A stretch of 64,000 nt of DNA. Origin: a virus (taxonomy: Duplodnaviria; Heunggongvirae; Uroviricota; Caudoviricetes). The stretch lies in IMG/VR virus record IMGVR_UViG_3300040781_000350; one strand, 5' to 3'. Position 1 is the stretch's first letter. Each line of letters starts with the position of its first letter. The notes below the pieces were generated by a model. It worked only from the letters and a program-made list of their open reading frames with translations. It made no database searches and was not told where the DNA came from. This document shows, in pieces, positions 1 through 64,000 of this stretch. The translations under genes and the position numbers were made by a program.

Positions 1-99
1 GAAAATACAATTACACAAGCACGTTTAGTTGTGAGCAGAATCAAAGCAAATGCAGCAGAGTATAGACGCGTTCATGGTTACTCACCATATTCAGATTAA
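1..99 (+). CDS. 3' end of a plus-strand gene (partial, C-terminal 32 codons)
   Basis: Open frame 1 from the window edge to TAA at 97-99 (…RVHGYSPYSD*). The upstream part lies outside the window. Confidence 0.35.
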   Translation, partial: ENTITQARLVVSRIKANAAEYRRVHGYSPYSD

Positions 100-112
100 A
101 CATAAATAATGT

Positions 113-601
113 ATGCCCTGGATATCGTCAGAAATTCATTATGAACGAGTAAATATCAAGAAGAAAACGATCTTTGGTTGGAGACGTAAATTAGGATATC
201 GTTTAACAAAAGATCTCAGATATAAAGCTGGTGATGGTGTTTTTTATGTTTTAAAACGTGGTTATATTTGGGACGGCCCATCATACCCAAATTGGCTTAG
301 TTGGATTATAGGTGATAAAACAACGGATGGTGCATTAGCTGCATCAGCATTCCATGACATTCATAATAAGATACCAGCTCGTTATGTTACATATAACAGT
401 GATAAATCACAAAAAATGTATTATGTAACAATGTCTATTAAAGATGGTGCTGCATTTTATGATAAACTGCTTGATGAATGGCCGGATAGTAACCAAACAG
501 TGAAAGGATGGCAATCCAACACACAACGATTTGGTTTAATAGTTTTTCAGCCAATATATCGTCTGTTGAATGATAATGAAGATTGGCTACTGGATGAATA
601 A
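113..601 (+). CDS. hypothetical protein (162 aa)
   Basis: Long ORF. [8 protein letters not shown] element at 103-110, 2 nt before the ATG, matching the other plus-strand and structural genes. No recognisable domain. Confidence 0.5.
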   Translation: MPWISSEIHYERVNIKKKTIFGWRRKLGYRLTKDLRYKAGDGVFYVLKRGYIWDGPSYPNWLSWIIGDKTTDGALAASAFHDIHNKIPARYVTYNSDKSQKMYYVTMSIKDGAAFYDKLLDEWPDSNQTVKGWQSNTQRFGLIVFQPIYRLLNDNEDWLLDE

Positions 602-609
602 ATAATTAT

Positions 610-807
610 ATGAGCATGTTAAGAAAAATAAAACGTTTTTTCAATCTTCCGATCGTTGAATGGGTTGAAAACACACAAAAAAATACAAGTAATGAAGCTG
701 ATGAATATCTTTATATTTTTTCACCAACTGAAGGTGACCTTATGTTAACAATCGGAGATGTTAAAGCAGCTAAAAAGCTCGCAAGTAAAAATAACGAGGA
801 TAAATAA
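610..807 (+). CDS. hypothetical small protein (65 aa)
   Basis: ORF immediately after the previous gene. Overlaps ORF 758..970, and which of the two is real is unclear. Confidence 0.3.
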   Translation: MSMLRKIKRFFNLPIVEWVENTQKNTSNEADEYLYIFSPTEGDLMLTIGDVKAAKKLASKNNEDK

Positions 808-974
808 TATTATGCCATTACATACAACACTAGTACCACCTGCATCAGGTGGAAGCATGACAACGGGTTATCTAGAAGATTTCATGAACACCACGGTAAC
901 TGCAGCTTCAGGGACTTTGATTCAAGTACTTGACGCAAGTGGTCGTCTTCTTCTTGTATGGTCTGATTAAACCT

Positions 975-2738
975 TTAAGCTACTGGCTCTTCTGGCACCG
1001 GTTCACCAACCGGTGTCTCCGGCTCTACTGGTATATCTTCAGTACCCCCTGCATCAGCTGGAGCTCCTCCGAAGTCAGGGATTCCGCCACCTCCTCCGCC
1101 GAGGTCCGCTCCGCCGAGATCACCTTCTGCTCCTTCAACACCTTGCTCCATATTTTCTCTCCAGTCAGGACCACCTGCAGTAATTTGTGCAATTTCCCAA
1201 TCAGTTTCAGCATCTTTACGACGTGCATGTCTATTAGCTTTAATACGGTCATCATCCCAACCAAGATAAAGCTTTTGTGCAAATGTTGGTGATATACTTT
1301 CATTACCAGCAATAGCATTAAAGTTGTCCATTCGTAGAGACAATTTCTGACTTTCACGCATTTCGTAAAAGTTAGTCGGTACATTCATTGTAATATCAAT
1401 GTTATGCGCTTTGATATCAAATTTCTTATCTAGCTTTTTAAGCTTAAGATGAGCAATAAATCCGTTTTTAAGACCGTTAGCAAACTGCTGCTGTAATCTG
1501 ATAATAAAATTAGCAAATCTAAGTTCTTGTCTTAAGATTTCATTACCATCAGAAAAACCTTGTTCTGGGTTTATACGAGTACCTGGCACTTTAAGTGCTT
1601 TGTAAAGCTTTTCGACGAAGTAAAGCAAGTCTGTAAGCTCACCGAGGTTTTGACCACCTTCAAGTTGTGTAACGGATGTACCTTCACTACCAGTACGCTT
1701 TGCGAACCAGAAACTATCTAGCATACTTTGAGGATTGAATTTTTGTACTTGACCTTCTTGATTCGTGTCAAACGTCTTTTTGCTCCAATACTGCTGAATT
1801 AATTTACGGAGATAAGCTTCTGCTTTTGGTGGCGGAAGGTTACCGGTATCAACATTGAATACTAGACGTTCTGGTGCACGAACTAGACGATAGATTACAA
1901 TAGAATCTTCAATAAGAGACAGCTGTCTATATGCACGTCTACCGTTTTCAATATGCGGCATTCTAAACGTCTTATCGTGATTCCAAACACCAGAGTGTAC
2001 ATATGTAATTTGATTTTCTTCCATCGGAATCAAATCGTATCCGACAACCTTTTCAGGCTTCTGTGGATCAAAGATTGGTTTACGTAAAATATACCCTTTG
2101 ATCATCATGTTTTGAATATTATCAAAAATAGGATCAATCAACTCACATGGTAATGTTACAGCACCTAAAATACCTTCATCTATATGATTGTTATGAATGA
2201 TGTGTTCAAAATAAACTTCCCCTTCAATTAACAACTGTCTGAAATACTCGAACCCTTTCTTCTCTAACTCGAAATGATCTACATATTTTTGAAATTCTTC
2301 TTTAAGTAAAGTTTCATATTCTGAATCGATTTCAGTATTTTTAATTTTAAGATAAGCTACACGACCTTCATCATCAAGGTTAACACACTCATCGCAAATT
2401 TCATCTAGTGCTGTTGCAACTTCAGCAAAGGCAGCCATAACTCTATACTCAGATAATCTACCACCTTTATTCTCATCGATATTAGAATAAACAAGCTGCG
2501 CATAATCACCATCTCTTGAAATAGCTGCTGCTCCTTGTTCATTATACCCGTTGTTATAAAATATACTATTCTTAGCTAGTGCTTCATTGCGATCCATGCC
2601 CAATTGCTGGAAAGCTGGGTATTTTGGATTCAGGTTGCCGAACACATTATCAAAGTCTACCGGTTGATATGGTAGTTTGTTTGTTAAATTCTTGAATAGG
2701 TCAGATTTAAAGAATCCTTTTTTATCGTCTTGAGCCAT
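975..2738 (-). CDS. portal vertex protein, T4 gp20-like
   Basis: 587-aa ORF. Remembered similarity to T4 gp20: EICDECVNLDDEGRVAYLKIK vs T4 [21 protein letters not shown], and LEKKGFEYFRQLLIEGEVYFEHII vs [33 protein letters not shown] lies 4 nt upstream of the ATG. Unusual Gly/Pro/Glu-rich C-terminal tail. Confidence 0.85.
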   Translation of the reverse strand: MAQDDKKGFFKSDLFKNLTNKLPYQPVDFDNVFGNLNPKYPAFQQLGMDRNEALAKNSIFYNNGYNEQGAAAISRDGDYAQLVYSNIDENKGGRLSEYRVMAAFAEVATALDEICDECVNLDDEGRVAYLKIKNTEIDSEYETLLKEEFQKYVDHFELEKKGFEYFRQLLIEGEVYFEHIIHNNHIDEGILGAVTLPCELIDPIFDNIQNMMIKGYILRKPIFDPQKPEKVVGYDLIPMEENQITYVHSGVWNHDKTFRMPHIENGRRAYRQLSLIEDSIVIYRLVRAPERLVFNVDTGNLPPPKAEAYLRKLIQQYWSKKTFDTNQEGQVQKFNPQSMLDSFWFAKRTGSEGTSVTQLEGGQNLGELTDLLYFVEKLYKALKVPGTRINPEQGFSDGNEILRQELRFANFIIRLQQQFANGLKNGFIAHLKLKKLDKKFDIKAHNIDITMNVPTNFYEMRESQKLSLRMDNFNAIAGNESISPTFAQKLYLGWDDDRIKANRHARRKDAETDWEIAQITAGGPDWRENMEQGVEGAEGDLGGADLGGGGGGIPDFGGAPADAGGTEDIPVEPETPVGEPVPEEPVA

Positions 2739-2780
2739 TGTAATTATTTAATTGTAACCACTGTTTTAATCAATACTATG

Positions 2781-3956
2781 TTATAGATCGTATGATATAT
2801 AGTTACCAGAGAGGTCAGTTATAACCTGATCGAGATAAGTCACAATACCGATACCACTGTCTAACATCATAATATTCGTATCACCAGCACTGAAAGATTG
2901 TGTATTTAGCGTGTAACTACTATCTGTGTATCCAGCATCATTAATTGTAACAAACACCACATCAAATGACGATGCTGCACTTAATGATGGCAAGTCAAAC
3001 ATCAAAATATTATCATTTAAAACTGTCGGTATAATCTCTTGACCTGAAACCGGTGCTTGTTGAGATGTGAATCCTGATACCGTTTTAACACTAGAGTACA
3101 CATCCGGGTTATTCGATGATAATAATACAGTTTCAACATGATTGAAACCATACCCTTCAAGAGTTATATTACCTGTTGTACCGTATGCTAATGGTAATCT
3201 AGTGAAAAGCTGTCGTTGACCGTAGTATATGCTTGTTATTTCAGGTGCACCGCTCAATACACGACGACTAATATCACCAGTATCAAGATCAGCTGATGTA
3301 ATTAGATTAACATCGTAAAAGTTTTGTCTTATATTATGAATTTCACCTACTGGATCAGCTGTATCTTTAAACAACCATCCTTTAAGAGTGAAGTTCGTTT
3401 CAGAAACAACTCTATCCTTTTTTGATGAATCTCTATTTAGTTCATGCGTCGTTGATATATCACCGCTCCACAACACCGTTGTTCGAATTTCCTGTATGTT
3501 TGGAAGTTTAAATTGTATTGGCACCGGCCAACTTATAATAACATACGGGTCACAAAAAGGTATGAAATTCGATATAATCTGATCCATATCAGTATCATAA
3601 CGCGACATAATTGCCATCGATATCTCAATATTTACCGGTACAGGGGCTTTAATATGTGAATGACTTGCTGCTTCAGTTAAATCACTAAAGTACCCGCCGT
3701 CGATCTTATTACGTTGTCTGACGCTATCACGTTTTAACCCAGTCATATTAACACTCACAACCGGTAATGTAAGTGTTTTATTCTCATTAACAATGTCGTG
3801 CATCACACGTTCTTTCGGTGCATACACGTATCTTACACTGATTCGATCTTGTTCAGAACGATTTTTGTTATAGCGACCAATAACTATATCATCGAACGCA
3901 GCACAAAACTGCGTGATAATATCTGAAATTTCAAAATAGAATGGACGGGACTTCAC
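2781..3956 (-). CDS. putative tail tube protein (gp19-like N-terminus) with C-terminal Ig-like extension
   Basis: Lies immediately upstream of the portal, as T4 gene 19 does. N-terminal RPFYFEISDI resembles T4 gp19 RPNLFQVEISYL. GTG start 3 nt after TTAAATAAT. The C-terminal about 100 aa look like an Ig-like domain. At 391 aa it is larger than a canonical tube protein, so the call is tentative. Confidence 0.4.
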   Translation of the reverse strand: MKSRPFYFEISDIITQFCAAFDDIVIGRYNKNRSEQDRISVRYVYAPKERVMHDIVNENKTLTLPVVSVNMTGLKRDSVRQRNKIDGGYFSDLTEAASHSHIKAPVPVNIEISMAIMSRYDTDMDQIISNFIPFCDPYVIISWPVPIQFKLPNIQEIRTTVLWSGDISTTHELNRDSSKKDRVVSETNFTLKGWLFKDTADPVGEIHNIRQNFYDVNLITSADLDTGDISRRVLSGAPEITSIYYGQRQLFTRLPLAYGTTGNITLEGYGFNHVETVLLSSNNPDVYSSVKTVSGFTSQQAPVSGQEIIPTVLNDNILMFDLPSLSAASSFDVVFVTINDAGYTDSSYTLNTQSFSAGDTNIMMLDSGIGIVTYLDQVITDLSGNYISYDL

Positions 3957-3964
3957 ACAATTAT

Positions 3965-4429
3965 TTAATCAACTTCCCACGGGAAGTGAATCCAACTAGT
4001 GCCTGCATTTCCGCAGTGATATGTTTTAATATCAAATGTTGTATCATCACGTCTTAACAATGAGCAATATGTTACATTTATTTGAGGGTAAAATGTGGAT
4101 AAAAATACAGAAACTTTTCTGAATGTTTCTCCGGAATCATTAATATCATCCACAACAATAACATTTTTAAACATGTCTAATTGCGGTGTCTGTTTAATAC
4201 ACCCAGCACCATCTCTCAAGCTAACTGAGAAATTAACGAGTTCATTACAACCGAACTTGTATGCTAACATAGTGGCAGGAATTAAGCCGCCTCTACCTAT
4301 TCCGATAACACAGTCAGTTTCAATCTCGTCAACTTTAAGTTGATTATGTAAATCAGTGATGTAATGATCTACATATTCCCATGGTAAAGAAAACTTATCA
4401 TGCGGTTTTTCAGTTTTAAATAAATGCAT
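3965..4429 (-). CDS. gpt: xanthine-guanine phosphoribosyltransferase-like (PRTase type I)
   Basis: 154 aa. PRPP-binding motif VIVVDDINDSGETF, GIGRGGLIPATMLAY resembling Gpt AVSRGGLVPGALLAR, and a C-terminal WIHFPWE as in E. coli Gpt. Confidence 0.7.
   Translation of the reverse strand: MHLFKTEKPHDKFSLPWEYVDHYITDLHNQLKVDEIETDCVIGIGRGGLIPATMLAYKFGCNELVNFSVSLRDGAGCIKQTPQLDMFKNVIVVDDINDSGETFRKVSVFLSTFYPQINVTYCSLLRRDDTTFDIKTYHCGNAGTSWIHFPWEVD
3971..3984 (-). terminator. possible short hairpin terminator between gpt-like and tube-like genes
   Basis: CTTCCC-ac-GGGAAG 6-bp stem followed on the minus strand by TTGATTAAATAATT. It overlaps the TTAAATAAT element of the next gene, so the function is ambiguous. 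Confidence 0.3.
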
Positions 4430-4456
4430 ACTCTAAATTATGGAGTAAAGATACAC

Positions 4457-4831
4457 TTAATCCATGTATGCATCATATGTATTTTTAAAGTGTTTTAATA
4501 AAGACAGCTTATCATCAACTGCATAAACACCATTATCAAGCATACGCTTAATATCTTCAACACATCTTCGCATCAAATTTTCCAACTGTTCTAATCTCAT
4601 TGAACCGTACCCTGGTACAAGAATTTCACTACTGTCGGAAATTTCTGATTCCTGCTCTACACCTGTACTTGCACTGTATGGTGATCCTTCCACTTTACCT
4701 TTACCTTGGAGACCAGGAAAAGCACTGGATGGTCCTTGACTATGAGGTGCATATTGACTATTTTGTCTTGTTTGATTGTATGCACCAGGATAATTTTCCA
4801 TGATTAATTCGTTATCGCTCTTTTCGATCAT
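4457..4831 (-). CDS. hypothetical protein (124 aa)
   Basis: ORF in the packed minus-strand series with no recognisable motif. Confidence 0.45.
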   Translation of the reverse strand: MIEKSDNELIMENYPGAYNQTRQNSQYAPHSQGPSSAFPGLQGKGKVEGSPYSASTGVEQESEISDSSEILVPGYGSMRLEQLENLMRRCVEDIKRMLDNGVYAVDDKLSLLKHFKNTYDAYMD

Positions 4832-4842
4832 ATCATTACTTA

Positions 4843-5292
4843 TTAGAAAAAGTCATCTAATCTTGATGCAATTTTTTCCCATTCTTTACATTCATGTTCA
4901 TATTTGTTATTTGCATATTTATCATGATCAATATCATCATTAGAGTCCGGAACGTAATCGACTACATCTCTTACAGGTGCTCTATCAATGTTGCATTGTA
5001 TCCAGTGTTTAAATTCATGTACAATAGTCTGTATAACGAACTGTCGCTTTGTACGGAACACTCGAGCACCATAAAATTCGTCCCCAATCTGAATCTCGTT
5101 TGTACCCCATATATACCCAGAAACTGGTCCTGGTACGACAGAAATACTCAACGTATAAAACCAAATTTTAGTTGTTCTCTTATGATGATTAGCAAGAAAT
5201 GATAGACAATTTTCTAAACGATGCTTCTTAATTCCGTATTCCTTTAGAAGTTTTCTAAACTTTGCATCATATTCTATCGAAATAACTATCAC
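4843..5292 (-). CDS. hypothetical protein with HExxH motif (possible metallopeptidase)
   Basis: 149 aa, HEFKH motif. GTG start overlapping the stop of the upstream gene (GTGA). Confidence 0.4.
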   Translation of the reverse strand: MIVISIEYDAKFRKLLKEYGIKKHRLENCLSFLANHHKRTTKIWFYTLSISVVPGPVSGYIWGTNEIQIGDEFYGARVFRTKRQFVIQTIVHEFKHWIQCNIDRAPVRDVVDYVPDSNDDIDHDKYANNKYEHECKEWEKIASRLDDFF

Positions 5293-5687
5293 AGACTTTC
5301 AGTTCTATTTTCTTTTAAAACATCGATAAGTGTTCTGAATGATTTTCTTCCTGCTTCTTCAGCAGCTTCTTTACTTTCAAACCCGAAATTGTACTTATCA
5401 GGGGGATATTGTTCTTTCTCAGATTCTGTTTCGTCTTTTACTGTATCGACTTTAAGGTATTTGAATGCCCATTGAGCACCTGCTATAAATGCCTTGTGAG
5501 CTTCCGTGGTAAACATGTCACCATCTTCAACCTTATCCATGCCGTTTTCTTCGCTATACTCATCTATGCCATAGCACATAGCGGTCCAATCATCAATAAA
5601 AAGATCTCCTTTTTTATAACACTCCTTACGACACTCTTCCCAGATTCGTATAAATCGTTCATCTGTAATTGGCTTCATATTTTCCAT
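5289..5687 (-). CDS. hypothetical protein (132 aa)
   Basis: ORF with TATAAT 6 nt upstream of the ATG (leaderless geometry). Confidence 0.5.
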   Translation of the reverse strand: MENMKPITDERFIRIWEECRKECYKKGDLFIDDWTAMCYGIDEYSEENGMDKVEDGDMFTTEAHKAFIAGAQWAFKYLKVDTVKDETESEKEQYPPDKYNFGFESKEAAEEAGRKSFRTLIDVLKENRTESL

Positions 5688-5712
5688 AACTCTATTATAA
5701 TATATTTTTATA

Positions 5713-6315
5713 TTATGTCCACATTTGCTTACGATTTCTGATAATCCAGCTCATGTAAAATTCTTCTTGTTTGTTTAGCTTTTCTTCAAGCTTATCATGG
5801 TGACTATAGCATTCTTCATATGAAAACTTAGATGGTTTCAATTTCTTTAATGATAGTTGATCGTCAATTTTACATGGTTCATCTTCCCATTCAAGTGGTC
5901 CAGCTTTATTCGTTGCAGCTGTGAGTGCATCATCTATTTGTTTCTGTAATTTCGGTCGGCGAACCTTCACAAAATCATAACAATCTGTAAGTTCTTTTGC
6001 AAACTTCTTATGATCATCACAATCATCATATGCGACCCGTTCAAAACATTCTTCACCTTCTACGAAATGAATAACACAACCGAATAAAAATTCCTCGATA
6101 AGATAATCTTTATCATGCCATTCATATTTCGGAATGTATGTTCGTACCCAACGTTGTGGTGACTTGAAGAACTGCTTAATGTAATCAAGCCAGTTCATTC
6201 GATATCGGGGTAGAATGAATCCCCACACATCATCAACGAAGAAGTCGTAAACATCATATACGAATTTCGGAAGATTATACATCCTCCATTCCATTTTGAA
6301 TTTAAAATCGTTCAT
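5713..6315 (-). CDS. hypothetical protein (200 aa)
   Basis: ORF with ATGA overlap to the downstream gene. Confidence 0.5.
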   Translation of the reverse strand: MNDFKFKMEWRMYNLPKFVYDVYDFFVDDVWGFILPRYRMNWLDYIKQFFKSPQRWVRTYIPKYEWHDKDYLIEEFLFGCVIHFVEGEECFERVAYDDCDDHKKFAKELTDCYDFVKVRRPKLQKQIDDALTAATNKAGPLEWEDEPCKIDDQLSLKKLKPSKFSYEECYSHHDKLEEKLNKQEEFYMSWIIRNRKQMWT

Positions 6316-6596
6316 TATGTTATTGGTTCAATTTCAAAACATTCGAGCCTTTGAAACAATTCGTTTTGTGATACAACCGTGATACCTTTTCCAGACAAGC
6401 TGAAAACATAAACATATAATGCGTGTATACCTCTGCTTCCAACAGTACGTTTGAATTCACATGTAAAGTAGATACAATCACCTTCTTTAATATCACAAAA
6501 ACCATAAGCTGTTGTTTTCTTTTTGATTGCAGTTACCCTATACTGGCCTGATTGAAATGGTATTGTTAATTCTTCCATATAAAAGGTGAGGTTCAA
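6315..6596 (-). CDS. hypothetical protein (93 aa)
   Basis: ORF with a motif-like element just upstream. Confidence 0.45.
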   Translation of the reverse strand: MNLTFYMEELTIPFQSGQYRVTAIKKKTTAYGFCDIKEGDCIYFTCEFKRTVGSRGIHALYVYVFSLSGKGITVVSQNELFQRLECFEIEPIT

Positions 6597-6802
6597 GAAC
6601 CGAAGTTCAACGAAAAGTTTCGCTGCTAAGTTTTTTGTTTTACGATTTTCGTTTTACAGTTTACAGAAGCTAAATTTTGTATTTTAGATGTCGATATCTG
6701 TATATATACGAAGTCCGATTGGACCAGTTCATCAAGTCTCCGAAGAGAGTATGATAAGTGCTACTTGCTTTTCATACCCGCCCGATTCTATCCCCTCATA
6801 AA

Positions 6803-7246
6803 CTAAATTGATGTTGTTGCGTTGAAATCATCGACCTCGTCTTGAAGATCATTGATCTCTTCTTTGATCACTTGCAATCTTGCGTCAACATCATCTTGGG
6901 TAACAAAAGCTTCAAACACATCATATTCTTCAGGTGCATCGCGCGTGAATCGAGATTTACTAAACTTACCTTCTTTTGTGTCGAGGCATTCGAAAAAGCC
7001 TAGCTGTCCTTTGAGTTCAGCCATTCTGATCAGCTTAACTGCAATTGGTGCAGTTGCAACTTGAATTGCAGCCTTGAGACTAATCAGTTGAGCAAGTTTA
7101 TCATCAAGTTGAACGAACGACTCACTAACTTTAGTATGATTAAACTTATCTTCAAGCTGTGAATTCTCACGGTTAATGATAGATTTAACTGTGTTGATCT
7201 CACCTACAAGGCGATTTTTAACTTTTAATGCTTTGCTTAATTTCAT
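6803..7246 (-). CDS. hypothetical coiled-coil protein (147 aa)
   Basis: ORF with a conserved promoter element (attatatcgttgttcc) at 7254-7272 directly upstream. Confidence 0.5.
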   Translation of the reverse strand: MKLSKALKVKNRLVGEINTVKSIINRENSQLEDKFNHTKVSESFVQLDDKLAQLISLKAAIQVATAPIAVKLIRMAELKGQLGFFECLDTKEGKFSKSRFTRDAPEEYDVFEAFVTQDDVDARLQVIKEEINDLQDEVDDFNATTSI

Positions 7247-7368
7247 AGTTGTATTATATCGTTGTTCCTATTATTTTTTACCCTTTTCGTAAATTTCTTT
7301 CATTGTTCTTTTACATCCCACACAGTATGTTTTACACCTGCTTAGTTCACATTTTCGAATGCACTGTT

Positions 7369-7665
7369 TCATACATGTCTATCCCAGAATATTCCACCTA
7401 ACCATAGAAAGATGCATGAACGAGCTGTTTTTCTAATACGGAATTGATTTCTCGATACACGCTCGGTTGAACTTGGCGGGAATTTATCGCGAGTTATTTC
7501 AAAATTATTCCAAAATATCAGCGGAAGAATTTCCATCCCCGCTTCGATATTACCTTTACTGGTATAGAAATTAGCAACTGCAGTATTGCGGTTCTTCCAA
7601 CCATAAAACTCGAACAATTCAATCTCGATAAATCTACCAGACTTCGTTGTAATATTCCACTTCAT
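7369..7665 (-). CDS. hypothetical protein (up to 98 aa)
   Basis: ORF in an operon with the upstream gene. The C-terminal extent is uncertain. Confidence 0.35.
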   Translation of the reverse strand: MKWNITTKSGRFIEIELFEFYGWKNRNTAVANFYTSKGNIEAGMEILPLIFWNNFEITRDKFPPSSTERVSRNQFRIRKTARSCIFLWLGGIFWDRHV

Positions 7666-8115
7666 TTACTCTGCTTCTTTTACCATAGCATCAAAGTCAA
7701 TTGCATTAACAGCATTAACGATGATTACAGGTTCTTTCGTCTTTACACTGATATCTCGTTCAGTAAGAAGCTTTCTCTTTACGTCTCCCATAGCGTTAGC
7801 AATGGTCTCCACTGGAATCTTCATGCCTTTACGTGTGAGATTGTGTTCAGCTGCTGCTTCTTTAATGCGTTTCACAACATCAACATGCGGAACACTTTCA
7901 GGCGTCTGAACAATATACATTGGAATTTCAGCAATGTTTTCATCTTCACTCAATGCAACAATTACGAATTGCTTCGGCTCTTTTGGGAGAGGCGGCTCTT
8001 TTGCTGCTTCTTGTTCAGCTTCTGCTTTGCTGATAATTTCTGCTCGTGTCGGCAAGTCGAGTTGCGGATAATCTGCTAGGACGCTTTCGAATATTTCTTT
8101 GTCTATTTTTTTCAT
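7666..8115 (-). CDS. hypothetical protein (149 aa)
   Basis: ORF with a degenerate promoter element (attgtaacactgttcc) upstream. Confidence 0.5.
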   Translation of the reverse strand: MKKIDKEIFESVLADYPQLDLPTRAEIISKAEAEQEAAKEPPLPKEPKQFVIVALSEDENIAEIPMYIVQTPESVPHVDVVKRIKEAAAEHNLTRKGMKIPVETIANAMGDVKRKLLTERDISVKTKEPVIIVNAVNAIDFDAMVKEAE

Positions 8116-8164
8116 AAATTCTAAATGATTGTAACACTGTTCCTTCTTGAATAAATAATAAAAT

Positions 8165-9478
8165 ATGACAATTACAAAATTTAGTCAGCTCGTAAAGCTC
8201 GTAAATGAAGAGTTTTACAAAGATGGTGATACATTAAAGTTTACAACAGATTCAAACGATGATAATGTATTGAAATTTACTGATTCTTTAACAACAGTTA
8301 AAGGTGATAATTCAACATTTATAAGAAACAGGGGATTATCTCAAGGTAATTGGCATAGAGTGTATTATGGGTATGATGTTGTGGACGATACCGATATGAG
8401 AAAAAGTGTTATGAGAATACCGAAGACATTTACATCGGGTTCAGCTGATCCAAAATCATACGATTCAAACATAAATACAACACATTATGATTATGATGCA
8501 TTTACTGATAAGGAATATCAAATGTTAATAGATAGAGCAATTGATGGGTTCGTATCAAAACCATACACAGCTAAGACGCATTATAATTTAATTGTGTATC
8601 CGAGTAGTAGATCACCTCATGTTATGGATATTGTACAGTCAATTCAAAATAAAATTGGTTATGAATTACCAGCTATAGAACACAAAAAAATTCCTAATAC
8701 AACAACAGGTTGGAAACAAATATTTGGATTAAATGACCCAGATAACAGTAAAAATATTGTCAATACGCTGTACAATAAAATCTTCGGAGATGCTAATCAT
8801 TCCAGTAATGTAGCAGCTACTGCAAAAACAGAAATAAATGATGCTGCAAATGCGGTAATGACAAACCATAAAAGCAATGACGATAAATACATTTCAGTTG
8901 CAACTCATTTACGCGGTGCAGGTGAGCCGGTTTTAATACAACAAATAATCGATGCGTTAAACCAAAATGGGTTCTTCGAAAAATTTCCAGGTGCTAAACA
9001 ACCTAAGCTAGGTGGTCATTTAGATCAATATGCAACTAATTCTGTATTCAGACAAGAAAGACTGAACAAAAAGCTTGGTGAGGATCAGCTTAATATTTTA
9101 TTTGTGGATGATAATATTAATACAGGGGATACGTATAAGCAGTTACAAGCTGTAATTACAAAATCGCCTGATCAGCATTGGGATTTCTTTTACCTTATTA
9201 AAAAGGAAAGTTATGGAAATACAGAAGGTGATATTGGTACTGGGGAAATCGAACAGCTTGAATCACAAAAAGTTAGTATTTCAAAAACGATTTCCGATCT
9301 CAACCTTAGGCTCAAAAAATTGAACGATGTTGAAAATTTCTCTTCTATGGACCTTGGTTTGAGCGATATGAGACGAGAAAAGGAGCAAAAGGAAAAGACA
9401 AATCAGTTAGAATCACTTACAAACCAGCTTGCTGAACTTGAAAAGAAGATCAAGCAACTAAGCTGGCAGAGGGAATAG
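8165..9478 (+). CDS. hypothetical 437-aa protein with PRTase-like PRPP-loop motif and C-terminal coiled coil
   Basis: Isolated plus-strand ORF. ILFVDDNINTGDTY fits the type-I PRTase PRPP-binding loop. C-terminal heptad-rich segment. ATAAATAAT lies 5 nt before the ATG. Confidence 0.55.
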   Translation: MTITKFSQLVKLVNEEFYKDGDTLKFTTDSNDDNVLKFTDSLTTVKGDNSTFIRNRGLSQGNWHRVYYGYDVVDDTDMRKSVMRIPKTFTSGSADPKSYDSNINTTHYDYDAFTDKEYQMLIDRAIDGFVSKPYTAKTHYNLIVYPSSRSPHVMDIVQSIQNKIGYELPAIEHKKIPNTTTGWKQIFGLNDPDNSKNIVNTLYNKIFGDANHSSNVAATAKTEINDAANAVMTNHKSNDDKYISVATHLRGAGEPVLIQQIIDALNQNGFFEKFPGAKQPKLGGHLDQYATNSVFRQERLNKKLGEDQLNILFVDDNINTGDTYKQLQAVITKSPDQHWDFFYLIKKESYGNTEGDIGTGEIEQLESQKVSISKTISDLNLRLKKLNDVENFSSMDLGLSDMRREKEQKEKTNQLESLTNQLAELEKKIKQLSWQRE

Positions 9479-9659
9479 TTTAATCCCAATTCCAGGTTTC
9501 ATAATACAAATCATCAACCTCGAACTCATCCCAGAATTCTTTACCGCATGTAGGACAGGTACCATATAATGTCTTCCAATGACCAGGTTTATTAGGATAT
9601 CCGGTCATACCACTTGTTCTAACCTTCATTTTAAGATCTTTATGTCCGCAATAATCGTT

Positions 9660-9866
9660 CTAGATCGTTTCAATTTCCTGTACGACTTGTTGCTGAACCT
9701 TCTTGATTAGATCTTGTTTATCATTTGTGGTATTAATTTGTAGTTGCAAGTAAAAATGATCTTGTTTACGGTGATCTACCGTAAACTTATCTTCCATCAA
9801 AGCATTCACATTTTTGACATGCACAAACCCTGTCTCTGAGATAGTTCTCCAATCAAATTTTCTCAT
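9660..9866 (-). CDS. hypothetical small protein (68 aa)
   Basis: Starts MRKFDW with ATGA overlap to the thyA stop. The longer 91-aa version in the ORF track would overlap thyA by 73 nt. Confidence 0.4.
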   Translation of the reverse strand: MRKFDWRTISETGFVHVKNVNALMEDKFTVDHRKQDHFYLQLQINTTNDKQDLIKKVQQQVVQEIETI

Positions 9867-10762
9867 ACTGCAACCTCCGCCTTGATTGTACCCTGATGAT
9901 TGTAATCGACGAGCTTCGAGTCTGAAAACTCCCAATCAAATACACTTGTAAAATTATCTGTCTGAAGCGTAGGCAACGCAAGCGGGCTACGTGACAGCTG
10001 TTCTCTTGCTTGTTCCACATGGTTCTCATACAGGTGTAAATCAGCTAGTGAACCACTTAGAACACCTGGTTTGAGACCTGCTTCTTTTGCTAGCAAATCT
10101 AGTAGCAAAGCATACGATGCAAGATTGAATGGTACCCCAAGGAATGTATCACAACTGCGCTGCGTCCAAACAAGGTCGAGATATTCACCACGCTTCATAA
10201 CTTGCCAAGAAAAATGACACCATGCAAGTGCTGTATGATCTAGACCGAGAGGATTCCAAGCAGTACAGACCATTCGACGACATTCAGGATTGTTATGAAG
10301 TCGATAAACAATACTTTTTAATTGGTCAACACTTTGATGACCTTCATTACCGTAATGTCTTGCAGATGGATCATGAAAATCTCTCCAACTAGCTCCATAA
10401 ATACATGGACCGAGATCGTCTTCGGCTTTCATTTTAGCTTTAGTTTCATCATCGTTACCATATAGTACTTTATCTGGGTTACACCATTCATCCCAAATCT
10501 TACATCCACGATCTTGAAACCATTTCTTAGATGTAACACCTTTAATGAACCCCTCGAGCTCAACCGCCATTGTTTTAAATGCAAGACGTTTTGTTGTAAG
10601 TGCCGGAAATCCTAAACTCATATCATGTTGAATCATACGAGGTGGGATTTTATAAGTAGCTACACCGGTACGGTTTTGCTGAATGACATCTGTATCAAGA
10701 AGGTCTTGAAGAATTTGTAGGTATTGTGTTTCTGCGTTCATATTAATCTTTAAAGTGTTCAC
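9863..10762 (-). CDS. thyA: thymidylate synthase
   Basis: 299 aa with canonical ThyA sequence throughout, including the active-site region LAWCHFSWQVM and the C-terminal DYNHQGTIKAEVAV. It is uninterrupted, with no intron, unlike T4 td. Confidence 0.9.
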   Translation of the reverse strand: MNTLKINMNAETQYLQILQDLLDTDVIQQNRTGVATYKIPPRMIQHDMSLGFPALTTKRLAFKTMAVELEGFIKGVTSKKWFQDRGCKIWDEWCNPDKVLYGNDDETKAKMKAEDDLGPCIYGASWRDFHDPSARHYGNEGHQSVDQLKSIVYRLHNNPECRRMVCTAWNPLGLDHTALAWCHFSWQVMKRGEYLDLVWTQRSCDTFLGVPFNLASYALLLDLLAKEAGLKPGVLSGSLADLHLYENHVEQAREQLSRSPLALPTLQTDNFTSVFDWEFSDSKLVDYNHQGTIKAEVAV

Positions 10763-11210
10763 GTACGGTATTTTCCATAATCTGCTTTAGCTGACTATCG
10801 ATATTGAACCGTTTGCTGTTGATATCCAAACTGGTGCGGATATTACCGTTTTTATTTCGTTGCGTAGCTGCTTTCCAGTCTGCAAGCATCTCGAGCAAAT
10901 CGAGGAGTGTCATGTCATTAACACCATTCTCCCAGTGTTCAGGGTGGTGCCGGTTCTTTGCATAGTGGTTGTCAATAGCAGGTTGTACCTGCTTGAGAAG
11001 CTCATCATACTCAGGAGAACCATATTCTGTCTTAGCTAGTTCAGGAGTCTTTTCAGCAAAGATTGCTAGCTCCGGATCAACAAACTTACTATCATCATGC
11101 TTTTGACCACGATCAATCAGATCATGTACAAACAAATTCAGATTCATTTGTACTTGACGGACATGTTTATGCGTCTCGTTCAGACAGTTTAATGTTTTAT
11201 TATTGCTCAT
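10743..11210 (-). CDS. hypothetical protein, possible HD-domain phosphohydrolase
   Basis: 155 aa. H..H…HD…D spacing (HKHVRQV…FVHDLIDRGQKHDDSKF) resembles the HD metal-binding motif. Confidence 0.35.
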   Translation of the reverse strand: MSNNKTLNCLNETHKHVRQVQMNLNLFVHDLIDRGQKHDDSKFVDPELAIFAEKTPELAKTEYGSPEYDELLKQVQPAIDNHYAKNRHHPEHWENGVNDMTLLDLLEMLADWKAATQRNKNGNIRTSLDINSKRFNIDSQLKQIMENTVREHFKD

Positions 11211-11216
11211 ATTGTT

Positions 11217-11396
11217 TCATTCCTTCCGGTTTTGTATCCGACGACGGATAGCAGCTTCAATTCCGTCTTGTTCATCTGTTAACATTGCTTTAGCGTTATG
11301 TAAGATACTTTCAATATCATTTTCATCAAACCATTCTCTATCAACATCTAACCAACCAAGAATGTATTCTGCAATTTCAAATTTAGTAAATTTCAT
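11217..11396 (-). CDS. hypothetical small protein (59 aa, not in ORF track)
   Basis: Hand-translated as MKFTKFEIAEYILGWLDVDREWFDENDIESILHNAKAMLTDEQDGIEAAIRRRIQNRKE. ATGA overlap with the upstream gene. Confidence 0.3.
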   Translation of the reverse strand: MKFTKFEIAEYILGWLDVDREWFDENDIESILHNAKAMLTDEQDGIEAAIRRRIQNRKE

Positions 11397-11671
11397 TTTG
11401 TCTTACGATACATATCTGGATGATCCTTTTTATATTGTTCGAATTCCTCCTTTGTCATGTTCCATGGATCTGTTGGATCAGGAGCAAGATGATCAAGAAT
11501 TTCTTCCGGGGAGTCACCGATCATGTAATACGGAATTGTACGATCACAAAGATTGTCTTCCTTACCTCCTTCGTCTTCTTGTTTGAGTCGAGCTCGAGCA
11601 TGACGGCGAAGCATCTTTTTATCGTTCATGTCATCCCGCTCAATAAGAGATCCGCGCTTGAATTTATCCAT
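11393..11671 (-). CDS. hypothetical protein (92 aa)
   Basis: ORF in the packed series. Confidence 0.4.
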   Translation of the reverse strand: MDKFKRGSLIERDDMNDKKMLRRHARARLKQEDEGGKEDNLCDRTIPYYMIGDSPEEILDHLAPDPTDPWNMTKEEFEQYKKDHPDMYRKTK

Positions 11672-11691
11672 ACTGTATTATAGAAGTGTTC

Positions 11692-12807
11692 CTACAGATC
11701 TTCACGCCCAATGTCAACCATAACCGGAAAACGTGGAATACCATCTGGTGTAAGGTTCTGATATCGAATTGTAGCAAGCTTACCAATGTATTTGTCTTTG
11801 TTAACAAGCAGCTCGGTAAACAATTCATCATTACCACGACCACTAGCTCCAAATTCTTTACCATCTTTTGTTTGACAAATCAACCGACCCATCATACCTG
11901 CACGTCGCCCATTACCTGGTGTGATATCAAGCACTAAAAATTCATCATCATCGAATGCTTTATACTTCTGCAAATGTTTTGTACGTGTGAAAATATACGG
12001 CTCGCTCGGATTCTTCAACATGATACCTTCATACCCATCCTCGATATAACTTGCATGAGCTTCTTCAATTGTTTCAATTGTCGGCTCGTACATAATATTC
12101 TCAACAATCTTAATCATTGAATCAATACCTGCAACTTCCATATGAAGAAACTCTTGACGTTCAATTGTGGTCATATCAGGTCGATCTGAATCAAACATAT
12201 CGAATACATGAAACTGTAACTTGCTTGCTGCTTCAGCTAAGTCAGCTGATGTAGGTTTCTTTTTACGTGTTAAACTGATTATTTTGTTGAAATCAGTATT
12301 GTATTCATGATTATAAATTTCACCATCAAGACGTACTGTTGGAAACTTCTCAAAGAAGCTTCCGAGCGCATCAAACAAATGACCAAGTGTGAAGTATGGT
12401 TTATTATTACGACTTACTGCTTCATTTTTGTCAATGATACACCGTAACCCGTCCAGCTTTGGGGAGATAAATACATGCTTCTCAAGATGCTTAGGTTGAT
12501 ATTTCTGTGCTAGGGTAGGACTAAAGTTTGTCTGTGTATCATCTGGCACATCATCAACATTTTCAACATACCCTTTATTTACATGGTCATCCCACTGCTT
12601 TTGTGCGCGTTCCATCGCAACTGTTTGAGGAGTCTTTTCGTTTGCTTTACCAAAGTTATTTCCTTTAGCATAGGTCGGTGTACTCGTTGTCGTTTTTCCA
12701 CCTACCTGACCATACTCGGTCCAGAAATGATCATCTTCCCAGAACATTGTCCAGTGCTGAATACTTCCGTTTTTATTGCGTTTAAATAGCGTTGGTAAAT
12801 TTTGCAT
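11692..12807 (-). CDS. ATP-dependent DNA ligase
   Basis: Adenylation motif I KLDGLR (SPKLDGLRCII). Size and motif order match small phage ATP-dependent ligases. Start set at MQNLPTLF (12807) because a promoter element (12816-12833) lies directly upstream. The ORF track extends it 12 codons further. Confidence 0.8.
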   Translation of the reverse strand: MQNLPTLFKRNKNGSIQHWTMFWEDDHFWTEYGQVGGKTTTSTPTYAKGNNFGKANEKTPQTVAMERAQKQWDDHVNKGYVENVDDVPDDTQTNFSPTLAQKYQPKHLEKHVFISPKLDGLRCIIDKNEAVSRNNKPYFTLGHLFDALGSFFEKFPTVRLDGEIYNHEYNTDFNKIISLTRKKKPTSADLAEAASKLQFHVFDMFDSDRPDMTTIERQEFLHMEVAGIDSMIKIVENIMYEPTIETIEEAHASYIEDGYEGIMLKNPSEPYIFTRTKHLQKYKAFDDDEFLVLDITPGNGRRAGMMGRLICQTKDGKEFGASGRGNDELFTELLVNKDKYIGKLATIRYQNLTPDGIPRFPVMVDIGREDL

Positions 12808-12815
12808 AATGATAT

Positions 12816-12833
12816 ATATTGTATTACAGTTCC
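12816..12833 (-). promoter_or_regulatory. conserved early-type promoter-like element (variant), DNA ligase
   Basis: Copy of the conserved early-type promoter-like element, reading tatattgtattacagttcc. It ends 8 nt before the ligase ATG and overlaps the stop of the RlmN-like gene. Confidence 0.5.
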
Positions 12834-13768
12834 TTTGGTGCATGGACTTTTTCTAATCCATGACCTTTTGTCTTTTTAATTTTGTCTTTGTTTTTGTTCA
12901 TCCAGTCTTGAACATACCAAAGTTGACCGCATCCACCGCCAATATCATCTTGACCGGCTGGATTGAAAACACGGACGTTGTAACCTGCTTGTAACATCTT
13001 GGATGAAAAATCTTGTGCTAACTTCCGTTGCCGTTCATTTGCTGTGGCAATATTTTCATCGCGTTCACAAATAACTGATATTGTTGACTGCCAGATTGAC
13101 GGATCGAAATGTTTGACTAATCGATCAACATCTTCCTGTGAATCATTTTTATCATGAACACAATAATTAAAGAATGGTTTTCTACCACAAGCTTTATACC
13201 ATTCAACACCGGTTTCAGAAATCTGTTTTAGCGTCATTGTAGGGCTTGGAATTAACTTCTTTCTAGCTTCATCTGTCGATTCATGAACTGAAAACTGTAA
13301 CCCGATGGTTTGGATCCATTTAGAGATTTTATTCAACTCCTCGAAAGCTTTTATTCCGCCGATTGGAGCTGATGTTGAAATCAGAAGTGAAGCTGTAGGA
13401 TACATTGCATAAAGCGTACCGAGTGCTTTTGATAACTCATTAAAATTCAACATTGGTTCACCCATTGACATAAACATGATTTGCAGCTTATCGATATCAT
13501 TCGGATTACAATCGATCTCATTTTCCAACAAGTGTATTGATTGTGATGCAATCTCTTCACCTGTGAACGATCTTACGAAGTAGTCACCGGCGCCACAAAA
13601 CCGACACCCTACCGGACAACCAGATTGTGTAGAACAACAGATAACTGTTCGATCTTTGTATGTCGGATACTTATACAATACCGATTCTGCAACACCATTG
13701 TCCTGAGTGTAAACATACTTGTTTACATTTTCATCACTAGATGTTATTTTTTTAATATTATCCCACAT
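12824..13768 (-). CDS. RlmN/Cfr-family radical SAM RNA methyltransferase-like protein
   Basis: 314 aa. CCSTQSGCPVGCRFCGAG matches the RlmN signature S-Q-x-G-C-x3-C-x-F-C (radical SAM CX3CX2C). LQFSVHESTDEARKKLIP resembles RlmN ALSLHAPNDELR. C-terminal GGGCGQL matches the RlmN catalytic-Cys motif ACGQL. It lacks the N-terminal accessory domain of bacterial RlmN. Confidence 0.75.
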   Translation of the reverse strand: MWDNIKKITSSDENVNKYVYTQDNGVAESVLYKYPTYKDRTVICCSTQSGCPVGCRFCGAGDYFVRSFTGEEIASQSIHLLENEIDCNPNDIDKLQIMFMSMGEPMLNFNELSKALGTLYAMYPTASLLISTSAPIGGIKAFEELNKISKWIQTIGLQFSVHESTDEARKKLIPSPTMTLKQISETGVEWYKACGRKPFFNYCVHDKNDSQEDVDRLVKHFDPSIWQSTISVICERDENIATANERQRKLAQDFSSKMLQAGYNVRVFNPAGQDDIGGGCGQLWYVQDWMNKNKDKIKKTKGHGLEKVHAPKEL

Positions 13769-13780
13769 ACCGGTATTATA

Positions 13781-14365
13781 TTACAGTTCCAAAATCTTTT
13801 TCGATGTCGGTACCCAATCAGGATCAGTTTTCAACTTCATTGAGACTTTACGAAACAAATCAGCTGTTGAACCTTGCATTGTTGTTGGTACCGTATCTTG
13901 AACGGTCGAAAGACCAAAACTCTCAATCACACTAATGTAAGGTTTCTGTTCACCTTTCCAGTTCGTTGTAACACCAGCAACTCGTACTGCTGGAAATTCA
14001 CGGCCTATCCAATCATTACGAATATGTGGCTGAACAACAATTGCTGTTCGCATGTATAGTGAGCTGCCGCATCGACCAGGGTAGGATATAATTTGTCCTC
14101 GTTCAATCGGTTTACTGTATAAATCTGTAATATTATTAATAATTGCTTTTTTTGTTAAAAATTCTACTGCTTCTTCCATTGTTAGAACCTTTGCATTTTT
14201 ACCTTTTGGTCTTTGCATTGATTCAATTTTTTCTTGTTCGTTATTATAAAGACATCCTGAGCAAGTCCAACCCCCGAACATGCCGGGAGGGCATGAACCT
14301 CTTCCCTTCGAACATTTTTCAATGTTACCCTCCCGGCAGATACCACCTTGGTGTAAATAAACCAT
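13781..14365 (-). CDS. hypothetical protein with N-terminal Cys-rich (zinc-ribbon-like) region
   Basis: 194 aa, with C-x5-C…C-x…C-x2-C at the N-terminus. Confidence 0.5.
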   Translation of the reverse strand: MVYLHQGGICREGNIEKCSKGRGSCPPGMFGGWTCSGCLYNNEQEKIESMQRPKGKNAKVLTMEEAVEFLTKKAIINNITDLYSKPIERGQIISYPGRCGSSLYMRTAIVVQPHIRNDWIGREFPAVRVAGVTTNWKGEQKPYISVIESFGLSTVQDTVPTTMQGSTADLFRKVSMKLKTDPDWVPTSKKILEL

Positions 14366-14671
14366 TTACATAAACCAAGTTATAACCCAACCAAAAAGCA
14401 ATGCAAAAGCAGGCTTTAATACAGCAACCACAATACTAAAAATTATCTTTTCTTCTGACGTACGAGTATCTTCCGGTTCGTTACCGGAATAACCTTTAGT
14501 TAGATAATTTATAATTATCGCAATTCCGACTGCTACCGGGATTGTTAATGATGCAATACCAAATGTAGAAACGATAAACCATTCCCATAAGATGGTTAAT
14601 GCGTATCCGCTCCAGATTATACCGAGCGGTGTAATTAGTAATGCAATTACTGCTAGTGCTATTGTTTTCAT
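14366..14671 (-). CDS. small membrane protein (101 aa)
   Basis: Two or three hydrophobic helices. Confidence 0.5.
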   Translation of the reverse strand: MKTIALAVIALLITPLGIIWSGYALTILWEWFIVSTFGIASLTIPVAVGIAIIINYLTKGYSGNEPEDTRTSEEKIIFSIVVAVLKPAFALLFGWVITWFM

Positions 14672-14680
14672 ATTTTTGTT

Positions 14681-15412
14681 TTATTGCTTTGTAGTGGGCA
14701 TTAACCACATGTTATTGTTTGAGAAAACTTGCTCCTTGATCATGCTGTAGTATTCAAGCCGTGACAAGGTCAACATAGTATCAGCCTTGAAACACTTGAA
14801 CAATTCCTCACGGATACGCTCTTGTGAAACGTTCTTTAGACCACTTACGAACTCCATGTAGATCATGCAGCGATGAATATCCTGATGTAGGTTGAATCCC
14901 TTGGTGATTGAAAACCTGAAGTAGCGTAACATACGAAGGTAATCTTCCTTGATTCGATCTTCAGCATTTCCAACTGCACGGATAAGCTTCATATTAAGGT
15001 CATCCACCCCATGAAAAGGATCGATAATAGTACCATCAGCAAGATCAATAGCAATTGCATTTACAGTTGCGTCACGACGAGCAAGGTCATCTTCGATACA
15101 ATCAGCAATGTGGGTTACATCAGGCCGACGACCATCACTGTATTCACCATCCTTACGAGCAAGAGCAACATCAACTGCACCGAGTCCAGGAATGTTGCAT
15201 CGTAGAGTCAAAAACCCTTCAGTTGCAAGAAAGACCTCACCACCGATATCTTCAACAGCCTTCACCATGTCAGCAAAGGTAGGAGCTACCATACACAAAT
15301 CCAAGTCCTTAGGCTTGCTATTTGCGTCGATCAACTTATCACGTACCCACCCACCAACGATGTACGTTGGGAAGGGTAGCTTAATGTTAGGAATGTCTAA
15401 TACTGCTTGCAT
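14681..15412 (-). CDS. cca: tRNA nucleotidyltransferase (CCA-adding enzyme) / poly(A) polymerase family, head domain
   Basis: 243 aa. Signature GGxVRD (IVGGWVRDKLI) with DLDL catalytic carboxylates shortly after, then an RRD motif (DDLARRDATVNAIA). Confidence 0.8.
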   Translation of the reverse strand: MQAVLDIPNIKLPFPTYIVGGWVRDKLIDANSKPKDLDLCMVAPTFADMVKAVEDIGGEVFLATEGFLTLRCNIPGLGAVDVALARKDGEYSDGRRPDVTHIADCIEDDLARRDATVNAIAIDLADGTIIDPFHGVDDLNMKLIRAVGNAEDRIKEDYLRMLRYFRFSITKGFNLHQDIHRCMIYMEFVSGLKNVSQERIREELFKCFKADTMLTLSRLEYYSMIKEQVFSNNNMWLMPTTKQ

Positions 15413-15433
15413 ATGGTAATTATATGATTGTTC

Positions 15434-15805
15434 CTATCCGAAATACGGTTCGCTTTTTTTACTGAAAGGGTGCATTGCATCCCAATGTTTTTTATATGCT
15501 TCAGGATCTTTTTTCTTCATACGTTCTACTTCTTCAGCATATCGCTTCAACGGACGATTTGCAATCTCATTGAATTCATCCTGTGTAATGTTATTGAGAT
15601 TGATTTCAATATTTCGTAACTCAGGGCATCCAGTCTGCTCACCGCCAAACCGACGCTGTTCAGCACCTTCAGGGCTGAGATCGATCCCGTATTTGCAGTC
15701 ACATGTTGAAGGTTCTTTTTCGAACATCATACCGTCATAACTACATTTCGTGCGGCGAAGCAGATGGATGTATTTTCTGAGTGTTTCTATGTCTGTTGTA
15801 AACAT
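15434..15805 (-). CDS. hypothetical protein (124 aa)
   Basis: Start moved to MFTTDIE (15805). The upstream residues in the ORF track are the in-frame translation of the promoter element. Confidence 0.45.
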   Translation of the reverse strand: MFTTDIETLRKYIHLLRRTKCSYDGMMFEKEPSTCDCKYGIDLSPEGAEQRRFGGEQTGCPELRNIEINLNNITQDEFNEIANRPLKRYAEEVERMKKKDPEAYKKHWDAMHPFSKKSEPYFG

Positions 15806-15809
15806 AATA

Positions 15810-16493
15810 TTATAGCGGATTCTGAGTATCCTTACCGTGATGATCTGGAGCACTTCCATTTTGCTTATCCATGAACTTTCTCAGATCAGCAAAGTTGATC
15901 GGGTAATCATTCTCTTCAACGCTAACTTCGTAGCACTTCATCTTGGAATTCTTGTAAAGACGTCCGAGTTCAGACTTAACGAGAGTTCCATGAACATGAC
16001 TGTAAAGCATGTAAGACCCTCCGCCTTGACCATTCCAACTCAACACTGGGTAATGACTCAAGCACACAGCTTGACCATTGACAAATGCTTCGAAGTAGTT
16101 TGGAGTAAACACAACTTGCTTACCCCCGAGATCGAGAACATTTTCATCAACACCGCTAAAGCTTTGATGCCAACCCGCATAGTGATTACCAGCAGGTAGG
16201 TAAAGAGTCTTGAAGCTCAATCGGTTCAGCAATTCTTCGAATGCTTCCTTCCCACCTGCGCCGAACATAGTATCACCAAGTAGGAAACCAACAGTATTCT
16301 CATTAGCTACTTCGTTCCAACGTTGGATCAAAGTCTCTCTATGATCAAGAACGGAATCAAATCCGCGCATCTTCCATAGCGGTACCTTCCACTTTGGATC
16401 ATGATTAGCATGCAAGCATCCCCAGAACAGAACTTCCTTAGGATCTGCCTTAACCTTAACTGGCTTGTAAAATAAATCTTTTAAATTCGACAT
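15810..16493 (-). CDS. calcineurin-like metallophosphoesterase (putative)
   Basis: 227 aa. GCLHANHD, GDTMFG and AGNHYAG resemble phosphoesterase motifs I-III. Start set at MSNLKDL (16493), directly after a promoter element at 16497-16515. Confidence 0.5.
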   Translation of the reverse strand: MSNLKDLFYKPVKVKADPKEVLFWGCLHANHDPKWKVPLWKMRGFDSVLDHRETLIQRWNEVANENTVGFLLGDTMFGAGGKEAFEELLNRLSFKTLYLPAGNHYAGWHQSFSGVDENVLDLGGKQVVFTPNYFEAFVNGQAVCLSHYPVLSWNGQGGGSYMLYSHVHGTLVKSELGRLYKNSKMKCYEVSVEENDYPINFADLRKFMDKQNGSAPDHHGKDTQNPL

Positions 16494-16500
16494 ATGCGTA

Positions 16501-16941
16501 TTATAAATGTGTTCCTGTTGCAAGTTGAACATAAAATGGTACAAGAGCAATAAGCGTTACTGCGTGAATAAGCTGATCGATTCCAATTGTATTCCAAAAT
16601 GCTTTATATTGATCACGTTGCCAGAATCGAGCTGTAAGTCTACTTGTACACCAATCTGTTGCAAAATGTGTTACAAAAATATAAAAATATATTAACATAT
16701 GAAACGAAAATGATCCCCAAAATCCCATATTAGGCAGCTCTGTTACAAAGCAAAGCGGCATCAAGATAAAAAGAAAAATCATCATGAATACAGTCCCTGT
16801 ATAAATCGTAACGTGATCTAACATAACCCTGTTATCTGAGATTTTTTGTGTACCTATTTTTCTACTCTGAAGTAGAAAATCTCCGATATAATGCCCACTA
16901 AGTAAGACAGCTATAAAATAAATTGTAATATATTCAATCAT
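16501..16941 (-). CDS. small membrane protein
   Basis: Hydrophobic 147-160 aa protein. Start tentatively at MIEYITIY (16941), which has the GGAG Shine-Dalgarno-like sequence (GGAGAAGATT) 7 nt upstream. Alternative starts up to 16983. Confidence 0.4.
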   Translation of the reverse strand: MIEYITIYFIAVLLSGHYIGDFLLQSRKIGTQKISDNRVMLDHVTIYTGTVFMMIFLFILMPLCFVTELPNMGFWGSFSFHMLIYFYIFVTHFATDWCTSRLTARFWQRDQYKAFWNTIGIDQLIHAVTLIALVPFYVQLATGTHL

Positions 16942-17069
16942 AATCTTCTCCAATTCCAACTGTTCGATGTGCATATCTCTCACCGCAAGAATATTCAGCG
17001 AGCTCTGAACTGCATAGAGATAATGTTCCGTCCTTCACTCTCTGAAAAAACAGATCGATCTCTAATTCC

Positions 17070-17906
17070 TCAATCATGGTCTTCGAGATCGATGTAAATT
17101 TTGTCGTTGAACCATGACCAATCTTGTTTAAAGACTGGCGTCTCGTTATCAATGTACCATTTTGTTCTGACAGGTACCTCACCGATTTTAATATCTGGAT
17201 GCATATCAGGAAATGCTACTGTTTCAAATTTCTTATAACAAGACGAACCATGCTGTTTGGTAACTGGTAGTTCATACCAATCAGCGTCATCATCTTCATT
17301 TGACATTAACATCTCTTTAAGCTTAGCTGTATTCTTACCTTGTAACTCTTTATGTGAGTAATAAGCTCGAGCTTGCATCTGAACACTGTTTTTTGCAGCA
17401 TCTTGCATTCTCCACCACAAGCAGTTTAAAACTTCATAACGTTGTGATAGTGGAAACACACGAGCATCGAATTGAGCTTGTTTCATTACCATTGCATCAG
17501 CTACAGCAGTTTCATCTAACTGATTACCATAATCAGGTGTTATAGCACGAACCATTCGCAACTGATTAAACTTACTTGTTGCAAGACTTGCAGCAACACT
17601 TGTGATCTTTTGGATGTTTCCGCCAAACCAGATATCAGCTTCACGGCTCATCAGGTCAGTAAACACGATTGTGATATCATCTGATTGTGTATAACCAAAC
17701 TGCGCACCCTGGATATTCTCACAAAGAAACTTCATCGTCTCTTGCATATCTTCGATCATACCTTCATCGAATGGTCGATCCAACCCTTTTGTATAGGTAT
17801 GAAATGCTTTACCATCGATGCGTAGCACGTAATATTGTTTTGGTGAAAGATATGTACGAGTGATATTCTCGTAACCTTTCATGCGATCTCCTAATTCATC
17901 ACTCAT
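17070..17906 (-). CDS. tRNA-His guanylyltransferase (Thg1)-like 3'-5' nucleotide polymerase
   Basis: 278 aa. YYVLRIDGKAFH matches the Thg1 motif RIDGRxFH. GYTQSDDITIVF matches the Thg1 catalytic motif GQSDEYSF. Confidence 0.75.
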   Translation of the reverse strand: MSDELGDRMKGYENITRTYLSPKQYYVLRIDGKAFHTYTKGLDRPFDEGMIEDMQETMKFLCENIQGAQFGYTQSDDITIVFTDLMSREADIWFGGNIQKITSVAASLATSKFNQLRMVRAITPDYGNQLDETAVADAMVMKQAQFDARVFPLSQRYEVLNCLWWRMQDAAKNSVQMQARAYYSHKELQGKNTAKLKEMLMSNEDDDADWYELPVTKQHGSSCYKKFETVAFPDMHPDIKIGEVPVRTKWYIDNETPVFKQDWSWFNDKIYIDLEDHD

Positions 17907-17912
17907 GTTGTT

Positions 17913-17932
17913 ATAATATCGTTGTTCCTATT
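17913..17932 (-). promoter_or_regulatory. conserved early-type promoter-like element (variant), Thg1-like gene
   Basis: Copy of the conserved early-type promoter-like element, reading ttataatatcgttgttcc, 6 nt from the ATG. Confidence 0.5.
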
Positions 17933-18069
17933 TTACCAACAAAACCATCCGCCGCATTTATTACATTTAACACCACCACGTGGTTGTGCTTGGATATCAT
18001 GATCACATTCTGTATCAGCATCCCAAAGTTCATCTAATTCTGAGACGTTTTCTTTTATTTCATCACCCA

Positions 18070-18486
18070 TTACAGCTTAATGTTATTGAGGATCTTCTCC
18101 TTTTGCTTTGCAACTACCTCAGCAGGTACCCCATGTACGTTTTCACTCCCATGCAAGTTCTGAACAACATAGCTCACAACTACATAACCATGCTTTTCAG
18201 CAAGTTCGATATACGGCTTACGTTCTTTACCTGTTGTATTGGTGTTGTCAACAATGATACATGCAGTTCTTTTCAACATATTCAGCTCGACCTGATCTTT
18301 GCACCAAGCATGAGCTTGGCCGAGTTTACTCGGATCGAAATCATAACCATCACCCCAGAATAAATCAGCACTACATATTTCACAATCTGGGTGCAAAGTT
18401 TCGATGAACTTGCTAAAGGTAGACTTACCGCTGCCTGACGCTCCGACAGGCAGGATAAGTACTTTGTTTTGAATTAATGGATTCAT
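18070..18486 (-). CDS. P-loop polynucleotide kinase-like protein (kinase domain only)
   Basis: 138 aa. Walker A GASGSGKST at the N-terminus, as in the T4 Pnk kinase domain. Context of RNA ligases and phosphoesterases. Confidence 0.6.
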   Translation of the reverse strand: MNPLIQNKVLILPVGASGSGKSTFSKFIETLHPDCEICSADLFWGDGYDFDPSKLGQAHAWCKDQVELNMLKRTACIIVDNTNTTGKERKPYIELAEKHGYVVVSYVVQNLHGSENVHGVPAEVVAKQKEKILNNIKL

Positions 18487-18509
18487 ATAGCTATTATGTT
18501 AATGTTCCT

Positions 18510-18710
18510 TTACTTGCTTACTCGCTCACGAATTTCTGCAAGAGAATGCTCGATCAAAAGCTCCATAAGGTCATCAGAACTTTGAATCCTAGCTTCAATA
18601 ACCTCTGTTGGCTCGTTATGGTAAATTGCTCCGGCAGCAACATGTACCTCACCACCACTGAATACATGGCGATTGAAATTAATATGCTTGTTTTTTTCTA
18701 GTTTAATCAT
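18510..18710 (-). CDS. hypothetical protein (66 aa)
   Basis: ORF in an operon. Confidence 0.4.
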   Translation of the reverse strand: MIKLEKNKHINFNRHVFSGGEVHVAAGAIYHNEPTEVIEARIQSSDDLMELLIEHSLAEIRERVSK

Positions 18711-18721
18711 AATTGTTTTGT

Positions 18722-18928
18722 CTATTTAAATTGTGTATCCATGTTGATATTAAACGAACGGAAAACATAGTATAGTGATCCGATGTAAAATATCACCCAA
18801 GTACTCCATGTTGCAAAAACGAAACTATTCCAAGGTAGTTCATATATCACACCTGTAGACCACAGGGTAGCAAAAAACATCAATATGGAAATGAATTTAT
18901 GTTTATGTTTTAAAAATCGTCGTATCAT
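18722..18928 (-). CDS. small membrane protein (68 aa)
   Basis: Two hydrophobic helices. Promoter element at 18934-18952. Confidence 0.4.
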   Translation of the reverse strand: MIRRFLKHKHKFISILMFFATLWSTGVIYELPWNSFVFATWSTWVIFYIGSLYYVFRSFNINMDTQFK

Positions 18929-18932
18929 ATGT

Positions 18933-19715
18933 TTATATTACTGTTGTTCCTTTTTTACATCTACCTTTGAACCACCCGTTTGGTATTTCAGTTTTGGTTA
19001 AATCAACTTGTTTCATTGTTACACCATTGGTAATCCAATTTGTTCCTTTCTTCGCTTCACTCATTCTTTTTCTTGTACTAGTCTTTTTTGCAATACCTTT
19101 CTGTTTTATGCTTATTTTACGTTTAACATCATCAGGACGCTGTTTACCATAATGACCATTATTCGCGCCTTTATTTTTACCTTTCATGCTTTGTGAGATT
19201 TTTCTACAATGATCTTTAGAAAATTTCTTGCCTTTGTTAGTACCGGTTCGACCAATATTTGTTTCACTTATTCTTTTTTTATGTCTTTCAGTCATTCCTC
19301 TCACCCAACCTTCAGGTATATTTTTCAGTTTACACCATTTTTCATTATTACCATCGTTTATTAATACTAAACCATCACGTGCATGTTTCATACTTTCTCG
19401 CCATCGAACCCTGTAATACTCAAACATTCTTGATGATGTAATACGACCTACACCGTTAATACCAGTTTTAAAAAAAGATAAAGCGGATAGAGCTCTTAAC
19501 ATTTTATAATACTCAACAGAGCCTTTTATTTGCATTTTTACTAGTAGTAAATGCGCAATAAAATGTTCTCTCGGAGATAATAAAACTATATTACTATGTT
19601 TATTATCTCCACCAATACTTTTTGGTATAATATGATGTCTTTCAGCATGGCATGATGTTGATGGATCTGATTTGCGTTTTTTGACAAGTGATTTGTAAAC
19701 AGTATGATAATTCAT
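18933..19715 (-). mobile_element. HNH homing endonuclease with C-terminal NUMOD3-like DNA-binding repeats
   Basis: 260 aa. HNH motif HHIIPKSIGGDNKHSNIVLLSPREHFIAH. Four C-terminal repeats of the pattern [KR]xISxxxKG (RHKKRISETNIG, HCRKISQSMKGK, VKRKISIKQKG, TRKRMSEAKKG). Inserted between the kinase and the RNA ligase genes. Confidence 0.85.
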
Positions 19716-19729
19716 ACTATTATTTATAT

Positions 19730-20740
19730 TCAGCTTTCGGTATACTGGTAATTGATCGTTTTGAAGCTTAGATCTTTGTTAAGTCGTTCACTATAAAGAT
19801 GATTGCGAAGTCTCCATACAAGCCCTTCAGCAGTTGCACCATTAGCATACTTCACTTTCTTCGCTTCTTCGACAAGATCATCAGCTGTTTCCCATTTGAA
19901 TGGACCTTCATAGTAAAGATCAACCATAGGAATACCAAGCGTAGTGCAGATTTGAACTGATTCATTCCAGTCGCAAAGAATACGACGATCAAGCTTCCAA
20001 ACATTGAACACCCGGGCGTCAACACCTTTAAGCTTTTCTGGATTCTTTTGAATACCTTCACCTACAAGCTCCAACTGGAGACCAATACCCACAGGTAGCT
20101 TCTCTTTAAGGTTGTACTTGAATACAGGTTGCCAATATTTGCTGTTTCCTGATTCTTTGATTTCGAGATTACGAGAGCAAACTTTGAAACCGTCTTCGGC
20201 ATGATTAACGATAGTTACAGAACTACCATCATGCTTAACAGTTGCAACAACATCTCGCCCTTTCATCATTTCGATAATATCAGGCATATTCTCAAGACGT
20301 TCTTCATCGGTCTTTGGTACAAGATGTGTCGGAAACGACCCAGCTACGTCACCACTTTCATACGATACAGGTTTTTCGTATTTCTCAACACCGAGATATT
20401 CACCCACATCAGTATCAATCAAATCATTCGGGTCGACATCATAATAGCTTGCTGGGAGATATTTCATAAGCTCACCAAGAGGCATAATTAGTCCATTGCT
20501 GTATTCACCACGAAGCTTGATAATATTAATCCTGAACTTCTTATTTTCTAGGAAGCTGAATTCTGGTTTATCTTTCGGCGCAATAGTATCGACCGGGATA
20601 TAAACGACGAGATCATCCACTTTGAAATCAACTGCGCTAATTACACGCCAGCTGAGACCATACATCTTAAAGATGGTGAGTGAATCTGCATTTGGATGCT
20701 CAATAACATCCGAGATTTTTTGTATTGTTGCTAGTTTCAT
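19730..20740 (-). CDS. RNA ligase (nucleotidyltransferase motif KHDGSS) with N-terminal OB/tRNA-binding-like domain
   Basis: 336 aa. N-terminal IEHPNADSL resembles the tRNA-binding OB domain (HPDADKL). Motif I KHDGSS sits mid-protein, an architecture like DraRnl/NgrRnl (Rnl5-type). Confidence 0.6.
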   Translation of the reverse strand: MKLATIQKISDVIEHPNADSLTIFKMYGLSWRVISAVDFKVDDLVVYIPVDTIAPKDKPEFSFLENKKFRINIIKLRGEYSNGLIMPLGELMKYLPASYYDVDPNDLIDTDVGEYLGVEKYEKPVSYESGDVAGSFPTHLVPKTDEERLENMPDIIEMMKGRDVVATVKHDGSSVTIVNHAEDGFKVCSRNLEIKESGNSKYWQPVFKYNLKEKLPVGIGLQLELVGEGIQKNPEKLKGVDARVFNVWKLDRRILCDWNESVQICTTLGIPMVDLYYEGPFKWETADDLVEEAKKVKYANGATAEGLVWRLRNHLYSERLNKDLSFKTINYQYTES

Positions 20741-20749
20741 ATTATATTT

Positions 20750-21091
20750 TTATTTTTGTTTCTTGTAGTTAACAAAGTCTCTACGTAAAACATTTCCAGT
20801 TTTTTGAAAATTTCTGATGAACATTAAGTTGTAGTTTTTTAGACTCTTCTGTTTATCGTAATACCCGAATACCTTTGCATTAAATTTTACAACATCACCT
20901 GAACGGAATTTAAAGCCAGCAGGTGCAGTGATCCAAACATGATCTGCAACATCAATATCTTTATGTATCACGTCTTTAATCAAAAGATAATGACCACCGA
21001 TCTTGCGTGGATTAATTGTTTGTATAGTTGCAGTTACTTCGATCAATTGACCTTTGAACTGCTCCATTGCTTCTCTGAATTTACTTTTCAT
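20750..21091 (-). CDS. hypothetical protein (113 aa)
   Basis: ORF overlapping the Rnl1 stop by 11 nt. Confidence 0.45.
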   Translation of the reverse strand: MKSKFREAMEQFKGQLIEVTATIQTINPRKIGGHYLLIKDVIHKDIDVADHVWITAPAGFKFRSGDVVKFNAKVFGYYDKQKSLKNYNLMFIRNFQKTGNVLRRDFVNYKKQK

Positions 21092-22178
21092 CCAATACTG
21101 ATTTGATTATTTTTTTGATTGTTTGGTTTGGTATTTCCATTCCTTTACGTTTCTTAAATGCAACATCTTTCCATGGATTTCTGTACGTCATTTGCATTAA
21201 GAACGCAAAATCCTTATCCGAAAGATTTTTGTGCATTTGTGCATATTCATCGATTTTGTTGATTGAAACATCAACAGATTTTTTAACTTCATCTAGATTT
21301 TGAACAAGTTCCTCAACCATGCACCAGCATTCATAATCAAATGTGTTTTTGATATATTTTTTAAATGCTTTGAATGATGGAAAATCCTGATCAGCATAAA
21401 GATTAAGAATATTCTTTTCAGTTGCATTTGATTTAAACGAATGTAACTTGAGATACTCTGCTGATTTTACTTTCCATAAATCATTACCTTGGTATATGAC
21501 ACAACCTTCAATACCAGATGCTTTTTCGATCGTAGATAGAAGTTCGCTCAGGTCATTGAACTCATATTTCTTCGGACGTGGCACAAGCATCTCCATTGCA
21601 AATGAATCAAGCATTACCTGAGATTCTAGCTCGTATGTATTCTTGTTAATTGCTCCGATCAGATACAAATCGATTTCGGGGTAGTCCAAAACAATCCGCT
21701 GATTAGGTGTTACAATTTCGAAAAGTAATGATAAATGAGTATGGTTCTGCATCCAAGGACGGATGTTATAGTACTTGTCAAGAGCAACATCGAAATCAGC
21801 GCTATTGTCTAAAGTAACGTAGCTTTCAGTACCTCTGGTACGAACGTTGAACATGTTCTCACATGCATCGACAATCATTAACGAGCCATCCTCTTTAGAT
21901 ACAATTCTCGAATCTAACAGATCAGTTGGAGGCGGAAAGTTACCAGGGTTTTCACCAAAATTAACGAACTTAGGAAAGCCGCAGCTTAAGGGCTGAAAAT
22001 CTGACTTACGGTAAATAAGTGAGCGTAAAAATTTATTTTCCTGCGTCCATTCGACACTAGGCAGACCTGGAGTAATTAAACATGCCTCATCGCCAAAGAA
22101 TGTAATATCTCTTTGTATAAATTCCTCGATTGGTACACTTTTGAGTGCAGCCTCTACGCGTTTTTGTGCTAAGTTCAT
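21081..22178 (-). CDS. rnlA: RNA ligase 1 (T4 RnlA-like)
   Basis: 365 aa against 374 aa for T4 Rnl1. KFVNFGENP vs T4 KFFNLNENP. Motif I IVSKEDGSLM vs T4 ILTKEDGSLV. LLFEIVTPNQRIVLDY vs T4 ANFEFVAPTNRIVLAY. IEGCVIYQGNDLWKVKSAEYLKLHSFKS vs T4 [29 protein letters not shown]. Confidence 0.9.
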   Translation of the reverse strand: MNLAQKRVEAALKSVPIEEFIQRDITFFGDEACLITPGLPSVEWTQENKFLRSLIYRKSDFQPLSCGFPKFVNFGENPGNFPPPTDLLDSRIVSKEDGSLMIVDACENMFNVRTRGTESYVTLDNSADFDVALDKYYNIRPWMQNHTHLSLLFEIVTPNQRIVLDYPEIDLYLIGAINKNTYELESQVMLDSFAMEMLVPRPKKYEFNDLSELLSTIEKASGIEGCVIYQGNDLWKVKSAEYLKLHSFKSNATEKNILNLYADQDFPSFKAFKKYIKNTFDYECWCMVEELVQNLDEVKKSVDVSINKIDEYAQMHKNLSDKDFAFLMQMTYRNPWKDVAFKKRKGMEIPNQTIKKIIKSVLDEK

Positions 22179-22468
22179 ACTAACTCCAAGCTATAATTTG
22201 CTCCCCGTTTATTGAATTTGAACACCCCTTTAACAACCCCGTTAACCATATGCGGTACAACCTTTTCAAACTCTGCTAATCTGAATGTGTATACAGTTCC
22301 ACGAACACCAACATGTTTAAATTTGAAGTTACATGCTGATCGACCTCGATTTGCTCCCACAAATTCAAGCTCAGCTGGAAAGGGTCCAGGAATCTCAAGC
22401 ATTTCATACCCGCCATAACTTTCATAGGTTAAGTATTCGTTTTTTTCTTTGTTGTATGGTACTTTCAT
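22175..22468 (-). CDS. hypothetical protein (97 aa)
   Basis: ATGA overlap with the rnlA start. Confidence 0.45.
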   Translation of the reverse strand: MKVPYNKEKNEYLTYESYGGYEMLEIPGPFPAELEFVGANRGRSACNFKFKHVGVRGTVYTFRLAEFEKVVPHMVNGVVKGVFKFNKRGANYSLELV

Positions 22469-22469
22469 A

Positions 22470-22802
22470 TTATTTTTTTCTAATTGGAATTAATGGTACT
22501 GGTGATGCTTTACAATCACATGAGAAATCTTTTGTTTTGTCAAATTCTTTTTTACAAACCGTACATTGCCAAATGTTCCAATGTATTTTGCGTTCGTATT
22601 TTTCTTCTAATAATGCCTCTGATGGCCACTTTGGTGGATCAACTTGACTTTTTGGTGGAATATAACTACCTGTTCGAACAGGTTCATTATGACAATCGCA
22701 TGGACATTTATGATTTTTACGAATCTTTACAAATATCCACAAAGCTATCGGCAATAAAGCAACAGCAATTGGACTACAACTTGAACATGCTAAAACGATC
22801 AT
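22470..22802 (-). CDS. hypothetical Cys-rich (zinc-finger-like) membrane-anchored protein
   Basis: 110 aa with an N-terminal hydrophobic segment and CxC / CxxC clusters. Confidence 0.45.
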   Translation of the reverse strand: MIVLACSSCSPIAVALLPIALWIFVKIRKNHKCPCDCHNEPVRTGSYIPPKSQVDPPKWPSEALLEEKYERKIHWNIWQCTVCKKEFDKTKDFSCDCKASPVPLIPIRKK

Positions 22803-23011
22803 ACTTCTTTAAATTCAATTTCAAATGTTGCAAGGCTATATTTTTCACCCGGTAAATTGCGACGAATGTTTACTAAATCATATTCAGCTTCCTCTTTATC
22901 TGATTTGAGATGTTTAAGCGGAACGGTTGGTGAAAAATATCCTCCCATTCGATGCGAGCAATAGTAAAACCCATCACAATCACGTTTGATGCAATACTGT
23001 TTAATAATCAT
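22799..23011 (-). CDS. hypothetical protein (70 aa)
   Basis: Promoter element at 23016-23034. Confidence 0.4.
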   Translation of the reverse strand: MIIKQYCIKRDCDGFYYCSHRMGGYFSPTVPLKHLKSDKEEAEYDLVNIRRNLPGEKYSLATFEIEFKEV

Positions 23012-23035
23012 ACAGCAATAATAATGATGTTCCTT

Positions 23036-23845
23036 TTATTGGAATTGTGTGTCGTGACTTAAAAAATGTTGTGTAATAACACCATTTTGTATAATTGCAT
23101 AGCTCATTTGCATACAGTCAATACAGTAGTTTTTTAAACCAATCCCATTTTTCTTTTCTCGTTTGATTTTACTGTTAATTGTAGTATGACCAACAACTTG
23201 TCTTACTTCATCAAGGGGCACGAATTCATAATTCCAATCAAGCCAAACAGGGCTCCCAACATCGCTCAGACCCATCCGACATGCACCGACATCCCATATC
23301 CAATGACCAGCTTCAAACATAAAATGATGTTTTGTTTTATCCCAGTCATCACTCAAACGTTGGATATTATCCAGTTCGCTCATGAATGGTTTAAAATGTG
23401 ATGTGTGAAATCCTGCATGTGAAACAACAATATCATCACCGATTTGTGTACAAAGCTTTAGCGATTCAACCCATTTTGGATCGATATCCTTATTAAAAGT
23501 TTTTGCTTTACTTTTTGACCAACCAGAGCAAAAATAGTCTGAATTTGATTTAGTGTTGATATAGTTTTTATTATATGATGCTAAGTATGCAACATCATGA
23601 TTACCAACATGCCAAATAGCGCGATCACCAAATTCTTCAAACCGTTCTCTGATCCATTCACATGTTGCACCAACACCATATATAATTGCTCCGTCTGGTG
23701 TTCTGAATGTATCGAAATAGTCACCGTTAAAGATTACAATCTCCCAATCACGTTCAGCTTCTAATACGAGGTCAGCAAAGCCACCAATGTTTTGGTGTAT
23801 GTCCGGAATTACTAGTACTTTTGTTTCTTTTGATATTTTTCTCAT
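23036..23845 (-). CDS. calcineurin-like metallophosphoesterase
   Basis: 269 aa with clear motifs: VIPDIHQN (DxH), FNGDYFDTF (GDxxD), HVGNHDVAY (GNHD). Last gene of the RNA-repair module. Confidence 0.7.
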   Translation of the reverse strand: MRKISKETKVLVIPDIHQNIGGFADLVLEAERDWEIVIFNGDYFDTFRTPDGAIIYGVGATCEWIRERFEEFGDRAIWHVGNHDVAYLASYNKNYINTKSNSDYFCSGWSKSKAKTFNKDIDPKWVESLKLCTQIGDDIVVSHAGFHTSHFKPFMSELDNIQRLSDDWDKTKHHFMFEAGHWIWDVGACRMGLSDVGSPVWLDWNYEFVPLDEVRQVVGHTTINSKIKREKKNGIGLKNYCIDCMQMSYAIIQNGVITQHFLSHDTQFQ

Positions 23846-23990
23846 TTTCTTTTAATCTCTCAATAAGTTGTTCGTCAATTTCTGCAGTTATTGTTCTCTG
23901 CATATCTTCTCGTGCTTCATCATCATTAAAGACAATACGCAACACTTCAAGACTATTATCTTCCATTCACTTATTATACATTAACAACCA

Positions 23991-24206
23991 CTAATTTCCA
24001 GTAATTTTAATACTATGAAAGCTGTTCATTGATCTAGTAAACCCCTTTTCATCCCGTGCAAGAAACGCAGCAGTAGGGGCATGCCATTCAACAACACCTA
24101 CAAAGATTGGATTCTTATAATCGTTACGCACTTCGCAGGTAATTTTATCACCTGCGCATACTTCTTGACCATTATCAGCAAATATTCCAGTTTGTTTATA
24201 TTTCAT
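23991..24206 (-). CDS. hypothetical protein (71 aa)
   Basis: ORF. Confidence 0.4.
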   Translation of the reverse strand: MKYKQTGIFADNGQEVCAGDKITCEVRNDYKNPIFVGVVEWHAPTAAFLARDEKGFTRSMNSFHSIKITGN

Positions 24207-24574
24207 GATTGGTGCTGAAAGCTATGCAGGTAACATTCTATATTCCTTTTACCTACTGGGTTCATACTATGACACATCCAATCTGATGTTAAATCAATAT
24301 TTTTGTTCATGCAGAATTTTACTAACCACTTTGCACAATCATAACCTGTCTTCTCGAGATCTCCATTCGCATTATCACCTGCAGCATAATGAACATCAGC
24401 TAGATCATGATCGAATGAGATAAAGTCTGGAAGTTCATTATATAAAATGAAGTGATCACTGATAGTTTTTACAAACTCATCATAATTACGGACAATTGTC
24501 CATGTACCAACATCTGGCAATTTCACATGGGTTGTGAATTGCGGGCTTCGTATATCATCTAAAAATAAGTTCAT
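24203..24574 (-). CDS. hypothetical protein (123 aa)
   Basis: ORF with ATGA overlaps on both sides. Confidence 0.45.
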   Translation of the reverse strand: MNLFLDDIRSPQFTTHVKLPDVGTWTIVRNYDEFVKTISDHFILYNELPDFISFDHDLADVHYAAGDNANGDLEKTGYDCAKWLVKFCMNKNIDLTSDWMCHSMNPVGKRNIECYLHSFQHQS

Positions 24575-24888
24575 TGCATAACCTCAATTATATAACATGA
24601 GTTCATAGTATTCAACACAGTTTCTGTTTTATTATCTTGTGGTACAATCTTTGTAACTGGAGACGATGTAAACAGACCAAGCGATTCAACACCATTGCGT
24701 TCTTCCCGTAGCACCCAAATAGATTTACCAACTTCAACATCCATTAATAATATACCTTTGATGGAATATTCAACCGGTACACCATTAAATCTAGCTCCAT
24801 CAACTTCTGATAAAGTGTCATTTTCGGTGTAATTTTCATCACTGATATGTTTCTTTTTATAAAGTTTAACTGTTTGTAATTTTTTCAT
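24571..24888 (-). CDS. hypothetical protein (105 aa)
   Basis: ORF. Confidence 0.45.
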   Translation of the reverse strand: MKKLQTVKLYKKKHISDENYTENDTLSEVDGARFNGVPVEYSIKGILLMDVEVGKSIWVLREERNGVESLGLFTSSPVTKIVPQDNKTETVLNTMNSCYIIEVMQ

Positions 24889-25271
24889 ATTTTTCTAAGT
24901 TCGTTGTTAAAACACTCCCATGCTACTGCTGAATTGATCGCAGCTCTGAGTGTAGGTCTCTTTTCCCCTTCACCAACCGAAACACCAAACATATCACGTT
25001 GTTCAGAACCTGCTTCCTCCAAAAAATCCAAGCGTTGTGTATCATTCAACGAATATCGAGCATAGTGCTCATCACGTAAAATAGTCGCTCGTTCTTTTGT
25101 TTCAAATGGTCCGATAACTTTGTAATTATGCGTCGGGTCCATGTAATAGAAACCAACTGTGGTGAAACCTGCACTTATTTCAAGATCAGTGGGATCATCA
25201 CAGTTTATCAATTCAAGTATTTCACTATAATTGCTGTTTATACTTCTTGTTCTATGTTGGTTAACTTCCAT
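24885..25271 (-). CDS. hypothetical protein (128 aa)
   Basis: ORF. Confidence 0.45.
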   Translation of the reverse strand: MEVNQHRTRSINSNYSEILELINCDDPTDLEISAGFTTVGFYYMDPTHNYKVIGPFETKERATILRDEHYARYSLNDTQRLDFLEEAGSEQRDMFGVSVGEGEKRPTLRAAINSAVAWECFNNELRKI

Positions 25272-25771
25272 TACTTTGTTATTATTTCGTATTCTGTTAA
25301 GTCTGTAAACCCCATCCTACCGTAACAACGTTTAGTATATGCTTTACCACCATCCACAGATGTCTCACCACAGACACATGTTACAAAATCATGTTGATGT
25401 TTTGATTCGATTATTGTATGACATACATTACATTCAACTTTGTTATGTAAGATCTCTTTTCGGGTTGTTTCACAATAAAGAACAATTTTGTTAATATCAT
25501 CTTTTTTGACAGCTTTACGGATTTGTACACAGGTTTTATGAATAGATTTTGCTTCTTGAAATTGTTTCTTTGTAAGAAGCTTCTTTTCCGGTGCAAGAGT
25601 AGCATACTCAATAAGTGATATATGGTTGATATAGTTTATAGTATCTTCGGTAACACCATATCTGAGACTCAAACTAAGCTGTTTAAACAAAAATATAGCA
25701 TCATCAACAACTTTTGATATTGTCTCTACATATTGCTTGTCATAAAGCTGTTTAATTGAATTGCTCATCAC
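25271..25771 (-). CDS. hypothetical protein with C-terminal Cys cluster (zinc ribbon)
   Basis: 166 aa, with CNVCH…CVCGE. Confidence 0.45.
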   Translation of the reverse strand: MMSNSIKQLYDKQYVETISKVVDDAIFLFKQLSLSLRYGVTEDTINYINHISLIEYATLAPEKKLLTKKQFQEAKSIHKTCVQIRKAVKKDDINKIVLYCETTRKEILHNKVECNVCHTIIESKHQHDFVTCVCGETSVDGGKAYTKRCYGRMGFTDLTEYEIITK

Positions 25772-25992
25772 TTAATTATAAACGTGTGCCTGGTCTCGAC
25801 AAACTGTATGATTTTGTAATATTCATTCAAATCTTTATTCGGGTTGAGATGAATGCTCCTACCTATACCAGTTTTTAATGCACCCATCGCCATGCCTGGT
25901 GATTTATATGTAACTCTACCTTTGTATGACTGTATTAGCTCATCATTAGCTAAATTAACAATTGCATATCTAGTCTTCATGATTGAAATCAA
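25768..25992 (-). CDS. hypothetical protein (74 aa)
   Basis: ORF. Confidence 0.4.
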   Translation of the reverse strand: MISIMKTRYAIVNLANDELIQSYKGRVTYKSPGMAMGALKTGIGRSIHLNPNKDLNEYYKIIQFVETRHTFIIK

Positions 25993-26185
25993 ATGATTTG
26001 TTCATCCCTGCTACATAACCATGAATGTAATCATCATTGATACCTAGAGCTTGAAAGTATGTTGCCTCAATACCAACCTCTTGGAGTAGAAGTTGTTTAC
26101 TCCTCACTTCTGAATGTATACAGAGCCATAGTGCTGACCCTAAAAATGCAATTACTGCAATTATAACTTTTGTTTCTGTATTCAT
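25970..26185 (-). CDS. small membrane protein (71 aa)
   Basis: N-terminal transmembrane helix. Confidence 0.4.
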   Translation of the reverse strand: MNTETKVIIAVIAFLGSALWLCIHSEVRSKQLLLQEVGIEATYFQALGINDDYIHGYVAGMNKSFDFNHED

Positions 26186-26186
26186 A

Positions 26187-26606
26187 TTATTTTCCGTTTG
26201 TTAATTCATCAACGACATTACGTAATTTACTACGTTTTACAATGCGAGCCATGTTTAAATAGTGATCTTCCGGGCTTGGTTGCCAATTATTATACCATAC
26301 ATCTGGTAAACTACAAGCAGATCCTAAGATTTTTTCATATTGCTCATGATTAAGATTGTAGTTTCTGTGTATGAGTTCATGATAAATTGTAAAATACCGT
26401 CTTGATAACCACTGTAACTTATTGTAAAAGAATTTGTTATGGCCTGTATTAAGACAATACTGCTCAGGTATGTCAACATCTTCTACTGTTTTACCTTTTT
26501 CGATAAGCTTTCTTACCGCGGTAAAGATGCGAGGCAGTTCTTTATATTCTGCCATCAAATGTTTATTTGTAAGATACCCGGGTGATATTGTATTAATCCT
26601 CGTCAT
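26187..26606 (-). CDS. denV: endonuclease V, pyrimidine-dimer DNA glycosylase/AP lyase (T4 DenV-like)
   Basis: 139 aa against 138 aa for T4 DenV. MTRINTISPGYLTNKHLMAEYKELPRIFTAVRK vs T4 [33 protein letters not shown]. Confidence 0.85.
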   Translation of the reverse strand: MTRINTISPGYLTNKHLMAEYKELPRIFTAVRKLIEKGKTVEDVDIPEQYCLNTGHNKFFYNKLQWLSRRYFTIYHELIHRNYNLNHEQYEKILGSACSLPDVWYNNWQPSPEDHYLNMARIVKRSKLRNVVDELTNGK

Positions 26607-26907
26607 CTAATTTAAGCATATCTTCAGGTTTAAATGGCCAGCATGGACCATGCTGCGGGTATTGTTTTTCATTTTCGCGCGCACAGTGCCAGCAAGGCTT
26701 CTCCCAATATCTATAAAAATCTAGTTCTCCTGAACCGAATGTCAACCCGGTCCAGTCTTCATCATTATGGATACCACTGCTTACTTTACAGTTGCCTGGA
26801 TCAATACACTGTGTTTGCTCACCCATTAAAAGAACATCATGCAGATGTTGAATAGAATAACCAGCGTACCTGCTGTAACAATAACTGCTACAAGAGCAAC
26901 TGGCCAT
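26593..26907 (-). CDS. hypothetical Cys/Trp-rich protein (104 aa)
   Basis: ORF. Confidence 0.4.
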   Translation of the reverse strand: MASCSCSSYCYSRYAGYSIQHLHDVLLMGEQTQCIDPGNCKVSSGIHNDEDWTGLTFGSGELDFYRYWEKPCWHCARENEKQYPQHGPCWPFKPEDMLKLDDED

Positions 26908-27029
26908 GGCATATTTGCATCTGGATTCTCTTGCATGATTTGCAACAGCTTATCGAATGAATGATCGGTCCAAACAGTAAGTGCTGGGATCAGTCCGAGA
27001 ATAATTGTAAAAATTGATACGATGACCAA
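26826..27029 (-). CDS. small membrane protein (67 aa)
   Basis: Two transmembrane helices. Overlaps the previous ORF in another frame, so one of the two may be spurious. Confidence 0.35.
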   Translation of the reverse strand: MVIVSIFTIILGLIPALTVWTDHSFDKLLQIMQENPDANMPWPVALVAVIVTAGTLVILFNICMMFF

Positions 27030-27085
27030 TAATTCAATTAGTGTATAACCTTGGCAGGCTTTCAGTTACGCTTTATCCTTTAGTT

Positions 27086-27421
27086 TCATATTGTTTTATG
27101 TTTTTGTAGAGCATTTTTAATTTGCTCTTGTTCTTGTTTGAGTTTCTCTTGACGAGCTTTCAGTCTTGAAATTTCTTCTTGTTGTTCACGTTCTTTACGG
27201 CGTTCATTCAGATCTAACATTTCAGATCGTGGGTCTATACGTCGACGCTCTACTGTTTCATATTCGATGATAACAAACTCGAGCTGTTGAAGGCGGCTTC
27301 TATTAAACGCATCAGCAGCTTTGACAGCACCCGTGAGTGATTTCCATTGTTTACCGCGGTTATTGATACCATAATCGCCGAGAAATTTTTCAGTTTTTAT
27401 ATCTTGAACTTTATAAATCAT
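27086..27421 (-). CDS. hypothetical coiled-coil protein (111 aa)
   Basis: Promoter element at 27426-27445. Confidence 0.45.
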   Translation of the reverse strand: MIYKVQDIKTEKFLGDYGINNRGKQWKSLTGAVKAADAFNRSRLQQLEFVIIEYETVERRRIDPRSEMLDLNERRKEREQQEEISRLKARQEKLKQEQEQIKNALQKHKTI

Positions 27422-27433
27422 AACAGTATTGTA

Positions 27434-27712
27434 TCAATGTTCCTGTTTTAGAATTATACTACCTTTACCCAAATCTTTAAACGCCCAATCATATGGTACC
27501 GTAACTGTAAATTCTGTTACAACTTTCGGTATATCCTTACCAGAGAACATTTTATCATATAAATGCTTACGAGTAAACATTCGTTTCGTTTTAATGTTCA
27601 ACAGGTTAACCCCTTTAGGTGTAGATCGAATACACAAAAATACACTATCTGGTCTACCATATAGGCAGTATAAGTGTCCGATCTTCAATTTTATGTATTT
27701 AATCCGTATCAT
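27434..27712 (-). CDS. hypothetical protein (92 aa)
   Basis: ORF. Confidence 0.4.
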   Translation of the reverse strand: MIRIKYIKLKIGHLYCLYGRPDSVFLCIRSTPKGVNLLNIKTKRMFTRKHLYDKMFSGKDIPKVVTEFTVTVPYDWAFKDLGKGSIILKQEH

Positions 27713-28025
27713 TTTTATCTATATCTTTAGCAATAGCTTCAACAATAAAATCATACACAAATTTTGTCGCTTCTTGTTGTTCTTTATAGAATAGTAATCT
27801 TGTTATAATAACTGAAATCAGCAATGTAAAAAATGTAAATACAAAGGCAATGCAAAAAATAGTGAAACTACTGAGAACCTCTATAACAGAATAACCATAT
27901 GTAATACCCAAAAAAAGTTGAAATATATATACAGGCCATATTACAAGATCAGGATTCGTTTCAATCCACTCACCACAGAACGTATAAAATGTTCTGTCAT
28001 TAATTTCTATTCTCGTACGTGCCAT
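27699..28025 (-). CDS. membrane protein (108 aa)
   Basis: Hydrophobic. Confidence 0.4.
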   Translation of the reverse strand: MARTRIEINDRTFYTFCGEWIETNPDLVIWPVYIFQLFLGITYGYSVIEVLSSFTIFCIAFVFTFFTLLISVIITRLLFYKEQQEATKFVYDFIVEAIAKDIDKNDTD

Positions 28026-28417
28026 TACTTACGAAATCTATCTAGATATTCATCAAATGTTTGATCATGCGCATGGTTATAAACATAATCAAAAAGAAAT
28101 TCATTTGCATCTTCTGCATTAGTGAACTGTTCATCGAATCCATCCTCAGATAGTTGCGCATATAATTTATCGAAATATTCAGTCCGAACCTTTTCAAGTT
28201 CACCAATGAATGTTTTTACTCAATAGATTTCGTCTTCCCATTTACCTTTAATTTCCATACTATTATTCTGTTTCTTGTTCATCATAAAATGTTTCTAAGA
28301 TTTTCACGCTTGAAGCTGAGAAGTTGAGTTGTTCATAGATAAACTCTTCACAAGCTTCAACCATCTCAGCTTCTGTTTCATAACCATCCATGCAAAGTTC
28401 TATTAAAAATTTAGGCA

Positions 28418-29479
28418 TTATACGTCGTCATATTCAGGGTTAACTTTCATATCTTGTTTGTACTCATCAAATACATCAAGAACATCTTCATGCAAACGTT
28501 CAACTGTATGATAATTAACAAATTCGAAATAACTTTTGTTATCGATAAATTCGTCCTTGTAATATTGGATGAAATTACCTAGCTCTTTACCTTCCAAGCC
28601 AGTGATTTTCGAAATATCCCCACCGCTGAACTTCTTATTGGCGCGATCTCTTACATAAACATAGTTATATGCATCATCGACTTGCTTATAGAATGTATCA
28701 GGCTCCTTATTCAACTTACGTTCAGCATGTCGAATTGGGTCCCAAACAGGACTAGTTGCAGTATATTTCTTCTTATTGTTGATGAAATCTGCTAAGAATC
28801 TTTTAAACATAGGACGGTGTGTATCACGCTTGCGACTCTTTCGATTTTCACTATCAGCTTCAGTCACACCTTGCCAGATGTAATCGCTACTAAGTAGAAA
28901 ATCCATTACTACCTCTTCAGGAAGTTCGATATTCGAAAACAGACCTTTAAGTTCATCGCTATTATAACCAAGCACAGTGAGTGCTTCAGTAAAGTCGTTT
29001 GTCAAAAGCAACTTATTACCTTCAGGTAGCTTATACCACAGACCATCATGACCAAACATGTAACCGAGACTACGTGCAACCCGACCTAGGATCATACCAA
29101 AGTCACCAAAGCTTAGATAATTGCAATAGAACTCTTTCGTATCAGTTGTTGCGAAGATCAGATCGATTTGAAGCAAGTTATCCCAAAGCATGCTATAAAC
29201 ATTATGATTTGAGATGATAACACCAGCTTTCGGTTCATTGACTGAGATGTTTTTAAGCGTAGTCATCATATTGGTAACACGCTCATATTCACTACCACTT
29301 GCTGGTGGTACACAAACGATATCGATATCACCGAAGTCTTCTTTACCAGCAATATCTGCAGGAATTGTATAGTCGATATCATACTTTGCAAGCATTTCAC
29401 CCACTTCTTTACAAGCAGCACGATAGTATTCTGGTGATACCCTTACTGCTCCGAATTCTTTTAATGCGTTTCCACCCAT
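28418..29479 (-). CDS. hypothetical 353-aa protein, possible Pol-beta-superfamily nucleotidyltransferase fold
   Basis: N-terminal IAGKEDFGDIDIVCV loosely fits the G[GS]…DxD nucleotidyltransferase motif. This is weak. Confidence 0.3.
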   Translation of the reverse strand: MGGNALKEFGAVRVSPEYYRAACKEVGEMLAKYDIDYTIPADIAGKEDFGDIDIVCVPPASGSEYERVTNMMTTLKNISVNEPKAGVIISNHNVYSMLWDNLLQIDLIFATTDTKEFYCNYLSFGDFGMILGRVARSLGYMFGHDGLWYKLPEGNKLLLTNDFTEALTVLGYNSDELKGLFSNIELPEEVVMDFLLSSDYIWQGVTEADSENRKSRKRDTHRPMFKRFLADFINNKKKYTATSPVWDPIRHAERKLNKEPDTFYKQVDDAYNYVYVRDRANKKFSGGDISKITGLEGKELGNFIQYYKDEFIDNKSYFEFVNYHTVERLHEDVLDVFDEYKQDMKVNPEYDDV

Positions 29480-29485
29480 GATGTT

Positions 29486-29788
29486 TTATTTTAGTTTTTC
29501 GTAATAATTGAGAGATATGATCTCCCGACCATAACCTTCCTTTTCTAGAAGGTCATTATAATACTGTTCCTGCTCTTCAAGCTCAGCCAAGCTGTCTGAT
29601 GTGATAACTAAACGACCGGTTGATGTTGTTTGTTTAAACACTTCATATTGTCGTTCTTCATACGGTCTTGACCATTCAATACTAAGAATGTATTGCTTAT
29701 TCTTGTATCTAGGTCCTGGCGGATAGTGTCGTTCCTGCTTCATCTGTATATTTGTTGGTGTATACATGTGCAACGAATGATCCCTCAT
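29486..29788 (-). CDS. hypothetical protein
   Basis: The ORF overlaps its upstream neighbour. The real start is probably an internal Met (MYTPTN at 29767 or MKQERH at 29743). Confidence 0.4.
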   Translation of the reverse strand: MRDHSLHMYTPTNIQMKQERHYPPGPRYKNKQYILSIEWSRPYEERQYEVFKQTTSTGRLVITSDSLAELEEQEQYYNDLLEKEGYGREIISLNYYEKLK

Positions 29789-30044
29789 TAACGAGAACCG
29801 TCTTAAGGTATTCTGTTACCATTGTTTTACCACCATCATCTGTAGACGATTTAGGTGGAACGGCATCGCCAGTCATTACAACATGGTAGATATCCATACG
29901 GGTTTCCTTTTCGTCATCATCAACTTCATACCATACACAGATGTCAGCATACTGTGCATCAATATGCATAAACTTTGATCCAACAGGTACTTCAAGTTCA
30001 GCGATTAAACTTACAGGGAGTGAGTATTTATATATTCGTTTCAT
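29709..30044 (-). CDS. hypothetical protein (111 aa)
   Basis: ORF. Confidence 0.45.
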   Translation of the reverse strand: MKRIYKYSLPVSLIAELEVPVGSKFMHIDAQYADICVWYEVDDDEKETRMDIYHVVMTGDAVPPKSSTDDGGKTMVTEYLKTVLVNEGSFVAHVYTNKYTDEAGTTLSART

Positions 30045-30059
30045 AATTCTATTATAGTA

Positions 30060-30320
30060 TCAGTCTGATGTCCAATCAACTGTATCATCCAAAGGGTCAA
30101 ACATTAGCACCCAACCTAAAAAGTCTTCTTCAATTCGTCGTGGTGAACCATAGCTAACCCAATGCTTGGGACCGCAGTAATTTTCAACGTAATAACCTGG
30201 TTCGAGATCACCTCGTTTGTATTTAGTCCACTTAACTGTTACAGCACAAGCAGTTAGAGATTCTTTATGAACTGCAAGATATATACCTTCTCTTAGTAAT
30301 GGATTAGTTGTTAGTTTCAT
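30060..30320 (-). CDS. hypothetical protein (86 aa)
   Basis: ORF. Confidence 0.45.
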   Translation of the reverse strand: MKLTTNPLLREGIYLAVHKESLTACAVTVKWTKYKRGDLEPGYYVENYCGPKHWVSYGSPRRIEEDFLGWVLMFDPLDDTVDWTSD

Positions 30321-30324
30321 AATT

Positions 30325-31218
30325 TTAGTCTGTTATAAATGTTGGAGAGAACTCTTTATATTCTCTGAGTGCAATTTCACTTACACCTTCTACAATCTTC
30401 TTCTTGTCGCATGCATAGAGACCAGAGCAGCTAAATGCACCGACTTCTAAAACATATGGTTTCATACCAGCATCAAGACATACATCAAGAATCCATACTG
30501 AACACGGATTGTAATCAGTTGTATCAGCCAGCACACGATCAACGAATGCATTCAAATGCCCTGGAGCTTCTTTTCTATTTGGTTTACCATCCCATGAGTA
30601 TTGACTACTTGCAATAATCTTGCGATCACCAATAACATAACGATACTCACCAAGAATAACTTTCGGTGTTGATGCAACAACTAGATCAGTAGGTTGGCCA
30701 CCATAACCAATTACAGCATGCCAATCCTTATGAAAGTGTTTGCGTTCAAACAACTGACCGGTAAATGTTTTACGACCAGAAGACGGACGAATAAAAATTG
30801 TTTCATATGAACCAAGCCAATCATACAAATCATCAAGACGCCTTTCAACTTCGCCAAGAGGTAACATGATGTACTTATCATTGAACAAATAGTCTCCGAA
30901 AAACTGATAGTAATACTTACATGAAAATTGTTCAACATTATCCCAGATAGCAGGAAGCCAATCTGTATACTTGCAAATCCGTTCAGCGCTCTGAATAGAT
31001 GTTTGGGCAACAACACAACTATCTTGTTCAAAGTAATCGGTATACTCATCGCATGGGTTCGCAAGATCGGCTTCTTTAACATCATAACCGAGATCACGAG
31101 CTGCTTGAATTAACTCTTTCGTTGAATCATCATTTGCGATGTCTTCAATAAACCACTTTACAGTATTCTGTTTTGTCATTTTGCTTATTACAATTATGTT
31201 TATCTGCTTGTTGAGCAA
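30325..31218 (-). CDS. ATP-grasp domain protein (putative)
   Basis: 297 aa. A central block IFIRPSSGRKTFTGQLF resembles the ATP-grasp Lys/Gly-rich loop. Overall size fits phage ATP-grasp families. Confidence 0.5.
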   Translation of the reverse strand: MLNKQINIIVISKMTKQNTVKWFIEDIANDDSTKELIQAARDLGYDVKEADLANPCDEYTDYFEQDSCVVAQTSIQSAERICKYTDWLPAIWDNVEQFSCKYYYQFFGDYLFNDKYIMLPLGEVERRLDDLYDWLGSYETIFIRPSSGRKTFTGQLFERKHFHKDWHAVIGYGGQPTDLVVASTPKVILGEYRYVIGDRKIIASSQYSWDGKPNRKEAPGHLNAFVDRVLADTTDYNPCSVWILDVCLDAGMKPYVLEVGAFSCSGLYACDKKKIVEGVSEIALREYKEFSPTFITD

Positions 31219-31314
31219 ACATACTTGGACCTGTTGATGCTATTCTATAACCGCAATATTTACAGGTATGAATATTCAATGTACCGTTTAACGATTTAAA
31301 TTTGAAATCATCTC

Positions 31315-31770
31315 TCATGATGTAACAAAATCGATCAACTTTTCCTTTACAATTGCACTGATCTTTCCAGCATCGATACTTGCGCCAAACTCACCTTTAA
31401 TAGCACCGATAACTTTACCCATATCCCTGATCGATGTTGCACCTGTAATACTAATTGTCTTATCAGCAATCATTTCATAGTCGCTTTCATCAACCATTTC
31501 AGGTAGCAGTTCTTTACAAAGTTCAGCTTTCACTGTCATGTCAGAAGCAACTGTTGGTTGGGTTTTGCTATCTGCAAATGTAACAGCAGATTCCAAATAT
31601 GCCTTTTCCTCCTTCTTAATGAGAGCATAAATCTGTTCATCATTAAGATCTTTGTTAAGACGCGCTTCGCTTTCTTGAATAGCGCTTAAAATGCCTTGAT
31701 ATACAGTAAGCTTTTTATAGTCGCGGTCTCTACGAGCGCTTGTGATCTTATCCTGAATTTTAGTTTTCAT
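31315..31770 (-). CDS. GatB/YqeY-domain protein
   Basis: 151 aa. C-terminal GATSIRDMGKVIGAIKGEFGASIDAGKISAIVKEKL matches the YqeY/GatB C-terminal domain (…MKDMGKVMGA…GKADGKLVNQIVKELL). Confidence 0.7.
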   Translation of the reverse strand: MKTKIQDKITSARRDRDYKKLTVYQGILSAIQESEARLNKDLNDEQIYALIKKEEKAYLESAVTFADSKTQPTVASDMTVKAELCKELLPEMVDESDYEMIADKTISITGATSIRDMGKVIGAIKGEFGASIDAGKISAIVKEKLIDFVTS

Positions 31771-32039
31771 GTAGTTATTATATTATAGTTCCTCTAAACT
31801 AATACCAAGCCCCGCGCGCATATTAGAGCTCAATGAGCTTCTAATCCGCCTCTTAAGATTTTTGATAAGTTTTCGTATTTCATGTTTATTAGTGTGCGTA
31901 TCCTCACACGCATTACAAGCCCTAAATGTGAGTTTTTCTCACTTTTTTCTGCGGGTATTTTGGCCGTTTCGGCGGCTCCTCGAACCAGACGCTTCTGGTC
32001 AATTCCGTTCGCTCGTGCCTCGCTCTCTCCATGCCAGAG

Positions 32040-32384
32040 CTATTTGTTCTGGAGAAAAGTTTCTTTGTATTCTCGCCACTCTTCCATCGCTTGAGAGATT
32101 AGCCGGATGACTGTGCCTACTTCACCGTCGGATTCGACCGCCTGCCAGACTCCTGGCCATGTCGGGTGGTCGATGCGATGTATATCGAGCGTTGCCCATT
32201 CGCATGTAGAGCCTTGGCAGGTTCCACGCGATAGTTGAAATCCATTGAGTCGCAGTCCTTCTGCGATCATCTCCAGCTCACCCCACCCAGAACCAACCGG
32301 ATGGATCAACCCCTTAGCCTCGGCCTTATCTTCCCAATATTGGTGTTCTTCATCACTCATGTTTTCTATATCTTCTATGTTCAT
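32040..32384 (-). CDS. hypothetical protein (114 aa) in GC-rich island
   Basis: ORF whose GC content is clearly above its neighbours. Confidence 0.45.
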   Translation of the reverse strand: MNIEDIENMSDEEHQYWEDKAEAKGLIHPVGSGWGELEMIAEGLRLNGFQLSRGTCQGSTCEWATLDIHRIDHPTWPGVWQAVESDGEVGTVIRLISQAMEEWREYKETFLQNK

Positions 32385-32662
32385 TTGTCGGGGTTATCCT
32401 CCTCGGAGTTCTCAAGAATAGAAAACTCGCAGTAGTTGTTTTCTTGTCGACCTGTCTGTGTGAGCGAAAATCTAAACCCCTCCGGTTGTCGCAATCCCAT
32501 TTTGTCGATCTCTACCCTAGCCAATCGAAACATCTTATTTCTCTTGCCGTTGTAACCAATTGCTGCAACTTCATCGTCTCTAAACGATAGTCGGTATGTG
32601 GTCGTTTTTATGGTTTTTAATATCATAGTGTTGTCGGGTTTAGAACCAGCCGCCATACTCAA
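32381..32662 (-). CDS. hypothetical protein (93 aa) in GC-rich island
   Basis: ATGA overlap with the downstream gene. Confidence 0.45.
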   Translation of the reverse strand: MSMAAGSKPDNTMILKTIKTTTYRLSFRDDEVAAIGYNGKRNKMFRLARVEIDKMGLRQPEGFRFSLTQTGRQENNYCEFSILENSEEDNPDK

Positions 32663-32786
32663 TGCGAGGTAGGCCGCTGGATTTTCGTTAATATTTATCT
32701 ACCTCTGAGCTGCTAGGCTCGCATCGAGTAGGCTCGATGATGTAATGACTTCATTATTCGATAGTATAATTGCTGCGTATTTCATA

Positions 32787-33083
32787 TTATGAGAAGTTTA
32801 TTTGGTTTTGATAGATTTCTGTATCACCTGGATCAGCTGCTAGACCTAGCGTTTCACTTTTTCCATAACATGTACCATCAATGCTGATGAATCCAGCTGA
32901 TACCGGCTCTCTACGAACTCGGTGCCAATCACCATGCGTCTGGTTCTTAATAGCACCGAGCATCTCTGCCATAGCATCATGATCAACACTTTTCGGAAAT
33001 GTAAATATCTCAAGCTTATTATTATCAGGATTTTTTGTTTTGATGTATTTCATATTAAAAAACTTTAAAATTGCGAACCGCAT
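32787..33083 (-). CDS. hypothetical protein (98 aa)
   Basis: ORF. Confidence 0.45.
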   Translation of the reverse strand: MRFAILKFFNMKYIKTKNPDNNKLEIFTFPKSVDHDAMAEMLGAIKNQTHGDWHRVRREPVSAGFISIDGTCYGKSETLGLAADPGDTEIYQNQINFS

Positions 33084-33175
33084 ATGCTACAAAGGCAATG
33101 CTAATACCGACTCCTACAATGAAGCCAAACCAAAAAGATCCGTTAAATATCCATTGTGATATTGTAATTTCCATC

Positions 33176-33361
33176 TTATTCGTGTCCGTATAGTTCGATT
33201 AAAGATGTGCGAAGCTCATCAGCTGTTAGACCTTCTAGTGCTATTGAAATACCGGTCAGGAAACTCTTCTTAGTGAGGTCATCAATTGTCTTAGATGGTC
33301 CCATGTTATGTAATTTATGGTTTACTACATCAAGTAGCTTTTGTTGTTCATCTGTTAGCAT
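33176..33361 (-). CDS. hypothetical protein (61 aa)
   Basis: Promoter element at 33366-33385. Confidence 0.4.
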   Translation of the reverse strand: MLTDEQQKLLDVVNHKLHNMGPSKTIDDLTKKSFLTGISIALEGLTADELRTSLIELYGHE

Positions 33362-33382
33362 ATCTGTATTATATTATAGTTC

Positions 33383-33601
33383 CTATGACCTAGACCATTT
33401 TTGCTGACGAGTAAGCAAGCCATTGTGCTTAGCATTGCGCTTAATCATCTTGAGCTCTTGTTGCCCTTGCTCAAGTGTGATATCACCATCATGAATACGC
33501 TTCATAATTGCAGAACGTACTTCCATTGAATCAGCAATCTCACCACTACTATCAGCTTTGTTTAGTGCACTTCGCTTTCGTGATCTGGTTTCATCATTCA
33601 T
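33383..33601 (-). CDS. hypothetical protein (72 aa)
   Basis: ORF. Confidence 0.4.
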   Translation of the reverse strand: MNDETRSRKRSALNKADSSGEIADSMEVRSAIMKRIHDGDITLEQGQQELKMIKRNAKHNGLLTRQQKWSRS

Positions 33602-34059
33602 AATTCAGTTATTGTTATCTTATTAGTTACTATATATTTGACATTGACAGCAAACTTGCACTTACAGACGCAATTGATTGTCATGTGATGTTCATCTGTA
33701 AACACATCACCATACTCGGTGCTATCAAAAGGTGTTAGAGCACTGTAATGATATTCGCATTGTGGACACTGAAAGTCATATTCATCTTTAACACGAGGAC
33801 CGTATGTATTTGCATGCTCTTTGCTCTTGATTCCATCATACAACTTGTTCAGATTATCACTGAAGACAAACCGATCACATACAAAGAGGTTGTATTGTCG
33901 GATCTTAGATACCATCCAACCTGTATCAGGATCTTGCGGGTTGATATACCAGTCCTTGTTATCATTGAGCTCATACACCCTGTACTTACCACGAGGTAAC
34001 CATGATAGCGCACCATTACTATCCATCGGACATGCCATGAATCGTTTTAACTCATTCAT
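33598..34059 (-). CDS. hypothetical zinc-finger protein (153 aa)
   Basis: CPQCE…C-x-C-K-C clusters. Confidence 0.45.
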   Translation of the reverse strand: MNELKRFMACPMDSNGALSWLPRGKYRVYELNDNKDWYINPQDPDTGWMVSKIRQYNLFVCDRFVFSDNLNKLYDGIKSKEHANTYGPRVKDEYDFQCPQCEYHYSALTPFDSTEYGDVFTDEHHMTINCVCKCKFAVNVKYIVTNKITITEL

Positions 34060-34341
34060 CTTTTAAAATATCTATGTTGTGGTGCATGATTACACTCAGT
34101 GATTTATTTGCAACTGTCCACCAACCACAGCACATCTGTTCATGAAGAGAATAATAACCAATGAACTCATCATGAAGCATGTCATAGAACATCTTATCGA
34201 AGATTCTCTCAGCATGTTGTTCATTGCATGCATGAGGTGGTAATAAGCCCAGCTAGTTGCGCTTCTGCATCCGCTTTACAGATTTGCGTTTTACATCGAT
34301 AATCGCTGGTAACCGGATAAACTCCTCATATGTCATTTCGT

Positions 34342-34599
34342 TCATAATACTTCTACATTATCATATGCATGATAGACAATACCTGTTTCCTTTTCAGTAA
34401 ATAGCAATTCAAGATTACCACAACTTAATTCCACCTTGTCCACCACAATTGTTCGTTCACCAGATTCATGTCTACTCCAGTGCCATCCCAGGTACCCACG
34501 AATAGCTTTACCTTCGAATGTGCTCTTTGCCCATGCAAGGTATGAATCACGCATTGCTTTATGCGCTGTCTCTTGTACTTGTTTAATGCTTACGTTCAT
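34342..34599 (-). CDS. hypothetical protein (85 aa)
   Basis: ORF. Confidence 0.45.
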   Translation of the reverse strand: MNVSIKQVQETAHKAMRDSYLAWAKSTFEGKAIRGYLGWHWSRHESGERTIVVDKVELSCGNLELLFTEKETGIVYHAYDNVEVL

Positions 34600-34919
34600 G
34601 AGAAGATCTCCGTATCACCTTTCAAATCAAAGATTGTACCGCAATCAGAGCCCTGCGCGTATGATTCATGTCCATATTGAGCCCCGCCACAGTGGCGAGT
34701 CACCTTATAACCTTTCTGAGAGATACCAATAGTATATTCAGCATCATCACCACCTCTTGCGCGCTCATATTGGAGCATGGCAATAAACTCAGCCAACTCA
34801 TATTTTGTCATCCGTGCACTGGTAACAGAGACGAATGGTTTAATCTTAGCTAGTCTTGGACCTGTTTTACTCATATAACTAGTATATGGTAGTTCCTTAA
34901 ACATGGAGAAACCTTCCAT
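34596..34919 (-). CDS. hypothetical protein (107 aa)
   Basis: ORF. Confidence 0.45.
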   Translation of the reverse strand: MEGFSMFKELPYTSYMSKTGPRLAKIKPFVSVTSARMTKYELAEFIAMLQYERARGGDDAEYTIGISQKGYKVTRHCGGAQYGHESYAQGSDCGTIFDLKGDTEIFS

Positions 34920-34947
34920 TTCTGAAAGGCCTTTCCGTAAAGCTAGT

Positions 34948-35310
34948 TTACATTACTGCTCTGCTTCTAATAAGAGCCTGGCTCATGAGCTTGCTCATGT
35001 GAGTTAGTGCTTTTTGAAGCTCTTCAGAGTCTATATTTCTCTCATCAATTGCCATCTCTGCTTCACCATGAAGTAGATCATAGAAGAACTGCTCTGGTTC
35101 TTCAGCAAGAGTCTTCATTAACTGAGCTGCAACAAGATCGAAATACTCTTCTTCAGGCGATATACTATCAGGCTCTGAGTAGCGCGGATCTCGAGGGTCA
35201 TATTTCGGCTTACGTGCATTTTCCTGTGCTCGTAGTAAATCTGCTGGTGCATCTTCTAAACCACTGTAGGCTTCGTAAATTAGTTTGCTGTCATTGTTGA
35301 TTGTGCTCAT
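34948..35310 (-). CDS. hypothetical acidic protein (120 aa)
   Basis: ORF. Confidence 0.45.
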   Translation of the reverse strand: MSTINNDSKLIYEAYSGLEDAPADLLRAQENARKPKYDPRDPRYSEPDSISPEEEYFDLVAAQLMKTLAEEPEQFFYDLLHGEAEMAIDERNIDSEELQKALTHMSKLMSQALIRSRAVM

Positions 35311-35549
35311 AATATTATTTAATGCGGGGTAGGGCGGGATCTGTATAATCTGCGAATAGCGGGGGTCTTAGTAATCTGCGAGGGATCTGCTCCCGGTTTT
35401 TTGTTTGGCATGCAGATATAACCCTAGTTCCAAAACGGCTCAGATAGTAAAGCGTTCCAACGGTTAACCTTCTCAGACCGGGTTCCTCTGAGCACAAAAG
35501 TTTCTCTAGTTCCAACCCACCTCTCGCTAGACCACTTTGGTTCTCTCTG

Positions 35550-35741
35550 CTACTTCCTCTTTCTATTCGCCTTACGCCTCCTTCGCTCGTTCTTATTCTT
35601 TCTTTTGTTGTTAGGCTTACCCACCTTAGGACTAAATGCATTCATCCATTTACTGTAGTCAGCATTAGCTCTAGCTAAGTCATGACCACTGAATGAAAAT
35701 GTAGGCGCTCCGCTCATGTTACTATTATATGTCTGTTCCAT
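35550..35741 (-). CDS. hypothetical protein with extremely basic C-terminus (63 aa)
   Basis: Ends NNKRKNKNERRRRKANRKRK, a nucleic-acid-binding-like tail. Confidence 0.4.
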   Translation of the reverse strand: MEQTYNSNMSGAPTFSFSGHDLARANADYSKWMNAFSPKVGKPNNKRKNKNERRRRKANRKRK

Positions 35742-35938
35742 TACCTGATAGCAGCTTTGATATCACCTATAGTGTTTACACCTTGCTGTGAGTTATCAAT
35801 AGCGATCACTTCTGTATCGTCTGGTAGTAAAGATGCAATTGGGTTAGTCCATCTCATTCCATTACTACGAAAAGCTACCTCTTCTACATTATCTGGATCG
35901 TTTTTAGTTGGCGCTTTGACTGCAAATGTTGTACTCAT
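35741..35938 (-). CDS. hypothetical protein (65 aa)
   Basis: First gene of the small-gene array. Promoter element at 35941-35961. Confidence 0.45.
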   Translation of the reverse strand: MSTTFAVKAPTKNDPDNVEEVAFRSNGMRWTNPIASLLPDDTEVIAIDNSQQGVNTIGDIKAAIR

Positions 35939-35961
35939 ATGTATATTATATCAGAGTTCCA

Positions 35962-36207
35962 TTACTTAGCTGGCGGCCATGTTAGGCCTGCCTCTTGTAG
36001 CTTAGGTACATCTTCGTCAGCAATATCGAACTCATCCTGAGTAGTGTAGTTAGCTTGTTGATGCTCTCCTAATGTGTCGAAGACCATCTGCTCTGGAATG
36101 AACCACCCATAGTCATTACTACTACCTTTAAAGTACACCCTGACCATATTACGGTCATTGATATGATTGACTGATGCGCTCTTATGCTCTGTGATTTGTA
36201 TTACCAT
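35962..36207 (-). CDS. hypothetical protein (81 aa)
   Basis: ORF in the small-gene array (35.9-45.7 kb), where genes follow a conserved promoter element ending 3-7 nt before the ATG or are operonic. This one is operonic with the gene upstream. Confidence 0.4.
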   Translation of the reverse strand: MVIQITEHKSASVNHINDRNMVRVYFKGSSNDYGWFIPEQMVFDTLGEHQQANYTTQDEFDIADEDVPKLQEAGLTWPPAK

Positions 36208-36217
36208 AATTATCCGA

Positions 36218-36403
36218 TCATGCTTGATGCTCTACACTCTTTGCTTCCTGGACCTGCTTCTGGCGCAGGACAAACTCTTCTACCTCGTCAGCTCTGATGC
36301 TGTACGTCGGTATGTGACGATCATGAAACTCCACTCGATAGAACTCACCTTGTGTGGTTGTTAGCGTGACTTCTTTTAGCTCGATTGTATTTGCTTTGCT
36401 CAT
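36218..36403 (-). CDS. hypothetical protein (61 aa)
   Basis: ORF in the small-gene array. Promoter element at 36407-36426. Confidence 0.4.
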   Translation of the reverse strand: MSKANTIELKEVTLTTTQGEFYRVEFHDRHIPTYSIRADEVEEFVLRQKQVQEAKSVEHQA

Positions 36404-36426
36404 GTCGATATTATATCAAGGTTCCA

Positions 36427-36696
36427 TCACAGCATCGGATTGTGCGGAACGTCATTATCTTCTTCCTCACAAATCTCGTGATAGGCACATCCTCTTAGTA
36501 CGCTATTAGCTTTGTACCGAACTGTACCGGTGAATGCTTCTCGCTTTTCCTTCTTGAGTCCAGCTGCTCGAACGTATCGTTCAGCTTGCTCCCGGGTGTT
36601 AAATGTCGCAACTATCTCTTCTTGTTCTTCAGTCTTGAACTGACCTCCGATATGTGAAAGAAAAACGTGCTCTGTTATACCTATTAGCTTTACCAT
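36427..36696 (-). CDS. hypothetical protein (89 aa)
   Basis: ORF in the small-gene array. Promoter element at 36700-36719. Confidence 0.45.
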   Translation of the reverse strand: MVKLIGITEHVFLSHIGGQFKTEEQEEIVATFNTREQAERYVRAAGLKKEKREAFTGTVRYKANSVLRGCAYHEICEEEDNDVPHNPML

Positions 36697-36725
36697 GTAA
36701 TTATTATATCGTGGTTCCGTGAGTG

Positions 36726-37016
36726 CTAATAAACCGCTACCATACGGTGGCTGAACATTGCAGAGAGCTCTCTCAGATTGAGTGGCTTCTCAGCGATCGT
36801 CAAGAACGCATAACCTTCCAGCTCTTCCTGAACCTCTTCTAAATAAACCTCATCACCTTCCCAATCACCTGACTCATCATTGAACGTCACGCGCTCAAAC
36901 GTCATCAAATTGCTATTGCGATCGAGCGTCATGTCGATGTCTTCGTTCTCGCCTAGGTGCACAAACACCATCATATCGTTGCTGCGCATTGCTGGTAATT
37001 CATTTTTCATATTCAT
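36726..37016 (-). CDS. hypothetical protein (96 aa)
   Basis: ORF in the small-gene array. Start at MNMKNELP. The upstream residues in the ORF track (LEPSYNIV) are the promoter element read in frame. Confidence 0.45.
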   Translation of the reverse strand: MNMKNELPAMRSNDMMVFVHLGENEDIDMTLDRNSNLMTFERVTFNDESGDWEGDEVYLEEVQEELEGYAFLTIAEKPLNLRELSAMFSHRMVAVY

Positions 37017-37187
37017 AACAATATTATATGATGGTTCCAATACGGCTATCCGATCAGTCCGACTGCGTTTGCAATCATCACTGCTACAAGCACGACAATA
37101 CCGAACAGTACAACTTTTGCTATTGTTTTGAAGCTCCAACTATTATTTGGTCCAATCATTTTATTTCCCTTTGTTTTTGTTATTTGT

Positions 37188-37577
37188 TTATGCAGCAGTC
37201 TCTTCTACTAACTGCTCTCCATGAAAGCGTCGTGCCCACACCTCTTTGATATGCTCTTTCTGCTCTCTTGTAGATGAAAGGGATACGTACTGCAATCGTA
37301 GCAGGCGCTTGTAACCGCTAAGGTCTTCTACGATGTTGCCATCACCATCGTGCTGCTTTTCATGACGAACCAGACCTCGGCCCTTCTTCGAAACATACTC
37401 AGCGAGGAACTTCTCGTAACTGTTGTCGTATTTCTTCTCAATCAAGCCAGCTAGATACTTGTGATGGAATGCATTTTCCTCACCGGTAACAGTGCACTTG
37501 ACTTTGACCGTGCAGTTAAAAGCTTGCTTACCATCAGCAAACTCGTAGTTGTATAATTTTTTAGCTTTCTTTTCCAT
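37188..37577 (-). CDS. hypothetical protein (129 aa)
   Basis: ORF in the small-gene array. Start at MEKKAKK, 4 nt after the stop of the upstream micro-gene. Confidence 0.45.
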   Translation of the reverse strand: MEKKAKKLYNYEFADGKQAFNCTVKVKCTVTGEENAFHHKYLAGLIEKKYDNSYEKFLAEYVSKKGRGLVRHEKQHDGDGNIVEDLSGYKRLLRLQYVSLSSTREQKEHIKEVWARRFHGEQLVEETAA

Positions 37578-37581
37578 AATG

Positions 37582-37668
37582 TTAAACGTCAATTGCAAAG
37601 TACATCACCATCGCTGCATAGGCTGCAACTACTGTAATGACTGCTATGTGAATGATTAAATGTTTCAT
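37582..37668 (-). CDS. 28-aa hydrophobic micropeptide (putative)
   Basis: ORF in the small-gene array. Sequence MKHLIIHIAVITVVAAYAAMVMYFAIDV, a single transmembrane helix. Promoter element at 37671-37690. Confidence 0.35.
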   Translation of the reverse strand: MKHLIIHIAVITVVAAYAAMVMYFAIDV

Positions 37669-37670
37669 AC

Positions 37671-37690
37671 TGATATTATATCGAGGTTCC
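37671..37690 (-). promoter_or_regulatory. conserved early-type promoter-like element
   Basis: Copy of the conserved early-type promoter-like element, reading tgatattatatcgaggttcc. Its TATAAT hexamer also supplies the TAA stop of the upstream gene. Confidence 0.55.
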
Positions 37691-37849
37691 GAAAAGGTAC
37701 TCATCATATGCTGCCTCATCAGAAGCTTCATATTCTGCTTTATGTAGTGCAATTTCATAATCTGCTTCATCTCGCAGAAATTGCGCTGCTTCAGCTGCTT
37801 GCCATGTATCAATATATTGATCGCGATCGTGTTCTTCTAGATGTGCCAT
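37676..37849 (-). CDS. hypothetical acidic protein (57 aa, not in ORF track)
   Basis: ORF in the small-gene array. Hand-translated as MAHLEEHDRDQYIDTWQAAEAAQFLRDEADYEIALHKAEYEASDEAAYDEYLFGTSI. Its TAA stop lies inside the TATAAT of the next promoter element. Confidence 0.35.
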   Translation of the reverse strand: MAHLEEHDRDQYIDTWQAAEAAQFLRDEADYEIALHKAEYEASDEAAYDEYLFGTSI

Positions 37850-37870
37850 ACCAATATTATATCAGAGTTC

Positions 37871-38143
37871 CTAGAGGGAGTTACGTTTAATGCATCCTGC
37901 TTGGTACTGAAGACGATCTGTATCTTTCAACCAATTCGCAACGAATGTCTTGAGAGGGTACTCAGCATACAATCCATCTTTCCTTCCGCCGATGTGATGA
38001 AAGCCATAATGAGCATTCACATCAATACCTTCGCTGGTAAGAAAGTCAAGATGGGTTCCGAGATCCCATTCCGGATGAATCAGAGTGCTTTGAGCTACCG
38101 AAACTTTTGCTAAATCGAATGTCTGTATTTGCGTTTTTATCAT
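37871..38143 (-). CDS. hypothetical protein (90 aa)
   Basis: ORF in the small-gene array. Promoter element at 38144-38165. Confidence 0.45.
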   Translation of the reverse strand: MIKTQIQTFDLAKVSVAQSTLIHPEWDLGTHLDFLTSEGIDVNAHYGFHHIGGRKDGLYAEYPLKTFVANWLKDTDRLQYQAGCIKRNSL

Positions 38144-38165
38144 ACCAATATTATATCAGGGTTCC
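38144..38165 (-). promoter_or_regulatory. conserved early-type promoter-like element
   Basis: Example copy of the conserved promoter-like element found before nearly every minus-strand gene start in the window. On the plus strand it reads (acc)aatattatatcagggttcc. In minus-strand sense it is GGAACC-CT-GATATAAT-ATTGGT-ATG, an extended -10 (TGnTATAAT) ending 6 nt before the start codon. This copy reads ccaatattatatcagggttcc. Variants occur with 0-6 substitutions. Confidence 0.6.
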
Positions 38166-38259
38166 GAGATGTGATTAGCACCATACTAGCTGTTCAGCAT
38201 CAACATCTAGCTTACGAAGATACTCTTCACGTGCATATCGTTCCTGACGAGCCTTCACT

Positions 38260-38775
38260 TTACGATCGCGCTCTTCTTGAGCTAGTCGACGAGCTTCCTT
38301 CATCCTTAGCAACTTGCTCGTTACCAACAATGATCTCAGCTGCAAGTTCCTCATCGAGCGTCTTCAACCATGCTCGGAACTCCTCGCAATCTTCCTTTGA
38401 TGTCTTAACGACAGCCCATGCATCGTTAAAGTCAACACTCTTATCGAACTTTACGATATGACCAGGGCTGCAACCGCATGAACATCCAGCATTGCGTGAG
38501 TAATGAATACTCTTCACATCAGAAAGAATTTCCTTGATTGCTGCATTAACTGCACGATTGCACTTGCGAAGAACTTTGTTCCAAGTCTTGCACTTAAAGT
38601 CTAGATTATAAATCTTCTTTTCATTGAACCAATCATCTGCGATCGTCATCACACTTTCTTCCTCTTTAGGTGTCTCAGTGTAGATGACCGCTCGGGTGCT
38701 GTGTGAAGGAGCCCAACCATTGCGGCTCTTTGACATCATTTTGTTTCGAATTTCTGCTGTGGTGTTATTTTTCAT
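38260..38775 (-). CDS. hypothetical protein (171 aa)
   Basis: ORF in the small-gene array. Promoter element at 38778-38797. Confidence 0.45.
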   Translation of the reverse strand: MKNNTTAEIRNKMMSKSRNGWAPSHSTRAVIYTETPKEEESVMTIADDWFNEKKIYNLDFKCKTWNKVLRKCNRAVNAAIKEILSDVKSIHYSRNAGCSCGCSPGHIVKFDKSVDFNDAWAVVKTSKEDCEEFRAWLKTLDEELAAEIIVGNEQVAKDEGSSSTSSRRARS

Positions 38776-38777
38776 AC

Positions 38778-38797
38778 CAATATTATATCAGGGTTCC
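38778..38797 (-). promoter_or_regulatory. conserved early-type promoter-like element
   Basis: Copy of the conserved early-type promoter-like element, reading ccaatattatatcagggttcc. In this copy a TTGATC -35-like hexamer sits 18 nt upstream of the TATAAT. Confidence 0.6.
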
Positions 38798-38807
38798 AAT
38801 ACGGCGA

Positions 38808-39128
38808 TCAACCTGCGTCCCAACCATATGGCTTGCAAAGGAACGGCTTACCATCTACATCAACCAGATCACCTACTGATACGCTATACAGAGGACCATC
38901 ATCAGCTCGGAACTTTTCTTCGAAGCGAGCTTCTTCGCTGTCCATGTCCATAAAATCACGTGGCTTGTTTGTAGCTGTGAACACCCACTCAGCAGCCTTT
39001 TCCTGCTCGACCACTCCGTCTGGAAGATCATACTCAAATACTAAGTGGCGAGTTAGGTTATCGAGCTCCTCATCGGTTGCTCCAAATGCTTGGCGTGTGT
39101 CGGTTGGTCGGTATAATTTAATTTTCAT
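38808..39128 (-). CDS. hypothetical protein (106 aa)
   Basis: ORF in the small-gene array. Promoter element at 39131-39150. Confidence 0.45.
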   Translation of the reverse strand: MKIKLYRPTDTRQAFGATDEELDNLTRHLVFEYDLPDGVVEQEKAAEWVFTATNKPRDFMDMDSEEARFEEKFRADDGPLYSVSVGDLVDVDGKPFLCKPYGWDAG

Positions 39129-39130
39129 AC

Positions 39131-39150
39131 TGCGATTATATCAGGGTTCC
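39131..39150 (-). promoter_or_regulatory. conserved early-type promoter-like element
   Basis: Copy of the conserved early-type promoter-like element, reading tgcgattatatcagggttcc. The upstream flank CACATCTC is shared with the copy at 38144. Confidence 0.6.
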
Positions 39151-39159
39151 GAGATGTGG

Positions 39160-39339
39160 CTAGAGTCGAATCTTGATCATCTGTTCCAACCAAGCATGGA
39201 CCTCTTCAATAGTGTCAGCATCTTCTGCACCTTCAACATGATCCATAAACACATCCTCATACCATGTCTCAAAGCTTCCGCTCATCAACAGATTGTAAAC
39301 GCCTTTTGCAACTTCTTCTGTGGTGTGTGTATCTTTCAT
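39160..39339 (-). CDS. hypothetical protein (59 aa, not in ORF track)
   Basis: ORF in the small-gene array. Hand-translated as MKDTHTTEEVAKGVYNLLMSGSFETWYEDVFMDHVEGAEDADTIEEVHAWLEQMIKIRL. Promoter element at 39342-39361. Confidence 0.35.
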   Translation of the reverse strand: MKDTHTTEEVAKGVYNLLMSGSFETWYEDVFMDHVEGAEDADTIEEVHAWLEQMIKIRL

Positions 39340-39360
39340 ATTGATATTATATCGAGGTTC

Positions 39361-39690
39361 CTAGAAGTGATAGAGCGTTGAGCTCTTGTTGTCCTTATCG
39401 ATGCAATTCGTATGCCAATTGTGCATGTAAGCTGGGGTATACTTCTTGCGATGCTCATCGTATTTGTCTTTGCGGCAAATACGCACCTTACCGTAGAAAG
39501 TTCCTAGAGCGCCATACCCGCGATCCTTTTGCGTGACTTTTGTCTTGAACTGTTTGCGATTCTCTTTAAGCCAATCAGTAGCTTCCTTTCTACTCTCAAA
39601 GCCAAGATCGTACATGAGGTAGTTCGTATTGCGTCCAGTGATGCCTTCTGCATAGGCATTTGTATAAGTCATCCAAATAATATATTTCAT
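39361..39690 (-). CDS. hypothetical protein (109 aa)
   Basis: ORF in the small-gene array. Promoter element at 39694-39713. Confidence 0.45.
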   Translation of the reverse strand: MKYIIWMTYTNAYAEGITGRNTNYLMYDLGFESRKEATDWLKENRKQFKTKVTQKDRGYGALGTFYGKVRICRKDKYDEHRKKYTPAYMHNWHTNCIDKDNKSSTLYHF

Positions 39691-39719
39691 ACAATTATTA
39701 TATCAGGGTTCCGTGAGGG

Positions 39720-39974
39720 CTACACACCTGGCAGCTCGAACTTCACATACCAGTGTGATTGATTTGCGAGCGATGCTCCTCCTCGGAACGGCTTCCATTT
39801 ATCGCCGGTAGCAAGAATGATTGCTTCTGGGAAAGCTTTCCTTACTTTCTCCTCGAGCATCTCTGATGTGTACCCATTTCGGTAAAAGTAACCTTTGCGT
39901 ACTGTAAAGATGCCTTTGCTCTTGCTGACGTGGTTTCCGATCTTTTCTTCGACTTGACGTGATGTAATTTTCAT
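39720..39974 (-). CDS. hypothetical protein (84 aa), MKxIT N-terminus family
   Basis: ORF in the small-gene array. Starts MKITSRQVEEK. Promoter element at 39977-39996. Confidence 0.45.
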   Translation of the reverse strand: MKITSRQVEEKIGNHVSKSKGIFTVRKGYFYRNGYTSEMLEEKVRKAFPEAIILATGDKWKPFRGGASLANQSHWYVKFELPGV

Positions 39975-39999
39975 ATGGTTATTATATCGAGGTTCCATG

Positions 40000-40509
40000 C
40001 TAGATGTTGTGGATGATCTTACCTGCAATTTTGATCTTGCGAAGTGATGATATTTTGTAATCACGTTCTGGTATTTCCTTCTCGATGCCTACTGCTTGCT
40101 GAGTAGCTGTTGGTGCTGCTTTAGGCAAGAATGGCTTTAGTTCCGCTAGAGGAATCTCAACTCCAGTCTCCTTATCGATGTAATAAGTTTTGCCGTTCAG
40201 CTGTTGAGGCTTGACGCTCAAGTATTGCTCACCTTTATGATGAATGATGAAGCGATGTTCCTCATCACGAACACCCCAACGACGAGGCTTAGCTTTGAAA
40301 ATAGCTTCCTTCCCCTCACGTTCGAGCTGACGATTAACGCCTGCTTCGTAGTTAGTTCCGATCAAGCCGCCAACGAATGCAACCTTGATGACGCGTCCAA
40401 AGTATGGATTGTTCGTCTTGTTCATGCGAGGCTCGGTATGAGCTTCGAATGAGATTGGTGTAGTGCCATTATTGGCATTTTCGATGATGTGGTGTACGAT
40501 GTTTTTCAT
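40000..40509 (-). CDS. hypothetical protein (169 aa)
   Basis: ORF in the small-gene array. Promoter element at 40513-40532. Confidence 0.45.
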   Translation of the reverse strand: MKNIVHHIIENANNGTTPISFEAHTEPRMNKTNNPYFGRVIKVAFVGGLIGTNYEAGVNRQLEREGKEAIFKAKPRRWGVRDEEHRFIIHHKGEQYLSVKPQQLNGKTYYIDKETGVEIPLAELKPFLPKAAPTATQQAVGIEKEIPERDYKISSLRKIKIAGKIIHNI

Positions 40510-40530
40510 AATCAGATTATATCTAGGTTC

Positions 40531-40722
40531 CTAGACGTCCAGTCTGTATGCTGTAACTACTAGATCATCGATCTCACTCTCTTTCTGAGCAATTTGCTTC
40601 TCTAAATAAGCTAGTGCATCATCAGGTGCATCCTTATTCATCGCAAGTGTATGATAATATTCATGCAAGATGCTCAATTGTGCCTCAGCATGCTCCAATT
40701 TTTGTAGTGGTGTCTTTTCCAT
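40531..40722 (-). CDS. hypothetical coiled-coil protein (63 aa)
   Basis: ORF in the small-gene array. Start at MEKTPLQ. Promoter element at 40725-40744. Confidence 0.4.
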   Translation of the reverse strand: MEKTPLQKLEHAEAQLSILHEYYHTLAMNKDAPDDALAYLEKQIAQKESEIDDLVVTAYRLDV

Positions 40723-40833
40723 ACCAACATTATATCTAGGTTCCAAGACATGAAAGGACTCGAGCCACACCACATAACTCGAGTCCCGACCCCCTTGGGT
40801 CAACCACCTTTTGCCAACCACGGCACATGAAAA

Positions 40834-41049
40834 TTATTCTTCCGGTTCCTTAAAAATTTCGTCTTGCTCTCCTGGCAAAAGACCAGTCATAAGAAATTCT
40901 CGCTCAGTTGCATTGAGCATCGGAAAGGCTTCCTGAATCATCATGCCGTCTTTCCATTTTTTGTTGCACTCGAGAAACTCTTGCGAGCTAATATTGAGAT
41001 GCATCTCATTTGTTTTGCCTGTCAGTGGATTGGTTTTTGTGATCTTCAT
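40834..41049 (-). CDS. hypothetical protein (71 aa)
   Basis: ORF in the small-gene array. Promoter element at 41053-41072. Confidence 0.4.
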   Translation of the reverse strand: MKITKTNPLTGKTNEMHLNISSQEFLECNKKWKDGMMIQEAFPMLNATEREFLMTGLLPGEQDEIFKEPEE

Positions 41050-41061
41050 AATGTTATTATA

Positions 41062-41349
41062 TTACTGTTCCGTTTCAGCAAGACGCTCGTTATATTTTGC
41101 AAGAATATGATCTTCAACCCTCTTGTATGAACCCCAGCAACTTGATGGCACATGATTGTAGATGAATACAATGAGCTTTCTGAGCTCATCACTCTCTTGA
41201 GGACAATTATCATATCGTCCGTAAGCACCGAAGAGATCATTTGCAAGTACTGCATTGATAAACCCTCCTGGCTCATAACCATTCTCGATATAGTCCATCA
41301 TCGTCTGAGCAAACCGTTTCGGACACTTGTTGTAATCTATTTCAAACAT
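41062..41349 (-). CDS. hypothetical protein (95 aa)
   Basis: ORF in the small-gene array. Promoter element at 41352-41371. Confidence 0.45.
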   Translation of the reverse strand: MFEIDYNKCPKRFAQTMMDYIENGYEPGGFINAVLANDLFGAYGRYDNCPQESDELRKLIVFIYNHVPSSCWGSYKRVEDHILAKYNERLAETEQ

Positions 41350-41375
41350 ATATTATTTTATCAGGGTTCCGTCAC

Positions 41376-41612
41376 CTAAACGTTGTTCGGTCCAGTACCA
41401 ACTCGATCAGATACTTTATCGAGATAGTCATAAAGGAATTCAATTTGCGCTAATCGAGCGAGATCCATATTGTTATCGAGATTCGCTTCGCGTTCGAAAC
41501 TGTTGAGTTGTTCCTCGAGAGCTTCAAACATATATGTCATATGCATCTGACGCTCATCAGTTGACATTTGTTTGTACTTTGTAGTGTATTTAATTTTCTG
41601 TGCTTGATTCAT
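41376..41612 (-). CDS. hypothetical protein (78 aa)
   Basis: ORF in the small-gene array. Promoter element at 41615-41634. Confidence 0.45.
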   Translation of the reverse strand: MNQAQKIKYTTKYKQMSTDERQMHMTYMFEALEEQLNSFEREANLDNNMDLARLAQIEFLYDYLDKVSDRVGTGPNNV

Positions 41613-41638
41613 ACTACGATTATATCAGGGTTCCGAAA

Positions 41639-41917
41639 TTAGAACTCCTTCTTAAAGCTGATGCATGTGACTGTTTGGCCGCGCATCCATCGAGCGGAAC
41701 GATTGATCTCATGATCATATACCTCGAATGTATAAAGCTCGAATGCTTTGGTGAGCATGTCTTTGATCATGCGCTTTGCTGCATCATCGTAGTTACAATT
41801 CGTTTTGATGCGAACTGTTCCGTCTTTGCGTACATCTCGGAAATAATTTCCTGGTGTAACAGTGCGTGTTGACGCGATTAATACTCGAATGTCTCTAATG
41901 GTTGGTGCTGTAATCAT
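41639..41917 (-). CDS. hypothetical protein (92 aa)
   Basis: ORF in the small-gene array. Start at MITAPTIRD. Promoter element at 41918-41939. Confidence 0.45.
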   Translation of the reverse strand: MITAPTIRDIRVLIASTRTVTPGNYFRDVRKDGTVRIKTNCNYDDAAKRMIKDMLTKAFELYTFEVYDHEINRSARWMRGQTVTCISFKKEF

Positions 41918-42001
41918 ACTATTATTATAAGAAGGTTCCAAGAATGGAAAGCTGCCAGCTCTTTCGAACTGACAGCCCAAGTCGTTTCCGCCCTCCATTC
42001 A

Positions 42002-42514
42002 CTAACCGAAATGCGCTGTCAATACTTTGTTCATGCATACTCGAAGTTCCTTCAAGTCAGCAATCAGCGCATCTCGTGAGTAAAGTTCCAATACCTTCAC
42101 TACATCATGCTTGTACGAATCAAGCTTGCTTACTAGCGTAGGTTTGTCTTTGATAAAATCGTAGTAGTCACCATCAGCTTTGACTGTTCCGTCTCTCTCG
42201 TTGATAGCATACTCCATGTAATTACAGACCTCTTTGTCATAACCAAGTACTTCACAAACGGTGTAAATTCGCATGCGATGACTCAGATCGCAATCACCGG
42301 TAACAAGTTCCTTAGCAAGGTTGTAACCGGAACGTTTTGTTGGCCAAGGACCATCTTTTACATATTTAAATGCTCCTTCTTCAACTTCCAAATTGTTCCA
42401 GAACTTCCAATGATCGTATGGGTAAGTATTCTCCCATGCCCCATCGGAGAGCTGCCCGAGAATCTCATGTTCGAAAAGAGCTTTGAGCCGTTTTGGTAAT
42501 GTCAATATATTCAT
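42002..42514 (-). CDS. hypothetical protein (170 aa)
   Basis: ORF in the small-gene array. Here the promoter element (42548-42566) sits about 30 nt upstream, so this gene has a leader. Confidence 0.45.
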   Translation of the reverse strand: MNILTLPKRLKALFEHEILGQLSDGAWENTYPYDHWKFWNNLEVEEGAFKYVKDGPWPTKRSGYNLAKELVTGDCDLSHRMRIYTVCEVLGYDKEVCNYMEYAINERDGTVKADGDYYDFIKDKPTLVSKLDSYKHDVVKVLELYSRDALIADLKELRVCMNKVLTAHFG

Positions 42515-42579
42515 AATGTGTGCGGTTGTTATTGCTTAATTGCAACTATATTATAAAAGGGTTCCGTTCTGGCTAACCC

Positions 42580-42702
42580 CTAAATTGATGCAAGTAGCAC
42601 GATACCTAAACCGATTGCGAGGCCGATTAGCCAGCTACCTAGCAAGGCACCTATGCAAGTTAAAAAGGCGACAAATGCGAGAGCGTTTGGATTAATATTC
42701 AT
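42580..42702 (-). CDS. 40-aa hydrophobic micropeptide (putative, not in ORF track)
   Basis: ORF in the small-gene array. Hand-translated as MNINPNALAFVAFLTCIGALLGSWLIGLAIGLGIVLLASI, with one or two transmembrane helices. Confidence 0.3.
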   Translation of the reverse strand: MNINPNALAFVAFLTCIGALLGSWLIGLAIGLGIVLLASI

Positions 42703-42811
42703 AATGTGTTCCGTGTTCTAGATAATGTTTAATTGTTCCTGCTTCCTCTTCATCGATGCAGTGACTGATTAAAGGATCTATAATCATTTGTTCAATACAG
42801 GAACGTTCCTG

Positions 42812-42846
42812 TTCCAGTTCCGTGGCGGCGGCTATTACCCTTACTG
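42812..42846. repeat. perfect 11-bp GC-rich inverted repeat flanked by GGAAC/GTTCC repeat clusters
   Basis: GTGGCGGCGGC-tattacccttact-GCCGCCGCCAC. Upstream is ggaacgttcctgttccagttcc (42789-42811). Downstream is ctgttcctgttccactaaacgttccagttccagttcc (42857-42892). Confidence 0.7.
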
Positions 42847-42901
42847 CCGCCGCCACTTGTTCTATCTGTTCCTGTTCCACTAAACGTTCCAGTTCCAGTT
42901 C

Positions 42902-43240
42902 CTACACTCGTTGTGGATCGAAAATATGGAACACTGTCACTTGTGTGTTCCGCATAATATCACTCACATTATACTTCGGGTCATCTTTCAAGGAACTGAT
43001 GCCAAACCCTCGCAGGTATTGAGAGATTGCCAATGTGTGGCCAGCTGTAACAACTGCACTGACATTCAATCGTGATAGTTCCTCTACTACCTTCTCGAGG
43101 ATCGATAACGGAACAACCTTCTCGATCTTAATACGATACCGACCATCTTGATGACGATCATTATAATGAGTAACACAAGTCAAATCGACTCCATGTTTCT
43201 CAATTGCATTGCGAACTTCTTTATATGTGATGTTTTTCAT
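42902..43240 (-). CDS. hypothetical protein (112 aa), MKNIT N-terminus family
   Basis: ORF in the small-gene array. Start at MKNITYKEV. Promoter element at 43241-43262. Confidence 0.45.
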   Translation of the reverse strand: MKNITYKEVRNAIEKHGVDLTCVTHYNDRHQDGRYRIKIEKVVPLSILEKVVEELSRLNVSAVVTAGHTLAISQYLRGFGISSLKDDPKYNVSDIMRNTQVTVFHIFDPQRV

Positions 43241-43263
43241 ATCGATATTATAAAAGGGTTCCA

Positions 43264-43788
43264 TTACGCTGCAATCAGCTCTCTAACAATCAGCTTGCCG
43301 AGAGTTTCATGCTTCTTTCCGATCATGTACCGATCTCTGTTGATCTTGTTGAGCTGGAACCCTTTTGGTATGCGAGCTTTTTTCGCATAGATGACTCCTG
43401 TTTCAACATTCATGATAGCATATAAGAGCTTTTTACGACTGCGAGCAACAACATGTTCTGTAATATCTGTTTTGCCATTTGCAAGACGTGTAGGAGATGC
43501 TCCAATTTCTCTACAGATGCGCTTCCAACGATAGTCATGCCTGCAGCATTCACCATGACGATGATAAGCAAGTGCGTGAGCGATCTCATGCAGCATCGTA
43601 TCGAGAACCTCTTCCTCTTTACCAACACGGCACAATGTTTGATTGATTGCGAGAGTGCGATCGCGGTAGCGGCATTGACCGTATGTACGATAAGCACTCT
43701 TCTTTAGCAACCGCGGGCGCCATCCATGTTTGTCGAGGCCGTGCTGCTCAATTAACTTTCTGTACGTTGTTAGTGGTGTCATCATCAT
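43264..43788 (-). CDS. SprT-like zinc metallopeptidase domain protein (putative)
   Basis: ORF in the small-gene array. 174 aa. HEIAHALAYH contains the HExxH motif, with a C-x-H…C cluster downstream, in a SprT-like layout. Start at MMMTPL. Promoter element at 43791-43810. Confidence 0.4.
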   Translation of the reverse strand: MMMTPLTTYRKLIEQHGLDKHGWRPRLLKKSAYRTYGQCRYRDRTLAINQTLCRVGKEEEVLDTMLHEIAHALAYHRHGECCRHDYRWKRICREIGASPTRLANGKTDITEHVVARSRKKLLYAIMNVETGVIYAKKARIPKGFQLNKINRDRYMIGKKHETLGKLIVRELIAA

Positions 43789-44015
43789 ACTACGATTATA
43801 TCTGGGTTCCAAAAAGGCAAAACCATTTAAGATCATCGCAAATCTCTATAGAGGCGAGCCGCTAAGCTCGGGTTTTAACCCCTCAGTATCAGTAGGTCGA
43901 TGCAGTCACCTATCATCAGCTTTAATTTAAAGACGAGCTGGTTCGATTGCGTCTCCATCCGCGTTTAGGGTCTGTGATGGGTTCGACCTTGCGATAAATT
44001 ATTGTATCAGTGTTC

Positions 44016-44192
44016 CTATTCAACAACTGCTTCAATGCCATGATCAACTGCTTCACTGACCTTAACACCATTACGCATATGGTTAAGAGCAATCTGCTGC
44101 GCTTTGTTCATCTGTGTTAGTGTTAGCACAACAGCAAAGTCATTGCGTGCAACTTGTTCAATTGTCTGTAGGCTGGCGTCTCTAATTTTCAT
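44016..44192 (-). CDS. hypothetical protein (58 aa)
   Basis: ORF in the small-gene array. Start at MKIRDAS. Promoter element at 44195-44214. Confidence 0.4.
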   Translation of the reverse strand: MKIRDASLQTIEQVARNDFAVVLTLTQMNKAQQIALNHMRNGVKVSEAVDHGIEAVVE

Positions 44193-44261
44193 ACGGTTAT
44201 TATATTGTGGTTCCATGCACATATTTAATGTGAACAACCGATTAAATATGCATCCATAATA

Positions 44262-44519
44262 TTATCGATTAGTTGCGAAGCGAGGAACAAAGCAGTTCTC
44301 AACCACTCCAGTTCGGCGGTTCATGTTTGTGACAATACCACAAATGTCATGCATAAATTCAACTCGTGGAGCTTCATGTAAACGCTCCCAATTCATTCCC
44401 ATATCATCTGCATTGAGCAGATCCATGACAAGTGTCATGCGGTCAATTTTGATGCCCATCTCGGTGAATTCATCTTCAGCGCGATCAGCTACTTTGGTCA
44501 TTATTTCTAGTGGTCTCAT
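44262..44519 (-). CDS. hypothetical protein (85 aa)
   Basis: ORF in the small-gene array. Promoter element at 44522-44541. Confidence 0.45.
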   Translation of the reverse strand: MRPLEIMTKVADRAEDEFTEMGIKIDRMTLVMDLLNADDMGMNWERLHEAPRVEFMHDICGIVTNMNRRTGVVENCFVPRFATNR

Positions 44520-44540
44520 ACTCAGATTATAAGAAGGTTC

Positions 44541-45014
44541 CTACCTGTGCTTGACTGCTAATGTAACACTTGCATGATAGTTACAAGGCATGACCTGTAC
44601 GCTATGTACATTAACTGGCTCGGAAAGTTCCATCCATTGCTGTAATGCTGGAACTAAATCTTCATTTGGATCATCCCATGTACCTGTATTGATATCAAAG
44701 CTGATGTTCACGCTTCTAATTTCGCGATTAGGCTTAGGTAGTTCTATTTCCTTACCTTGTTCAAAGCGAAGACCATAGCATGATTGCGAAGCAAGAGCAA
44801 TTGCGATGTCAGCAACATGACCTTTAAATGTTCCAAGCTGCTTAGTAGTGCGACCTTCACAGTCACCTTCTGTTGTAACCTTCCATATACCTTCTGGAGG
44901 ACCGACAGTGTCTTGCATTTTGTTCCAGATATCACGCTGTCGTTCGACAGCACTATCTCGGCGTTTAAGTTCCTGAGCTAGCTGCTCAGATGTAAATTGT
45001 TTAAGGCTATCCAT
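44541..45014 (-). CDS. hypothetical protein (157 aa)
   Basis: ORF in the small-gene array. Operonic with the gene upstream (TAA-T-ATG junction). Confidence 0.45.
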   Translation of the reverse strand: MDSLKQFTSEQLAQELKRRDSAVERQRDIWNKMQDTVGPPEGIWKVTTEGDCEGRTTKQLGTFKGHVADIAIALASQSCYGLRFEQGKEIELPKPNREIRSVNISFDINTGTWDDPNEDLVPALQQWMELSEPVNVHSVQVMPCNYHASVTLAVKHR

Positions 45015-45015
45015 A

Positions 45016-45171
45016 TTAGCCTACGATCTTATATTCGTCGCGCATGCTATCTGCTAATGACATCTTGACCGACTTAAGAGTGATGCCCGGAACTTTGCAT
45101 AGTGCATATTCTTCACGTGCACGTTCGGTCACAAGCTTGTTAAATTCTTTCTGTGTGATGGTTGTTTTCAT
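45016..45171 (-). CDS. hypothetical protein (51 aa, not in ORF track), MKTTIT N-terminus
   Basis: ORF in the small-gene array. Hand-translated as MKTTITQKEFNKLVTERAREEYALCKVPGITLKSVKMSLADSMRDEYKIVG. Variant promoter element at 45174-45194. Confidence 0.35.
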   Translation of the reverse strand: MKTTITQKEFNKLVTERAREEYALCKVPGITLKSVKMSLADSMRDEYKIVG

Positions 45172-45195
45172 AAGTGGTATGTTAAGAGGGTTCCA

Positions 45196-45420
45196 TTATG
45201 GCTCTTTACGAAGAGATGGATGACATGTCTCATTAAAGCCTTCAAACCATGCAGCATTTTCGAGCTCATTTTGTTCGACCTTCTTAGTCATCTCTGGTGT
45301 ATCATGTCTTCTATGACCTAAACGAAATGGTCCACCTGGTGTGTAATCCCAGTTCTCAGAACCATCAAACTTAAGACCGGTCAGGCGACCATCTTTGTAT
45401 GCTTTAATGTTTGATTTCAT
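45196..45420 (-). CDS. hypothetical protein (74 aa)
   Basis: ORF in the small-gene array. Variant promoter element at 45424-45444. Confidence 0.45.
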   Translation of the reverse strand: MKSNIKAYKDGRLTGLKFDGSENWDYTPGGPFRLGHRRHDTPEMTKKVEQNELENAAWFEGFNETCHPSLRKEP

Positions 45421-45446
45421 GTCGCTATGTTAAGAGGGTTCCAAGA

Positions 45447-45641
45447 TTAATCATCACCGAATAAGTTGTCATTGTCCCATTGATCACAAGCACGAACTAG
45501 ATCAGTGATGACCTGCTCACGACCAACATTGAATGCGAAGCGAATGAATGTTAAACACCCATGATCATATACACCTGGTATGTTCCGGCCGCGTGCTTCA
45601 GCGAGTGATTCGATTGCTTGTTCGTATGTGATTGTTTTCAT
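45447..45641 (-). CDS. hypothetical protein (64 aa), MKTITYE N-terminus
   Basis: ORF in the small-gene array. Start at MKTITYEQAIE. Variant promoter element at 45642-45662. Confidence 0.45.
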   Translation of the reverse strand: MKTITYEQAIESLAEARGRNIPGVYDHGCLTFIRFAFNVGREQVITDLVRACDQWDNDNLFGDD

Positions 45642-45678
45642 GCCTCTAGTATAGAGAGGTTCCAATCCAGCTCAGAAC

Positions 45679-45694
45679 GGAACAGTGATATAAT
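45679..45694 (+). promoter_or_regulatory. promoter-like element in plus-strand orientation (P1) at the edge of the noncoding region
   Basis: GGAACAGTGATATAAT read directly on the plus strand. This is the same element as the minus-strand family but inverted. No ORF follows it. Confidence 0.5.
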
Positions 45695-45790
45695 ATGTGT
45701 ACAGCCAGATCGTGTCGTGAGCGAAATGCAGAGCCCGAGGGGTTGGCGAGAACTCCCTTGAGATATGGACCTGCTCCATCTCGGAAAAAA

Positions 45791-45806
45791 GGAACTGTGA
45801 TATAAT
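45791..45806 (+). promoter_or_regulatory. promoter-like element in plus-strand orientation (P2)
   Basis: GGAACTGTGATATAAT on the plus strand, followed by about 340 nt of GC-rich ORF-free sequence. Confidence 0.5.
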
Positions 45807-45809
45807 TGA

Positions 45810-46150
45810 TGTGCTCCACCTACCTGCCTAACAAGGATTGCCGGGATGGAAGGAGCAGAGATCTAGAGCTAGAGAGCAAACTACTCACCCTAGAGCGGAA
45901 AAGACCGGATGGGTTGCTAATGAAGAGTTTATAGGCCCCCACGCCTAGGCGGATCCAAACGGTCCAGCTATGCTTCTCTATAGAAATCCAGCTAAAAATG
46001 CTGGTAATGCGCCAGGTGCATAGGGAGTTAGAAGATTCTAACTTCAGGGTCGCCCGTCCGGATTCTCGCCCGGGTGAATTTACGCCCGTTTTGCCGCTCT
46101 GTAACTCGTTGAGAGGGTATGAGTTTACAGCCGATCCTGGCACGTAGTTC
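45810..46150 (+). ncRNA. candidate structured noncoding RNA (GC-rich, ORF-free) downstream of plus-strand promoter P2
   Basis: No ORF of 60 aa or more on either strand apart from compositionally implausible Ser/Leu/Arg-rich ones. Many short hairpins (CCAGCtaaaaatGCTGG, TTAGAAgaTTCTAA, CCTAGG palindrome, three CGCCCG repeats). GC content is far above the local mean. Its identity is unknown. Confidence 0.35.
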
Positions 46151-46151
46151 T

Positions 46152-46167
46152 GGAACCATGATATACT
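46152..46167 (+). promoter_or_regulatory. promoter-like element in plus-strand orientation (P3, degenerate -10)
   Basis: GGAACCATGATATACT on the plus strand, followed by an ORF-free AT-rich then purine-rich region. Confidence 0.4.
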
Positions 46168-46385
46168 AGTGTTTTAATTTAACAGTGAGATAGCAGCCAT
46201 GTAATAGATACACATAATAATATACGTAGACGTGCATATGAAGCGCTATATATGAAGCGCTTAGGGCTCTCCGAGAGCCACGTAAGGATATATACGTGGG
46301 GTAATAATAAATGCCCGGGATAGCCAGGACGAATCTGCTATTGCAAGCGGGCTCAACTTGTGCGTATAGCTAGAAAGGAACACCT

Positions 46386-46490
46386 GCGCGGGAGATCGCG
46401 AGAGAAAGTGCGGGAGAGATAGCGCGCAGTGCGATAAGAGAGCGAGCGCGGGTGGGAGGGAGAAAATTTGAGCGGGAGACCTAACCAAAT
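46386..46490 (+). repeat. purine-rich degenerate repeats (GCGGGAGA motif about 5 times)
   Basis: gcgcgggagatcgcgagagaaagtgcgggagagatagcgcgcagtgcgataagagagcgagcgcgggtgggagggagaaaatttgagcgggagacc has a strongly GA-rich plus strand. Confidence 0.6.
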
Positions 46491-46735
46491 ACCCGCTTAG
46501 ATTCTATCATTTCCGTGCCCTCATATACCTCTCCTCACATAACCCTCTTGACTTTTCATACCTTGCTTAGCCTCTCCTCTAGGCTATTGCTCACATCAAC
46601 AACAACCCTGCATCCATCATTAGTAGATATTACATTCACACTTATATGTTCATCCTCTATCTCCACACCATGATTTTTCATCATGCTCTTTACCCTCTCT
46701 TTTATACCGCTTTTAAAATTATCATCTACCATTTT

Positions 46736-46810
46736 ATTACTCTTTCTATTAGTATTGTTATTGATGTTACTATTTCTAATATTACTCTTTCTATTGTTAT
46801 TAGTATTGTT
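46736..46810. repeat. iteron-like direct repeats in AT-rich DNA
   Basis: attactctttctattagtattgtt at 46736-46759 recurs as attactctttctattgttattagtattgtt at 46781-46810. A related ttactatttctaat lies between them. Confidence 0.55.
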
Positions 46811-46946
46811 GTTATTAATACCCTGCGGGTGGGCTCATTTCCTTCACTGGTGAGATATCGGGCTGTATACTAATGCCATTCCAGTTCCAAAAATACTTCC
46901 ACACATCTTTCTCTTTTCTACACCATATCAATACCATAATTATACT

Positions 46947-47156
46947 TCAGTTCCTTTTTGTATACACCATCCACACACCATCTCTTTTACTCAATGAAAC
47001 ACATTCAAACAACATCTTACCATTCACAATTTCATATGGTACGCCAGCTACAATAAGTATTGCACATACTTCATCCTCAGTCAAGTCACAAACATATTCC
47101 TTTTTACATGCTTGTTCACACATATTTAAAATGCTTTTAATATCATCAATCTTCAT
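46947..47156 (-). CDS. hypothetical protein (69 aa)
   Basis: First minus-strand gene after the 1.3 kb noncoding region. Confidence 0.4.
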   Translation of the reverse strand: MKIDDIKSILNMCEQACKKEYVCDLTEDEVCAILIVAGVPYEIVNGKMLFECVSLSKRDGVWMVYTKRN

Positions 47157-47160
47157 TATA

Positions 47161-47574
47161 TTACCCAGATAATCTTTTTGTTTTAATTAAACCATTTGTA
47201 TCTCTATAAACCATGAACCGGTGTGTTACAACAATACCAAATCTCACACTATTATACACTCTATATGATCCACACTTAGTCTGTGTGAAATCAAATTCAG
47301 CAATTGCATGCTTTGGTACAATAATTAGTCTCTTGTTATCATCTCTATAATGGTATTCATCTGTGTATTCCACCACATGCTCTGATTTTGGATTACATAA
47401 CCCCCAGTGACGCAAGTTACCTATGAATACATTTTGTGTTTGTATCCAGTGGTCTTGACCAATAATCTTAATCTTTACAGTCAGCTTGTGTACATCTTTA
47501 CGCTGAACTTCATAGAACCTGTGTTTAAAAAATTGTTTGATCTTATTCATCCACCGGAACATAATATGTTTCAA
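47161..47574 (-). CDS. hypothetical protein (up to 137 aa)
   Basis: Start is either 47574 (31-nt overlap with the upstream gene) or MNKIKQ at 47553. Confidence 0.45.
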   Translation of the reverse strand: MKHIMFRWMNKIKQFFKHRFYEVQRKDVHKLTVKIKIIGQDHWIQTQNVFIGNLRHWGLCNPKSEHVVEYTDEYHYRDDNKRLIIVPKHAIAEFDFTQTKCGSYRVYNSVRFGIVVTHRFMVYRDTNGLIKTKRLSG

Positions 47575-47860
47575 CTACTGTGCGGGTGCGCTGCTCTACC
47601 ACCTTGGCACCATCCAATATTTCGCACGGCATAACACAATCATACCAATCATTATCACCATCTGCATGTACCTGGTAAAAGCTCACGAACACATCACATA
47701 ACTTAGCAACCTTTGGTGTGATTGAATACCATCTATGATTATCTGTCTCACCATTAGTCACTGATTCAGTTTCAAACATCAGCATAGATGCTAGACCCTC
47801 ATCACTACACACTTCATTTTCTAATTCAAAATGTTTCTTTATCAGTTCTCTTATATTCAT
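47543..47860 (-). CDS. hypothetical protein (105 aa)
   Basis: Start at MNIRELIKK. Promoter element at 47862-47885. Confidence 0.45.
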   Translation of the reverse strand: MNIRELIKKHFELENEVCSDEGLASMLMFETESVTNGETDNHRWYSITPKVAKLCDVFVSFYQVHADGDNDWYDCVMPCEILDGAKVVEQRTRTVVETYYVPVDE

Positions 47861-48069
47861 AATTGTATTATACCTCTGTTCCTTTTTCCTCAATATGCTT
47901 CTTCACTATCCACAGATCATCACCTATTTGTCTTAACCATTAACTCTTATGTGCTTACTATTATTTTCCAGTATTTCTACCATGTATCTTCATTACTTCG
48001 CGGAAGCTCCTCTGTCTAATTCTCTTGTTCTACTATACTCTCTCATGGAACCCCTGGTGGGAACAGCTA

Positions 48070-48285
48070 TTATTCATCAACCCATAGCAAAATATCGATG
48101 ATACACATGATACACACATAAAACCAAATAATAATATATATCCAACCTTCTACTAAATTAATAGTAGGATCATCTGAGATGAAGTCAGGTTTTGAATAAC
48201 ATAACAATACCATTACAGCAAGTGTATAAAGAATATTAGTTTTCATAATTAACCTAACGTACAACTTAACCCGATAAGGAACCAT
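48070..48285 (-). CDS. small membrane protein (71 aa)
   Basis: Two transmembrane helices. Confidence 0.4.
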   Translation of the reverse strand: MVPYRVKLYVRLIMKTNILYTLAVMVLLCYSKPDFISDDPTINLVEGWIYIIIWFYVCIMCIIDILLWVDE

Positions 48286-48434
48286 CCGATAATACCTAAC
48301 ATATACACTGTCCCAGCAGCGCTATCATCTGCATCGCTCAGTGGTTTTTTATCAAGCAATGATGATAATGAGATTGTAACATGAAATGTTAGTGCCCAAA
48401 TCAGAAGGGGTATAAAATTGATTATATCCATCAC
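48249..48434 (-). CDS. small membrane protein (61 aa)
   Basis: Two transmembrane helices. Promoter element at 48436-48455. Confidence 0.4.
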   Translation of the reverse strand: MMDIINFIPLLIWALTFHVTISLSSLLDKKPLSDADDSAAGTVYMLGIIGWFLIGLSCTLG

Positions 48435-48520
48435 TTATTATAAGGTTGTTCCTTCTTACATTCACTTGCTGGTACTACTTTTCTGAATCTCTACATATAA
48501 TATATATGCTACAATTTCGT

Positions 48521-49018
48521 TCATAGTGTTGGGAGCTCCCATCCATCCTCGTTCATGATGTCGGCGGCTTCTTTGGCACCGGCTTGTGAGGTGAATAATG
48601 ATGTAAGATCTTGTGAAAGAATATGGGGACCAGCACACCGGAGGCGGTGGCGGGAATCGAACCAGATGGAATACCGAGAGTAAGTTGCTTCATGCTTCGC
48701 ATTCATCTCCATAGCCAGCGAGTAGTATCGCTGGTAGAAGGTGAAGAACTTGGAAGCTTGTTCGGCAGCATTTCGGGTTGGGAAGGTTCTACCAGCTCTT
48801 GGGTGATGAGGGCGGTCGCCAGCACTGTGACAGATCCAACCATTATAGGTAACTGTATACATACCACCTTTCGGATCCCATGGTGTGACCGGATCAGGTG
48901 TTTCTTTAATAATCCTGTTAATTTGAGCTTTAACTGAAGCAATACGTTCAGTCTGACGAGCAGACTCTTTTGTAAGTTCACCTAGCTGTTCTAATAGTAC
49001 TTTCATTTCATCTTTCAT
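48521..49018 (-). CDS. hypothetical protein (165 aa), GC-rich gene
   Basis: ORF with noticeably higher GC than its surroundings. Confidence 0.45.
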   Translation of the reverse strand: MKDEMKVLLEQLGELTKESARQTERIASVKAQINRIIKETPDPVTPWDPKGGMYTVTYNGWICHSAGDRPHHPRAGRTFPTRNAAEQASKFFTFYQRYYSLAMEMNAKHEATYSRYSIWFDSRHRLRCAGPHILSQDLTSLFTSQAGAKEAADIMNEDGWELPTL

Positions 49019-49020
49019 AA

Positions 49021-49227
49021 TTAATAATTCCTTTCACAACCATTAAAGATTATATTGTTACAATCTTGGTTTTCATGCTCTACTTGATTGTATGCATAGT
49101 GTTCTTCATCACCATTTTTGTATTGAGCCTCTATTGAGACACTCATTTCTGTCCCATCATCATACTCGACCGTGAAATGATATGAATATTCATCTTCTCT
49201 ATTTTTCATCTTGTGTAAAATATACAA
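49021..49227 (-). CDS. hypothetical protein (68 aa)
   Basis: ORF. Confidence 0.4.
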   Translation of the reverse strand: MYILHKMKNREDEYSYHFTVEYDDGTEMSVSIEAQYKNGDEEHYAYNQVEHENQDCNNIIFNGCERNY

Positions 49228-49459
49228 ATTCTGTTATTGGTTTATTGGTATCCTCATCAATTATTAATATCCAATCACCTAAACCTTGCTCGAAATGTTC
49301 GTTTTTAATTTCATTACGGATATATTCATCCATTGCTACTGTATACATTATAACAGCAATAACCATAATCGGAAGCGATCCCATCTGTGTGCTTTCTGCA
49401 CCAGCACATGCTAAGATAACAAAGAATATCATACTAAAAATAAAAAGAAATAACATCAT
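49199..49459 (-). CDS. small membrane protein (86 aa)
   Basis: N-terminal transmembrane helices. Promoter element at 49462-49482. Confidence 0.4.
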   Translation of the reverse strand: MMLFLFIFSMIFFVILACAGAESTQMGSLPIMVIAVIMYTVAMDEYIRNEIKNEHFEQGLGDWILIIDEDTNKPITEFVYFTQDEK

Positions 49460-49466
49460 AACAACA

Positions 49467-49814
49467 TTATATTAAGGTTCCTGTATGATCGCGGCGTTCA
49501 TAAATGATAATACCTGCTCTTGTAGCTTCTTTCATCATTGAAGCAGTACCCTTGCCTCCAGGAAATAAAACAACAGCATCAGCATATTGTGCCATTTCTC
49601 TATTACGAATAGGACCTGCAGCACGCCCATGCTTATCCCAATCAGCTTTGAATACTTTAATAGGTATACCCTTAGCCTGAGCGAATGCTTCACCACCACG
49701 ATCTGCTCCTGTTGCACCACCACTCACAACTTCAGTTATCAGGAGACTAGATAGGAATTTAACATCGTCATGATTAAGTTGATAATCTCTACCACCTGCA
49801 ATGATTGTTTTCAT
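49467..49814 (-). CDS. SLOG-superfamily (DUF2493/YspA-like) nucleotide-binding protein (putative)
   Basis: 115 aa. IIAGGRDY, VVSGGATGADRGGEAFA and LFPGGKGT are glycine-rich loops in the order seen in LOG/DprA/DUF2493 Rossmann-like proteins. Confidence 0.4.
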   Translation of the reverse strand: MKTIIAGGRDYQLNHDDVKFLSSLLITEVVSGGATGADRGGEAFAQAKGIPIKVFKADWDKHGRAAGPIRNREMAQYADAVVLFPGGKGTASMMKEATRAGIIIYERRDHTGTLI

Positions 49815-50446
49815 TTTCTATTACGGAATGACTCTTTGAGATCAAAACCAGCACTTTCGATCTTATCTTTATTAGTCATCTCAGGAATGTGTGGTTCATT
49901 TGCACCTAGAACTGATCCGATATCTTGAAAGATTTCCCATGTGGATGCAGGGCAACCAAGGTCTTTAAGCTGTGGGTTAAATTCAACATTACGTGCTTTA
50001 TATTGTCGTTCCCTACCCCAGAAGATCATTATAGGAGCATACTTCTGACATAGTGCGACTGCATTCTCGTTACGTTCCCCACTTACAAGCTTACTATAAT
50101 GTCTAGCTAGGTACTTTTGTTCCTTAACGGCTTTGTCAAAATAATCATATGGTGTTTTAAAGTCATACACAAACGGTTCACCAGCCACATTTGTGAATGG
50201 GTAAGCTTTACCTCCAATTAGAAGTATATTACATTCACCTTCATAATTAGATTTGGTTTTACTATTCCATTCCCATGTCAAAGGTCCCCATGTATATAGT
50301 TTATGAAACTTAAGTAGGTCGCTATATCTATTAGGATCACAGCTAATATCAAGAACTTGTCTTTTACGATTATACACAACCTTCTCATCTCTGTACTGAT
50401 GAGCAAAGTAGTCATAATAATCTTTAAATTTTGAATTGATAATCAT
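49811..50446 (-). CDS. hypothetical protein (211 aa)
   Basis: ATGA-coupled to the SLOG-like gene. Confidence 0.45.
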   Translation of the reverse strand: MIINSKFKDYYDYFAHQYRDEKVVYNRKRQVLDISCDPNRYSDLLKFHKLYTWGPLTWEWNSKTKSNYEGECNILLIGGKAYPFTNVAGEPFVYDFKTPYDYFDKAVKEQKYLARHYSKLVSGERNENAVALCQKYAPIMIFWGRERQYKARNVEFNPQLKDLGCPASTWEIFQDIGSVLGANEPHIPEMTNKDKIESAGFDLKESFRNRK

Positions 50447-50653
50447 TTAGTTTGAAATACTTCTAATAATCATTGCAAGAATCTCTGGTCGTTTTGTTAC
50501 GAGAGATCCTATTACTTTACGTTCTACCGCAAACTTATCATGCTGACCGCAAGGTAGTTCATCTGGTGCTTTGCGAAACATATAGCAGTAATCAGACCCT
50601 TCACCTTTACCTTGATGACGACACCCATCATAACTATTTGTTTCATTTTTCAT
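50447..50653 (-). CDS. hypothetical Cys-rich protein (68 aa)
   Basis: Promoter element at 50657-50677. Confidence 0.4.
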   Translation of the reverse strand: MKNETNSYDGCRHQGKGEGSDYCYMFRKAPDELPCGQHDKFAVERKVIGSLVTKRPEILAMIIRSISN

Positions 50654-50665
50654 ATAGTGATTATA

Positions 50666-50866
50666 TCATTGTTCCACTGCTTGGCGAATAGCTTGTCTAA
50701 ACACCCATTCATCACTAACTTCAGTACTATCGAGTGGTGGATAACTTATTGTACGTTGAATATAACCTTCTTCATTTACCCAACTGAGATGACCACATTT
50801 ATGTATATCAATCCGCCATGTTTCAAGATTCTCAGCTACCCATTTAATCATTTCACTATCTGTCAT
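50666..50866 (-). CDS. hypothetical protein (66 aa)
   Basis: Start at MTDSEMIKW. Promoter element at 50869-50889. Confidence 0.4.
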   Translation of the reverse strand: MTDSEMIKWVAENLETWRIDIHKCGHLSWVNEEGYIQRTISYPPLDSTEVSDEWVFRQAIRQAVEQ

Positions 50867-50966
50867 TACACTTATTATAATATTGTTCCTACACTGAATA
50901 TTCTTCACCTGATTTCACATCTTCAACATTCACCACATCTATTTGAACCTAGTATTACTTATATTG

Positions 50967-51446
50967 TTATGATAAAAGTAAACCAGCTTGATATTGGATT
51001 GCAGTTAAACTAGCAGTATCTGTATTACAATTAGCAATTTCGTCAATGAACTTACGATATTTTTCATTATCCTCAAGTTCTCTAAGCTTGATTCGAGCAA
51101 CTGTTCGATCTTTTCGTCCAGTCTGAACACCACTAAACCAATAATCATCAGCCTTTTCAAACAGTATAATAGCACCTGTTTTAGTTGACACATCTTCATT
51201 AATTACAGCATTCAGTAAATCTTCAATATCCGCAAGTGATTCAAATGAGAATTGATGCTTCTTAATGTATTCTTGTGCATCGAATTTAGCTCGTTGAGCT
51301 TTACCACATTCTTCTGCTGCAAGAGCAATTTCTTGTAGTGCATCGATCTCAGTATCACTATACTGCGACACATCGATCTCGATCGGTTTCTTCGTTACTG
51401 AATCAACAAGTGCTTTACAAATTAATTTACCATCTTTTATTTCCAT
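50967..51446 (-). CDS. hypothetical protein (159 aa)
   Basis: ORF. Confidence 0.45.
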   Translation of the reverse strand: MEIKDGKLICKALVDSVTKKPIEIDVSQYSDTEIDALQEIALAAEECGKAQRAKFDAQEYIKKHQFSFESLADIEDLLNAVINEDVSTKTGAIILFEKADDYWFSGVQTGRKDRTVARIKLRELEDNEKYRKFIDEIANCNTDTASLTAIQYQAGLLLS

Positions 51447-51450
51447 AATT

Positions 51451-51828
51451 TTACTTTCGTTTGATAGTCAGATATTTACAATCTTCATCATTAGGCATAC
51501 TATATACCAGATCATAATCATCAGCTCTCATGAGTTCCCAATCATATATATGCAGAGTGTGACCATTACTAGCAACAGCAGCAACTAAAAGATTCTTTAG
51601 ATGCTCTTTATCTGTTACAATTACATCTGGTATTGGTTCAATGCGTTCTTCTCCATAACGGTCTTTGAACACTTTTCGCATCCCTTTACCATCATGGTAC
51701 TCAACACAGGTACAGCTAACAATTACTTGGTGTGATACATAAAGATGGAAATCTTTTAATACGATATCTTTAATATCTTTTTGTTTACGTTCAGGTAACA
51801 AATCAGCTGTTGTTAATATTAAATTCAT
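51451..51828 (-). CDS. hypothetical protein (125 aa)
   Basis: Promoter element at 51834-51852. Confidence 0.45.
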   Translation of the reverse strand: MNLILTTADLLPERKQKDIKDIVLKDFHLYVSHQVIVSCTCVEYHDGKGMRKVFKDRYGEERIEPIPDVIVTDKEHLKNLLVAAVASNGHTLHIYDWELMRADDYDLVYSMPNDEDCKYLTIKRK

Positions 51829-51833
51829 AGTTG

Positions 51834-52250
51834 TTAGTTTATAAAAGTTCCATTATCACCCCATGTTGTAACCTGGTCTAAAAACGCTTTTGTTGCTTTA
51901 CTAATACTGTCGGAATACCGCAGTTGTTTCTGCAATTCTTGAGTAACGATTTTACTAAGCTGCTCACGAATACACTTACCCATATATTCCATGACTGTTG
52001 CTTCTGTTTCTCTAGCTGCATGTGGTATATCATCTACAAATATTTCACCACTAAACACATCTTCTTTTGTTCCAAGGATAAAATTACATCTATATTTGAA
52101 AGATGGTGTGTATTTAACACTATGACCTGTATATGCAACCCATTCACCTGATACAATTGACGATTCAAACTTGCGTGTGAACAGGATACGATCGGGTACA
52201 TCCTGTTCGATCTCTCTATACAGCTTATGATATTCGTAGACGTCTTTCAT
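51834..52250 (-). CDS. hypothetical protein (138 aa)
   Basis: Start at MKDVYEY, 1 nt after the upstream stop. The longer ORF-track version would overlap the upstream gene. Confidence 0.45.
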   Translation of the reverse strand: MKDVYEYHKLYREIEQDVPDRILFTRKFESSIVSGEWVAYTGHSVKYTPSFKYRCNFILGTKEDVFSGEIFVDDIPHAARETEATVMEYMGKCIREQLSKIVTQELQKQLRYSDSISKATKAFLDQVTTWGDNGTFIN

Positions 52251-52251
52251 T

Positions 52252-52644
52252 TTAATGTAAGTCATCAGGATGAATACCGAACAGCTCTGACATTGGGGCT
52301 CTGAGTGCATCTTTCAGCTCATTATATGCTGTTTTGTAATATTCAAGTTCGATTTCAGTAGATGTTTCTTCAACTTTAACATCATTGTATACATCTTGTG
52401 CGATCCTTTCAGCAATAGCGACAACACCCGGATCAGCATATGAAAGATCTCCGAAGCCGCTTACTGAATAGCCAATGAGCTGGGCAAATTGCATACGATC
52501 TTCTTGTGTGAAAGATTTGTATGCAATGTCGTTCATATCTATACCACCATTTGTAAGAATGTAGTCAACTATTTCGTTCGTTTTAAACCGTACAGTACCT
52601 GATTCAGTCTTGACGATTGGTTGCATTGGTTGTTTAGTATTCAT
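52252..52644 (-). CDS. hypothetical protein (130 aa)
   Basis: ORF. Confidence 0.45.
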   Translation of the reverse strand: MNTKQPMQPIVKTESGTVRFKTNEIVDYILTNGGIDMNDIAYKSFTQEDRMQFAQLIGYSVSGFGDLSYADPGVVAIAERIAQDVYNDVKVEETSTEIELEYYKTAYNELKDALRAPMSELFGIHPDDLH

Positions 52645-52647
52645 AAT

Positions 52648-52842
52648 TTATCTAATATTTGAAATATCACAGCATGCTCCACAAGCTGATTTAAATCGTA
52701 CCCATATCTTATCTTCGATTCCTTCTTTGATCGTCGAAACATGCCCAACTTCACAATCTGGATGACTTGCATCACCATTTGCATGATTTGGGATATAGGT
52801 CACCGGATCACCAACAGTATAGTCACTAGCTTTTTTGTTCAT
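52648..52842 (-). CDS. hypothetical protein (64 aa)
   Basis: ORF. Confidence 0.4.
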   Translation of the reverse strand: MNKKASDYTVGDPVTYIPNHANGDASHPDCEVGHVSTIKEGIEDKIWVRFKSACGACCDISNIR

Positions 52843-53105
52843 ATTTTACCCTGCTCTAAAATGTTTAACAATTGCAAGAATTTCTGGATCATCAGTTTCT
52901 TCTTTTGGAAAATCAACATTAGATGAACATAAAAAACTGTCAACATCTTTTAGTTCATCACTATCAACAAAAAGTTCATTGTATTCTTCTTTGTTGAAAC
53001 AGTATATCGATAATCACCCCACTCAATAACTAAACCATTTGGTTCAACTGTAGCCCATGCCATAGGATGATTTCTTGTTTTGTTAAGTTTTTGTTTTTTC
53101 ATAAT

Positions 53106-53885
53106 TTACAAATCCAAGTCCCAATATGTCACGACCAGGTAACCTTCACGTACCTTAGCAAGCACTATAGGATCATCTCGTCGCAGTGATTGTCGTTCAG
53201 CTTCTTGATTCAGCCAAGCACTATATGTAAGTTTTCTGCTACCTCTAGCATGAGACAGATCTTGCTTGAAAAGCTCTCGTGTACCTGCTACAAGTAATGA
53301 CCGTTTCGGTTCATCAACTTCTTGTTCAAGATAATCATCAAGATAAATTGAGCCAGGTATCAAACCTCTGAGTGCTGCTTCTGCATGAACTGATTCAAAT
53401 GACCTTGCAGTATCACCTTTCAGGAACTTACCACCAACTTTGTTAATGATGTTCTGGACGTGAGTATCCTCCATTGTAGCAATGAGATGATACACACCAT
53501 CTTTTGATCTCCAGTATCGTTCAGGTGATTTTTTATCTTCAATTGATGTAGTTGTATCATCTTCAATAAGAACAATTTTGTTTTGTCCAACAGTTTCGTT
53601 CATGAACTTGATAATATCACCAGCATTCTCTTGCGGTACAATACCGGTAAAGTTTTCAACCCCACTCCAGAACAGATCATGTTTGAAGCACAGAAACTCT
53701 ACCTGCTCTTCGGTAAGGAACGACAAGCCAATACGCCGATATGAGTCAGCAAATCGCTGCTCATTCTCAGTAAGCTCTGGTGTTACATTCTGTGTAAATC
53801 CAAAACTTGACAAATCATACTTCTTTGCATGAAGCTCTTCATGCTTATCAGATAGTGTTGTAAAGTCTTTGTGTATTGTATTCAT
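53106..53885 (-). CDS. hypothetical protein (259 aa)
   Basis: ORF. Confidence 0.5.
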   Translation of the reverse strand: MNTIHKDFTTLSDKHEELHAKKYDLSSFGFTQNVTPELTENEQRFADSYRRIGLSFLTEEQVEFLCFKHDLFWSGVENFTGIVPQENAGDIIKFMNETVGQNKIVLIEDDTTTSIEDKKSPERYWRSKDGVYHLIATMEDTHVQNIINKVGGKFLKGDTARSFESVHAEAALRGLIPGSIYLDDYLEQEVDEPKRSLLVAGTRELFKQDLSHARGSRKLTYSAWLNQEAERQSLRRDDPIVLAKVREGYLVVTYWDLDL

Positions 53886-53888
53886 AAA

Positions 53889-54410
53889 TTAGTTCTGTGT
53901 TGCAAGCTCAACATTTTTCTGAGCCTTGTAAAGATATTTTTCGAAGCCATGCTTTTCAGTACCATAAGCAGCCCATTCATACCGCTTACCATCAACGACT
54001 TTTTTGTCATCAACTTTGAGTACGTTCACAACACCAACTTGCTTTCCGCCTCGGAACAGCTCATACTCTCGCGTGTTATGCTTCTGCCATTCGATGGTGA
54101 GCGATTTTGATTGCTGTACATCTTCTTCATAGACTTCACCTGGCTTCAATTTACGTTTAAACGATGGTGCTGAAAGCTTACCATCGACTAATGTCATTGT
54201 TGACTTGTAATGCTTCTTAGCAAATTCTTTAAGCTGCTTGACGATTTCTTTGCGCGTCTTACCCTTAACAGCAAGTGTTAAACCTAACCCCTCACAATGC
54301 GGTTTTGCTAAAAGATTGGCATATGTTTCGGCACCTTCATCTGTCGATGTTTTAATGATGTGTGCCATCGATACTAAATACATTGCTTCTTCTCTGGTGA
54401 TGTTTTTCAT
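53889..54410 (-). CDS. hypothetical protein (173 aa), MKNIT N-terminus family
   Basis: Start at MKNITREEAMY. Promoter element at 54413-54432. Confidence 0.45.
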   Translation of the reverse strand: MKNITREEAMYLVSMAHIIKTSTDEGAETYANLLAKPHCEGLGLTLAVKGKTRKEIVKQLKEFAKKHYKSTMTLVDGKLSAPSFKRKLKPGEVYEEDVQQSKSLTIEWQKHNTREYELFRGGKQVGVVNVLKVDDKKVVDGKRYEWAAYGTEKHGFEKYLYKAQKNVELATQN

Positions 54411-54492
54411 ACTATGATTATATCGAGGTTCCTTCACCAGAAAAGCCTGCTACCGATTAAAGTAGCAGGCTTGAAAAATTATTCTGATCAGA

Positions 54493-55485
54493 TTACTGAG
54501 TTGACTTTGAATCTAGTTGAAACAAGAATGGGTTCTGCGATCCGCCACCAACAGTGACAAACTTTGGTACTTCACCATTCCATTTTTCAGAGAAGTTAAG
54601 CAATGCTTCAGCTTTCATACGCTGTACATCAACTTCAACTTGCTTCTTACGTGCTTCAGCTGCTTTAGCGAACTCTTCTGCTTGCTTACGTTCATTAACC
54701 GCAATACTTAGCAAACGCAAATTCTCTTGCTCTTGAGCAATCTTTTGCTGTTCCTTACGCTTAATATCCATTTCAGCAGTATATGCAAAGTTGATAGCTT
54801 CCTGAATTTCGTCATCAACATATGTCAAACCTTCTGCAAGACCAAACGATGTAATTGTAATACCGTATTCTTTAAAGTGCGATACGATATGTTGTCGTAC
54901 CTTTTCAAAGATCTCATTCTTCTTAAGCTTGCACTCTTGTAGATTATATGCTCCAAAGCCTTCTGATAGTTGAGTTTGAATTACACCACGTACATTGCTG
55001 TCGATAATCTTACTAAGTGGTTGTGATCGATAGTAATATAGAAACGTTGCTGTATCAGATTCATCTACATATGCTGAGATATTTGTCCCAACTTTAAATC
55101 CGAGGCTATCCAATGATTCAACTTCAATTGCAGCTGTTTCAGCTCCGCCTCGACTTTGTTCTGTATCACTTGTCCACTCACGTGTTACTGGAGATCGGTC
55201 AACTGTTACAACACGAATTGTAGGAATCCATTCATAATCGTACCACATACGACCCAAGCTTCGCTTCTTGATCGGAATTGTAATACGCTTCGTAGCGACT
55301 TTCTGAGATTCCAAGAATTGGATACTCTCAAATTGCTGCTGGTTACTTGTCTTACCTTCGAGAGGGATAACAAATGCTGTTTCATTTGTATCGATCTCAT
55401 CGATCGGTTCAACCGGTGCTGGTCCGAAACAACCTGTAAAGAATACAGTTGAAACGAAACCGAGGATTAGTACTAGTTTTTTCAT
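54493..55485 (-). CDS. SPFH/band-7 domain lipoprotein (putative)
   Basis: 330 aa. N-terminal signal peptide with lipobox (VFFTGC). A central SPFH-like core is followed by a long Ala/Glu-rich coiled coil (AEEFAKAAEARKKQVEVDVQRMKAEA), as in HflK/HflC and flotillin-type proteins. Confidence 0.5.
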   Translation of the reverse strand: MKKLVLILGFVSTVFFTGCFGPAPVEPIDEIDTNETAFVIPLEGKTSNQQQFESIQFLESQKVATKRITIPIKKRSLGRMWYDYEWIPTIRVVTVDRSPVTREWTSDTEQSRGGAETAAIEVESLDSLGFKVGTNISAYVDESDTATFLYYYRSQPLSKIIDSNVRGVIQTQLSEGFGAYNLQECKLKKNEIFEKVRQHIVSHFKEYGITITSFGLAEGLTYVDDEIQEAINFAYTAEMDIKRKEQQKIAQEQENLRLLSIAVNERKQAEEFAKAAEARKKQVEVDVQRMKAEALLNFSEKWNGEVPKFVTVGGGSQNPFLFQLDSKSTQ

Positions 55486-55493
55486 TTTTATTA

Positions 55494-55742
55494 TTATTGT
55501 GTTTTTGTTAGCTTGGTTTTAATTGTGTTAAACCAAATTGTTAGAATCATTGCCAAGTATGCAACTGTTCCTAAGAACGGGATACTACCTTGAGAGAATT
55601 TTTCAGCTGCACTATAGACAACGATTGAATCTTCAACCTGTCGAACTGCAATTGATGCTTCTGTTGCGCTTCCAAAAGTGCTCCATGCATATAGAAATGC
55701 AATATATGCAAGTGTAATTAGTATTGTAGTTAGTTTTTTCAT
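55494..55742 (-). CDS. small membrane protein (82 aa)
   Basis: Two transmembrane helices. Confidence 0.45.
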   Translation of the reverse strand: MKKLTTILITLAYIAFLYAWSTFGSATEASIAVRQVEDSIVVYSAAEKFSQGSIPFLGTVAYLAMILTIWFNTIKTKLTKTQ

Positions 55743-55745
55743 AAA

Positions 55746-56000
55746 TTAATATTGTCCTGTTGCTTTGAGCTCTTTCGTTGTCATCATTGAATATGGACGT
55801 TCATTCATTAATCCATCTGCATCCAATGCATTGAAACGAGCTTCATGTTCTTCTTGTAAGCATGATTTACCGAGTGGTTTGAGAATAAACTCACCATCAA
55901 TTTCAATAACATCATAAATACCTGACATCGTTTTGTTAGACATTGGTATGAATATACCTGCGACTTCTTTACGTGCTATAATACGGCCTAAATGTTTCAT
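55746..56000 (-). CDS. hypothetical protein (84 aa)
   Basis: Promoter element at 56005-56025. Confidence 0.45.
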   Translation of the reverse strand: MKHLGRIIARKEVAGIFIPMSNKTMSGIYDVIEIDGEFILKPLGKSCLQEEHEARFNALDADGLMNERPYSMMTTKELKATGQY

Positions 56001-56027
56001 ATGTTTTTATTATACGGTAGTTCCTCG

Positions 56028-56222
56028 TTACATCACATTAAGGTAACTCATAATCCAATCCTTGGACAATCTAGTCAGTGAAGGGCTTGTATCATAGATA
56101 TGCTGAAGCTCATCTTTATTGAAAATTGTATCAAGAGCAACTGGTTTAACAGTACCGGTATCACCAAATACAAGCTTGTTAAACTCCGACTCTGTCAGAT
56201 CAGTTATGTTTGTTGTATCCAT
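56028..56222 (-). CDS. hypothetical protein (64 aa)
   Basis: ORF. Confidence 0.35.
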   Translation of the reverse strand: MDTTNITDLTESEFNKLVFGDTGTVKPVALDTIFNKDELQHIYDTSPSLTRLSKDWIMSYLNVM

Positions 56223-56388
56223 TGTTTGATATTTCTTCGACTATATTTTGTACTTCATTACGAACCATTTGACCTACACATTCTTTGCTGTAATTTTTTG
56301 GGTTTCCAAAATCATCAGTAATGTCTAACAGCCAAACACGAGCAGTAGCTTTTTCAATAATGTCTAACATTTGCTCGTCTATTTTCAT
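56200..56388 (-). CDS. hypothetical protein (62 aa)
   Basis: ORF. Confidence 0.35.
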   Translation of the reverse strand: MKIDEQMLDIIEKATARVWLLDITDDFGNPKNYSKECVGQMVRNEVQNIVEEISNNGYNKHN

Positions 56389-56564
56389 TATATTGTGCTT
56401 GAGTCATTATCAATATCATCACCCCATGTATGAATATCGTTTGACAATGTCATAATTTTATGATAGACCGGATATAAAAACCGTGCAGTGCAATCAAACC
56501 GTAAAAATGTTCTTGCAATCAGATCACCGGTATAAAAGAGGATGTTTGAAATGAGATATTTCAT

Positions 56565-56897
56565 TCACCCCGCTTTTCGATATTCTTCAGTGGTCATATA
56601 CTTGCGACCGTTCCATAACGTTTGTGCCCTAAGTTTACGTTGTTGATGAGCAAGATTAAATGCATCATCACTCAACATAACACATGTTGTGGCTCTAAGT
56701 GCAGCATCTCTGCTACAAATTCGTTCATACCGAATAAACCCATCATCATTCCATTGCTTTGCAATTTCACGATCACCATCGTTCATATGTGCACTATCTA
56801 CTTTACCGCTATAGTCTACTGCTCGTGTTTCAAGGTACAGCAAAAGGCTGCGTTCATCTCGTGACATTTCTTCTAGTTTTTTCATAGTGTTTCCCAT
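56565..56897 (-). CDS. hypothetical protein (110 aa)
   Basis: ORF. Confidence 0.45.
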   Translation of the reverse strand: MGNTMKKLEEMSRDERSLLLYLETRAVDYSGKVDSAHMNDGDREIAKQWNDDGFIRYERICSRDAALRATTCVMLSDDAFNLAHQQRKLRAQTLWNGRKYMTTEEYRKAG

Positions 56898-57097
56898 TGA
56901 CTGTTAATACATTTGATAAACGTGATAGCATCTACACCTTCAGGTGGGTAAGCAACTTTATGATCAATCACACCTTCAATTGAAAACGGGTTCGTTTCAA
57001 GCAGCATAACACATGGATACTTCTTAGGGTAGCTGTGCGGTTTATGTTTGTAATCATATGTTTTTTCAAATTCTTCCTTGTTATGTATGACTTTCAT
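56882..57097 (-). CDS. hypothetical protein (71 aa)
   Basis: Promoter element at 57102-57120. Confidence 0.4.
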   Translation of the reverse strand: MKVIHNKEEFEKTYDYKHKPHSYPKKYPCVMLLETNPFSIEGVIDHKVAYPPEGVDAITFIKCINSQWETL

Positions 57098-57487
57098 AAG
57101 GATATTATAGTATTGTTCCTTTCAGGACATAAATATAAATATGACACAACGTTTTGATAAATTAGTAGAAAGTTTCTCTCTTAATGACGACAATAGCCGA
57201 GAATGAGATGAAACTGAAACACCTGATGAATATTATCAGTATGAAAATGACGATCTTGAAATTGGTGGTAAGTCACTTTGGGTGAAAGCATCTGTTAATT
57301 ATGAGCTATCAAGCAACGATGATACAGGAGAAGGTTTCATTGATGTTCATAGCGTTGAGTTGAGCTATGTTGGTGTGTTAAATGATGTACAAGATGATTT
57401 TGTACCAATCGATTTACAAACATTATCACCTGAGGATCGTGAGACTATTGAAGCTGCAATTCAGCAAGATTTTCTCGATAGAGAACA

Positions 57488-57946
57488 TTACCGATAAACA
57501 ATTACATTATCAGGTAGATTCTCGATGATCGGAAGCACATCATCATATTGTAACCTACCAGCACCAATGCCTGGAAAATTTAAATGGAATGTATAGTCGC
57601 TTAAAAGTGCTAAAAATGACAGCATTTTCATACTCTTACGAATAATATCCAAATCTGCATCATCGCTATAATAGCGTTTCACTTGGAAGGCTCCTACAAT
57701 CTGATCGGGAGAAATATTTGCAAATATGATACCATAATCACCTTGTCTGAACTTTATCATACATTGTTTGATATACTCACCAATCTGTGCATCGACACCA
57801 GGGAATGCATCTCTCACCTGCTTAGCCGCTCCGCGACCCATGACCAACACATCACCTGATTTAAGCGTGTTGTTGCCTGTAAACATATAAACATCGGGTT
57901 TCGACCATGCTTTGGAATAGTCAAGTAATTGTTCTTTTAATATCAT
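57488..57946 (-). CDS. hypothetical protein (152 aa), weak macro-domain-like features
   Basis: FTGNNTLKSGDVLVMGRGAAKQV and FPGIGAGRL vaguely resemble the macro-domain glycine-rich loops (NAAN…GGGV, GIxGYP). This is speculative. Confidence 0.3.
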   Translation of the reverse strand: MILKEQLLDYSKAWSKPDVYMFTGNNTLKSGDVLVMGRGAAKQVRDAFPGVDAQIGEYIKQCMIKFRQGDYGIIFANISPDQIVGAFQVKRYYSDDADLDIIRKSMKMLSFLALLSDYTFHLNFPGIGAGRLQYDDVLPIIENLPDNVIVYR

Positions 57947-58146
57947 GCTCCTAAATAGTATCTTGTTTGTTCAGCTGAACATTCATCCCATACACCAATG
58001 TATGGATACATTCTCACACCATGGATAACTTCACTCTTTTTAAACATGCATTTAAAGTCCTCATCTGAAATATCCTCTGGTAATTGATCTTCATATTCAT
58101 ACTGCAGCGCACAAACATCGTAATCGTACTCACATGATTCCATCAT
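57943..58146 (-). CDS. hypothetical acidic protein (67 aa)
   Basis: ORF. Confidence 0.35.
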   Translation of the reverse strand: MMESCEYDYDVCALQYEYEDQLPEDISDEDFKCMFKKSEVIHGVRMYPYIGVWDECSAEQTRYYLGA

Positions 58147-58330
58147 CTAGCATTTCTAAGTTTATCAAACAAATGACATTGCTACGATCACTCGCTACAT
58201 AAAAAAGATGATCAGCTGCTTGAGTAATACTCAAATTATCACATCTACAATAGTATCCACTTTGCGCGTATTTTTCACTGAAATATTGATTTATAATGTT
58301 TTTCAGTATTGGATCGATTTGCTTTGTCAT
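58130..58330 (-). CDS. hypothetical protein (66 aa)
   Basis: ATGA overlap with the upstream gene. Confidence 0.35.
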   Translation of the reverse strand: MTKQIDPILKNIINQYFSEKYAQSGYYCRCDNLSITQAADHLFYVASDRSNVICLINLEMLDDGIM

Positions 58331-58506
58331 TTCTGTTCAAACAGTTTCGTCATATTTTCTAATAGGCGGTCGAGTGTTTGTTTACACTGTTCTGTATCAC
58401 CGCTCTTCAAATCATCAATACCTTTTTGTAAAGTTATGATCATTTGAGCGTTAACAAATTCTTGGATGTTATCAGACATAGTAACAGTATTTAATCCACT
58501 CACCAT
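58327..58506 (-). CDS. hypothetical protein (59 aa)
   Basis: Start at MVSGLNTV (58506), 20 nt after the upstream stop. The longer ORF-track form would overlap. Confidence 0.35.
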   Translation of the reverse strand: MVSGLNTVTMSDNIQEFVNAQMIITLQKGIDDLKSGDTEQCKQTLDRLLENMTKLFEQK

Positions 58507-58526
58507 AATAGTTTTGAACTGCTGTA

Positions 58527-58715
58527 TTAAACTGACTTGAGATATTCGCTGATGTAACAGCATTCAATCTCAAAATCTTTACGTGATTTGCATACGATGC
58601 TTTGTTCGTATACAATCTCATCATTATTTTTAACAATGATTTTTGGGTGTTCATCCGCACACTGATACGAATATTCATTCCCGTTCATCACAATGTCAAA
58701 TTTTGTATTTTCCAT
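58527..58715 (-). CDS. hypothetical protein (62 aa)
   Basis: ORF with an AT-rich TAAATAAT-like element upstream. Confidence 0.4.
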   Translation of the reverse strand: MENTKFDIVMNGNEYSYQCADEHPKIIVKNNDEIVYEQSIVCKSRKDFEIECCYISEYLKSV

Positions 58716-58923
58716 ATGTTATGTTATTTTTGTTATTATTTACTACGGTTTGAATTGATATCTTTATCAATTTTTTGCGTAACTTTAACTCCGACATGCT
58801 CATTAAACACAAGCGGTCCATAAGACCTCCCCATTGTTTTACCAGCATTCATCACTTTTGTTCTTCCTTTTAGGGTTCGTTTTGCCATAAGTTAATTTCT
58901 TCTATTTTAGTATACGTTTTTAT

Positions 58924-59214
58924 TTAATCAACTGGTTCATCTGAGTACCATTCCAATTTTTTGAATTCTGATATACGCATTGAATGCTCTTTGACTATTT
59001 TACGGTTAGCGTCTAGTTCAGTGAGCAGACACCAATTTTCTTTGATATCTCGCACTATATAAAAGAAGCATTTCTCGCTTGGATCGTGTTCGAACGGGTT
59101 GTAATGATAGTTTTTTACTAACCGTGTTTGACCAACTTTAACAAGGTTTCTTTCCTCTTCTTCTTGAAGATTATATGTACACCAATTAGTAAACTTATCC
59201 CAAATCTTACCCAT
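58924..59214 (-). CDS. hypothetical protein (96 aa)
   Basis: ORF. Confidence 0.45.
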   Translation of the reverse strand: MGKIWDKFTNWCTYNLQEEEERNLVKVGQTRLVKNYHYNPFEHDPSEKCFFYIVRDIKENWCLLTELDANRKIVKEHSMRISEFKKLEWYSDEPVD

Positions 59215-59657
59215 TACATTGCCTTACGTTTCTTCTTAAGAATTTTATCAGTTACATTTCCATTACGGGTAACACCTGCTTTGTTGAAAAATGACTGATT
59301 ACCACTGTGTTCAAAAACACTAAGTCGTTTCTTCTTTGACACAATGAATGCTTTTTTAAGCATTGCTGTTGCAACACCTTTTCGACGATAACGTACTAGT
59401 GTATAGCATTGATATTCTGTATTGAAATCTGTATAAACAATCGCCCATCCGACTAGATTTGTACCATTATGCGCAACAATCACAAACCCGTTTCTTTCAA
59501 TGATCTTATCTTCAAGAGTATCGGCCATCAACCCATCACCTCTCACTGTATTGTCAGCAACACGACCGCTGTTGAAATTATTACGCTTACAAAACATCTT
59601 AATATCGTCAGGAAGGTTTTGTGTCTTCAAATTGTATGTTTTTGTATATGTTCTCAT
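59214..59657 (-). CDS. GNAT-family N-acetyltransferase (putative)
   Basis: 147 aa. YTLVRYRRKGVATAMLKKA matches acetyl-CoA-binding motif A (R/Q-x-x-G-x-G/A). Confidence 0.55.
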   Translation of the reverse strand: MRTYTKTYNLKTQNLPDDIKMFCKRNNFNSGRVADNTVRGDGLMADTLEDKIIERNGFVIVAHNGTNLVGWAIVYTDFNTEYQCYTLVRYRRKGVATAMLKKAFIVSKKKRLSVFEHSGNQSFFNKAGVTRNGNVTDKILKKKRKAM

Positions 59658-60217
59658 TCGTAGTAATCTGGAATTAGTTCGATGTTTGAATTAAAGCACA
59701 ATGGTGAACCCATTGAAATATATTCACCGAATATGCTCATAAGATACCATAATTGAAACTTCGACCATCCATCTTCATCCACTTTTGGTGTACTGATTTC
59801 ACTAACTCGTAGATATTTTGAATGATGCTGTATGTATTTTCCAATACCATACTCTGTGAGTTTCACTCGCACATCATGATTGATGTTGAATTCATTTTTT
59901 TCCGGCTTGTTCATGACAGCTACTCTATGCGCTTGTCGTGTAACCTTTTCGAAATCATTAATTTCAACTCGAACAGATTTATCTGTCATTGATATGATTT
60001 TACCTTCTTGTGGAAATACACTACCGTACTGTGTAGGAGATGTCATACATACAACAGTATCTCCTACATACATTTTTATTCCTTTATGATCTTTAAGATA
60101 TTTTACACTCATTTGTTTGTTCTTGTTCGTATGATTCTGGCCACTTATTATAATGTTGTTCCATTTCTTCTGCTGCTGAATAGGCAGTAACGATAGCACA
60201 TTCGATTCCACCAGCAA
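59654..60217 (-). CDS. hypothetical protein (187 aa)
   Basis: ORF. Confidence 0.45.
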   Translation of the reverse strand: MLVESNVLSLLPIQQQKKWNNIIISGQNHTNKNKQMSVKYLKDHKGIKMYVGDTVVCMTSPTQYGSVFPQEGKIISMTDKSVRVEINDFEKVTRQAHRVAVMNKPEKNEFNINHDVRVKLTEYGIGKYIQHHSKYLRVSEISTPKVDEDGWSKFQLWYLMSIFGEYISMGSPLCFNSNIELIPDYYE

Positions 60218-60347
60218 CAGGTTCGAGAAAATCTTTATGTAGATAGTTAGTCTTCGCCATCATCCGAAACTCATGACGGATATCAGACAACTGATCGCGT
60301 AGTTCATGAATACGTTCATGTTGTTTTTTGAATTTTTCTTCACTCAT
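60093..60347 (-). CDS. hypothetical protein (84 aa)
   Basis: Overlaps the previous gene in another frame, so assignment is uncertain. Confidence 0.3.
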   Translation of the reverse strand: MSEEKFKKQHERIHELRDQLSDIRHEFRMMAKTNYLHKDFLEPVAGGIECAIVTAYSAAEEMEQHYNKWPESYEQEQTNECKIS

Positions 60348-60382
60348 ATTCTTTATGCACTGTTGTTTTCGTTTTATACATT

Positions 60383-60577
60383 TTAGTACCCATAACAGAT
60401 TCTAGATAGTCGTTTACACACATCTGAGCCGTTGAGACGTTCAAATCTCATCCCAAATTGTTCTTCTTCATTTAACATACCTCCATACTTTCGTACTTTG
60501 GTTAACCGTCGTGATAACTCATCACGCATGCTTTCAGCCTGTTCAAGTTTTTGTTTAAGTTCTTCTACTTCGCTCAT
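60383..60577 (-). CDS. hypothetical coiled-coil protein (64 aa)
   Basis: ORF. Confidence 0.35.
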   Translation of the reverse strand: MSEVEELKQKLEQAESMRDELSRRLTKVRKYGGMLNEEEQFGMRFERLNGSDVCKRLSRICYGY

Positions 60578-60580
60578 ATA

Positions 60581-60925
60581 CTATTTTGGTTTGTTTGTTG
60601 TGAAGTAATATGGATCGTTTAATATCTCAAAATCATATTTGGTTACAAGACTACCTTCTACAAATGGTTTCATAGAGTATGTACCGTCTTCATTCTTGAA
60701 AAACTCGACACCGTCTTTGACTCTATAGATAACATCTGAACCTGGGTGTAAAGTGTGCGGAAACAAAACATAATAACCATGATTCAAAAACACTCCTTGG
60801 AACCGTTTTATATCACTCTTTGTGGCAGCTTTTTCACCCATAACATGCTCAAACATCACATCATCACAAGTAAAGTGGTCAACATTGAGATCACTTTTTC
60901 TAAGTTTTAACTCATTCATATACAC
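60581..60925 (-). CDS. hypothetical protein (114 aa)
   Basis: ORF. Confidence 0.45.
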   Translation of the reverse strand: MYMNELKLRKSDLNVDHFTCDDVMFEHVMGEKAATKSDIKRFQGVFLNHGYYVLFPHTLHPGSDVIYRVKDGVEFFKNEDGTYSMKPFVEGSLVTKYDFEILNDPYYFTTNKPK

Positions 60926-61124
60926 TACCTTTCTGTCCTGGTTCGTTACTATTTGTACAATCTAAATTATGATCACTTGCATGAGGACAACGCTTGTTAC
61001 CACATTTCGGGCATAAGATCATCTGTGCTCGATTTAGCGGAATAACCCAACCATGTAAATCATATACAAGCTTATGCTCTTCGATACACTTATGACAAAT
61101 ACACTGTTTATTTTCTTGGACCAT
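60912..61124 (-). CDS. hypothetical zinc-ribbon protein (70 aa)
   Basis: CICHKC…CPKCGNKRC. Confidence 0.4.
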   Translation of the reverse strand: MVQENKQCICHKCIEEHKLVYDLHGWVIPLNRAQMILCPKCGNKRCPHASDHNLDCTNSNEPGQKGSVYE

Positions 61125-61398
61125 ATGGAGTTGAATCGAGTCTCATATCCCAAAGCTCATCAGAACGCTTATAACCAAGCTTCATTGCTTCTTCAACAGA
61201 ATCAATTTCGTCGAAGATTTCAGATGCTGATGTTGCTAAGCAATACTTGTTTGGATCACGACCAACACTTGCATCCATAACAGTCTCTTGCTTACGGATC
61301 GTCATGTAGAACGTTTTGTAGTCCTTACATTCCCAAACATTAAACTCACCTAACTTGATAAACTTCTTACGAGTTGGATCTGATGATAATTTGCTCAT
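61108..61398 (-). CDS. hypothetical protein (96 aa)
   Basis: ORF. Confidence 0.45.
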   Translation of the reverse strand: MSKLSSDPTRKKFIKLGEFNVWECKDYKTFYMTIRKQETVMDASVGRDPNKYCLATSASEIFDEIDSVEEAMKLGYKRSDELWDMRLDSTPYGPRK

Positions 61399-61568
61399 TA
61401 GTTGTAACGTACGTTTTGTTTTGTTGATTGAAAAAGTAATTCAAACGTTGCTGGTTTCTTCCAATTTTGATATGGTATTGATGGAAACTTGCGTCTTTTT
61501 TCACAATACTCGATAAGGTCCTCCTTTTTAATAAAGGTTTTCCTCTTATCATCGCCGTTTGAATTCAT
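61398..61568 (-). CDS. hypothetical protein (56 aa, not in ORF track)
   Basis: Hand-translated as MNSNGDDKRKTFIKKEDLIEYCEKRRKFPSIPYQNWKKPATFELLFQSTKQNVRYN. A promoter element (61571-61590) lies directly upstream. ORF-track 61367..61552 in a different frame is probably spurious. TAATG overlap with the downstream gene. Confidence 0.35.
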   Translation of the reverse strand: MNSNGDDKRKTFIKKEDLIEYCEKRRKFPSIPYQNWKKPATFELLFQSTKQNVRYN

Positions 61569-61592
61569 ACAGCAATGATAAGAGGGTTCCGA

Positions 61593-62633
61593 TTACGCTA
61601 CCTTAGTTAGCTCGATCGCACGAGCTCCTCGCTCGATCGTTTCAGCAAACTTATCTTCTTGCGTTACAACATCCCAGAACTGAATCTTACCAGTACGGCC
61701 AATTCCGAACTCACTCGATACGAATTGGATAGCCTTATCAGCTCCGAAACCTCGTGTAGATGAATGTGTGTAGTAATCAGTTACTGCACTGAACGCATCT
61801 GCGACTGTTTCACCGCGGTTACCAGCACCGTTCTGGAAGAGATCCATCAAATGACCGATCCGATTGGTGCTGCGTGTACTTACACCCTTTTCAAGATCCT
61901 TCATGCTCTTATGACGAAGGACAAACCCTGTGAACAACCGTTGAGTATCACCCTCATTGATCTTCTGACTATGAAGAATGTCGAACTGCTTGCGGAAATG
62001 CTCCTGCGTTCCAAGATATGCATCAAGAGCTTTGCTCATATCAACAATCTTTTCATCCATATTACCACGGTGAACTGCTTTTGCAACTGCGCCGGTACGG
62101 AAGTTGTATGTAAATGTGTTATCACATACAGTGCAGACATTTGTGTTGTTGACCCAGATCGTTGAACTTTGATCGTGTGAATTACCGAAGTTCAGAAAGT
62201 CATTAAATGTACGACCACCTGCTTGGAACGTATCATGACCTTTGATCTTAACCGTGACGAACACTCGACCACGATTACAAACACTACCAACACTCACAAC
62301 TTCAGCGCCTTTAATAGCATCTATTGCTGAACGAACCAGATCAAGAAATGTCGCATTGGTAACTGGTTTGTATGTTTTAGTCATCGGACGACCGATTGGC
62401 ATACAATCATCAGTTGCGACGATCATATCAAATTCGGTAGGCTCTCCACCTGGAAGGTAAAGACCACGACGATCAATATCCCACTCTGTGAGCCAATTAT
62501 TATTGACATCAATTGTATCTTCAACTTCTGTCAAGCCGTGCCATGCTTGTTTGACACCTTGTTGTTTATCTCTTGCTGTTATATTATGACTCATTGTATT
62601 ATTTGTTTGTGTTAATTTTATTGTGCTTATCAC
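61593..62633 (-). CDS. hypothetical protein (346 aa), possibly DUF932-like phage/plasmid protein
   Basis: Large ORF. Its size and composition are reminiscent of the phage/plasmid DUF932 family, but I cannot verify this. The promoter element (62643-62662) lies about 10 nt upstream of the start (short leader), unlike the leaderless array genes. Confidence 0.5.
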   Translation of the reverse strand: MISTIKLTQTNNTMSHNITARDKQQGVKQAWHGLTEVEDTIDVNNNWLTEWDIDRRGLYLPGGEPTEFDMIVATDDCMPIGRPMTKTYKPVTNATFLDLVRSAIDAIKGAEVVSVGSVCNRGRVFVTVKIKGHDTFQAGGRTFNDFLNFGNSHDQSSTIWVNNTNVCTVCDNTFTYNFRTGAVAKAVHRGNMDEKIVDMSKALDAYLGTQEHFRKQFDILHSQKINEGDTQRLFTGFVLRHKSMKDLEKGVSTRSTNRIGHLMDLFQNGAGNRGETVADAFSAVTDYYTHSSTRGFGADKAIQFVSSEFGIGRTGKIQFWDVVTQEDKFAETIERGARAIELTKVA

Positions 62634-62727
62634 TTCTATTCCCCTATTATAAGAGTGTTCCTATAACCGAAACATTTAATCGATGTTCTTTTCGTAGATA
62701 TATTACATTCAATTAAATAATAGTATA

Positions 62728-63828
62728 ATGTTGACCAGAATTGAAGATTTAATTAGACAAGGCATATTTGATATACCTCTTGACACTAATGACCCGACGT
62801 CCGGAATTGGTGTTTATGCAGGCAACGGTGCTTTTGGATATGCTCCTAATGGAACGAGATGGGTGAAAGTTGGTAGCAGTAATAATGATTGGAAGCAATT
62901 TTTATTCGTATCTGATGTTACATCCGGTAACACCACATTCAATACAATATCAGCAACAACGATACACACCACAACGATTCATGCTGTTTCCTCATTTGTT
63001 GATGTTATTGATATTAAACAGTATGAACTATCAGGTTTTGATGTAGAAGGTAATGTTACTATCGATGGTAATATAAATGTTACAGGTACTGTTGATGGTA
63101 GAGACATTGCTAGTGATGGGTCTAAGATCGATACTCTAATATTAGACGTTTCGTATCTTTCAGCTAATATTGATTCTAATTTCAATCTTCAAACTGCAAC
63201 TGATAACTATCTATCTGGTGCAATTGATTCTAATTTCAATCTTCAAACAGCAACCGACAATTATCTTTCAGCTAATATTGATTCTAATTTCAATCTTCAA
63301 ACAGCAACTGACAATTATCTTTCAGCTAATATTGATTCAAATTTCAATCTTCAAACTGCAACTGATAACTATCTATCTGGTGCAATTGATAATACAGATG
63401 CTGATATAACATTCTTAAGTGGTGCAATTGATTATAATTTCAATCTTCAAACAGCAACCGACAATTATCTTTCAGCTAATATTGATTCAAATTTCAATCT
63501 TCAAACTGCAACTGATAACTATCTATCTGGTGCAATTGATTCTAATAACACATCTATTACCAATCTCAACTCAACTGTAAGTTCAAATAGTGCTGATTGG
63601 AGCGATAAAAGAATTATCAACACTGTTAATTCTGCAGTTGCAACACCATTATCCGGATTATCAGAGAATGAAGCAGCTGTAAGAAACATCGATAACATTA
63701 TTATTATGGATATAAACATCGGTAACACAGTACGATCTATTATTGTTGGAACTACGACATCAACAGAAGACATAGTAACATTTAACAATGAGCAAGTCTT
63801 CTTTAATGGTGAATTTGTAATTATATAG
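62728..63828 (+). CDS. tail fibre-like protein with internal 20-aa (60-bp) tandem repeats
   Basis: 366 aa. Its N-terminus (MLTRIEDLIRQGIFDIPLDTNDPTSGIGVYAGNGAFG) is shared with the next gene. About six copies of IDSNFNLQTATDNYLS(A/G)(N/A). TTAAATAAT lies 6 nt before the ATG. Confidence 0.6.
   Translation: MLTRIEDLIRQGIFDIPLDTNDPTSGIGVYAGNGAFGYAPNGTRWVKVGSSNNDWKQFLFVSDVTSGNTTFNTISATTIHTTTIHAVSSFVDVIDIKQYELSGFDVEGNVTIDGNINVTGTVDGRDIASDGSKIDTLILDVSYLSANIDSNFNLQTATDNYLSGAIDSNFNLQTATDNYLSANIDSNFNLQTATDNYLSANIDSNFNLQTATDNYLSGAIDNTDADITFLSGAIDYNFNLQTATDNYLSANIDSNFNLQTATDNYLSGAIDSNNTSITNLNSTVSSNSADWSDKRIINTVNSAVATPLSGLSENEAAVRNIDNIIIMDINIGNTVRSIIVGTTTSTEDIVTFNNEQVFFNGEFVII
63154..63545 (+). repeat. 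in-frame 60-bp tandem repeat array inside the tail-fibre-like gene
   Basis: The unit gctaatattgattctaatttcaatcttcaaacagcaactgacaattatctttca and close variants run as four contiguous copies. A diverged spacer follows (ATDNYLSGAIDNTDADITFLSGAIDYNFNLQ…), then two more copies. Confidence 0.85.
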
Positions 63829-63869
63829 ATTAAAAATGGAAAATCAAAAATAGTGATTAAATAATTAAA

Positions 63870-64000
63870 ATGGCAAAGCTAGCAGATTTAATTAGAGACG
63901 GTATATTAGATATCGAACTTAATACAACCAATCCATCAACTAGTGGAGCTGGTGTGAGTGCTGGTGATGGTGCTTTTGGTAAAGCAACTGATAATACAAG
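63870..64000 (+). CDS. tail fibre-like paralog (partial, N-terminal 43 codons)
   Basis: MAKLADLIRDGILDIELNTTNPSTSGAGVSAGDGAFG parallels the N-terminus of the preceding gene. TTAAATAAT lies 4 nt before the ATG. Confidence 0.5.
   Translation, partial: MAKLADLIRDGILDIELNTTNPSTSGAGVSAGDGAFGKATDNT

Follow-up and report, generated by a model that had tools for sequence, protein, structure and literature searches.

Positions ~14.7–24.6 kb of a large T4-like environmental phage probably hold a gene cluster for the repair of broken RNA, chiefly tRNA, in which a healing-and-sealing core split over separate genes is joined by several additions. A probability of about 65% is given to this reading, which is drawn from the families to which the proteins belong, their conserved catalytic residues and the conserved linkage of the genes. 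The window analyzed is a 64-kb stretch of a genome of roughly 221 kb, and the exact proteins of the phage are present also on a contig of ~221 kb. An initial annotation had assigned eight ORFs to an expanded tRNA repair module. All eight were found at the coordinates given, on the minus strand; the existence of the gene block is confirmed, while the interpretation as a whole is partly supported.

RNA-end-processing families account for 9 of the 23 ORFs at 12824–24574, as opposed to none of the 87 ORFs scanned in the rest of the window. This clustering exceeds chance, with a Fisher p of 1.8e-7 that is optimistic because the block was picked post hoc. Genes in the block are tightly packed (intergenic gaps of -74 to +86 nt), and no promoter or terminator signals marking an operon rose above chance there.

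Enzymes of the block

The genes considered are as follows.

12824–13768, minus: short radical-SAM methyltransferase resembling RlmN/Cfr, 314 aa, no N-terminal accessory domain
14681–15412, minus: CCA-adding tRNA nucleotidyltransferase of class II, 243 aa, consisting of head and neck domains
15810–16493, minus: aq_1665-type metallophosphoesterase (PE227), 227 aa
16501–16983, minus: DUF3307 membrane protein, 160 aa
17070–17906, minus: bacterial-type Thg1-like protein (TLP), a 3'-5' nucleotidyltransferase, 278 aa
18070–18486, minus: stand-alone Pnk-like P-loop kinase
18933–19715, minus: HNH + NUMOD3 homing endonuclease, 260 aa
19730–20740, minus: Rnl5-type (NgrRnl/DraRnl) RNA ligase, 336 aa, N-terminal OB domain and C-terminal nucleotidyltransferase domain
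20750–21091, minus: 113-aa ORF located between the ligase genes, with a start that overlaps the Rnl1 stop
21081–22178, minus: divergent T4-type RNA ligase 1 (Rnl1), 365 aa
22470–22802, minus: small protein, 110 aa, hydrophobic N-terminal segment and Cys-rich C-terminus
23036–23845, minus: metallophosphoesterase (MPP269), 269 aa
24203–24574, minus: cyclic-phosphate-processing receiver-like (cREC) protein, 123 aa

Profile and structure comparisons upheld all eight enzyme identifications. The proposed Rnl1 matches PHROG 562, the T4 Rnl1 family, over residues 44–362 (E 8e-37) and the T4 Rnl1 structure 2c5u (E 1e-8), and it is the single site in the window matched by T4 RnlA in tblastn (E 4e-9). 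Residues invariant across 31 homologues (R52, K70, K95, G98, E154, E224-G225 and K236/K238) align with R54, K75, K99, G102, E159, E227-G228 and K240/K242 of T4. The enzyme is predicted to seal breaks in single-stranded loops. The second ligase, correctly described as carrying an OB domain, matches PF21189 (the OB domain; E 8e-14), PF09414 (E 2e-18), TIGR02306 (E 1.3e-38) and NgrRnl (5cot; E 2.5e-31, in an alignment that includes the KxDG motif), and is a candidate sealer of nicks in duplex RNA.

The kinase, likewise recognized at the outset, belongs to PF13671 (AAA_33; E 2.7e-10) and PHROG 2071 (E 7e-36), with further matches to PHROG 505, tRNA_lig_kinase (E 1e-3) and the N-terminus of bacter_Pnkp (E 5e-9). 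Its best PDB match is the kinase domain of Clostridium thermocellum Pnkp (4gp7; E 4e-5). K21/S22 and D41 align with the P-loop and catalytic Asp of that enzyme, although the Arg that follows the Asp there is missing from the phage protein. It is a candidate 5'-OH kinase that could serve both ligases and the Thg1-like enzyme.

Both genes proposed as calcineurin-type phosphoesterases proved to be such, by different routes. MPP269 matches Metallophos (E 1e-10), lies in the PPP/ApaH/lambda-phosphatase/Pnkp branch, and is a candidate healer of 2',3'-phosphate or cyclic-phosphate ends. PE227 has no Pfam match; it falls in PHROG 547, “phosphoesterase” (E 7e-31), and its family profile finds the metallophosphoesterase aq_1665 (1xm7; E 3e-10), which is also the sole significant Foldseek match of the AF2 model (pLDDT 92). 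Invariant residues are H28, D74, N103-H104, H147, H166 and H168, with C26 kept in 117 of the 120 closest homologues; the canonical first metal-ligand Asp of the metallophosphoesterase motif is replaced by Cys. The ORF reaches a TTG at 16550, but the homologues are 221–231 aa long and the start is therefore placed at the ATG at 16493. Its only solved relative, aq_1665, has no known function.

The cREC gene, just outside the interval 12824–23845, was overlooked in the initial annotation. Its product matches PF20274 (E 1.5e-20) and PHROG 1479 (E 3e-27), a family defined and tied to RNA ligases in PMC7824862, and is a probable additional component for healing 2',3'-cyclic-phosphate ends.

Two further enzymes could rebuild tRNA ends. 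The Thg1-like assignment was upheld by PF04446 (E 3.7e-27), PHROG 4717 (E 1e-78) and BtTLP (4kgk; E 1.4e-48). D31 and D76 align with the BtTLP metal ligands D30 and D75, and Asp77 takes the place of Glu as the third carboxylate (PMC3701042). Enzymes of the BtTLP type repair 5'-truncated tRNA (PMC3701042), and the phage gene lies downstream of the kinase gene with one small ORF between them. The CCA-adding enzyme was placed in the right family, as judged by PF01743 (the PolyA_pol head; E 4e-24), PHROG 2244 and 24229, and the GGxVRD, DxD, RRD, EDxxR and ER motifs; what had been missed is that the body and tail domains, which bind tRNA, are absent from it. The match to NF009814 (E 1e-37) spans profile positions 21–209 of 396, and those to 6ibp (E 1.7e-25) and 1miv are confined to residues 13–213 of the phage enzyme.

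Linkage in other phages

Rnl1 was scored as present in 83 of 87 fetched loci, the present phage (L007) counting as one of the 83. In these loci PE227 (22 loci), the kinase (18), Rnl5 (14), MPP269 (8), Thg1 (5) and the CCA enzyme (5) were found no more than 10 kb from Rnl1, and the kinase, Rnl1 and PE227 are immediate neighbors in several. In more than half of the fetched Rnl1 loci the sequence available around Rnl1 contains no partner, many of these loci being short. The nearest relative (L001; Rnl1 58% identical) has the kinase, MPP269, CCA enzyme, PE227, Rnl1, Thg1 and Rnl5 genes in a changed order, and a locus with Rnl1 of only 33% identity (L006) still holds Rnl1, kinase, Thg1, PE227 and MPP269 together. 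Thg1 is linked to Rnl1 in L001–L003 and L006, and L081 has a cREC homologue at a distance of 3.8 kb from Rnl1. The linkage thus outlasts both sequence divergence and shuffling of gene order.

Cultured phages also carry a compact phosphoesterase–Rnl1–kinase cassette in which the kinase adjoins Rnl1: Aeromonas phage phiA009, Vibrio phage VnaP and the E. coli phi92-like vB_vPM_PD114. The phosphoesterases adjoining Rnl1/kinase in phiA009 and PD114 match metallophosphoesterase profiles. As the most consistent partner of Rnl1 and the kinase, PE227 is the best candidate for 3'-end healing. Neither the window nor 85 related loci yielded a HAD domain or a T4-type HAD phosphatase, and so another phosphatase is required if Rnl1 repairs cyclic-phosphate ends.

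A proposed repair route and competing explanations

Healing and sealing of RNA, the logic first suggested for the block, is the best reading because linkage of kinase, phosphoesterase and Rnl1 is conserved in other phages, with Thg1, the CCA enzyme, Rnl5 and MPP269 linked in the closest relatives. In the proposed core, split over three genes, the stand-alone kinase would phosphorylate the 5'-OH end, a metallophosphoesterase, with PE227 the most consistent partner, would remove the 2',3'-cyclic or 3'-phosphate, and Rnl1 would then seal the break, much as T4 Pnkp and Rnl1 mend a cleaved anticodon loop. Several additions sit on this core in the present phage and in the relatives closest to it. 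MPP269, from the structural branch containing the bacterial Pnkp phosphatase, and cREC may extend end healing, and the Rnl5-type ligase would suit nicks in base-paired RNA. TLP could restore missing 5' nucleotides with the 3' strand as template, the adjacent kinase providing the 5'-phosphate that TLP requires, and the minimal CCA-adding enzyme could restore the 3' end. The substrates, the division of labor among the two phosphoesterases and cREC, and a counter-defense purpose are what we infer from the gene content; naming colicin E5/D-like nucleases, VapC, PARIS or retron effectors as the targets countered is speculation.

A first alternative, which we consider doubtful, is that the CCA enzyme, TLP and possibly the RlmN-like protein serve maturation of phage-encoded tRNAs, adding CCA to tRNAs whose genes lack it, G-1 to a phage tRNA-His and m2A37, with the ligases and end-healing enzymes separate. 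In 26 of 84 related loci, the nearest relative included, a tRNA gene array does lie no more than 10 kb from Rnl1, CCA is not encoded in about one third of inspected phage tRNA genes (e.g., tRNA-Leu in L001 and 4 of 4 inspected in L071), and the same possibility was raised for phage Thg1 (PMC2904730). However, no tRNA gene was found in the 64-kb window, nor tRNA-His in any Rnl1 locus searched. The bacterial TLPs studied so far, to whose type the Thg1 homologue belongs, favor templated 5'-end repair over G-1 addition, and the position of the phage gene beside the kinase better suits repair of 5'-OH ends. Bacterial hosts, moreover, normally own a CCA enzyme.

It is unlikely, too, that one or both metallophosphoesterases and cREC act on signaling nucleotides, Np4N caps or phosphoproteins, whether against host cyclic-nucleotide immune signaling or as ApaH- or lambda phosphatase-like enzymes that share an accessory-gene island with the ligases. 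MPP269 is structurally no closer to Pnkp than to ApaH or protein phosphatases, with protein-tyrosine phosphatase and ApaH ranking above the Pnkp phosphatase domain; its homologues are found also on records that carry the names of Verrucomicrobia and of other bacteria; and degradation of nucleotide signals has been proposed for other calcineurin-like enzymes of phages, as well as for cRec (PMC7824862). Against this stand the many unrelated phages in which PE227 directly adjoins Rnl1 and the kinase, the MPP269–Rnl1 linkage kept at only 33% Rnl1 identity, and the absence of any other 3'-phosphatase candidate from the window and related loci.

Processing of DNA ends or RNA-DNA junctions in replication or repair by the kinase, phosphoesterases and Rnl5 is very improbable. 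In its favor, an ATP-dependent DNA ligase (11692–12843) and ThyA (9863–10762) lie immediately downstream, a DNA ligase follows the cassette in phiA009, T4 Pnkp works on DNA too, and Rnl5 ligases sealing nicks need RNA solely on the 3'-OH strand. Against it, the families of Rnl1, TLP and the CCA enzyme are specific for RNA or tRNA, and it is Rnl1 rather than the DNA ligase that the kinase and PE227 keep as their conserved partner.

The RNA-repair reading has precedents. T4 Pnkp has a HAD phosphatase, whereas kinase, metallophosphoesterase and ligase are separate polypeptides here; this difference from T4 was rightly pointed out, but the design is common in phages and not unusual, as the cultured-phage cassettes illustrate. 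Bacterial Pnkp likewise employs a metallophosphoesterase, with which it heals 2',3'-cyclic ends, an activity shared by lambda phosphatase (PMC2190708, PMC3675462). Thg1–Pnk–RNA ligase neighborhoods are known in bacteria (PMC2904730). A phage RNA-repair arsenal of multiple ligases, Pnk, calcineurin-like phosphatases, cRec, CCA-adding enzyme and Thg1 has been described (PMC7824862 section 3.4.9; PMC2904730), and the concept as a whole has been in print for jumbo phages since 2021. The present phage is an unusually complete case of this kit known from comparative genomics of big phages.

Neighboring and inserted genes

The gene at 12824–13768 does belong to the RlmN/Cfr type, with matches to TIGR00048 (E 7.7e-26; 90.9 bits, where the cut-off is 290) and Cfr (9p0p; E 2.9e-15, chain residues 72–342), the C51/C55/C58 cluster, an upstream C44 and a C-terminal GGGCGQL. 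It adjoins the module, but its membership is not supported, as the gene is widespread in phages and usually neighbors NAD-salvage genes. At least 298 viral-contig loci carry it, and in the best 80 of these (52–69% identity) NAD-salvage rather than RNA-repair genes are the usual neighbors, the phosphoesterase being nearby in 5 and Rnl5 in 4; the RlmN-like gene is absent from the related Rnl1 loci.

The homing endonuclease (Pfam NUMOD3/HNH; PHROG 655, E 6e-36) is a mobile insertion with no repair role; the nearest relative has a LAGLIDADG endonuclease at another site of the same cluster. The DUF3307 gene (PF11750, E 7e-9; PHROG 2470, membrane protein) is absent from the related loci examined and is probably a passenger. 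For the 113-aa ORF, neither a Pfam or PHROG match nor a homologue in related loci was found. The 110-aa protein is also without a match in Pfam and PHROG searches, but it recurs beside Rnl1, with a homologue immediately upstream of that gene in L004 and another close to it in L001.

Setting and layout of the proposed repair block

The window comes from a T4-like phage. It codes for a tail sheath stabiliser resembling gp15 and for a portal protein of T4 type (PF07230, E 4e-97). The portal is only ~30% identical to those of cultured phages (T4-like cyanophages and vibriophages), a megablast search of 50,697 phage records with the 11-kb block at 12824-23845 gave no match, and the phage is without a close cultured relative. 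Two JGI metagenome contigs, of 20 kb and 221,420 bp, encode proteins identical to the window's own, and the phage is thus a large uncultured T4-like virus.

The block lies within a long, tight run of minus-strand genes with intergenic gaps of -74 to +86 nt. Counts from a promoter and terminator scan were the same as those from shuffled sequence, so no operon boundaries can be drawn. The genes under discussion are as follows.

Genes of the proposed repair block and its borders
12824-13768, minus strand, RlmN/Cfr-like radical-SAM protein
14681-15412, minus strand, CCA-adding enzyme
15810-16493, minus strand, 227-aa phosphoesterase (PE227)
17070-17906, minus strand, Thg1-like protein (TLP)
18070-18486, minus strand, stand-alone kinase
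18933-19715, minus strand, HNH/NUMOD3 homing endonuclease, between the Rnl5-type ligase and the kinase
19730-20740, minus strand, Rnl5-type RNA ligase
21081-22178, minus strand, divergent Rnl1-family RNA ligase
23036-23845, minus strand, 269-aa metallophosphoesterase (MPP269)
24203-24574, minus strand, cREC "cyclic-phosphate processing receiver" (PF20274, E 1.5e-20), just upstream of MPP269
Downstream of the block, ATP-dependent DNA ligase, DUF5662 protein and ThyA

The initial annotation had listed eight enzymes here. All eight ORFs are present, and each assignment is borne out by Pfam, PHROG, TIGRFAM or PDB profile and structure matches. The cREC gene had been missed. RNA-end enzymes account for 9 of 23 ORFs in the block versus 0 of 87 elsewhere in the window (p = 1.8e-7, for a block picked post hoc), and no RNA-repair family occurs among the Pfam families of the window's 82 other ORFs. 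Two further genes of the block code for membrane proteins, and several of its small ORFs gave no family match.

Other conflict- or metabolism-type families do occur in the window. Outside 9.8-27 kb, per-family Pfam counts show YqeY (GatB-like), YAcAr SLOG, a LOG-like "lysine decarboxylase", a phosphoribosyltransferase (PRTase), an R2K ATP-grasp protein, Band_7/SPFH, SprT-like, DUF932, GNAT and a DenV-like pyrimidine-dimer glycosylase. The DUF5662 protein (10743-11210, minus strand, E 1e-36) adjoins thymidylate synthase, and its sequence has an H...HD...HH pattern that is reminiscent of HD-domain phosphohydrolases.

Predicted sealing, healing and end-rebuilding enzymes

The first ligase matches PHROG 562, the PHROG of T4 gp63/Rnl1, over nearly its full length (E 8e-37, up to residue 362 of 365). 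Its score against TIGR02308 is 46.8 bits (E 2e-12), compared with a curated T4 RnlA equivalog cut-off of 242, and it had no Pfam match at E 0.01, including PF09511, a family that many of its homologues do carry. Aligned pairwise with the crystal structure of T4 Rnl1 (E 1e-8), it matches up to residue 254; in T4 Rnl1, a C-terminal all-helical domain confers tRNA specificity. Across an alignment of 31 homologues, R52, K70, K95-x-D97-G98, E154, E224-G225 and K236/K238 are invariant. These align to T4 R54, K75, K99/G102, E159, E227-G228 and K240/K242, which we take, from the mutational literature, to be the essential residues of the T4 enzyme. The protein is a genuine Rnl1, but one of a divergent subfamily rather than an equivalog.

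The second ligase is of the Rnl5 type represented by NgrRnl and DraRnl, with which it shares an N-terminal OB domain (PF21189, PHA02142 OB, 52.3 bits) and a C-terminal nucleotidyltransferase domain (PF09414, RNA_ligase, 67.9 bits), both over their cut-offs. Its match to Naegleria NgrRnl (5cot, E 2.5e-31) spans both domains with the KxDG motif aligned. It differs in falling slightly under the equivalog cut-off of TIGR02306, the DRB0094 family (132.7 versus 151.15 bits, E 1e-38).

The kinase is a 138-aa stand-alone AAA_33 P-loop protein with homologues in 617 phage records. The closest solved structure is the polynucleotide kinase domain of Clostridium thermocellum Pnkp, to whose P-loop and catalytic Asp the kinase's GASGSGKST (K21, S22) and D41 align; this Asp is retained across the aligned family. 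In the T4 and C. thermocellum kinases, an Arg three residues past the catalytic Asp and arginines of the lid bind substrate and NTP. The window kinase has a Trp at the first of these positions and a conserved His-x-Val-Pro motif in place of Arg in the lid region. Pairwise similarity to T4 PseT is restricted to the P-loop, and the bacter_Pnkp profile matches over its N-terminal 107 positions only (34.8 bits, cut-off 750). The catalytic Asp of C. thermocellum Pnkp kinase is D38 (PMC3902929). Phosphorylation of 5′-OH polynucleotides would be the predicted activity of the phage protein, solely from its adjacency to Rnl1 in many phages.

Two phosphoesterases are candidates for healing 3′ ends. Single-sequence PDB searches with both returned nothing significant, and a six-sequence MPP269 profile gave marginal matches only, so structure prediction was needed. 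MPP269 has all five metallophosphoesterase motifs and scores over the PF00149 cut-off, with D15, H17, G41-D42, G81-N82-H83-D84, H143 and G219-H220 conserved among 53 homologues. By its confident AlphaFold model (pLDDT 95), MPP269 is a member of the PPP/ApaH/lambda-phosphatase branch.

PE227 comes from another branch, of the aq_1665 type, and its only solved relative is Aquifex aq_1665 (1xm7). The protein had no Pfam match and falls in PHROG 547 (E 7e-31). Its family profile finds 1xm7 at E 3e-10, and 1xm7 is also the sole significant Foldseek match of its model (pLDDT 92). Homologues occur in 975 phage records. All metal ligands but the first are invariant, among them D74 (GD), N103-H104 (GNH), H147 and H166-x-H168. 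The first, the Asp of motif I (DxH), is replaced by a strictly conserved Cys (Cys26, WGC[LM]H) in PE227 and in 117 of its 120 nearest homologues; more distant family members retain SDxH. The replacement is an unexpected feature of this enzyme.

The substitution of metallophosphoesterases for the HAD phosphatase of T4, as proposed in the initial annotation, stands. Neither the window nor 85 related loci, the latter searched with jackhmmer, yielded a T4 HAD domain. The possibility that a HAD phosphatase of T4 type lay in another part of the window was ruled out by the Pfam scan and by tblastn with T4 PseT, which finds the P-loop alone.

Two further enzymes would, by family, act on tRNA ends. The TLP scores 95.3 bits against PF04446 (cut-off 29.2) and is probably of the bacterial type, being far nearer to bacterial BtTLP (E 1.4e-48) than to archaeal TLP (5axk, E 6e-6), with no eukaryal Thg1 structure within E 1e-3. 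D31 and D76 align with the metal-binding D30 and D75 of BtTLP, whereas the third carboxylate is Asp77 for Glu76. The protein also differs from BtTLP (PMC3701042) in having an Arg opposite Lys43 and two insertions. A Pnk-type kinase is encoded one small ORF upstream, an association also known from bacterial TLP neighbourhoods (PMC2904730) but here in a phage setting.

The CCA enzyme (243 aa) scores 85.8 bits against PF01743 (cut-off 23) and shows the motifs GGxVRD (G20-D25), DxD (D36/D38), RRD, EDYLR and ERIRE, which align to 6ibp. It matches bona fide CCA-adding enzymes (E 1.7e-25) in head and neck only, covering residues 58-247 of the 420-aa 6ibp and ending where the tRNA-binding body starts, and it scores 129.8 bits against NF009814 (cut-off 290). 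A phage family of equal extent exists (PHROG 24229, 245 aa). A split enzyme with the body domain in the next ORF was ruled out, since that ORF encodes a membrane protein.

Conservation of linkage in related phages

A total of 87 loci with Rnl1 relatives were fetched with an alignment query, a single Rnl1 protein query having returned none, and their ORFs were searched iteratively with the proteins of the window. Partners were counted in 83 loci scored as encoding Rnl1, the present phage included. Many loci are short, so the counts are minima.

Partner genes within 10 kb of Rnl1 (minimum counts among 83 loci)
PE227, at least 22 of 83
Kinase, at least 18 of 83
Rnl5, at least 14 of 83
MPP269, at least 8 of 83
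Thg1, at least 5 of 83
CCA enzyme, at least 5 of 83
cREC, at least 2 of 83

In several loci, kinase, Rnl1 and PE227 are direct neighbours. A locus with 58% Rnl1 identity (L001) possesses kinase, MPP269, CCA enzyme, PE227, Rnl1, Thg1 and Rnl5 in an order that differs from that of the window, and one with 33% identity (L006) has Rnl1, kinase, Thg1, PE227 and MPP269. Linkage that outlasts rearrangement and deep divergence argues for a shared function.

In cultured phages, the three genes occur as one compact cassette.

Cassettes in cultured phages
L170, 3517-5396, Aeromonas phage phiA009, phosphoesterase, Rnl1-like ligase, "ATPase"
L171, 3537-5420, Vibrio phage VnaP, phosphoesterase, Rnl1-like ligase, "ATPase"
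L172, 3923-5813, Escherichia coli phi92-like phage vB_vPM_PD114, phosphoesterase, Rnl1-like ligase, small kinase

The third gene of the vB_vPM_PD114 cassette encodes a protein with 42% identity to the window kinase. In the phi92-like ligase, KVNG is aligned to the KEDG lysine motif of the window. Such cassette genes are usually annotated just as "phosphoesterase", "RNA ligase", "ATPase" or hypothetical.

The RlmN-like gene behaves differently. Its product is homologous to RlmN and Cfr, with an invariant C51, C55 and C58 cluster and with C44 and a C-terminal GGGCGQL aligned to the mechanistic cysteines of Cfr. It is without the N-terminal ~70 residues, as its matches to the 355-position profile and to Cfr both begin at position 72, and it scores 90.9 bits against an equivalog cut-off of 290. 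The gene is very common, with at least 298 viral-contig loci, the best 80 of which share 52-69% identity. Among these best 80, the commonest neighbours are NAMPT (17), NadM-Nudix (16) and Macro (11), while PE227-like and Rnl5 genes lie near it in five and four, respectively. It was not found in the related Rnl1 loci. Its membership in the module, as the initial annotation had it, is thus rejected, and it is treated here as an adjacent auxiliary gene outside the module. An RlmN-like enzyme goes unmentioned in the jumbo-phage survey of PMC7824862. The large viral contigs that carry the gene (L090-L169) often have nucleoside deoxyribosyltransferase-like genes near it as well.

Repair reading, known systems and mobile genes

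What has been observed for these genes is family membership, intact catalytic residues and conserved linkage. A pathway built from them would have PE227 as the constant partner in end healing, with MPP269 and cREC as additional or alternative healers, and the kinase would supply the 5′-phosphate. Rnl1 would close breaks in loops, and Rnl5 nicks in base-paired regions. The TLP could use the 5′-phosphate and rebuild lost 5′ nucleotides against the 3′ strand, while the short CCA enzyme could rebuild the 3′ end.

T4 Pnkp and Rnl1 are one precedent for such a pathway. For healing in particular, bacterial Pnkp heals cyclic ends by means of a metallophosphoesterase and lambda phosphatase has cyclic phosphodiesterase activity, as described in PMC2190708 and PMC3675462.

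The joint reading is a tentative one, with a probability of about 0.3. It holds that the stand-alone kinase, the Cys-substituted PE227 and the divergent Rnl1 make up a three-gene tRNA repair cassette, widespread in phages, that takes the place of T4 Pnkp. In it, PE227 would represent a novel RNA 2′,3′-cyclic phosphodiesterase class with Cys as a metal ligand. The lineage of the present phage would have added templated 5′ rebuilding by the TLP, 3′-CCA rebuilding and sealing of duplex nicks by Rnl5. Together, these enzymes could reverse lesions made by host tRNases, including nucleotide loss and cut stems or ends, beyond those handled by the two enzymes of T4.

The CCA enzyme and the TLP may instead work for tRNAs that the phage itself encodes. 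In 26 of 84 related loci (e.g., L001, L015, L023, L068, L071, L073 and L074), tRNA gene arrays are found no more than 10 kb from Rnl1. This is consistent with such a role, as is the fact that CCA is not encoded in about one-third of the inspected tRNA genes of related phages. However, tRNA and Rfam scans of the whole 64-kb window found nothing, and no tRNA-His was found in any Rnl1 locus. One of the arrays, in L068, consists of 11 tRNAs between the two phosphoesterase genes of that locus.

The phosphoesterases, for their part, may have nucleotide signals, Np4N caps or proteins as substrates; in structure comparison, MPP269 is as near to ApaH as to Pnkp. Finally, the genes of the cluster may process DNA ends, given that a DNA ligase adjoins it.

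No genomic argument to date speaks more clearly for a repair role than the physical clustering with a Thg1-like and a minimal CCA-adding enzyme. This clustering suggests that the two enzymes, when carried by phages, repair tRNA ends and do not function in tRNA maturation only.

Host defences that cleave tRNAs are a fast-growing topic, and, to our knowledge, experimentally understood phage repair consists almost wholly of T4 Pnkp and Rnl1. In T4, Pnkp (PseT) and Rnl1 (RnlA) counter the PrrC anticodon nuclease. The ligase of the window is of the T4 family and keeps all the residues that are essential in Rnl1, and the logic of 5′-kinase, 3′-phosphate removal and sealing is shared with T4. The genomic setting is also similar, in that rnlA and pseT lie near each other in a nucleotide-metabolism region near td, and ThyA is nearby in the window. 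In contrast, the window kinase is stand-alone, metallophosphoesterases replace the HAD/DxDxT phosphatase domain, Rnl1 scores under the T4 equivalog cut-off, and Rnl5, TLP, CCA enzyme and cREC are added. The locus and its relatives point to an alternative to the T4 design, in which the kinase is a separate protein, the phosphatase would be a metallophosphoesterase from a functionally uncharacterised family and the ligase is a divergent Rnl1, and this cassette occurs in cultured phages of E. coli, Vibrio and Aeromonas.

The bacterial Pnkp/Hen1 system of C. thermocellum has three activities fused, including its own ligase domain, and a Hen1 2′-O-methyltransferase partner. The window has separate genes instead, its ligase is Rnl1 (plus Rnl5), and PE227, the most conserved phosphoesterase partner, comes from another branch (aq_1665). 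No Hen1-like family was present among the Pfam matches in the window.

The general idea of a repair arsenal was already published (PMC7824862, section 3.4.9; PMC2904730), and the known concept is unchanged. The enzymes and their general function hold, while the novelty and the named nuclease targets were overstated. Polynucleotide kinase is the most persistent association of bacterial Thg1 homologues, and Thg1, together with Pnk and RNA ligase, was predicted to act in repair, with phage copies noted (Anantharaman et al. 2010, PMC2904730). RNA repair in jumbo phages, with several ligases of the Rnl1 and Rnl2 families per genome, was described by Iyer et al. (2021, PMC7824862, section 3.4.9), together with polynucleotide kinases, HAD phosphatases, cRec, CCA-adding enzyme and Thg1, and with calcineurin-like phosphatases in "a small number" of phages. 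These discoverers of the cREC family also linked it to RNA ligase operons. Burroughs and Aravind (2016), as cited there, concerns phage RNA-repair repertoires.

That survey reports presence or absence per genome, whereas the components are physically clustered here, within ~10 kb. The locus adds a tight clustering of nearly the whole known repertoire. It also adds an aq_1665-type phosphoesterase as the regular partner of Rnl1 and kinase, one with a Cys-substituted metal site. Its value lies in testable candidates for biochemistry, including the cassettes of cultured E. coli phages.

Mobile genes are found within or beside these clusters. The homing endonuclease that breaks up the repair cluster varies in both type and position: it is HNH/NUMOD3 between Rnl5 and the kinase in the window, and LAGLIDADG between Rnl1 and Thg1 in L001 (11138-12091, minus strand). 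Two distantly related phage contigs have IS605/OrfB (Cas12f/TnpB-like) transposon genes directly beside Rnl1 (L005, 2190-4015; L006, 8549-9865), and the RNA_ligase-family gene beside IS605/OrfB in L005 also has a weak intein-splicing match. In L051, ARAGORN called a tmRNA (7490-7928) ~2 kb from Rnl1, adjoining an Rnl5 homologue.

Follow-up and report, generated by a model that had tools for sequence, protein, structure and literature searches.

Which substrate would be methylated by the RlmN/Cfr-like radical SAM enzyme that a tailed phage carries at 12824..13768 of the window, the whole 64,000-nt stretch of viral DNA analysed here? The preliminary description had called the gene an RlmN/Cfr-type radical SAM methyltransferase lacking the N-terminal accessory domain, and had offered A37 of tRNAs or A2503 of 23S rRNA as its target. 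The open reading frame is real: it was the dominant one of that interval, and ran from an ATG start on the minus strand to give a protein of 314 aa. An exact copy of this protein (P0001) was present on metagenomic contigs. The following features were mapped.

12824..13768, minus strand: gene of a stand-alone, 314-aa radical SAM methyltransferase of class-A RlmN/Cfr type, short-form NAD-linked clade (from ORF, HMM, PDB and fold)
13643..13675, minus strand: codons of residues 32-42 (YKYPTYKDRTV), a clade-specific insertion and pocket wall (from alignment)
13637..13639, minus strand: codon of C44, equivalent of E. coli RlmN C118 and Cfr C105 (from alignment)
13595..13618, minus strand: codons of C51-x3-C55-x2-C58, the radical SAM [4Fe-4S] motif CPVGCRFC (from sequence)
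12956..12967, minus strand: codons of the loop F268-N269-P270-A271 (from alignment, with residue roles from the Cfr literature)
12920..12940, minus strand: codons of G277-G-G-C280-G-Q-L283 (from sequence and alignment)
12827..12913, minus strand: codons of the C-terminal tail, residues 286-314 (from family consensus and model)

Class-A enzymes are recognized by a methyl-carrying cysteine in a C-terminal xxCGQL loop and by a resolving cysteine seven residues before the cluster motif. In the window protein residues 44-58 were C-C-S-T-Q-S-G-C-P-V-G-C-R-F-C, in which Q-x-G-C-P-V-G-C-R-F-C was exactly as first described, while the beginning read earlier as S-Q-x-G-C is actually S-T-Q-S-G-C. The C51/C55/C58 motif and the SAM-binding motifs were invariant in the phage clade, RlmN and Cfr alike. 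C44 takes the place of RlmN C118 and Cfr C105, the cysteine which resolves the covalent enzyme-substrate adduct. The C-terminal GGGCGQL was present at residues 277-283, a stretch belonging to the clade signature GQDDIGGGCGQLW, and the second cysteine sought there on alignment was found as C280, which aligned with the methyl-carrying E. coli RlmN C355 and Cfr C338. Both C44 and C280 were invariant in 46 of 46 family members.

In HMM searches TIGR00048 (RlmN) was the best family match (E 7.7e-26) and the Cfr models matched at E 4e-19 to 3.5e-21, with the next radical SAM families, KamA and EpmB, at E > 0.01. A better match to another radical SAM subfamily was looked for and none was found, QueE being negligible (E 0.02). 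The best sequence match in the PDB was Cfr (9p0p, E 2.9e-15), and RlmN was also among the best. The AlphaFold model (pLDDT 90.9) contained a confidently modelled radical SAM barrel resembling known radical SAM structures, and the fold search made with it returned seven RlmN chains (E 1e-13 to 1e-16, TM about 0.7), the next fold being SuiB at only E 7e-7. The Pfam score for PF04055 was 24.6, slightly below the gathering score of 29.5. With its two extra cysteines, and with RlmN/Cfr as the nearest relatives in both sequence and structure, the protein falls in the class-A RlmN/Cfr superfamily, and the original family call agreed with the HMM, PDB and fold searches alike. The window gene is confirmed as that of a radical SAM methyltransferase of RlmN/Cfr type in which the N-terminal domain that grips RNA is missing.

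The profile search and tree placement suggested earlier had a divided outcome, since RlmN/Cfr was indeed the best family but the protein scored below the equivalog cut-offs and stood on a separate deep branch. The scores were 90.9 bits against 290 for TIGR00048 and 54.8 against 633 for PRK11194; for the Cfr family models (NF000424/TIGR04432) they were 75.9 against 530, 69.1 against 550 and 68.7 against 468 bits. In the distance tree the clade of the window protein formed its own deep branch and was not clustered with Cfr. Judged from these comparisons, the protein is an orthologue of neither RlmN nor Cfr, and it belongs to a separate third branch which is widespread and phage-centred. Thousands of metagenomic members were found, in phages of Proteobacteria, Actinobacteria, Bacteroidota, Firmicutes and Saccharibacteria, and also on bacterial chromosomes. 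The closest homologues from cultured phages were 46-57% identical, and no near-identical cultured phage was found for the window, whose DNA had no close match in a search of 50,697 phage records. Cultured carriers of the gene include Salmonella phage Arash, Stenotrophomonas phages ANB28 and BUCTxx99, Xanthomonas phage JGB6 and Aeromonas phage Ahp1. The best phage-family match was PHROG 24834 (unknown function, E 1.7e-14), and the PADLOC defence-system models gave no real match, only a spurious Cas8c (E 0.0024).

E. coli RlmN has 384 aa, exactly 70 more than the window protein, in keeping with the difference of about 70 aa estimated at first. The missing part is N-terminal, as had also been proposed: the profile match began at TIGR00048 position 72, and by alignment about 75 N-terminal residues of RlmN/Cfr, the HhH2 accessory domain, were without counterpart. 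In RlmN and Cfr this domain holds the H91/H92 junction of the rRNA, which corresponds to the acceptor stem and D-arm of tRNA, and an isolated anticodon stem-loop (17-mer) is not a substrate of RlmN, which requires the whole tRNA fold. An alternative N-terminal domain was considered in P0123, P0124 and P0126 and was rejected, since their extensions were mutually unrelated and matched no Pfam domain; wrongly assigned start sites are the probable cause. The C-terminal tail follows the family consensus VQDWMKxNPxLAKxSxGxGLPKVHTP, in which G302, H309 and P311 were invariant, and it is the lower-confidence part of the model (pLDDT 60-82). This tail is lysine-rich and could replace the lost RNA-binding element, a point against the NAD-pathway reading given below.

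Ten active-site positions tell Cfr from RlmN (PMC12887959). At these positions the clade has an invariant set of its own, which matched RlmN only at R40 (R114 of RlmN), and the pocket residues Y32/Y34/Y37/R40/V42/L95/Q96/M98/F268/P270/A271 were invariant in the clade and unlike both RlmN and Cfr. Within the segment 32-42, Y32, Y34, Y37, R40 and V42 stand for I109/E111/R114/T116 of RlmN and M95/Y97/W101/S103 of Cfr; the residues of this segment were each invariant or nearly so among the 46 family members, and the same ones were found in bacterial orthologues from NAD operons. The RNA-contact arginines common to both enzymes were replaced, R206 of E. coli RlmN (R184 of Cfr) by A126 and R344 (R327 of Cfr) by F268. 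In RlmN, R206 binds G29 and R344 contacts the ribose, and the target nucleotide is contacted by the loop R344-K-T-R347, or R327-S-Q-F330 in Cfr. Among the RlmN contact residues, K345/T346/R347 were exchanged for N/D269-P270-A271, E111 for Y37 and T116 for V42. The aligned core of the clade was acidic (median pI 5.24, net charge -7), whereas the RlmN/Cfr cores had a median pI of 8.24 and a charge of +3; both measures are a crude proxy for pocket electrostatics.

Residues whose mutation compromises or abolishes resistance in Cfr, namely Y97, W101, S103, S151, Q329 and F330 (PMC12887959), corresponded in the window protein to Y34 (a possible match), R40, V42, Q96, P270 and A271. An enzyme of Cfr type, methylating C8 of A2503 and making the infected cell resistant to antibiotics of the peptidyl-transferase centre, would agree with Cfr as the best PDB sequence match, with the cfr genes found at 27-30% identity by plasmid tblastn and with the alignment of Y34 to Y97. 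It is highly improbable, given scores of 69-76 bits against cut-offs of 468-550, the position in the tree, the absence of W101, S103, S151, Q329 and F330, and the loss of the domain anchoring H91/H92. Cfr-type resistance was rejected for the window protein by residues and scores, and the Cfr-like remodelling of A2503 first proposed is not supported, the Cfr cut-offs having failed and the resistance residues being absent except possibly Y34. No member of the clade was found on resistance plasmids by tblastn, where all matches (<33% identity) were true cfr or rlmN genes.

Another reading is that of a phage RlmN, making m2A37 on host or phage tRNAs and/or modifying A2503, either to support translation or to block anticodon nucleases, in which the N-terminal loss merely shifts the substrate range. 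All known relatives target A2503 or A37, TIGR00048 was the best HMM match, and R40 is the counterpart of RlmN R114. The surroundings could be read in the same way. The radical SAM gene abuts a DNA ligase gene, and genes for a CCA-adding enzyme, a Thg1-like protein, an AAA_33 kinase, two RNA ligases and phosphoesterases lie around it, with a thymidylate synthase gene also near. Over 140 related loci, tRNA genes occurred within 10 kb in 41 (29%), and the homologue of Stenotrophomonas phage ANB28 is located inside a tRNA array. Linkage to tRNA genes was not retained, since there was no consistent isoacceptor or position and no tRNA gene in the window, so it is a weak and non-specific signal. The neighbouring 194-aa and 101-aa proteins did not recur in related loci, so there is no obligate partner gene. 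As to the phage itself, earlier called T4-like, the window contained a gp20-type portal, a tail sheath stabiliser and a gp63-type RNA ligase, which bears the name out, but the portal was about 30% identical to those of cyanomyoviruses and T4-like vibriophages, and the relation is only distant.

The neighbourhoods of the family pointed to NAD+ salvage. About 115 related loci were used, which are phylogenetically non-independent and were treated with crude ORF calling. Unbiased clustering of 3,591 neighbour proteins gave NAMPT and NMNAT-Nudix as the most frequent neighbour clusters, and the tight partners across the loci were NAMPT, NMNAT-Nudix, PncA, NrtR and Prs, in at least ten distinct gene orders. 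NAMPT, PncA or Prs lay within 10 kb of the radical SAM gene in 29 of 115 loci, and in 26 of the 82 groups that were left by dereplication at 80% identity. The nearest NAD gene was at most two genes away in 27 of the 32 NAD-positive loci against 7.3 expected, a value reached in none of 200,000 simulations. By the same within-locus control, RNA-repair genes were that near in 2 of 25 loci against 4.2 expected; their distance to the radical SAM gene was no smaller than that to a gene picked at random from the locus, and the idea of a tRNA-repair operon was dropped. Independent contig look-ups revealed NAD/ADP-ribose genes within 6 kb in four of four cases, the P0017 phage group has a NadR-like gene upstream, and genes for NADAR and a PARP-like ADP-ribosyltransferase were among the neighbours. 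Thus at the level of the family the clade is tightly linked or fused to NAD+ salvage genes.

The window differs in this respect, as its radical SAM gene has no adjoining NAD gene. No match to NAMPT, NMNAT, Nudix, PncA, Prs, NrtR, NADAR, PARP or NadR-like genes was found in its 64 kb, the sole match of the search being a DUF3307 homologue at 16552-16965. The tRNA-repair genes of the window are only regional neighbours of the radical SAM gene. The window protein was 51-69% identical to the NAD-linked orthologues, with an identical signature.

In bacteria the gene was found in NAD loci as well, and by alignment the proteins there were orthologues with the same signature residues. Ornithinimicrobium murale has the order pncA-[radical SAM]-nrtR with overlapping stops and starts, and an alphaproteobacterial MAG has nrtR-nudix-pncA-nadV-nadE-[radical SAM] beside AcrB. 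In Saccharibacteria chromosomes the gene lies on the opposite strand between pncB-pncA and nrtR-nadE, beside MetRS, with a putative Nudix-family gene upstream in the pncB-pncA group. Two bacterial phyla thus have the gene in co-directional runs with NAD genes, which overlap it in one of them, and in the third phylum a cluster of NAD genes flanks it.

These bacterial NAD operons argue against a phage RlmN, as do the scores far under the equivalog cut-off, the missing domain which reads the L-shape of a tRNA that RlmN needs whole, the replaced R206 and R344, the N/D-P-A loop, the acidic core and the RNA-repair genes without tight family-wide linkage. That reading is unlikely, and the protection of tRNAs from anticodon nucleases through m2A37 suggested at first found no backing in cut-offs, pocket, N-terminal domain, core charge or tRNA-repair linkage. 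RNA methylation by the window enzyme is no longer the best-supported reading, and the target is probably other than the ribosomal or tRNA adenosine proposed earlier.

Three types of fusion were found, two of which are known from a single contig each. A radical SAM-Nudix fusion with an intact Nudix box lies directly upstream of NAMPT and NMNAT, inside their operon; a histidine phosphatase-radical SAM fusion was also found, and a radical SAM-HD phosphohydrolase fusion on two contigs. Such fusions to nucleotide hydrolases also count against the tRNA and A2503 roles proposed at first. Nudix enzymes also process RNA 5' caps, including removal of the NAD cap, so the Nudix fusion is still compatible with an RNA end as target. 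The methylated adenine could then belong to a nucleic acid linked to NAD or ADP-ribose, such as an NAD-capped RNA with its 5'-terminal adenosine or an RNA or DNA end carrying ADP-ribose, and descent from RNA-methylating enzymes would then agree with both the NAD context and the Nudix fusion. The frequent Nudix neighbours, the NADAR and PARP-like neighbours and the intermingling of NAD and RNA-repair genes within the same phage islands fit this view. We regard it as quite unlikely, since the pncA, pncB, nadE and nadV genes of the bacterial operons speak for salvage itself rather than for capped RNA, and free nucleotides are suggested by the fusions to histidine phosphatase and HD phosphohydrolase.

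The NAD association could also come from co-location in accessory and counter-defence islands, together with chance in a few bacteria, with the target elsewhere (an adenine in phage DNA, some protein or a different metabolite). In phages the accessory genes do cluster in hypervariable islands, where Gad1, homing endonucleases and repair genes share regions with the radical SAM gene, and the window gene lies against a DNA ligase and near thymidylate synthase. NadV is carried by 22-33% of larger phages, so a part of the co-occurrence in phages is a background effect; genome-level co-occurrence with NadV was discounted for this reason, and weight was put on adjacency, bacterial operons and fusions. 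By the within-locus control, adjacency was much tighter than island sharing, and with the co-directional runs in two bacterial phyla (one with overlaps), the flanking cluster in a third and the physical Nudix fusion within a NAMPT-NMNAT operon, mere co-location becomes very unlikely.

The best explanation is a third class-A branch, coupled to NAD+ salvage, with a nucleotide of the NAD pathway as its most likely substrate and not A2503 or A37; this may well be so, though we hold it somewhat short of probable. The analysis itself shows the fold, the catalytic residues, the divergent pocket, the gene linkage and the fusions. We infer the methyl-transfer chemistry from homology and the coupling to NAD metabolism from gene context, while the nature of the substrate is speculative. 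The gene product would be an active stand-alone class-A radical SAM C-methyltransferase with the two-cysteine mechanism of RlmN/Cfr. A first SAM would methylate C280, and a second would be cleaved at the C51/C55/C58 [4Fe-4S] cluster to give the 5'-deoxyadenosyl radical, which would take a hydrogen from the S-methyl group of C280. This would leave a methylene radical, which would attack an electron-poor sp2 carbon in a ring of the substrate, and the covalent adduct so formed would be resolved by C44. The branch has lost the N-terminal domain reading RNA shape and the shared RNA-contact arginines, and gained an aromatic-rich invariant pocket on an acidic core. Its coupling would be to NAD+ salvage and reconstitution through NAMPT/NadV, NMNAT-Nudix, NadR-like, PncA/PncB/NadE, Prs and NrtR, so that the most likely substrate would be a free or protein-bound nucleotide of the NAD pathway. 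Candidate targets are adenine C2 or C8 of NAD+, NaAD or ADP-ribose, or the pyridine ring of a nicotinamide nucleotide. In phages the enzyme would be accessory to the module of NAD+ reconstitution that serves counter-defence. In the phage of the window the gene would have been separated from the NAD genes, and it lies in an RNA-repair/DNA-ligase region.

It is possible, although on balance we doubt it, that this branch moved from RNA to a small molecule and C-methylates NAD+ or one of its precursors or breakdown products (NaAD, NMN, ADP-ribose, nicotinamide), forming a new step attached to bacterial NAD+ salvage and to the NAD+ reconstitution counter-defence of phages. A possible result of C-methylation is a dinucleotide or signal analogue which immune NADases and TIR enzymes could not use or which would inhibit them.

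Several points count against a substrate from the NAD pathway. RNA is, to our knowledge, what all characterised members of the superfamily methylate, and small molecules are not known as substrates of any class-A radical SAM enzyme; nor do we know of an established biochemical reason for methylating a nucleotide of the NAD pathway. Class-A methylases work slowly and spend two SAM on each turnover, so a low-copy target fits better than millimolar NAD+. The lack of any NAD gene match in the 64 kb of the window, the R40 shared with RlmN, the tRNA-repair neighbours in the window, the tRNA-linked loci and the tRNA array of ANB28 are also on this side.

Only two class-A radical SAM methylases, RlmN and Cfr, have been characterised, and their targets lie in one adenosine context of RNA. 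If the NAD-pathway reading is true, class-A chemistry would reach a new class of substrate through the third branch, in which the pocket is rebuilt and the domain for docking RNA is missing. The coupling points to an unrecognised reaction in the phage-bacterium conflict over NAD+ depletion and reconstitution, itself among the most closely studied, and the gene may be a missing member of bacterial NrtR regulons.

RlmN (YfgB of E. coli) is a dual-specificity methyltransferase producing m2A2503 in 23S rRNA and m2A37 in tRNA. The window protein shares with it the partial TIM-barrel radical SAM core with beta-extension, CX3CX2C, both cysteines, the SAM-binding motifs and R40 (R114), at 21-24% identity depending on the alignment. 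It differs from RlmN by an extra YPT insertion before the C118-equivalent cysteine, by SVICERDE in place of the RlmN motif NLIPWNP, by the absence of the HhH2 domain and by an acidic instead of a basic core. The genomic context differs too, E. coli rlmN lying between ndk and rodZ and the clade in NAD salvage modules. The JGI and RAST pipelines call members RlmN ('23S rRNA (adenine2503-C2)-methyltransferase') on an automated basis without experimental grounds, and other depositors have entered the gene as hypothetical, 'prohibitin family' or 'radical SAM protein, partial'.

Cfr, Cfr(C) and Cfr(D) belong to the same superfamily, with the same mechanism and cysteines and with Y97 of Cfr aligned to Y34. 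Enzymes of this type methylate 23S rRNA to m8A2503 and give PhLOPSA resistance. At 25-29% identity to Cfr, the window protein is without the N-terminal domain and without the Cfr residues W101, S103, D150, S151, S153, Q329 and F330. Resistance-gene screens of viromes could take the clade for Cfr-like determinants, and neither the RlmN nor the Cfr label is justified.

For NARP2 (NadV/Nampt with NatV/Nmnat-Nudix) the comparison is one of gene context. No NAD gene is nearby in the window, and most NAMPT-encoding phages are without the radical SAM gene (1,933 NAMPT-like records against 13 with close homologues). Full-text literature searches and the papers on NARP1/2/3, aRES, jumbo phages and the survey of virus NAD-ADPr systems yielded no description of an RlmN-like enzyme that is phage-borne or linked to NAD, and a radical SAM or RlmN-like gene was not mentioned as a NARP component in the NARP papers or the survey of Iyer et al. 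NARP operons do gain accessory enzymes, such as the Macro-domain phosphatase Adpp (NARP1-AP), and a related system, NARP3, consists of NadR and PnuC. In many phages members of the radical SAM clade were likewise found beside, between or fused to the components of NARP2.

A 314-aa radical SAM protein (hereafter rSAM) was encoded by the minus-strand ORF 12824-13768, with C-C-S-T-Q-S-G-C-P-V-G-C-R-F-C at residues 44-58 and G-G-G-C-G-Q-L at residues 277-283. Its gene was part of a long co-directional run: it began 13 nt past the stop of the preceding 194-aa ORF, and its end fell at, or just within, the beginning of a gene for an ATP-dependent DNA ligase. In the family profile search TIGR00048 (RlmN, E 7.7e-26) and the Cfr models (4e-19 to 3.5e-21) were the only significant matches, the remaining radical SAM families all giving E > 0.01. 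Pfam gave only a sub-threshold match to the generic Radical_SAM family, and the PHROGs match was a family of unknown function. The best sequence matches among solved structures were Cfr (9p0p) and RlmN. Based on 46 family sequences, AlphaFold2 gave a confident model (pLDDT 90.9, pTM 0.90), for which Foldseek retrieved seven RlmN chains (E 1e-13 to 1e-16), while the next radical SAM enzyme reached only 7e-7. The protein was 70 residues shorter than E. coli RlmN, with the deficit at the N-terminus. Since family, structure and fold searches all led to RlmN/Cfr, the preliminary description of an RlmN/Cfr-type protein without its N-terminal part was confirmed. Neither of the outcomes named there as refuting it was seen: no other radical SAM subfamily matched better, and the C-terminal cysteine motif was present.

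The phage protein and its relatives were aligned with E. coli rlmN, cfr, cfr(C), cfr(D) and one plasmid rlmN. The cluster cysteines C51/C55/C58, the adduct-resolving C44 (E. coli RlmN C118, Cfr C105), the methyl-carrying C280 of the C-terminal motif (RlmN C355, Cfr C338) and the SAM-binding motifs GEP, S-x-S and S-x-H were invariant in phage proteins, RlmN and Cfr. From these residues it is natural to infer that the window protein would use an active class-A mechanism, that of the two-cysteine RlmN/Cfr methylases, as in the Cfr cryo-EM paper. Three diverged short-form relatives (P0152, P0172 and P0249) kept the cluster motif, with Ser at the C44 position and Pro at the C280 position; since both mechanistic cysteines were lost, these cannot, judged by their sequences, be class-A methylases in the usual sense.

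The HhH2 N-terminal domain of RlmN and Cfr was missing from the phage protein. Cfr bound to rRNA uses this domain to anchor the H91/H92 junction via backbone contacts (Cfr cryo-EM paper); when RlmN-tRNA is superposed, the counterpart of that junction is formed by the acceptor stem and D-arm. RlmN needs extended recognition: it acts poorly on chimeric tRNAs and does not methylate a 17-mer anticodon stem-loop on its own. Two RNA-contacting arginines were also replaced in the alignment: RlmN R206 (Cfr R184), which makes a bidentate contact to tRNA G29, by A126, and RlmN R344 (Cfr R327), which touches the ribose of A2503 (Cfr cryo-EM paper), by F268. For the aligned catalytic core of the clade the median pI was 5.24 and the net charge -7, against 8.24 and +3 in canonical RlmN/Cfr; the argument is an indirect one, as the pI of full-length E. 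coli RlmN is 6.6. The best-conserved segment across the three branches was the C-terminal loop, which in Cfr cradles the adenine through backbone atoms (Cfr cryo-EM paper).

Every curated equivalog cut-off was missed, with bit scores of 90.9 against 290 for RlmN (about a third) and 69-76 against 468-550 for Cfr (less). Within 5 Å of the target base, Cfr and RlmN have different residues at ten positions, and in most cases resistance is lost when Cfr is given the RlmN residue (Fruci et al., PMC12887959). At these positions the phage clade carried Y32, Y34/Y37, R40, V42, L95, Q96, M98, N/D269, P270 and A271, all but N/D269 invariant or nearly so in 46 family members; R40 was the only one coinciding with RlmN (R114), and at most Y34 with Cfr (Y97). 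In a rough neighbour-joining distance tree of 83 representatives with midpoint rooting, full-length RlmN and Cfr clustered together among other short forms, while the window protein fell on another, deeply separated branch together with phage homologues (Stenotrophomonas, Xanthomonas-type, Salmonella, Vibrio and Aeromonas). The window protein is predicted not to be orthologous to RlmN or Cfr, and very probably belongs to a distinct branch of class-A methylases that is neither. The family comprised 5,588 matches at E <= 1e-5 (90% non-redundant set), with 75 representatives below 1e-30 at 50% clustering; the top 120 matches were all of about 310 aa and 63-100% identical to the window protein. 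The best match in the plasmid collection (32% identity) was a short-form relative, unannotated and located on a 267-kb element, the Subdoligranulum variabile 'plasmid' OY725877 (234075-234866), from another uncharacterised short-form clade.

The genes around rSAM in the window were as follows.

9863-10762, minus strand: thymidylate synthase, flanking rSAM on the DNA ligase side
10743-11210, minus strand: DUF5662 protein (E 1e-35), overlapping the thymidylate synthase start
13781-14365, minus strand: 194-aa protein directly upstream of rSAM, with Cys-rich N-terminus and faint Zn-ribbon match
14366-14671, minus strand: 101-aa small membrane protein matching phrog_2169
14681-15412, minus strand: CCA-adding enzyme
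15810-16550, minus strand: phosphoesterase
16552-16965, minus strand: DUF3307 homologue
17070-17906, minus strand: Thg1-like 3'-5' polymerase
18070-18486, minus strand: AAA_33 P-loop kinase, weakly labelled 'polynucleotide kinase' (E 3e-7), top match a generic ATPase PHROG
18933-19715, minus strand: homing endonuclease (phrog_655, E 6e-36), between the AAA_33 kinase and the Rnl2-like ligase
19730-20740, minus strand: Rnl2-like RNA ligase
21081-22178, minus strand: gp63-type Rnl1 RNA ligase
23036-23845, minus strand: metallophosphatase

Thus rSAM was flanked on one side by DNA ligase, DUF5662 and thymidylate synthase, the latter two remaining paired on metagenomic copies of the window phage. 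Homologues of the 194-aa and 101-aa upstream proteins were absent from all 139 related loci. On the minus strand at 14681-23845 a dense suite for RNA end healing and sealing was present, including the Thg1-like enzyme, a type reported as only sporadic in phages, and the homologue in Stenotrophomonas phage ANB28 was located inside a tRNA array. Both seemed to favour a partnership with tRNA repair and the tRNA target (A37) proposed in the preliminary description; tRNA genes were absent from the whole 64-kb window. NAD genes were likewise absent from these 64 kb, the DUF3307 homologue being the only element shared with NAD-linked loci: its family adjoins a NadR-like gene just upstream of rSAM in the phage group of P0017, a relative of the window protein. 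Because of the weak label, and because an AAA_33 kinase lay two genes from NMNAT in a related phage, the window kinase might be a nucleoside or nicotinamide-riboside kinase instead of a polynucleotide kinase; no direct similarity between the two kinases was detected.

The tRNA-repair idea was tested across the family. ORFs were called, crudely, in 140 loci of viral contigs, reference genomes and cultured phages, each extending ±10 kb, and 3,591 neighbour proteins were clustered without prior labels before the most recurrent clusters were annotated. RNA enzymes did not head the list: NAMPT/NadV and NMNAT-Nudix (NatV/NadM) made up the top clusters, and next came NrtR, PncA, Prs-like, nucleoside deoxyribosyltransferase-like (NDT), NADAR, metallophosphatases, RtcB and DNA ligase. 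By iterated profile searches NAMPT, PncA or Prs lay within 10 kb in 29/115 loci (26/82 groups at 80% identity), and RNA-repair enzymes in 25/115. Since many large phages carry NadV (in a published survey, 22% of those of medium size and 33% of jumbo phages; NAMPT-like genes in 1,933 of 50,697 phage records here), co-occurrence was not relied on, and an internal adjacency control was used. Restricted to loci that carried the gene group in question (NAD or RNA repair), it compared how often the nearest member lay within two genes of rSAM and of any other gene of the locus. Among these phylogenetically related loci, NAD genes were that close to rSAM in 27/32 (7.3 expected; 0 of 200,000 simulations reached 27) and RNA-repair genes in 2/25 (4.2 expected). 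The RNA-repair neighbourhood is therefore regional co-location, the NAD linkage is specific, and the idea of a tRNA-repair partnership was rejected.

At least ten gene orders were found in phage contigs, including NatV-NAMPT-rSAM, NatV-rSAM-NAMPT, rSAM-NAMPT, rSAM-Prs-NAMPT and NatV-rSAM-NDT-NAMPT. Four further members (66-70% identical to the window protein) were looked up in an independent gene-position index, and NAD/ADP-ribose genes lay within 6 kb of rSAM in all four: a NadR-like NMNAT-kinase (P0017), NAMPT-Nudix-rSAM-x-PARP-like (P0094), Gad1-Prs-NADAR-NAMPT-...-rSAM (P0044) and Nudix-NAMPT-x-x-NDT-rSAM-...-Prs-NMNAT (P0066). P0017, P0066 and P0094 were among the nearest neighbours of the window protein in the tree. 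Some related rSAM loci (L150, 7551-9203; L152, 276-1208 and 2837-3331) carried a 550-aa PARP-type ADP-ribosyltransferase, anti-Gabija Gad1 and NADAR domains, and are thus counter-defence/ADP-ribose islands.

The linkage also occurred in bacteria. On an isolate chromosome of Ornithinimicrobium murale, pncA, rSAM and nrtR overlapped by 4 nt at each junction; an alphaproteobacterial MAG had nrtR-nudix-pncA-nadV-nadE-rSAM, then an HlyD/AcrB efflux pair. In Saccharibacteria contigs, which also carried MetRS, FtsX, TatD and a class-V aminotransferase, rSAM lay on the opposite strand between pncB-pncA (with a putative upstream Nudix-family gene) and nrtR-nadE. At 51-63% identity to the window protein, and with an identical pocket signature as well as its GQDDIGGGCGQLW and SVICERDE motifs, these bacterial proteins are its orthologues.

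Three fusions were found. P0129 (45% identical, within the clade) carried a C-terminal Nudix domain with intact Nudix box, closest to that of NatV, and its gene abutted NAMPT and a stand-alone NMNAT; the Nudix usually fused to NMNAT is here fused to rSAM. P0072 (66% identical) was fused to a branch-1 histidine phosphatase, and the more distant short form P0196 to an HD/dGTPase-type phosphohydrolase. P0129 and P0072 came from one contig each, P0196 from two independent contigs. Each of the three partners belongs to the hydrolases that act on small phosphorylated nucleotides, with Nudix enzymes also able to act on RNA caps.

The designation 'T4-like' held in a broad sense, given a gp20-type portal, tail sheath stabiliser and gp63-type RNA ligase, and failed in any closer sense, the portal sharing only about 30% identity with its counterparts in cyanomyoviruses and T4-like vibriophages. 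No near-identical DNA was found among 50,697 deposited phage records, and the identical protein occurred on metagenomic contigs up to 221 kb. G+C was 0.41-0.44 at 32001-46000 and 0.34-0.40 in the rest of the window, so that block may be of different origin or expression class.

Full-text literature searches, and papers on NARP1/2/3 (phage NAD+ reconstitution pathways), aRES, jumbo phages, viral tRNA modification and a survey of viral NAD-ADPr genes, yielded no account of an RlmN-like enzyme from phages or with a link to NAD. Database labels were automatic only: 'RlmN' (JGI, RAST) and elsewhere 'hypothetical', 'prohibitin family' or 'radical SAM protein, partial'. The linkage of rSAM with NAD genes appears unreported, and the observation is directly testable.

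Functional coupling of rSAM to NAD+/ADP-ribose metabolism is likely. That its substrate is a free NAD-pathway nucleotide is a more tentative proposal, and to our knowledge all known relatives are RNA enzymes. With the adenine-cradling loop best conserved, the simplest guess would be an adenine-containing dinucleotide or ADP-ribose; the pyridinium ring would also make chemical sense as a radical acceptor. The slowness of class-A methylases speaks against bulk NAD+. In the overall and most economical reading, which we hold at a little under even chances, the branch would have retained class-A chemistry, dispensed with the parts that dock large folded RNAs and gained a new pocket, strongly conserved, for a substrate linked to NAD+ salvage. 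In phages rSAM would then be an accessory to NARP2-type NAD+ reconstitution (NadV/Nampt with NatV/Nmnat-Nudix), similar to the Macro-domain phosphatase that extends NARP1.
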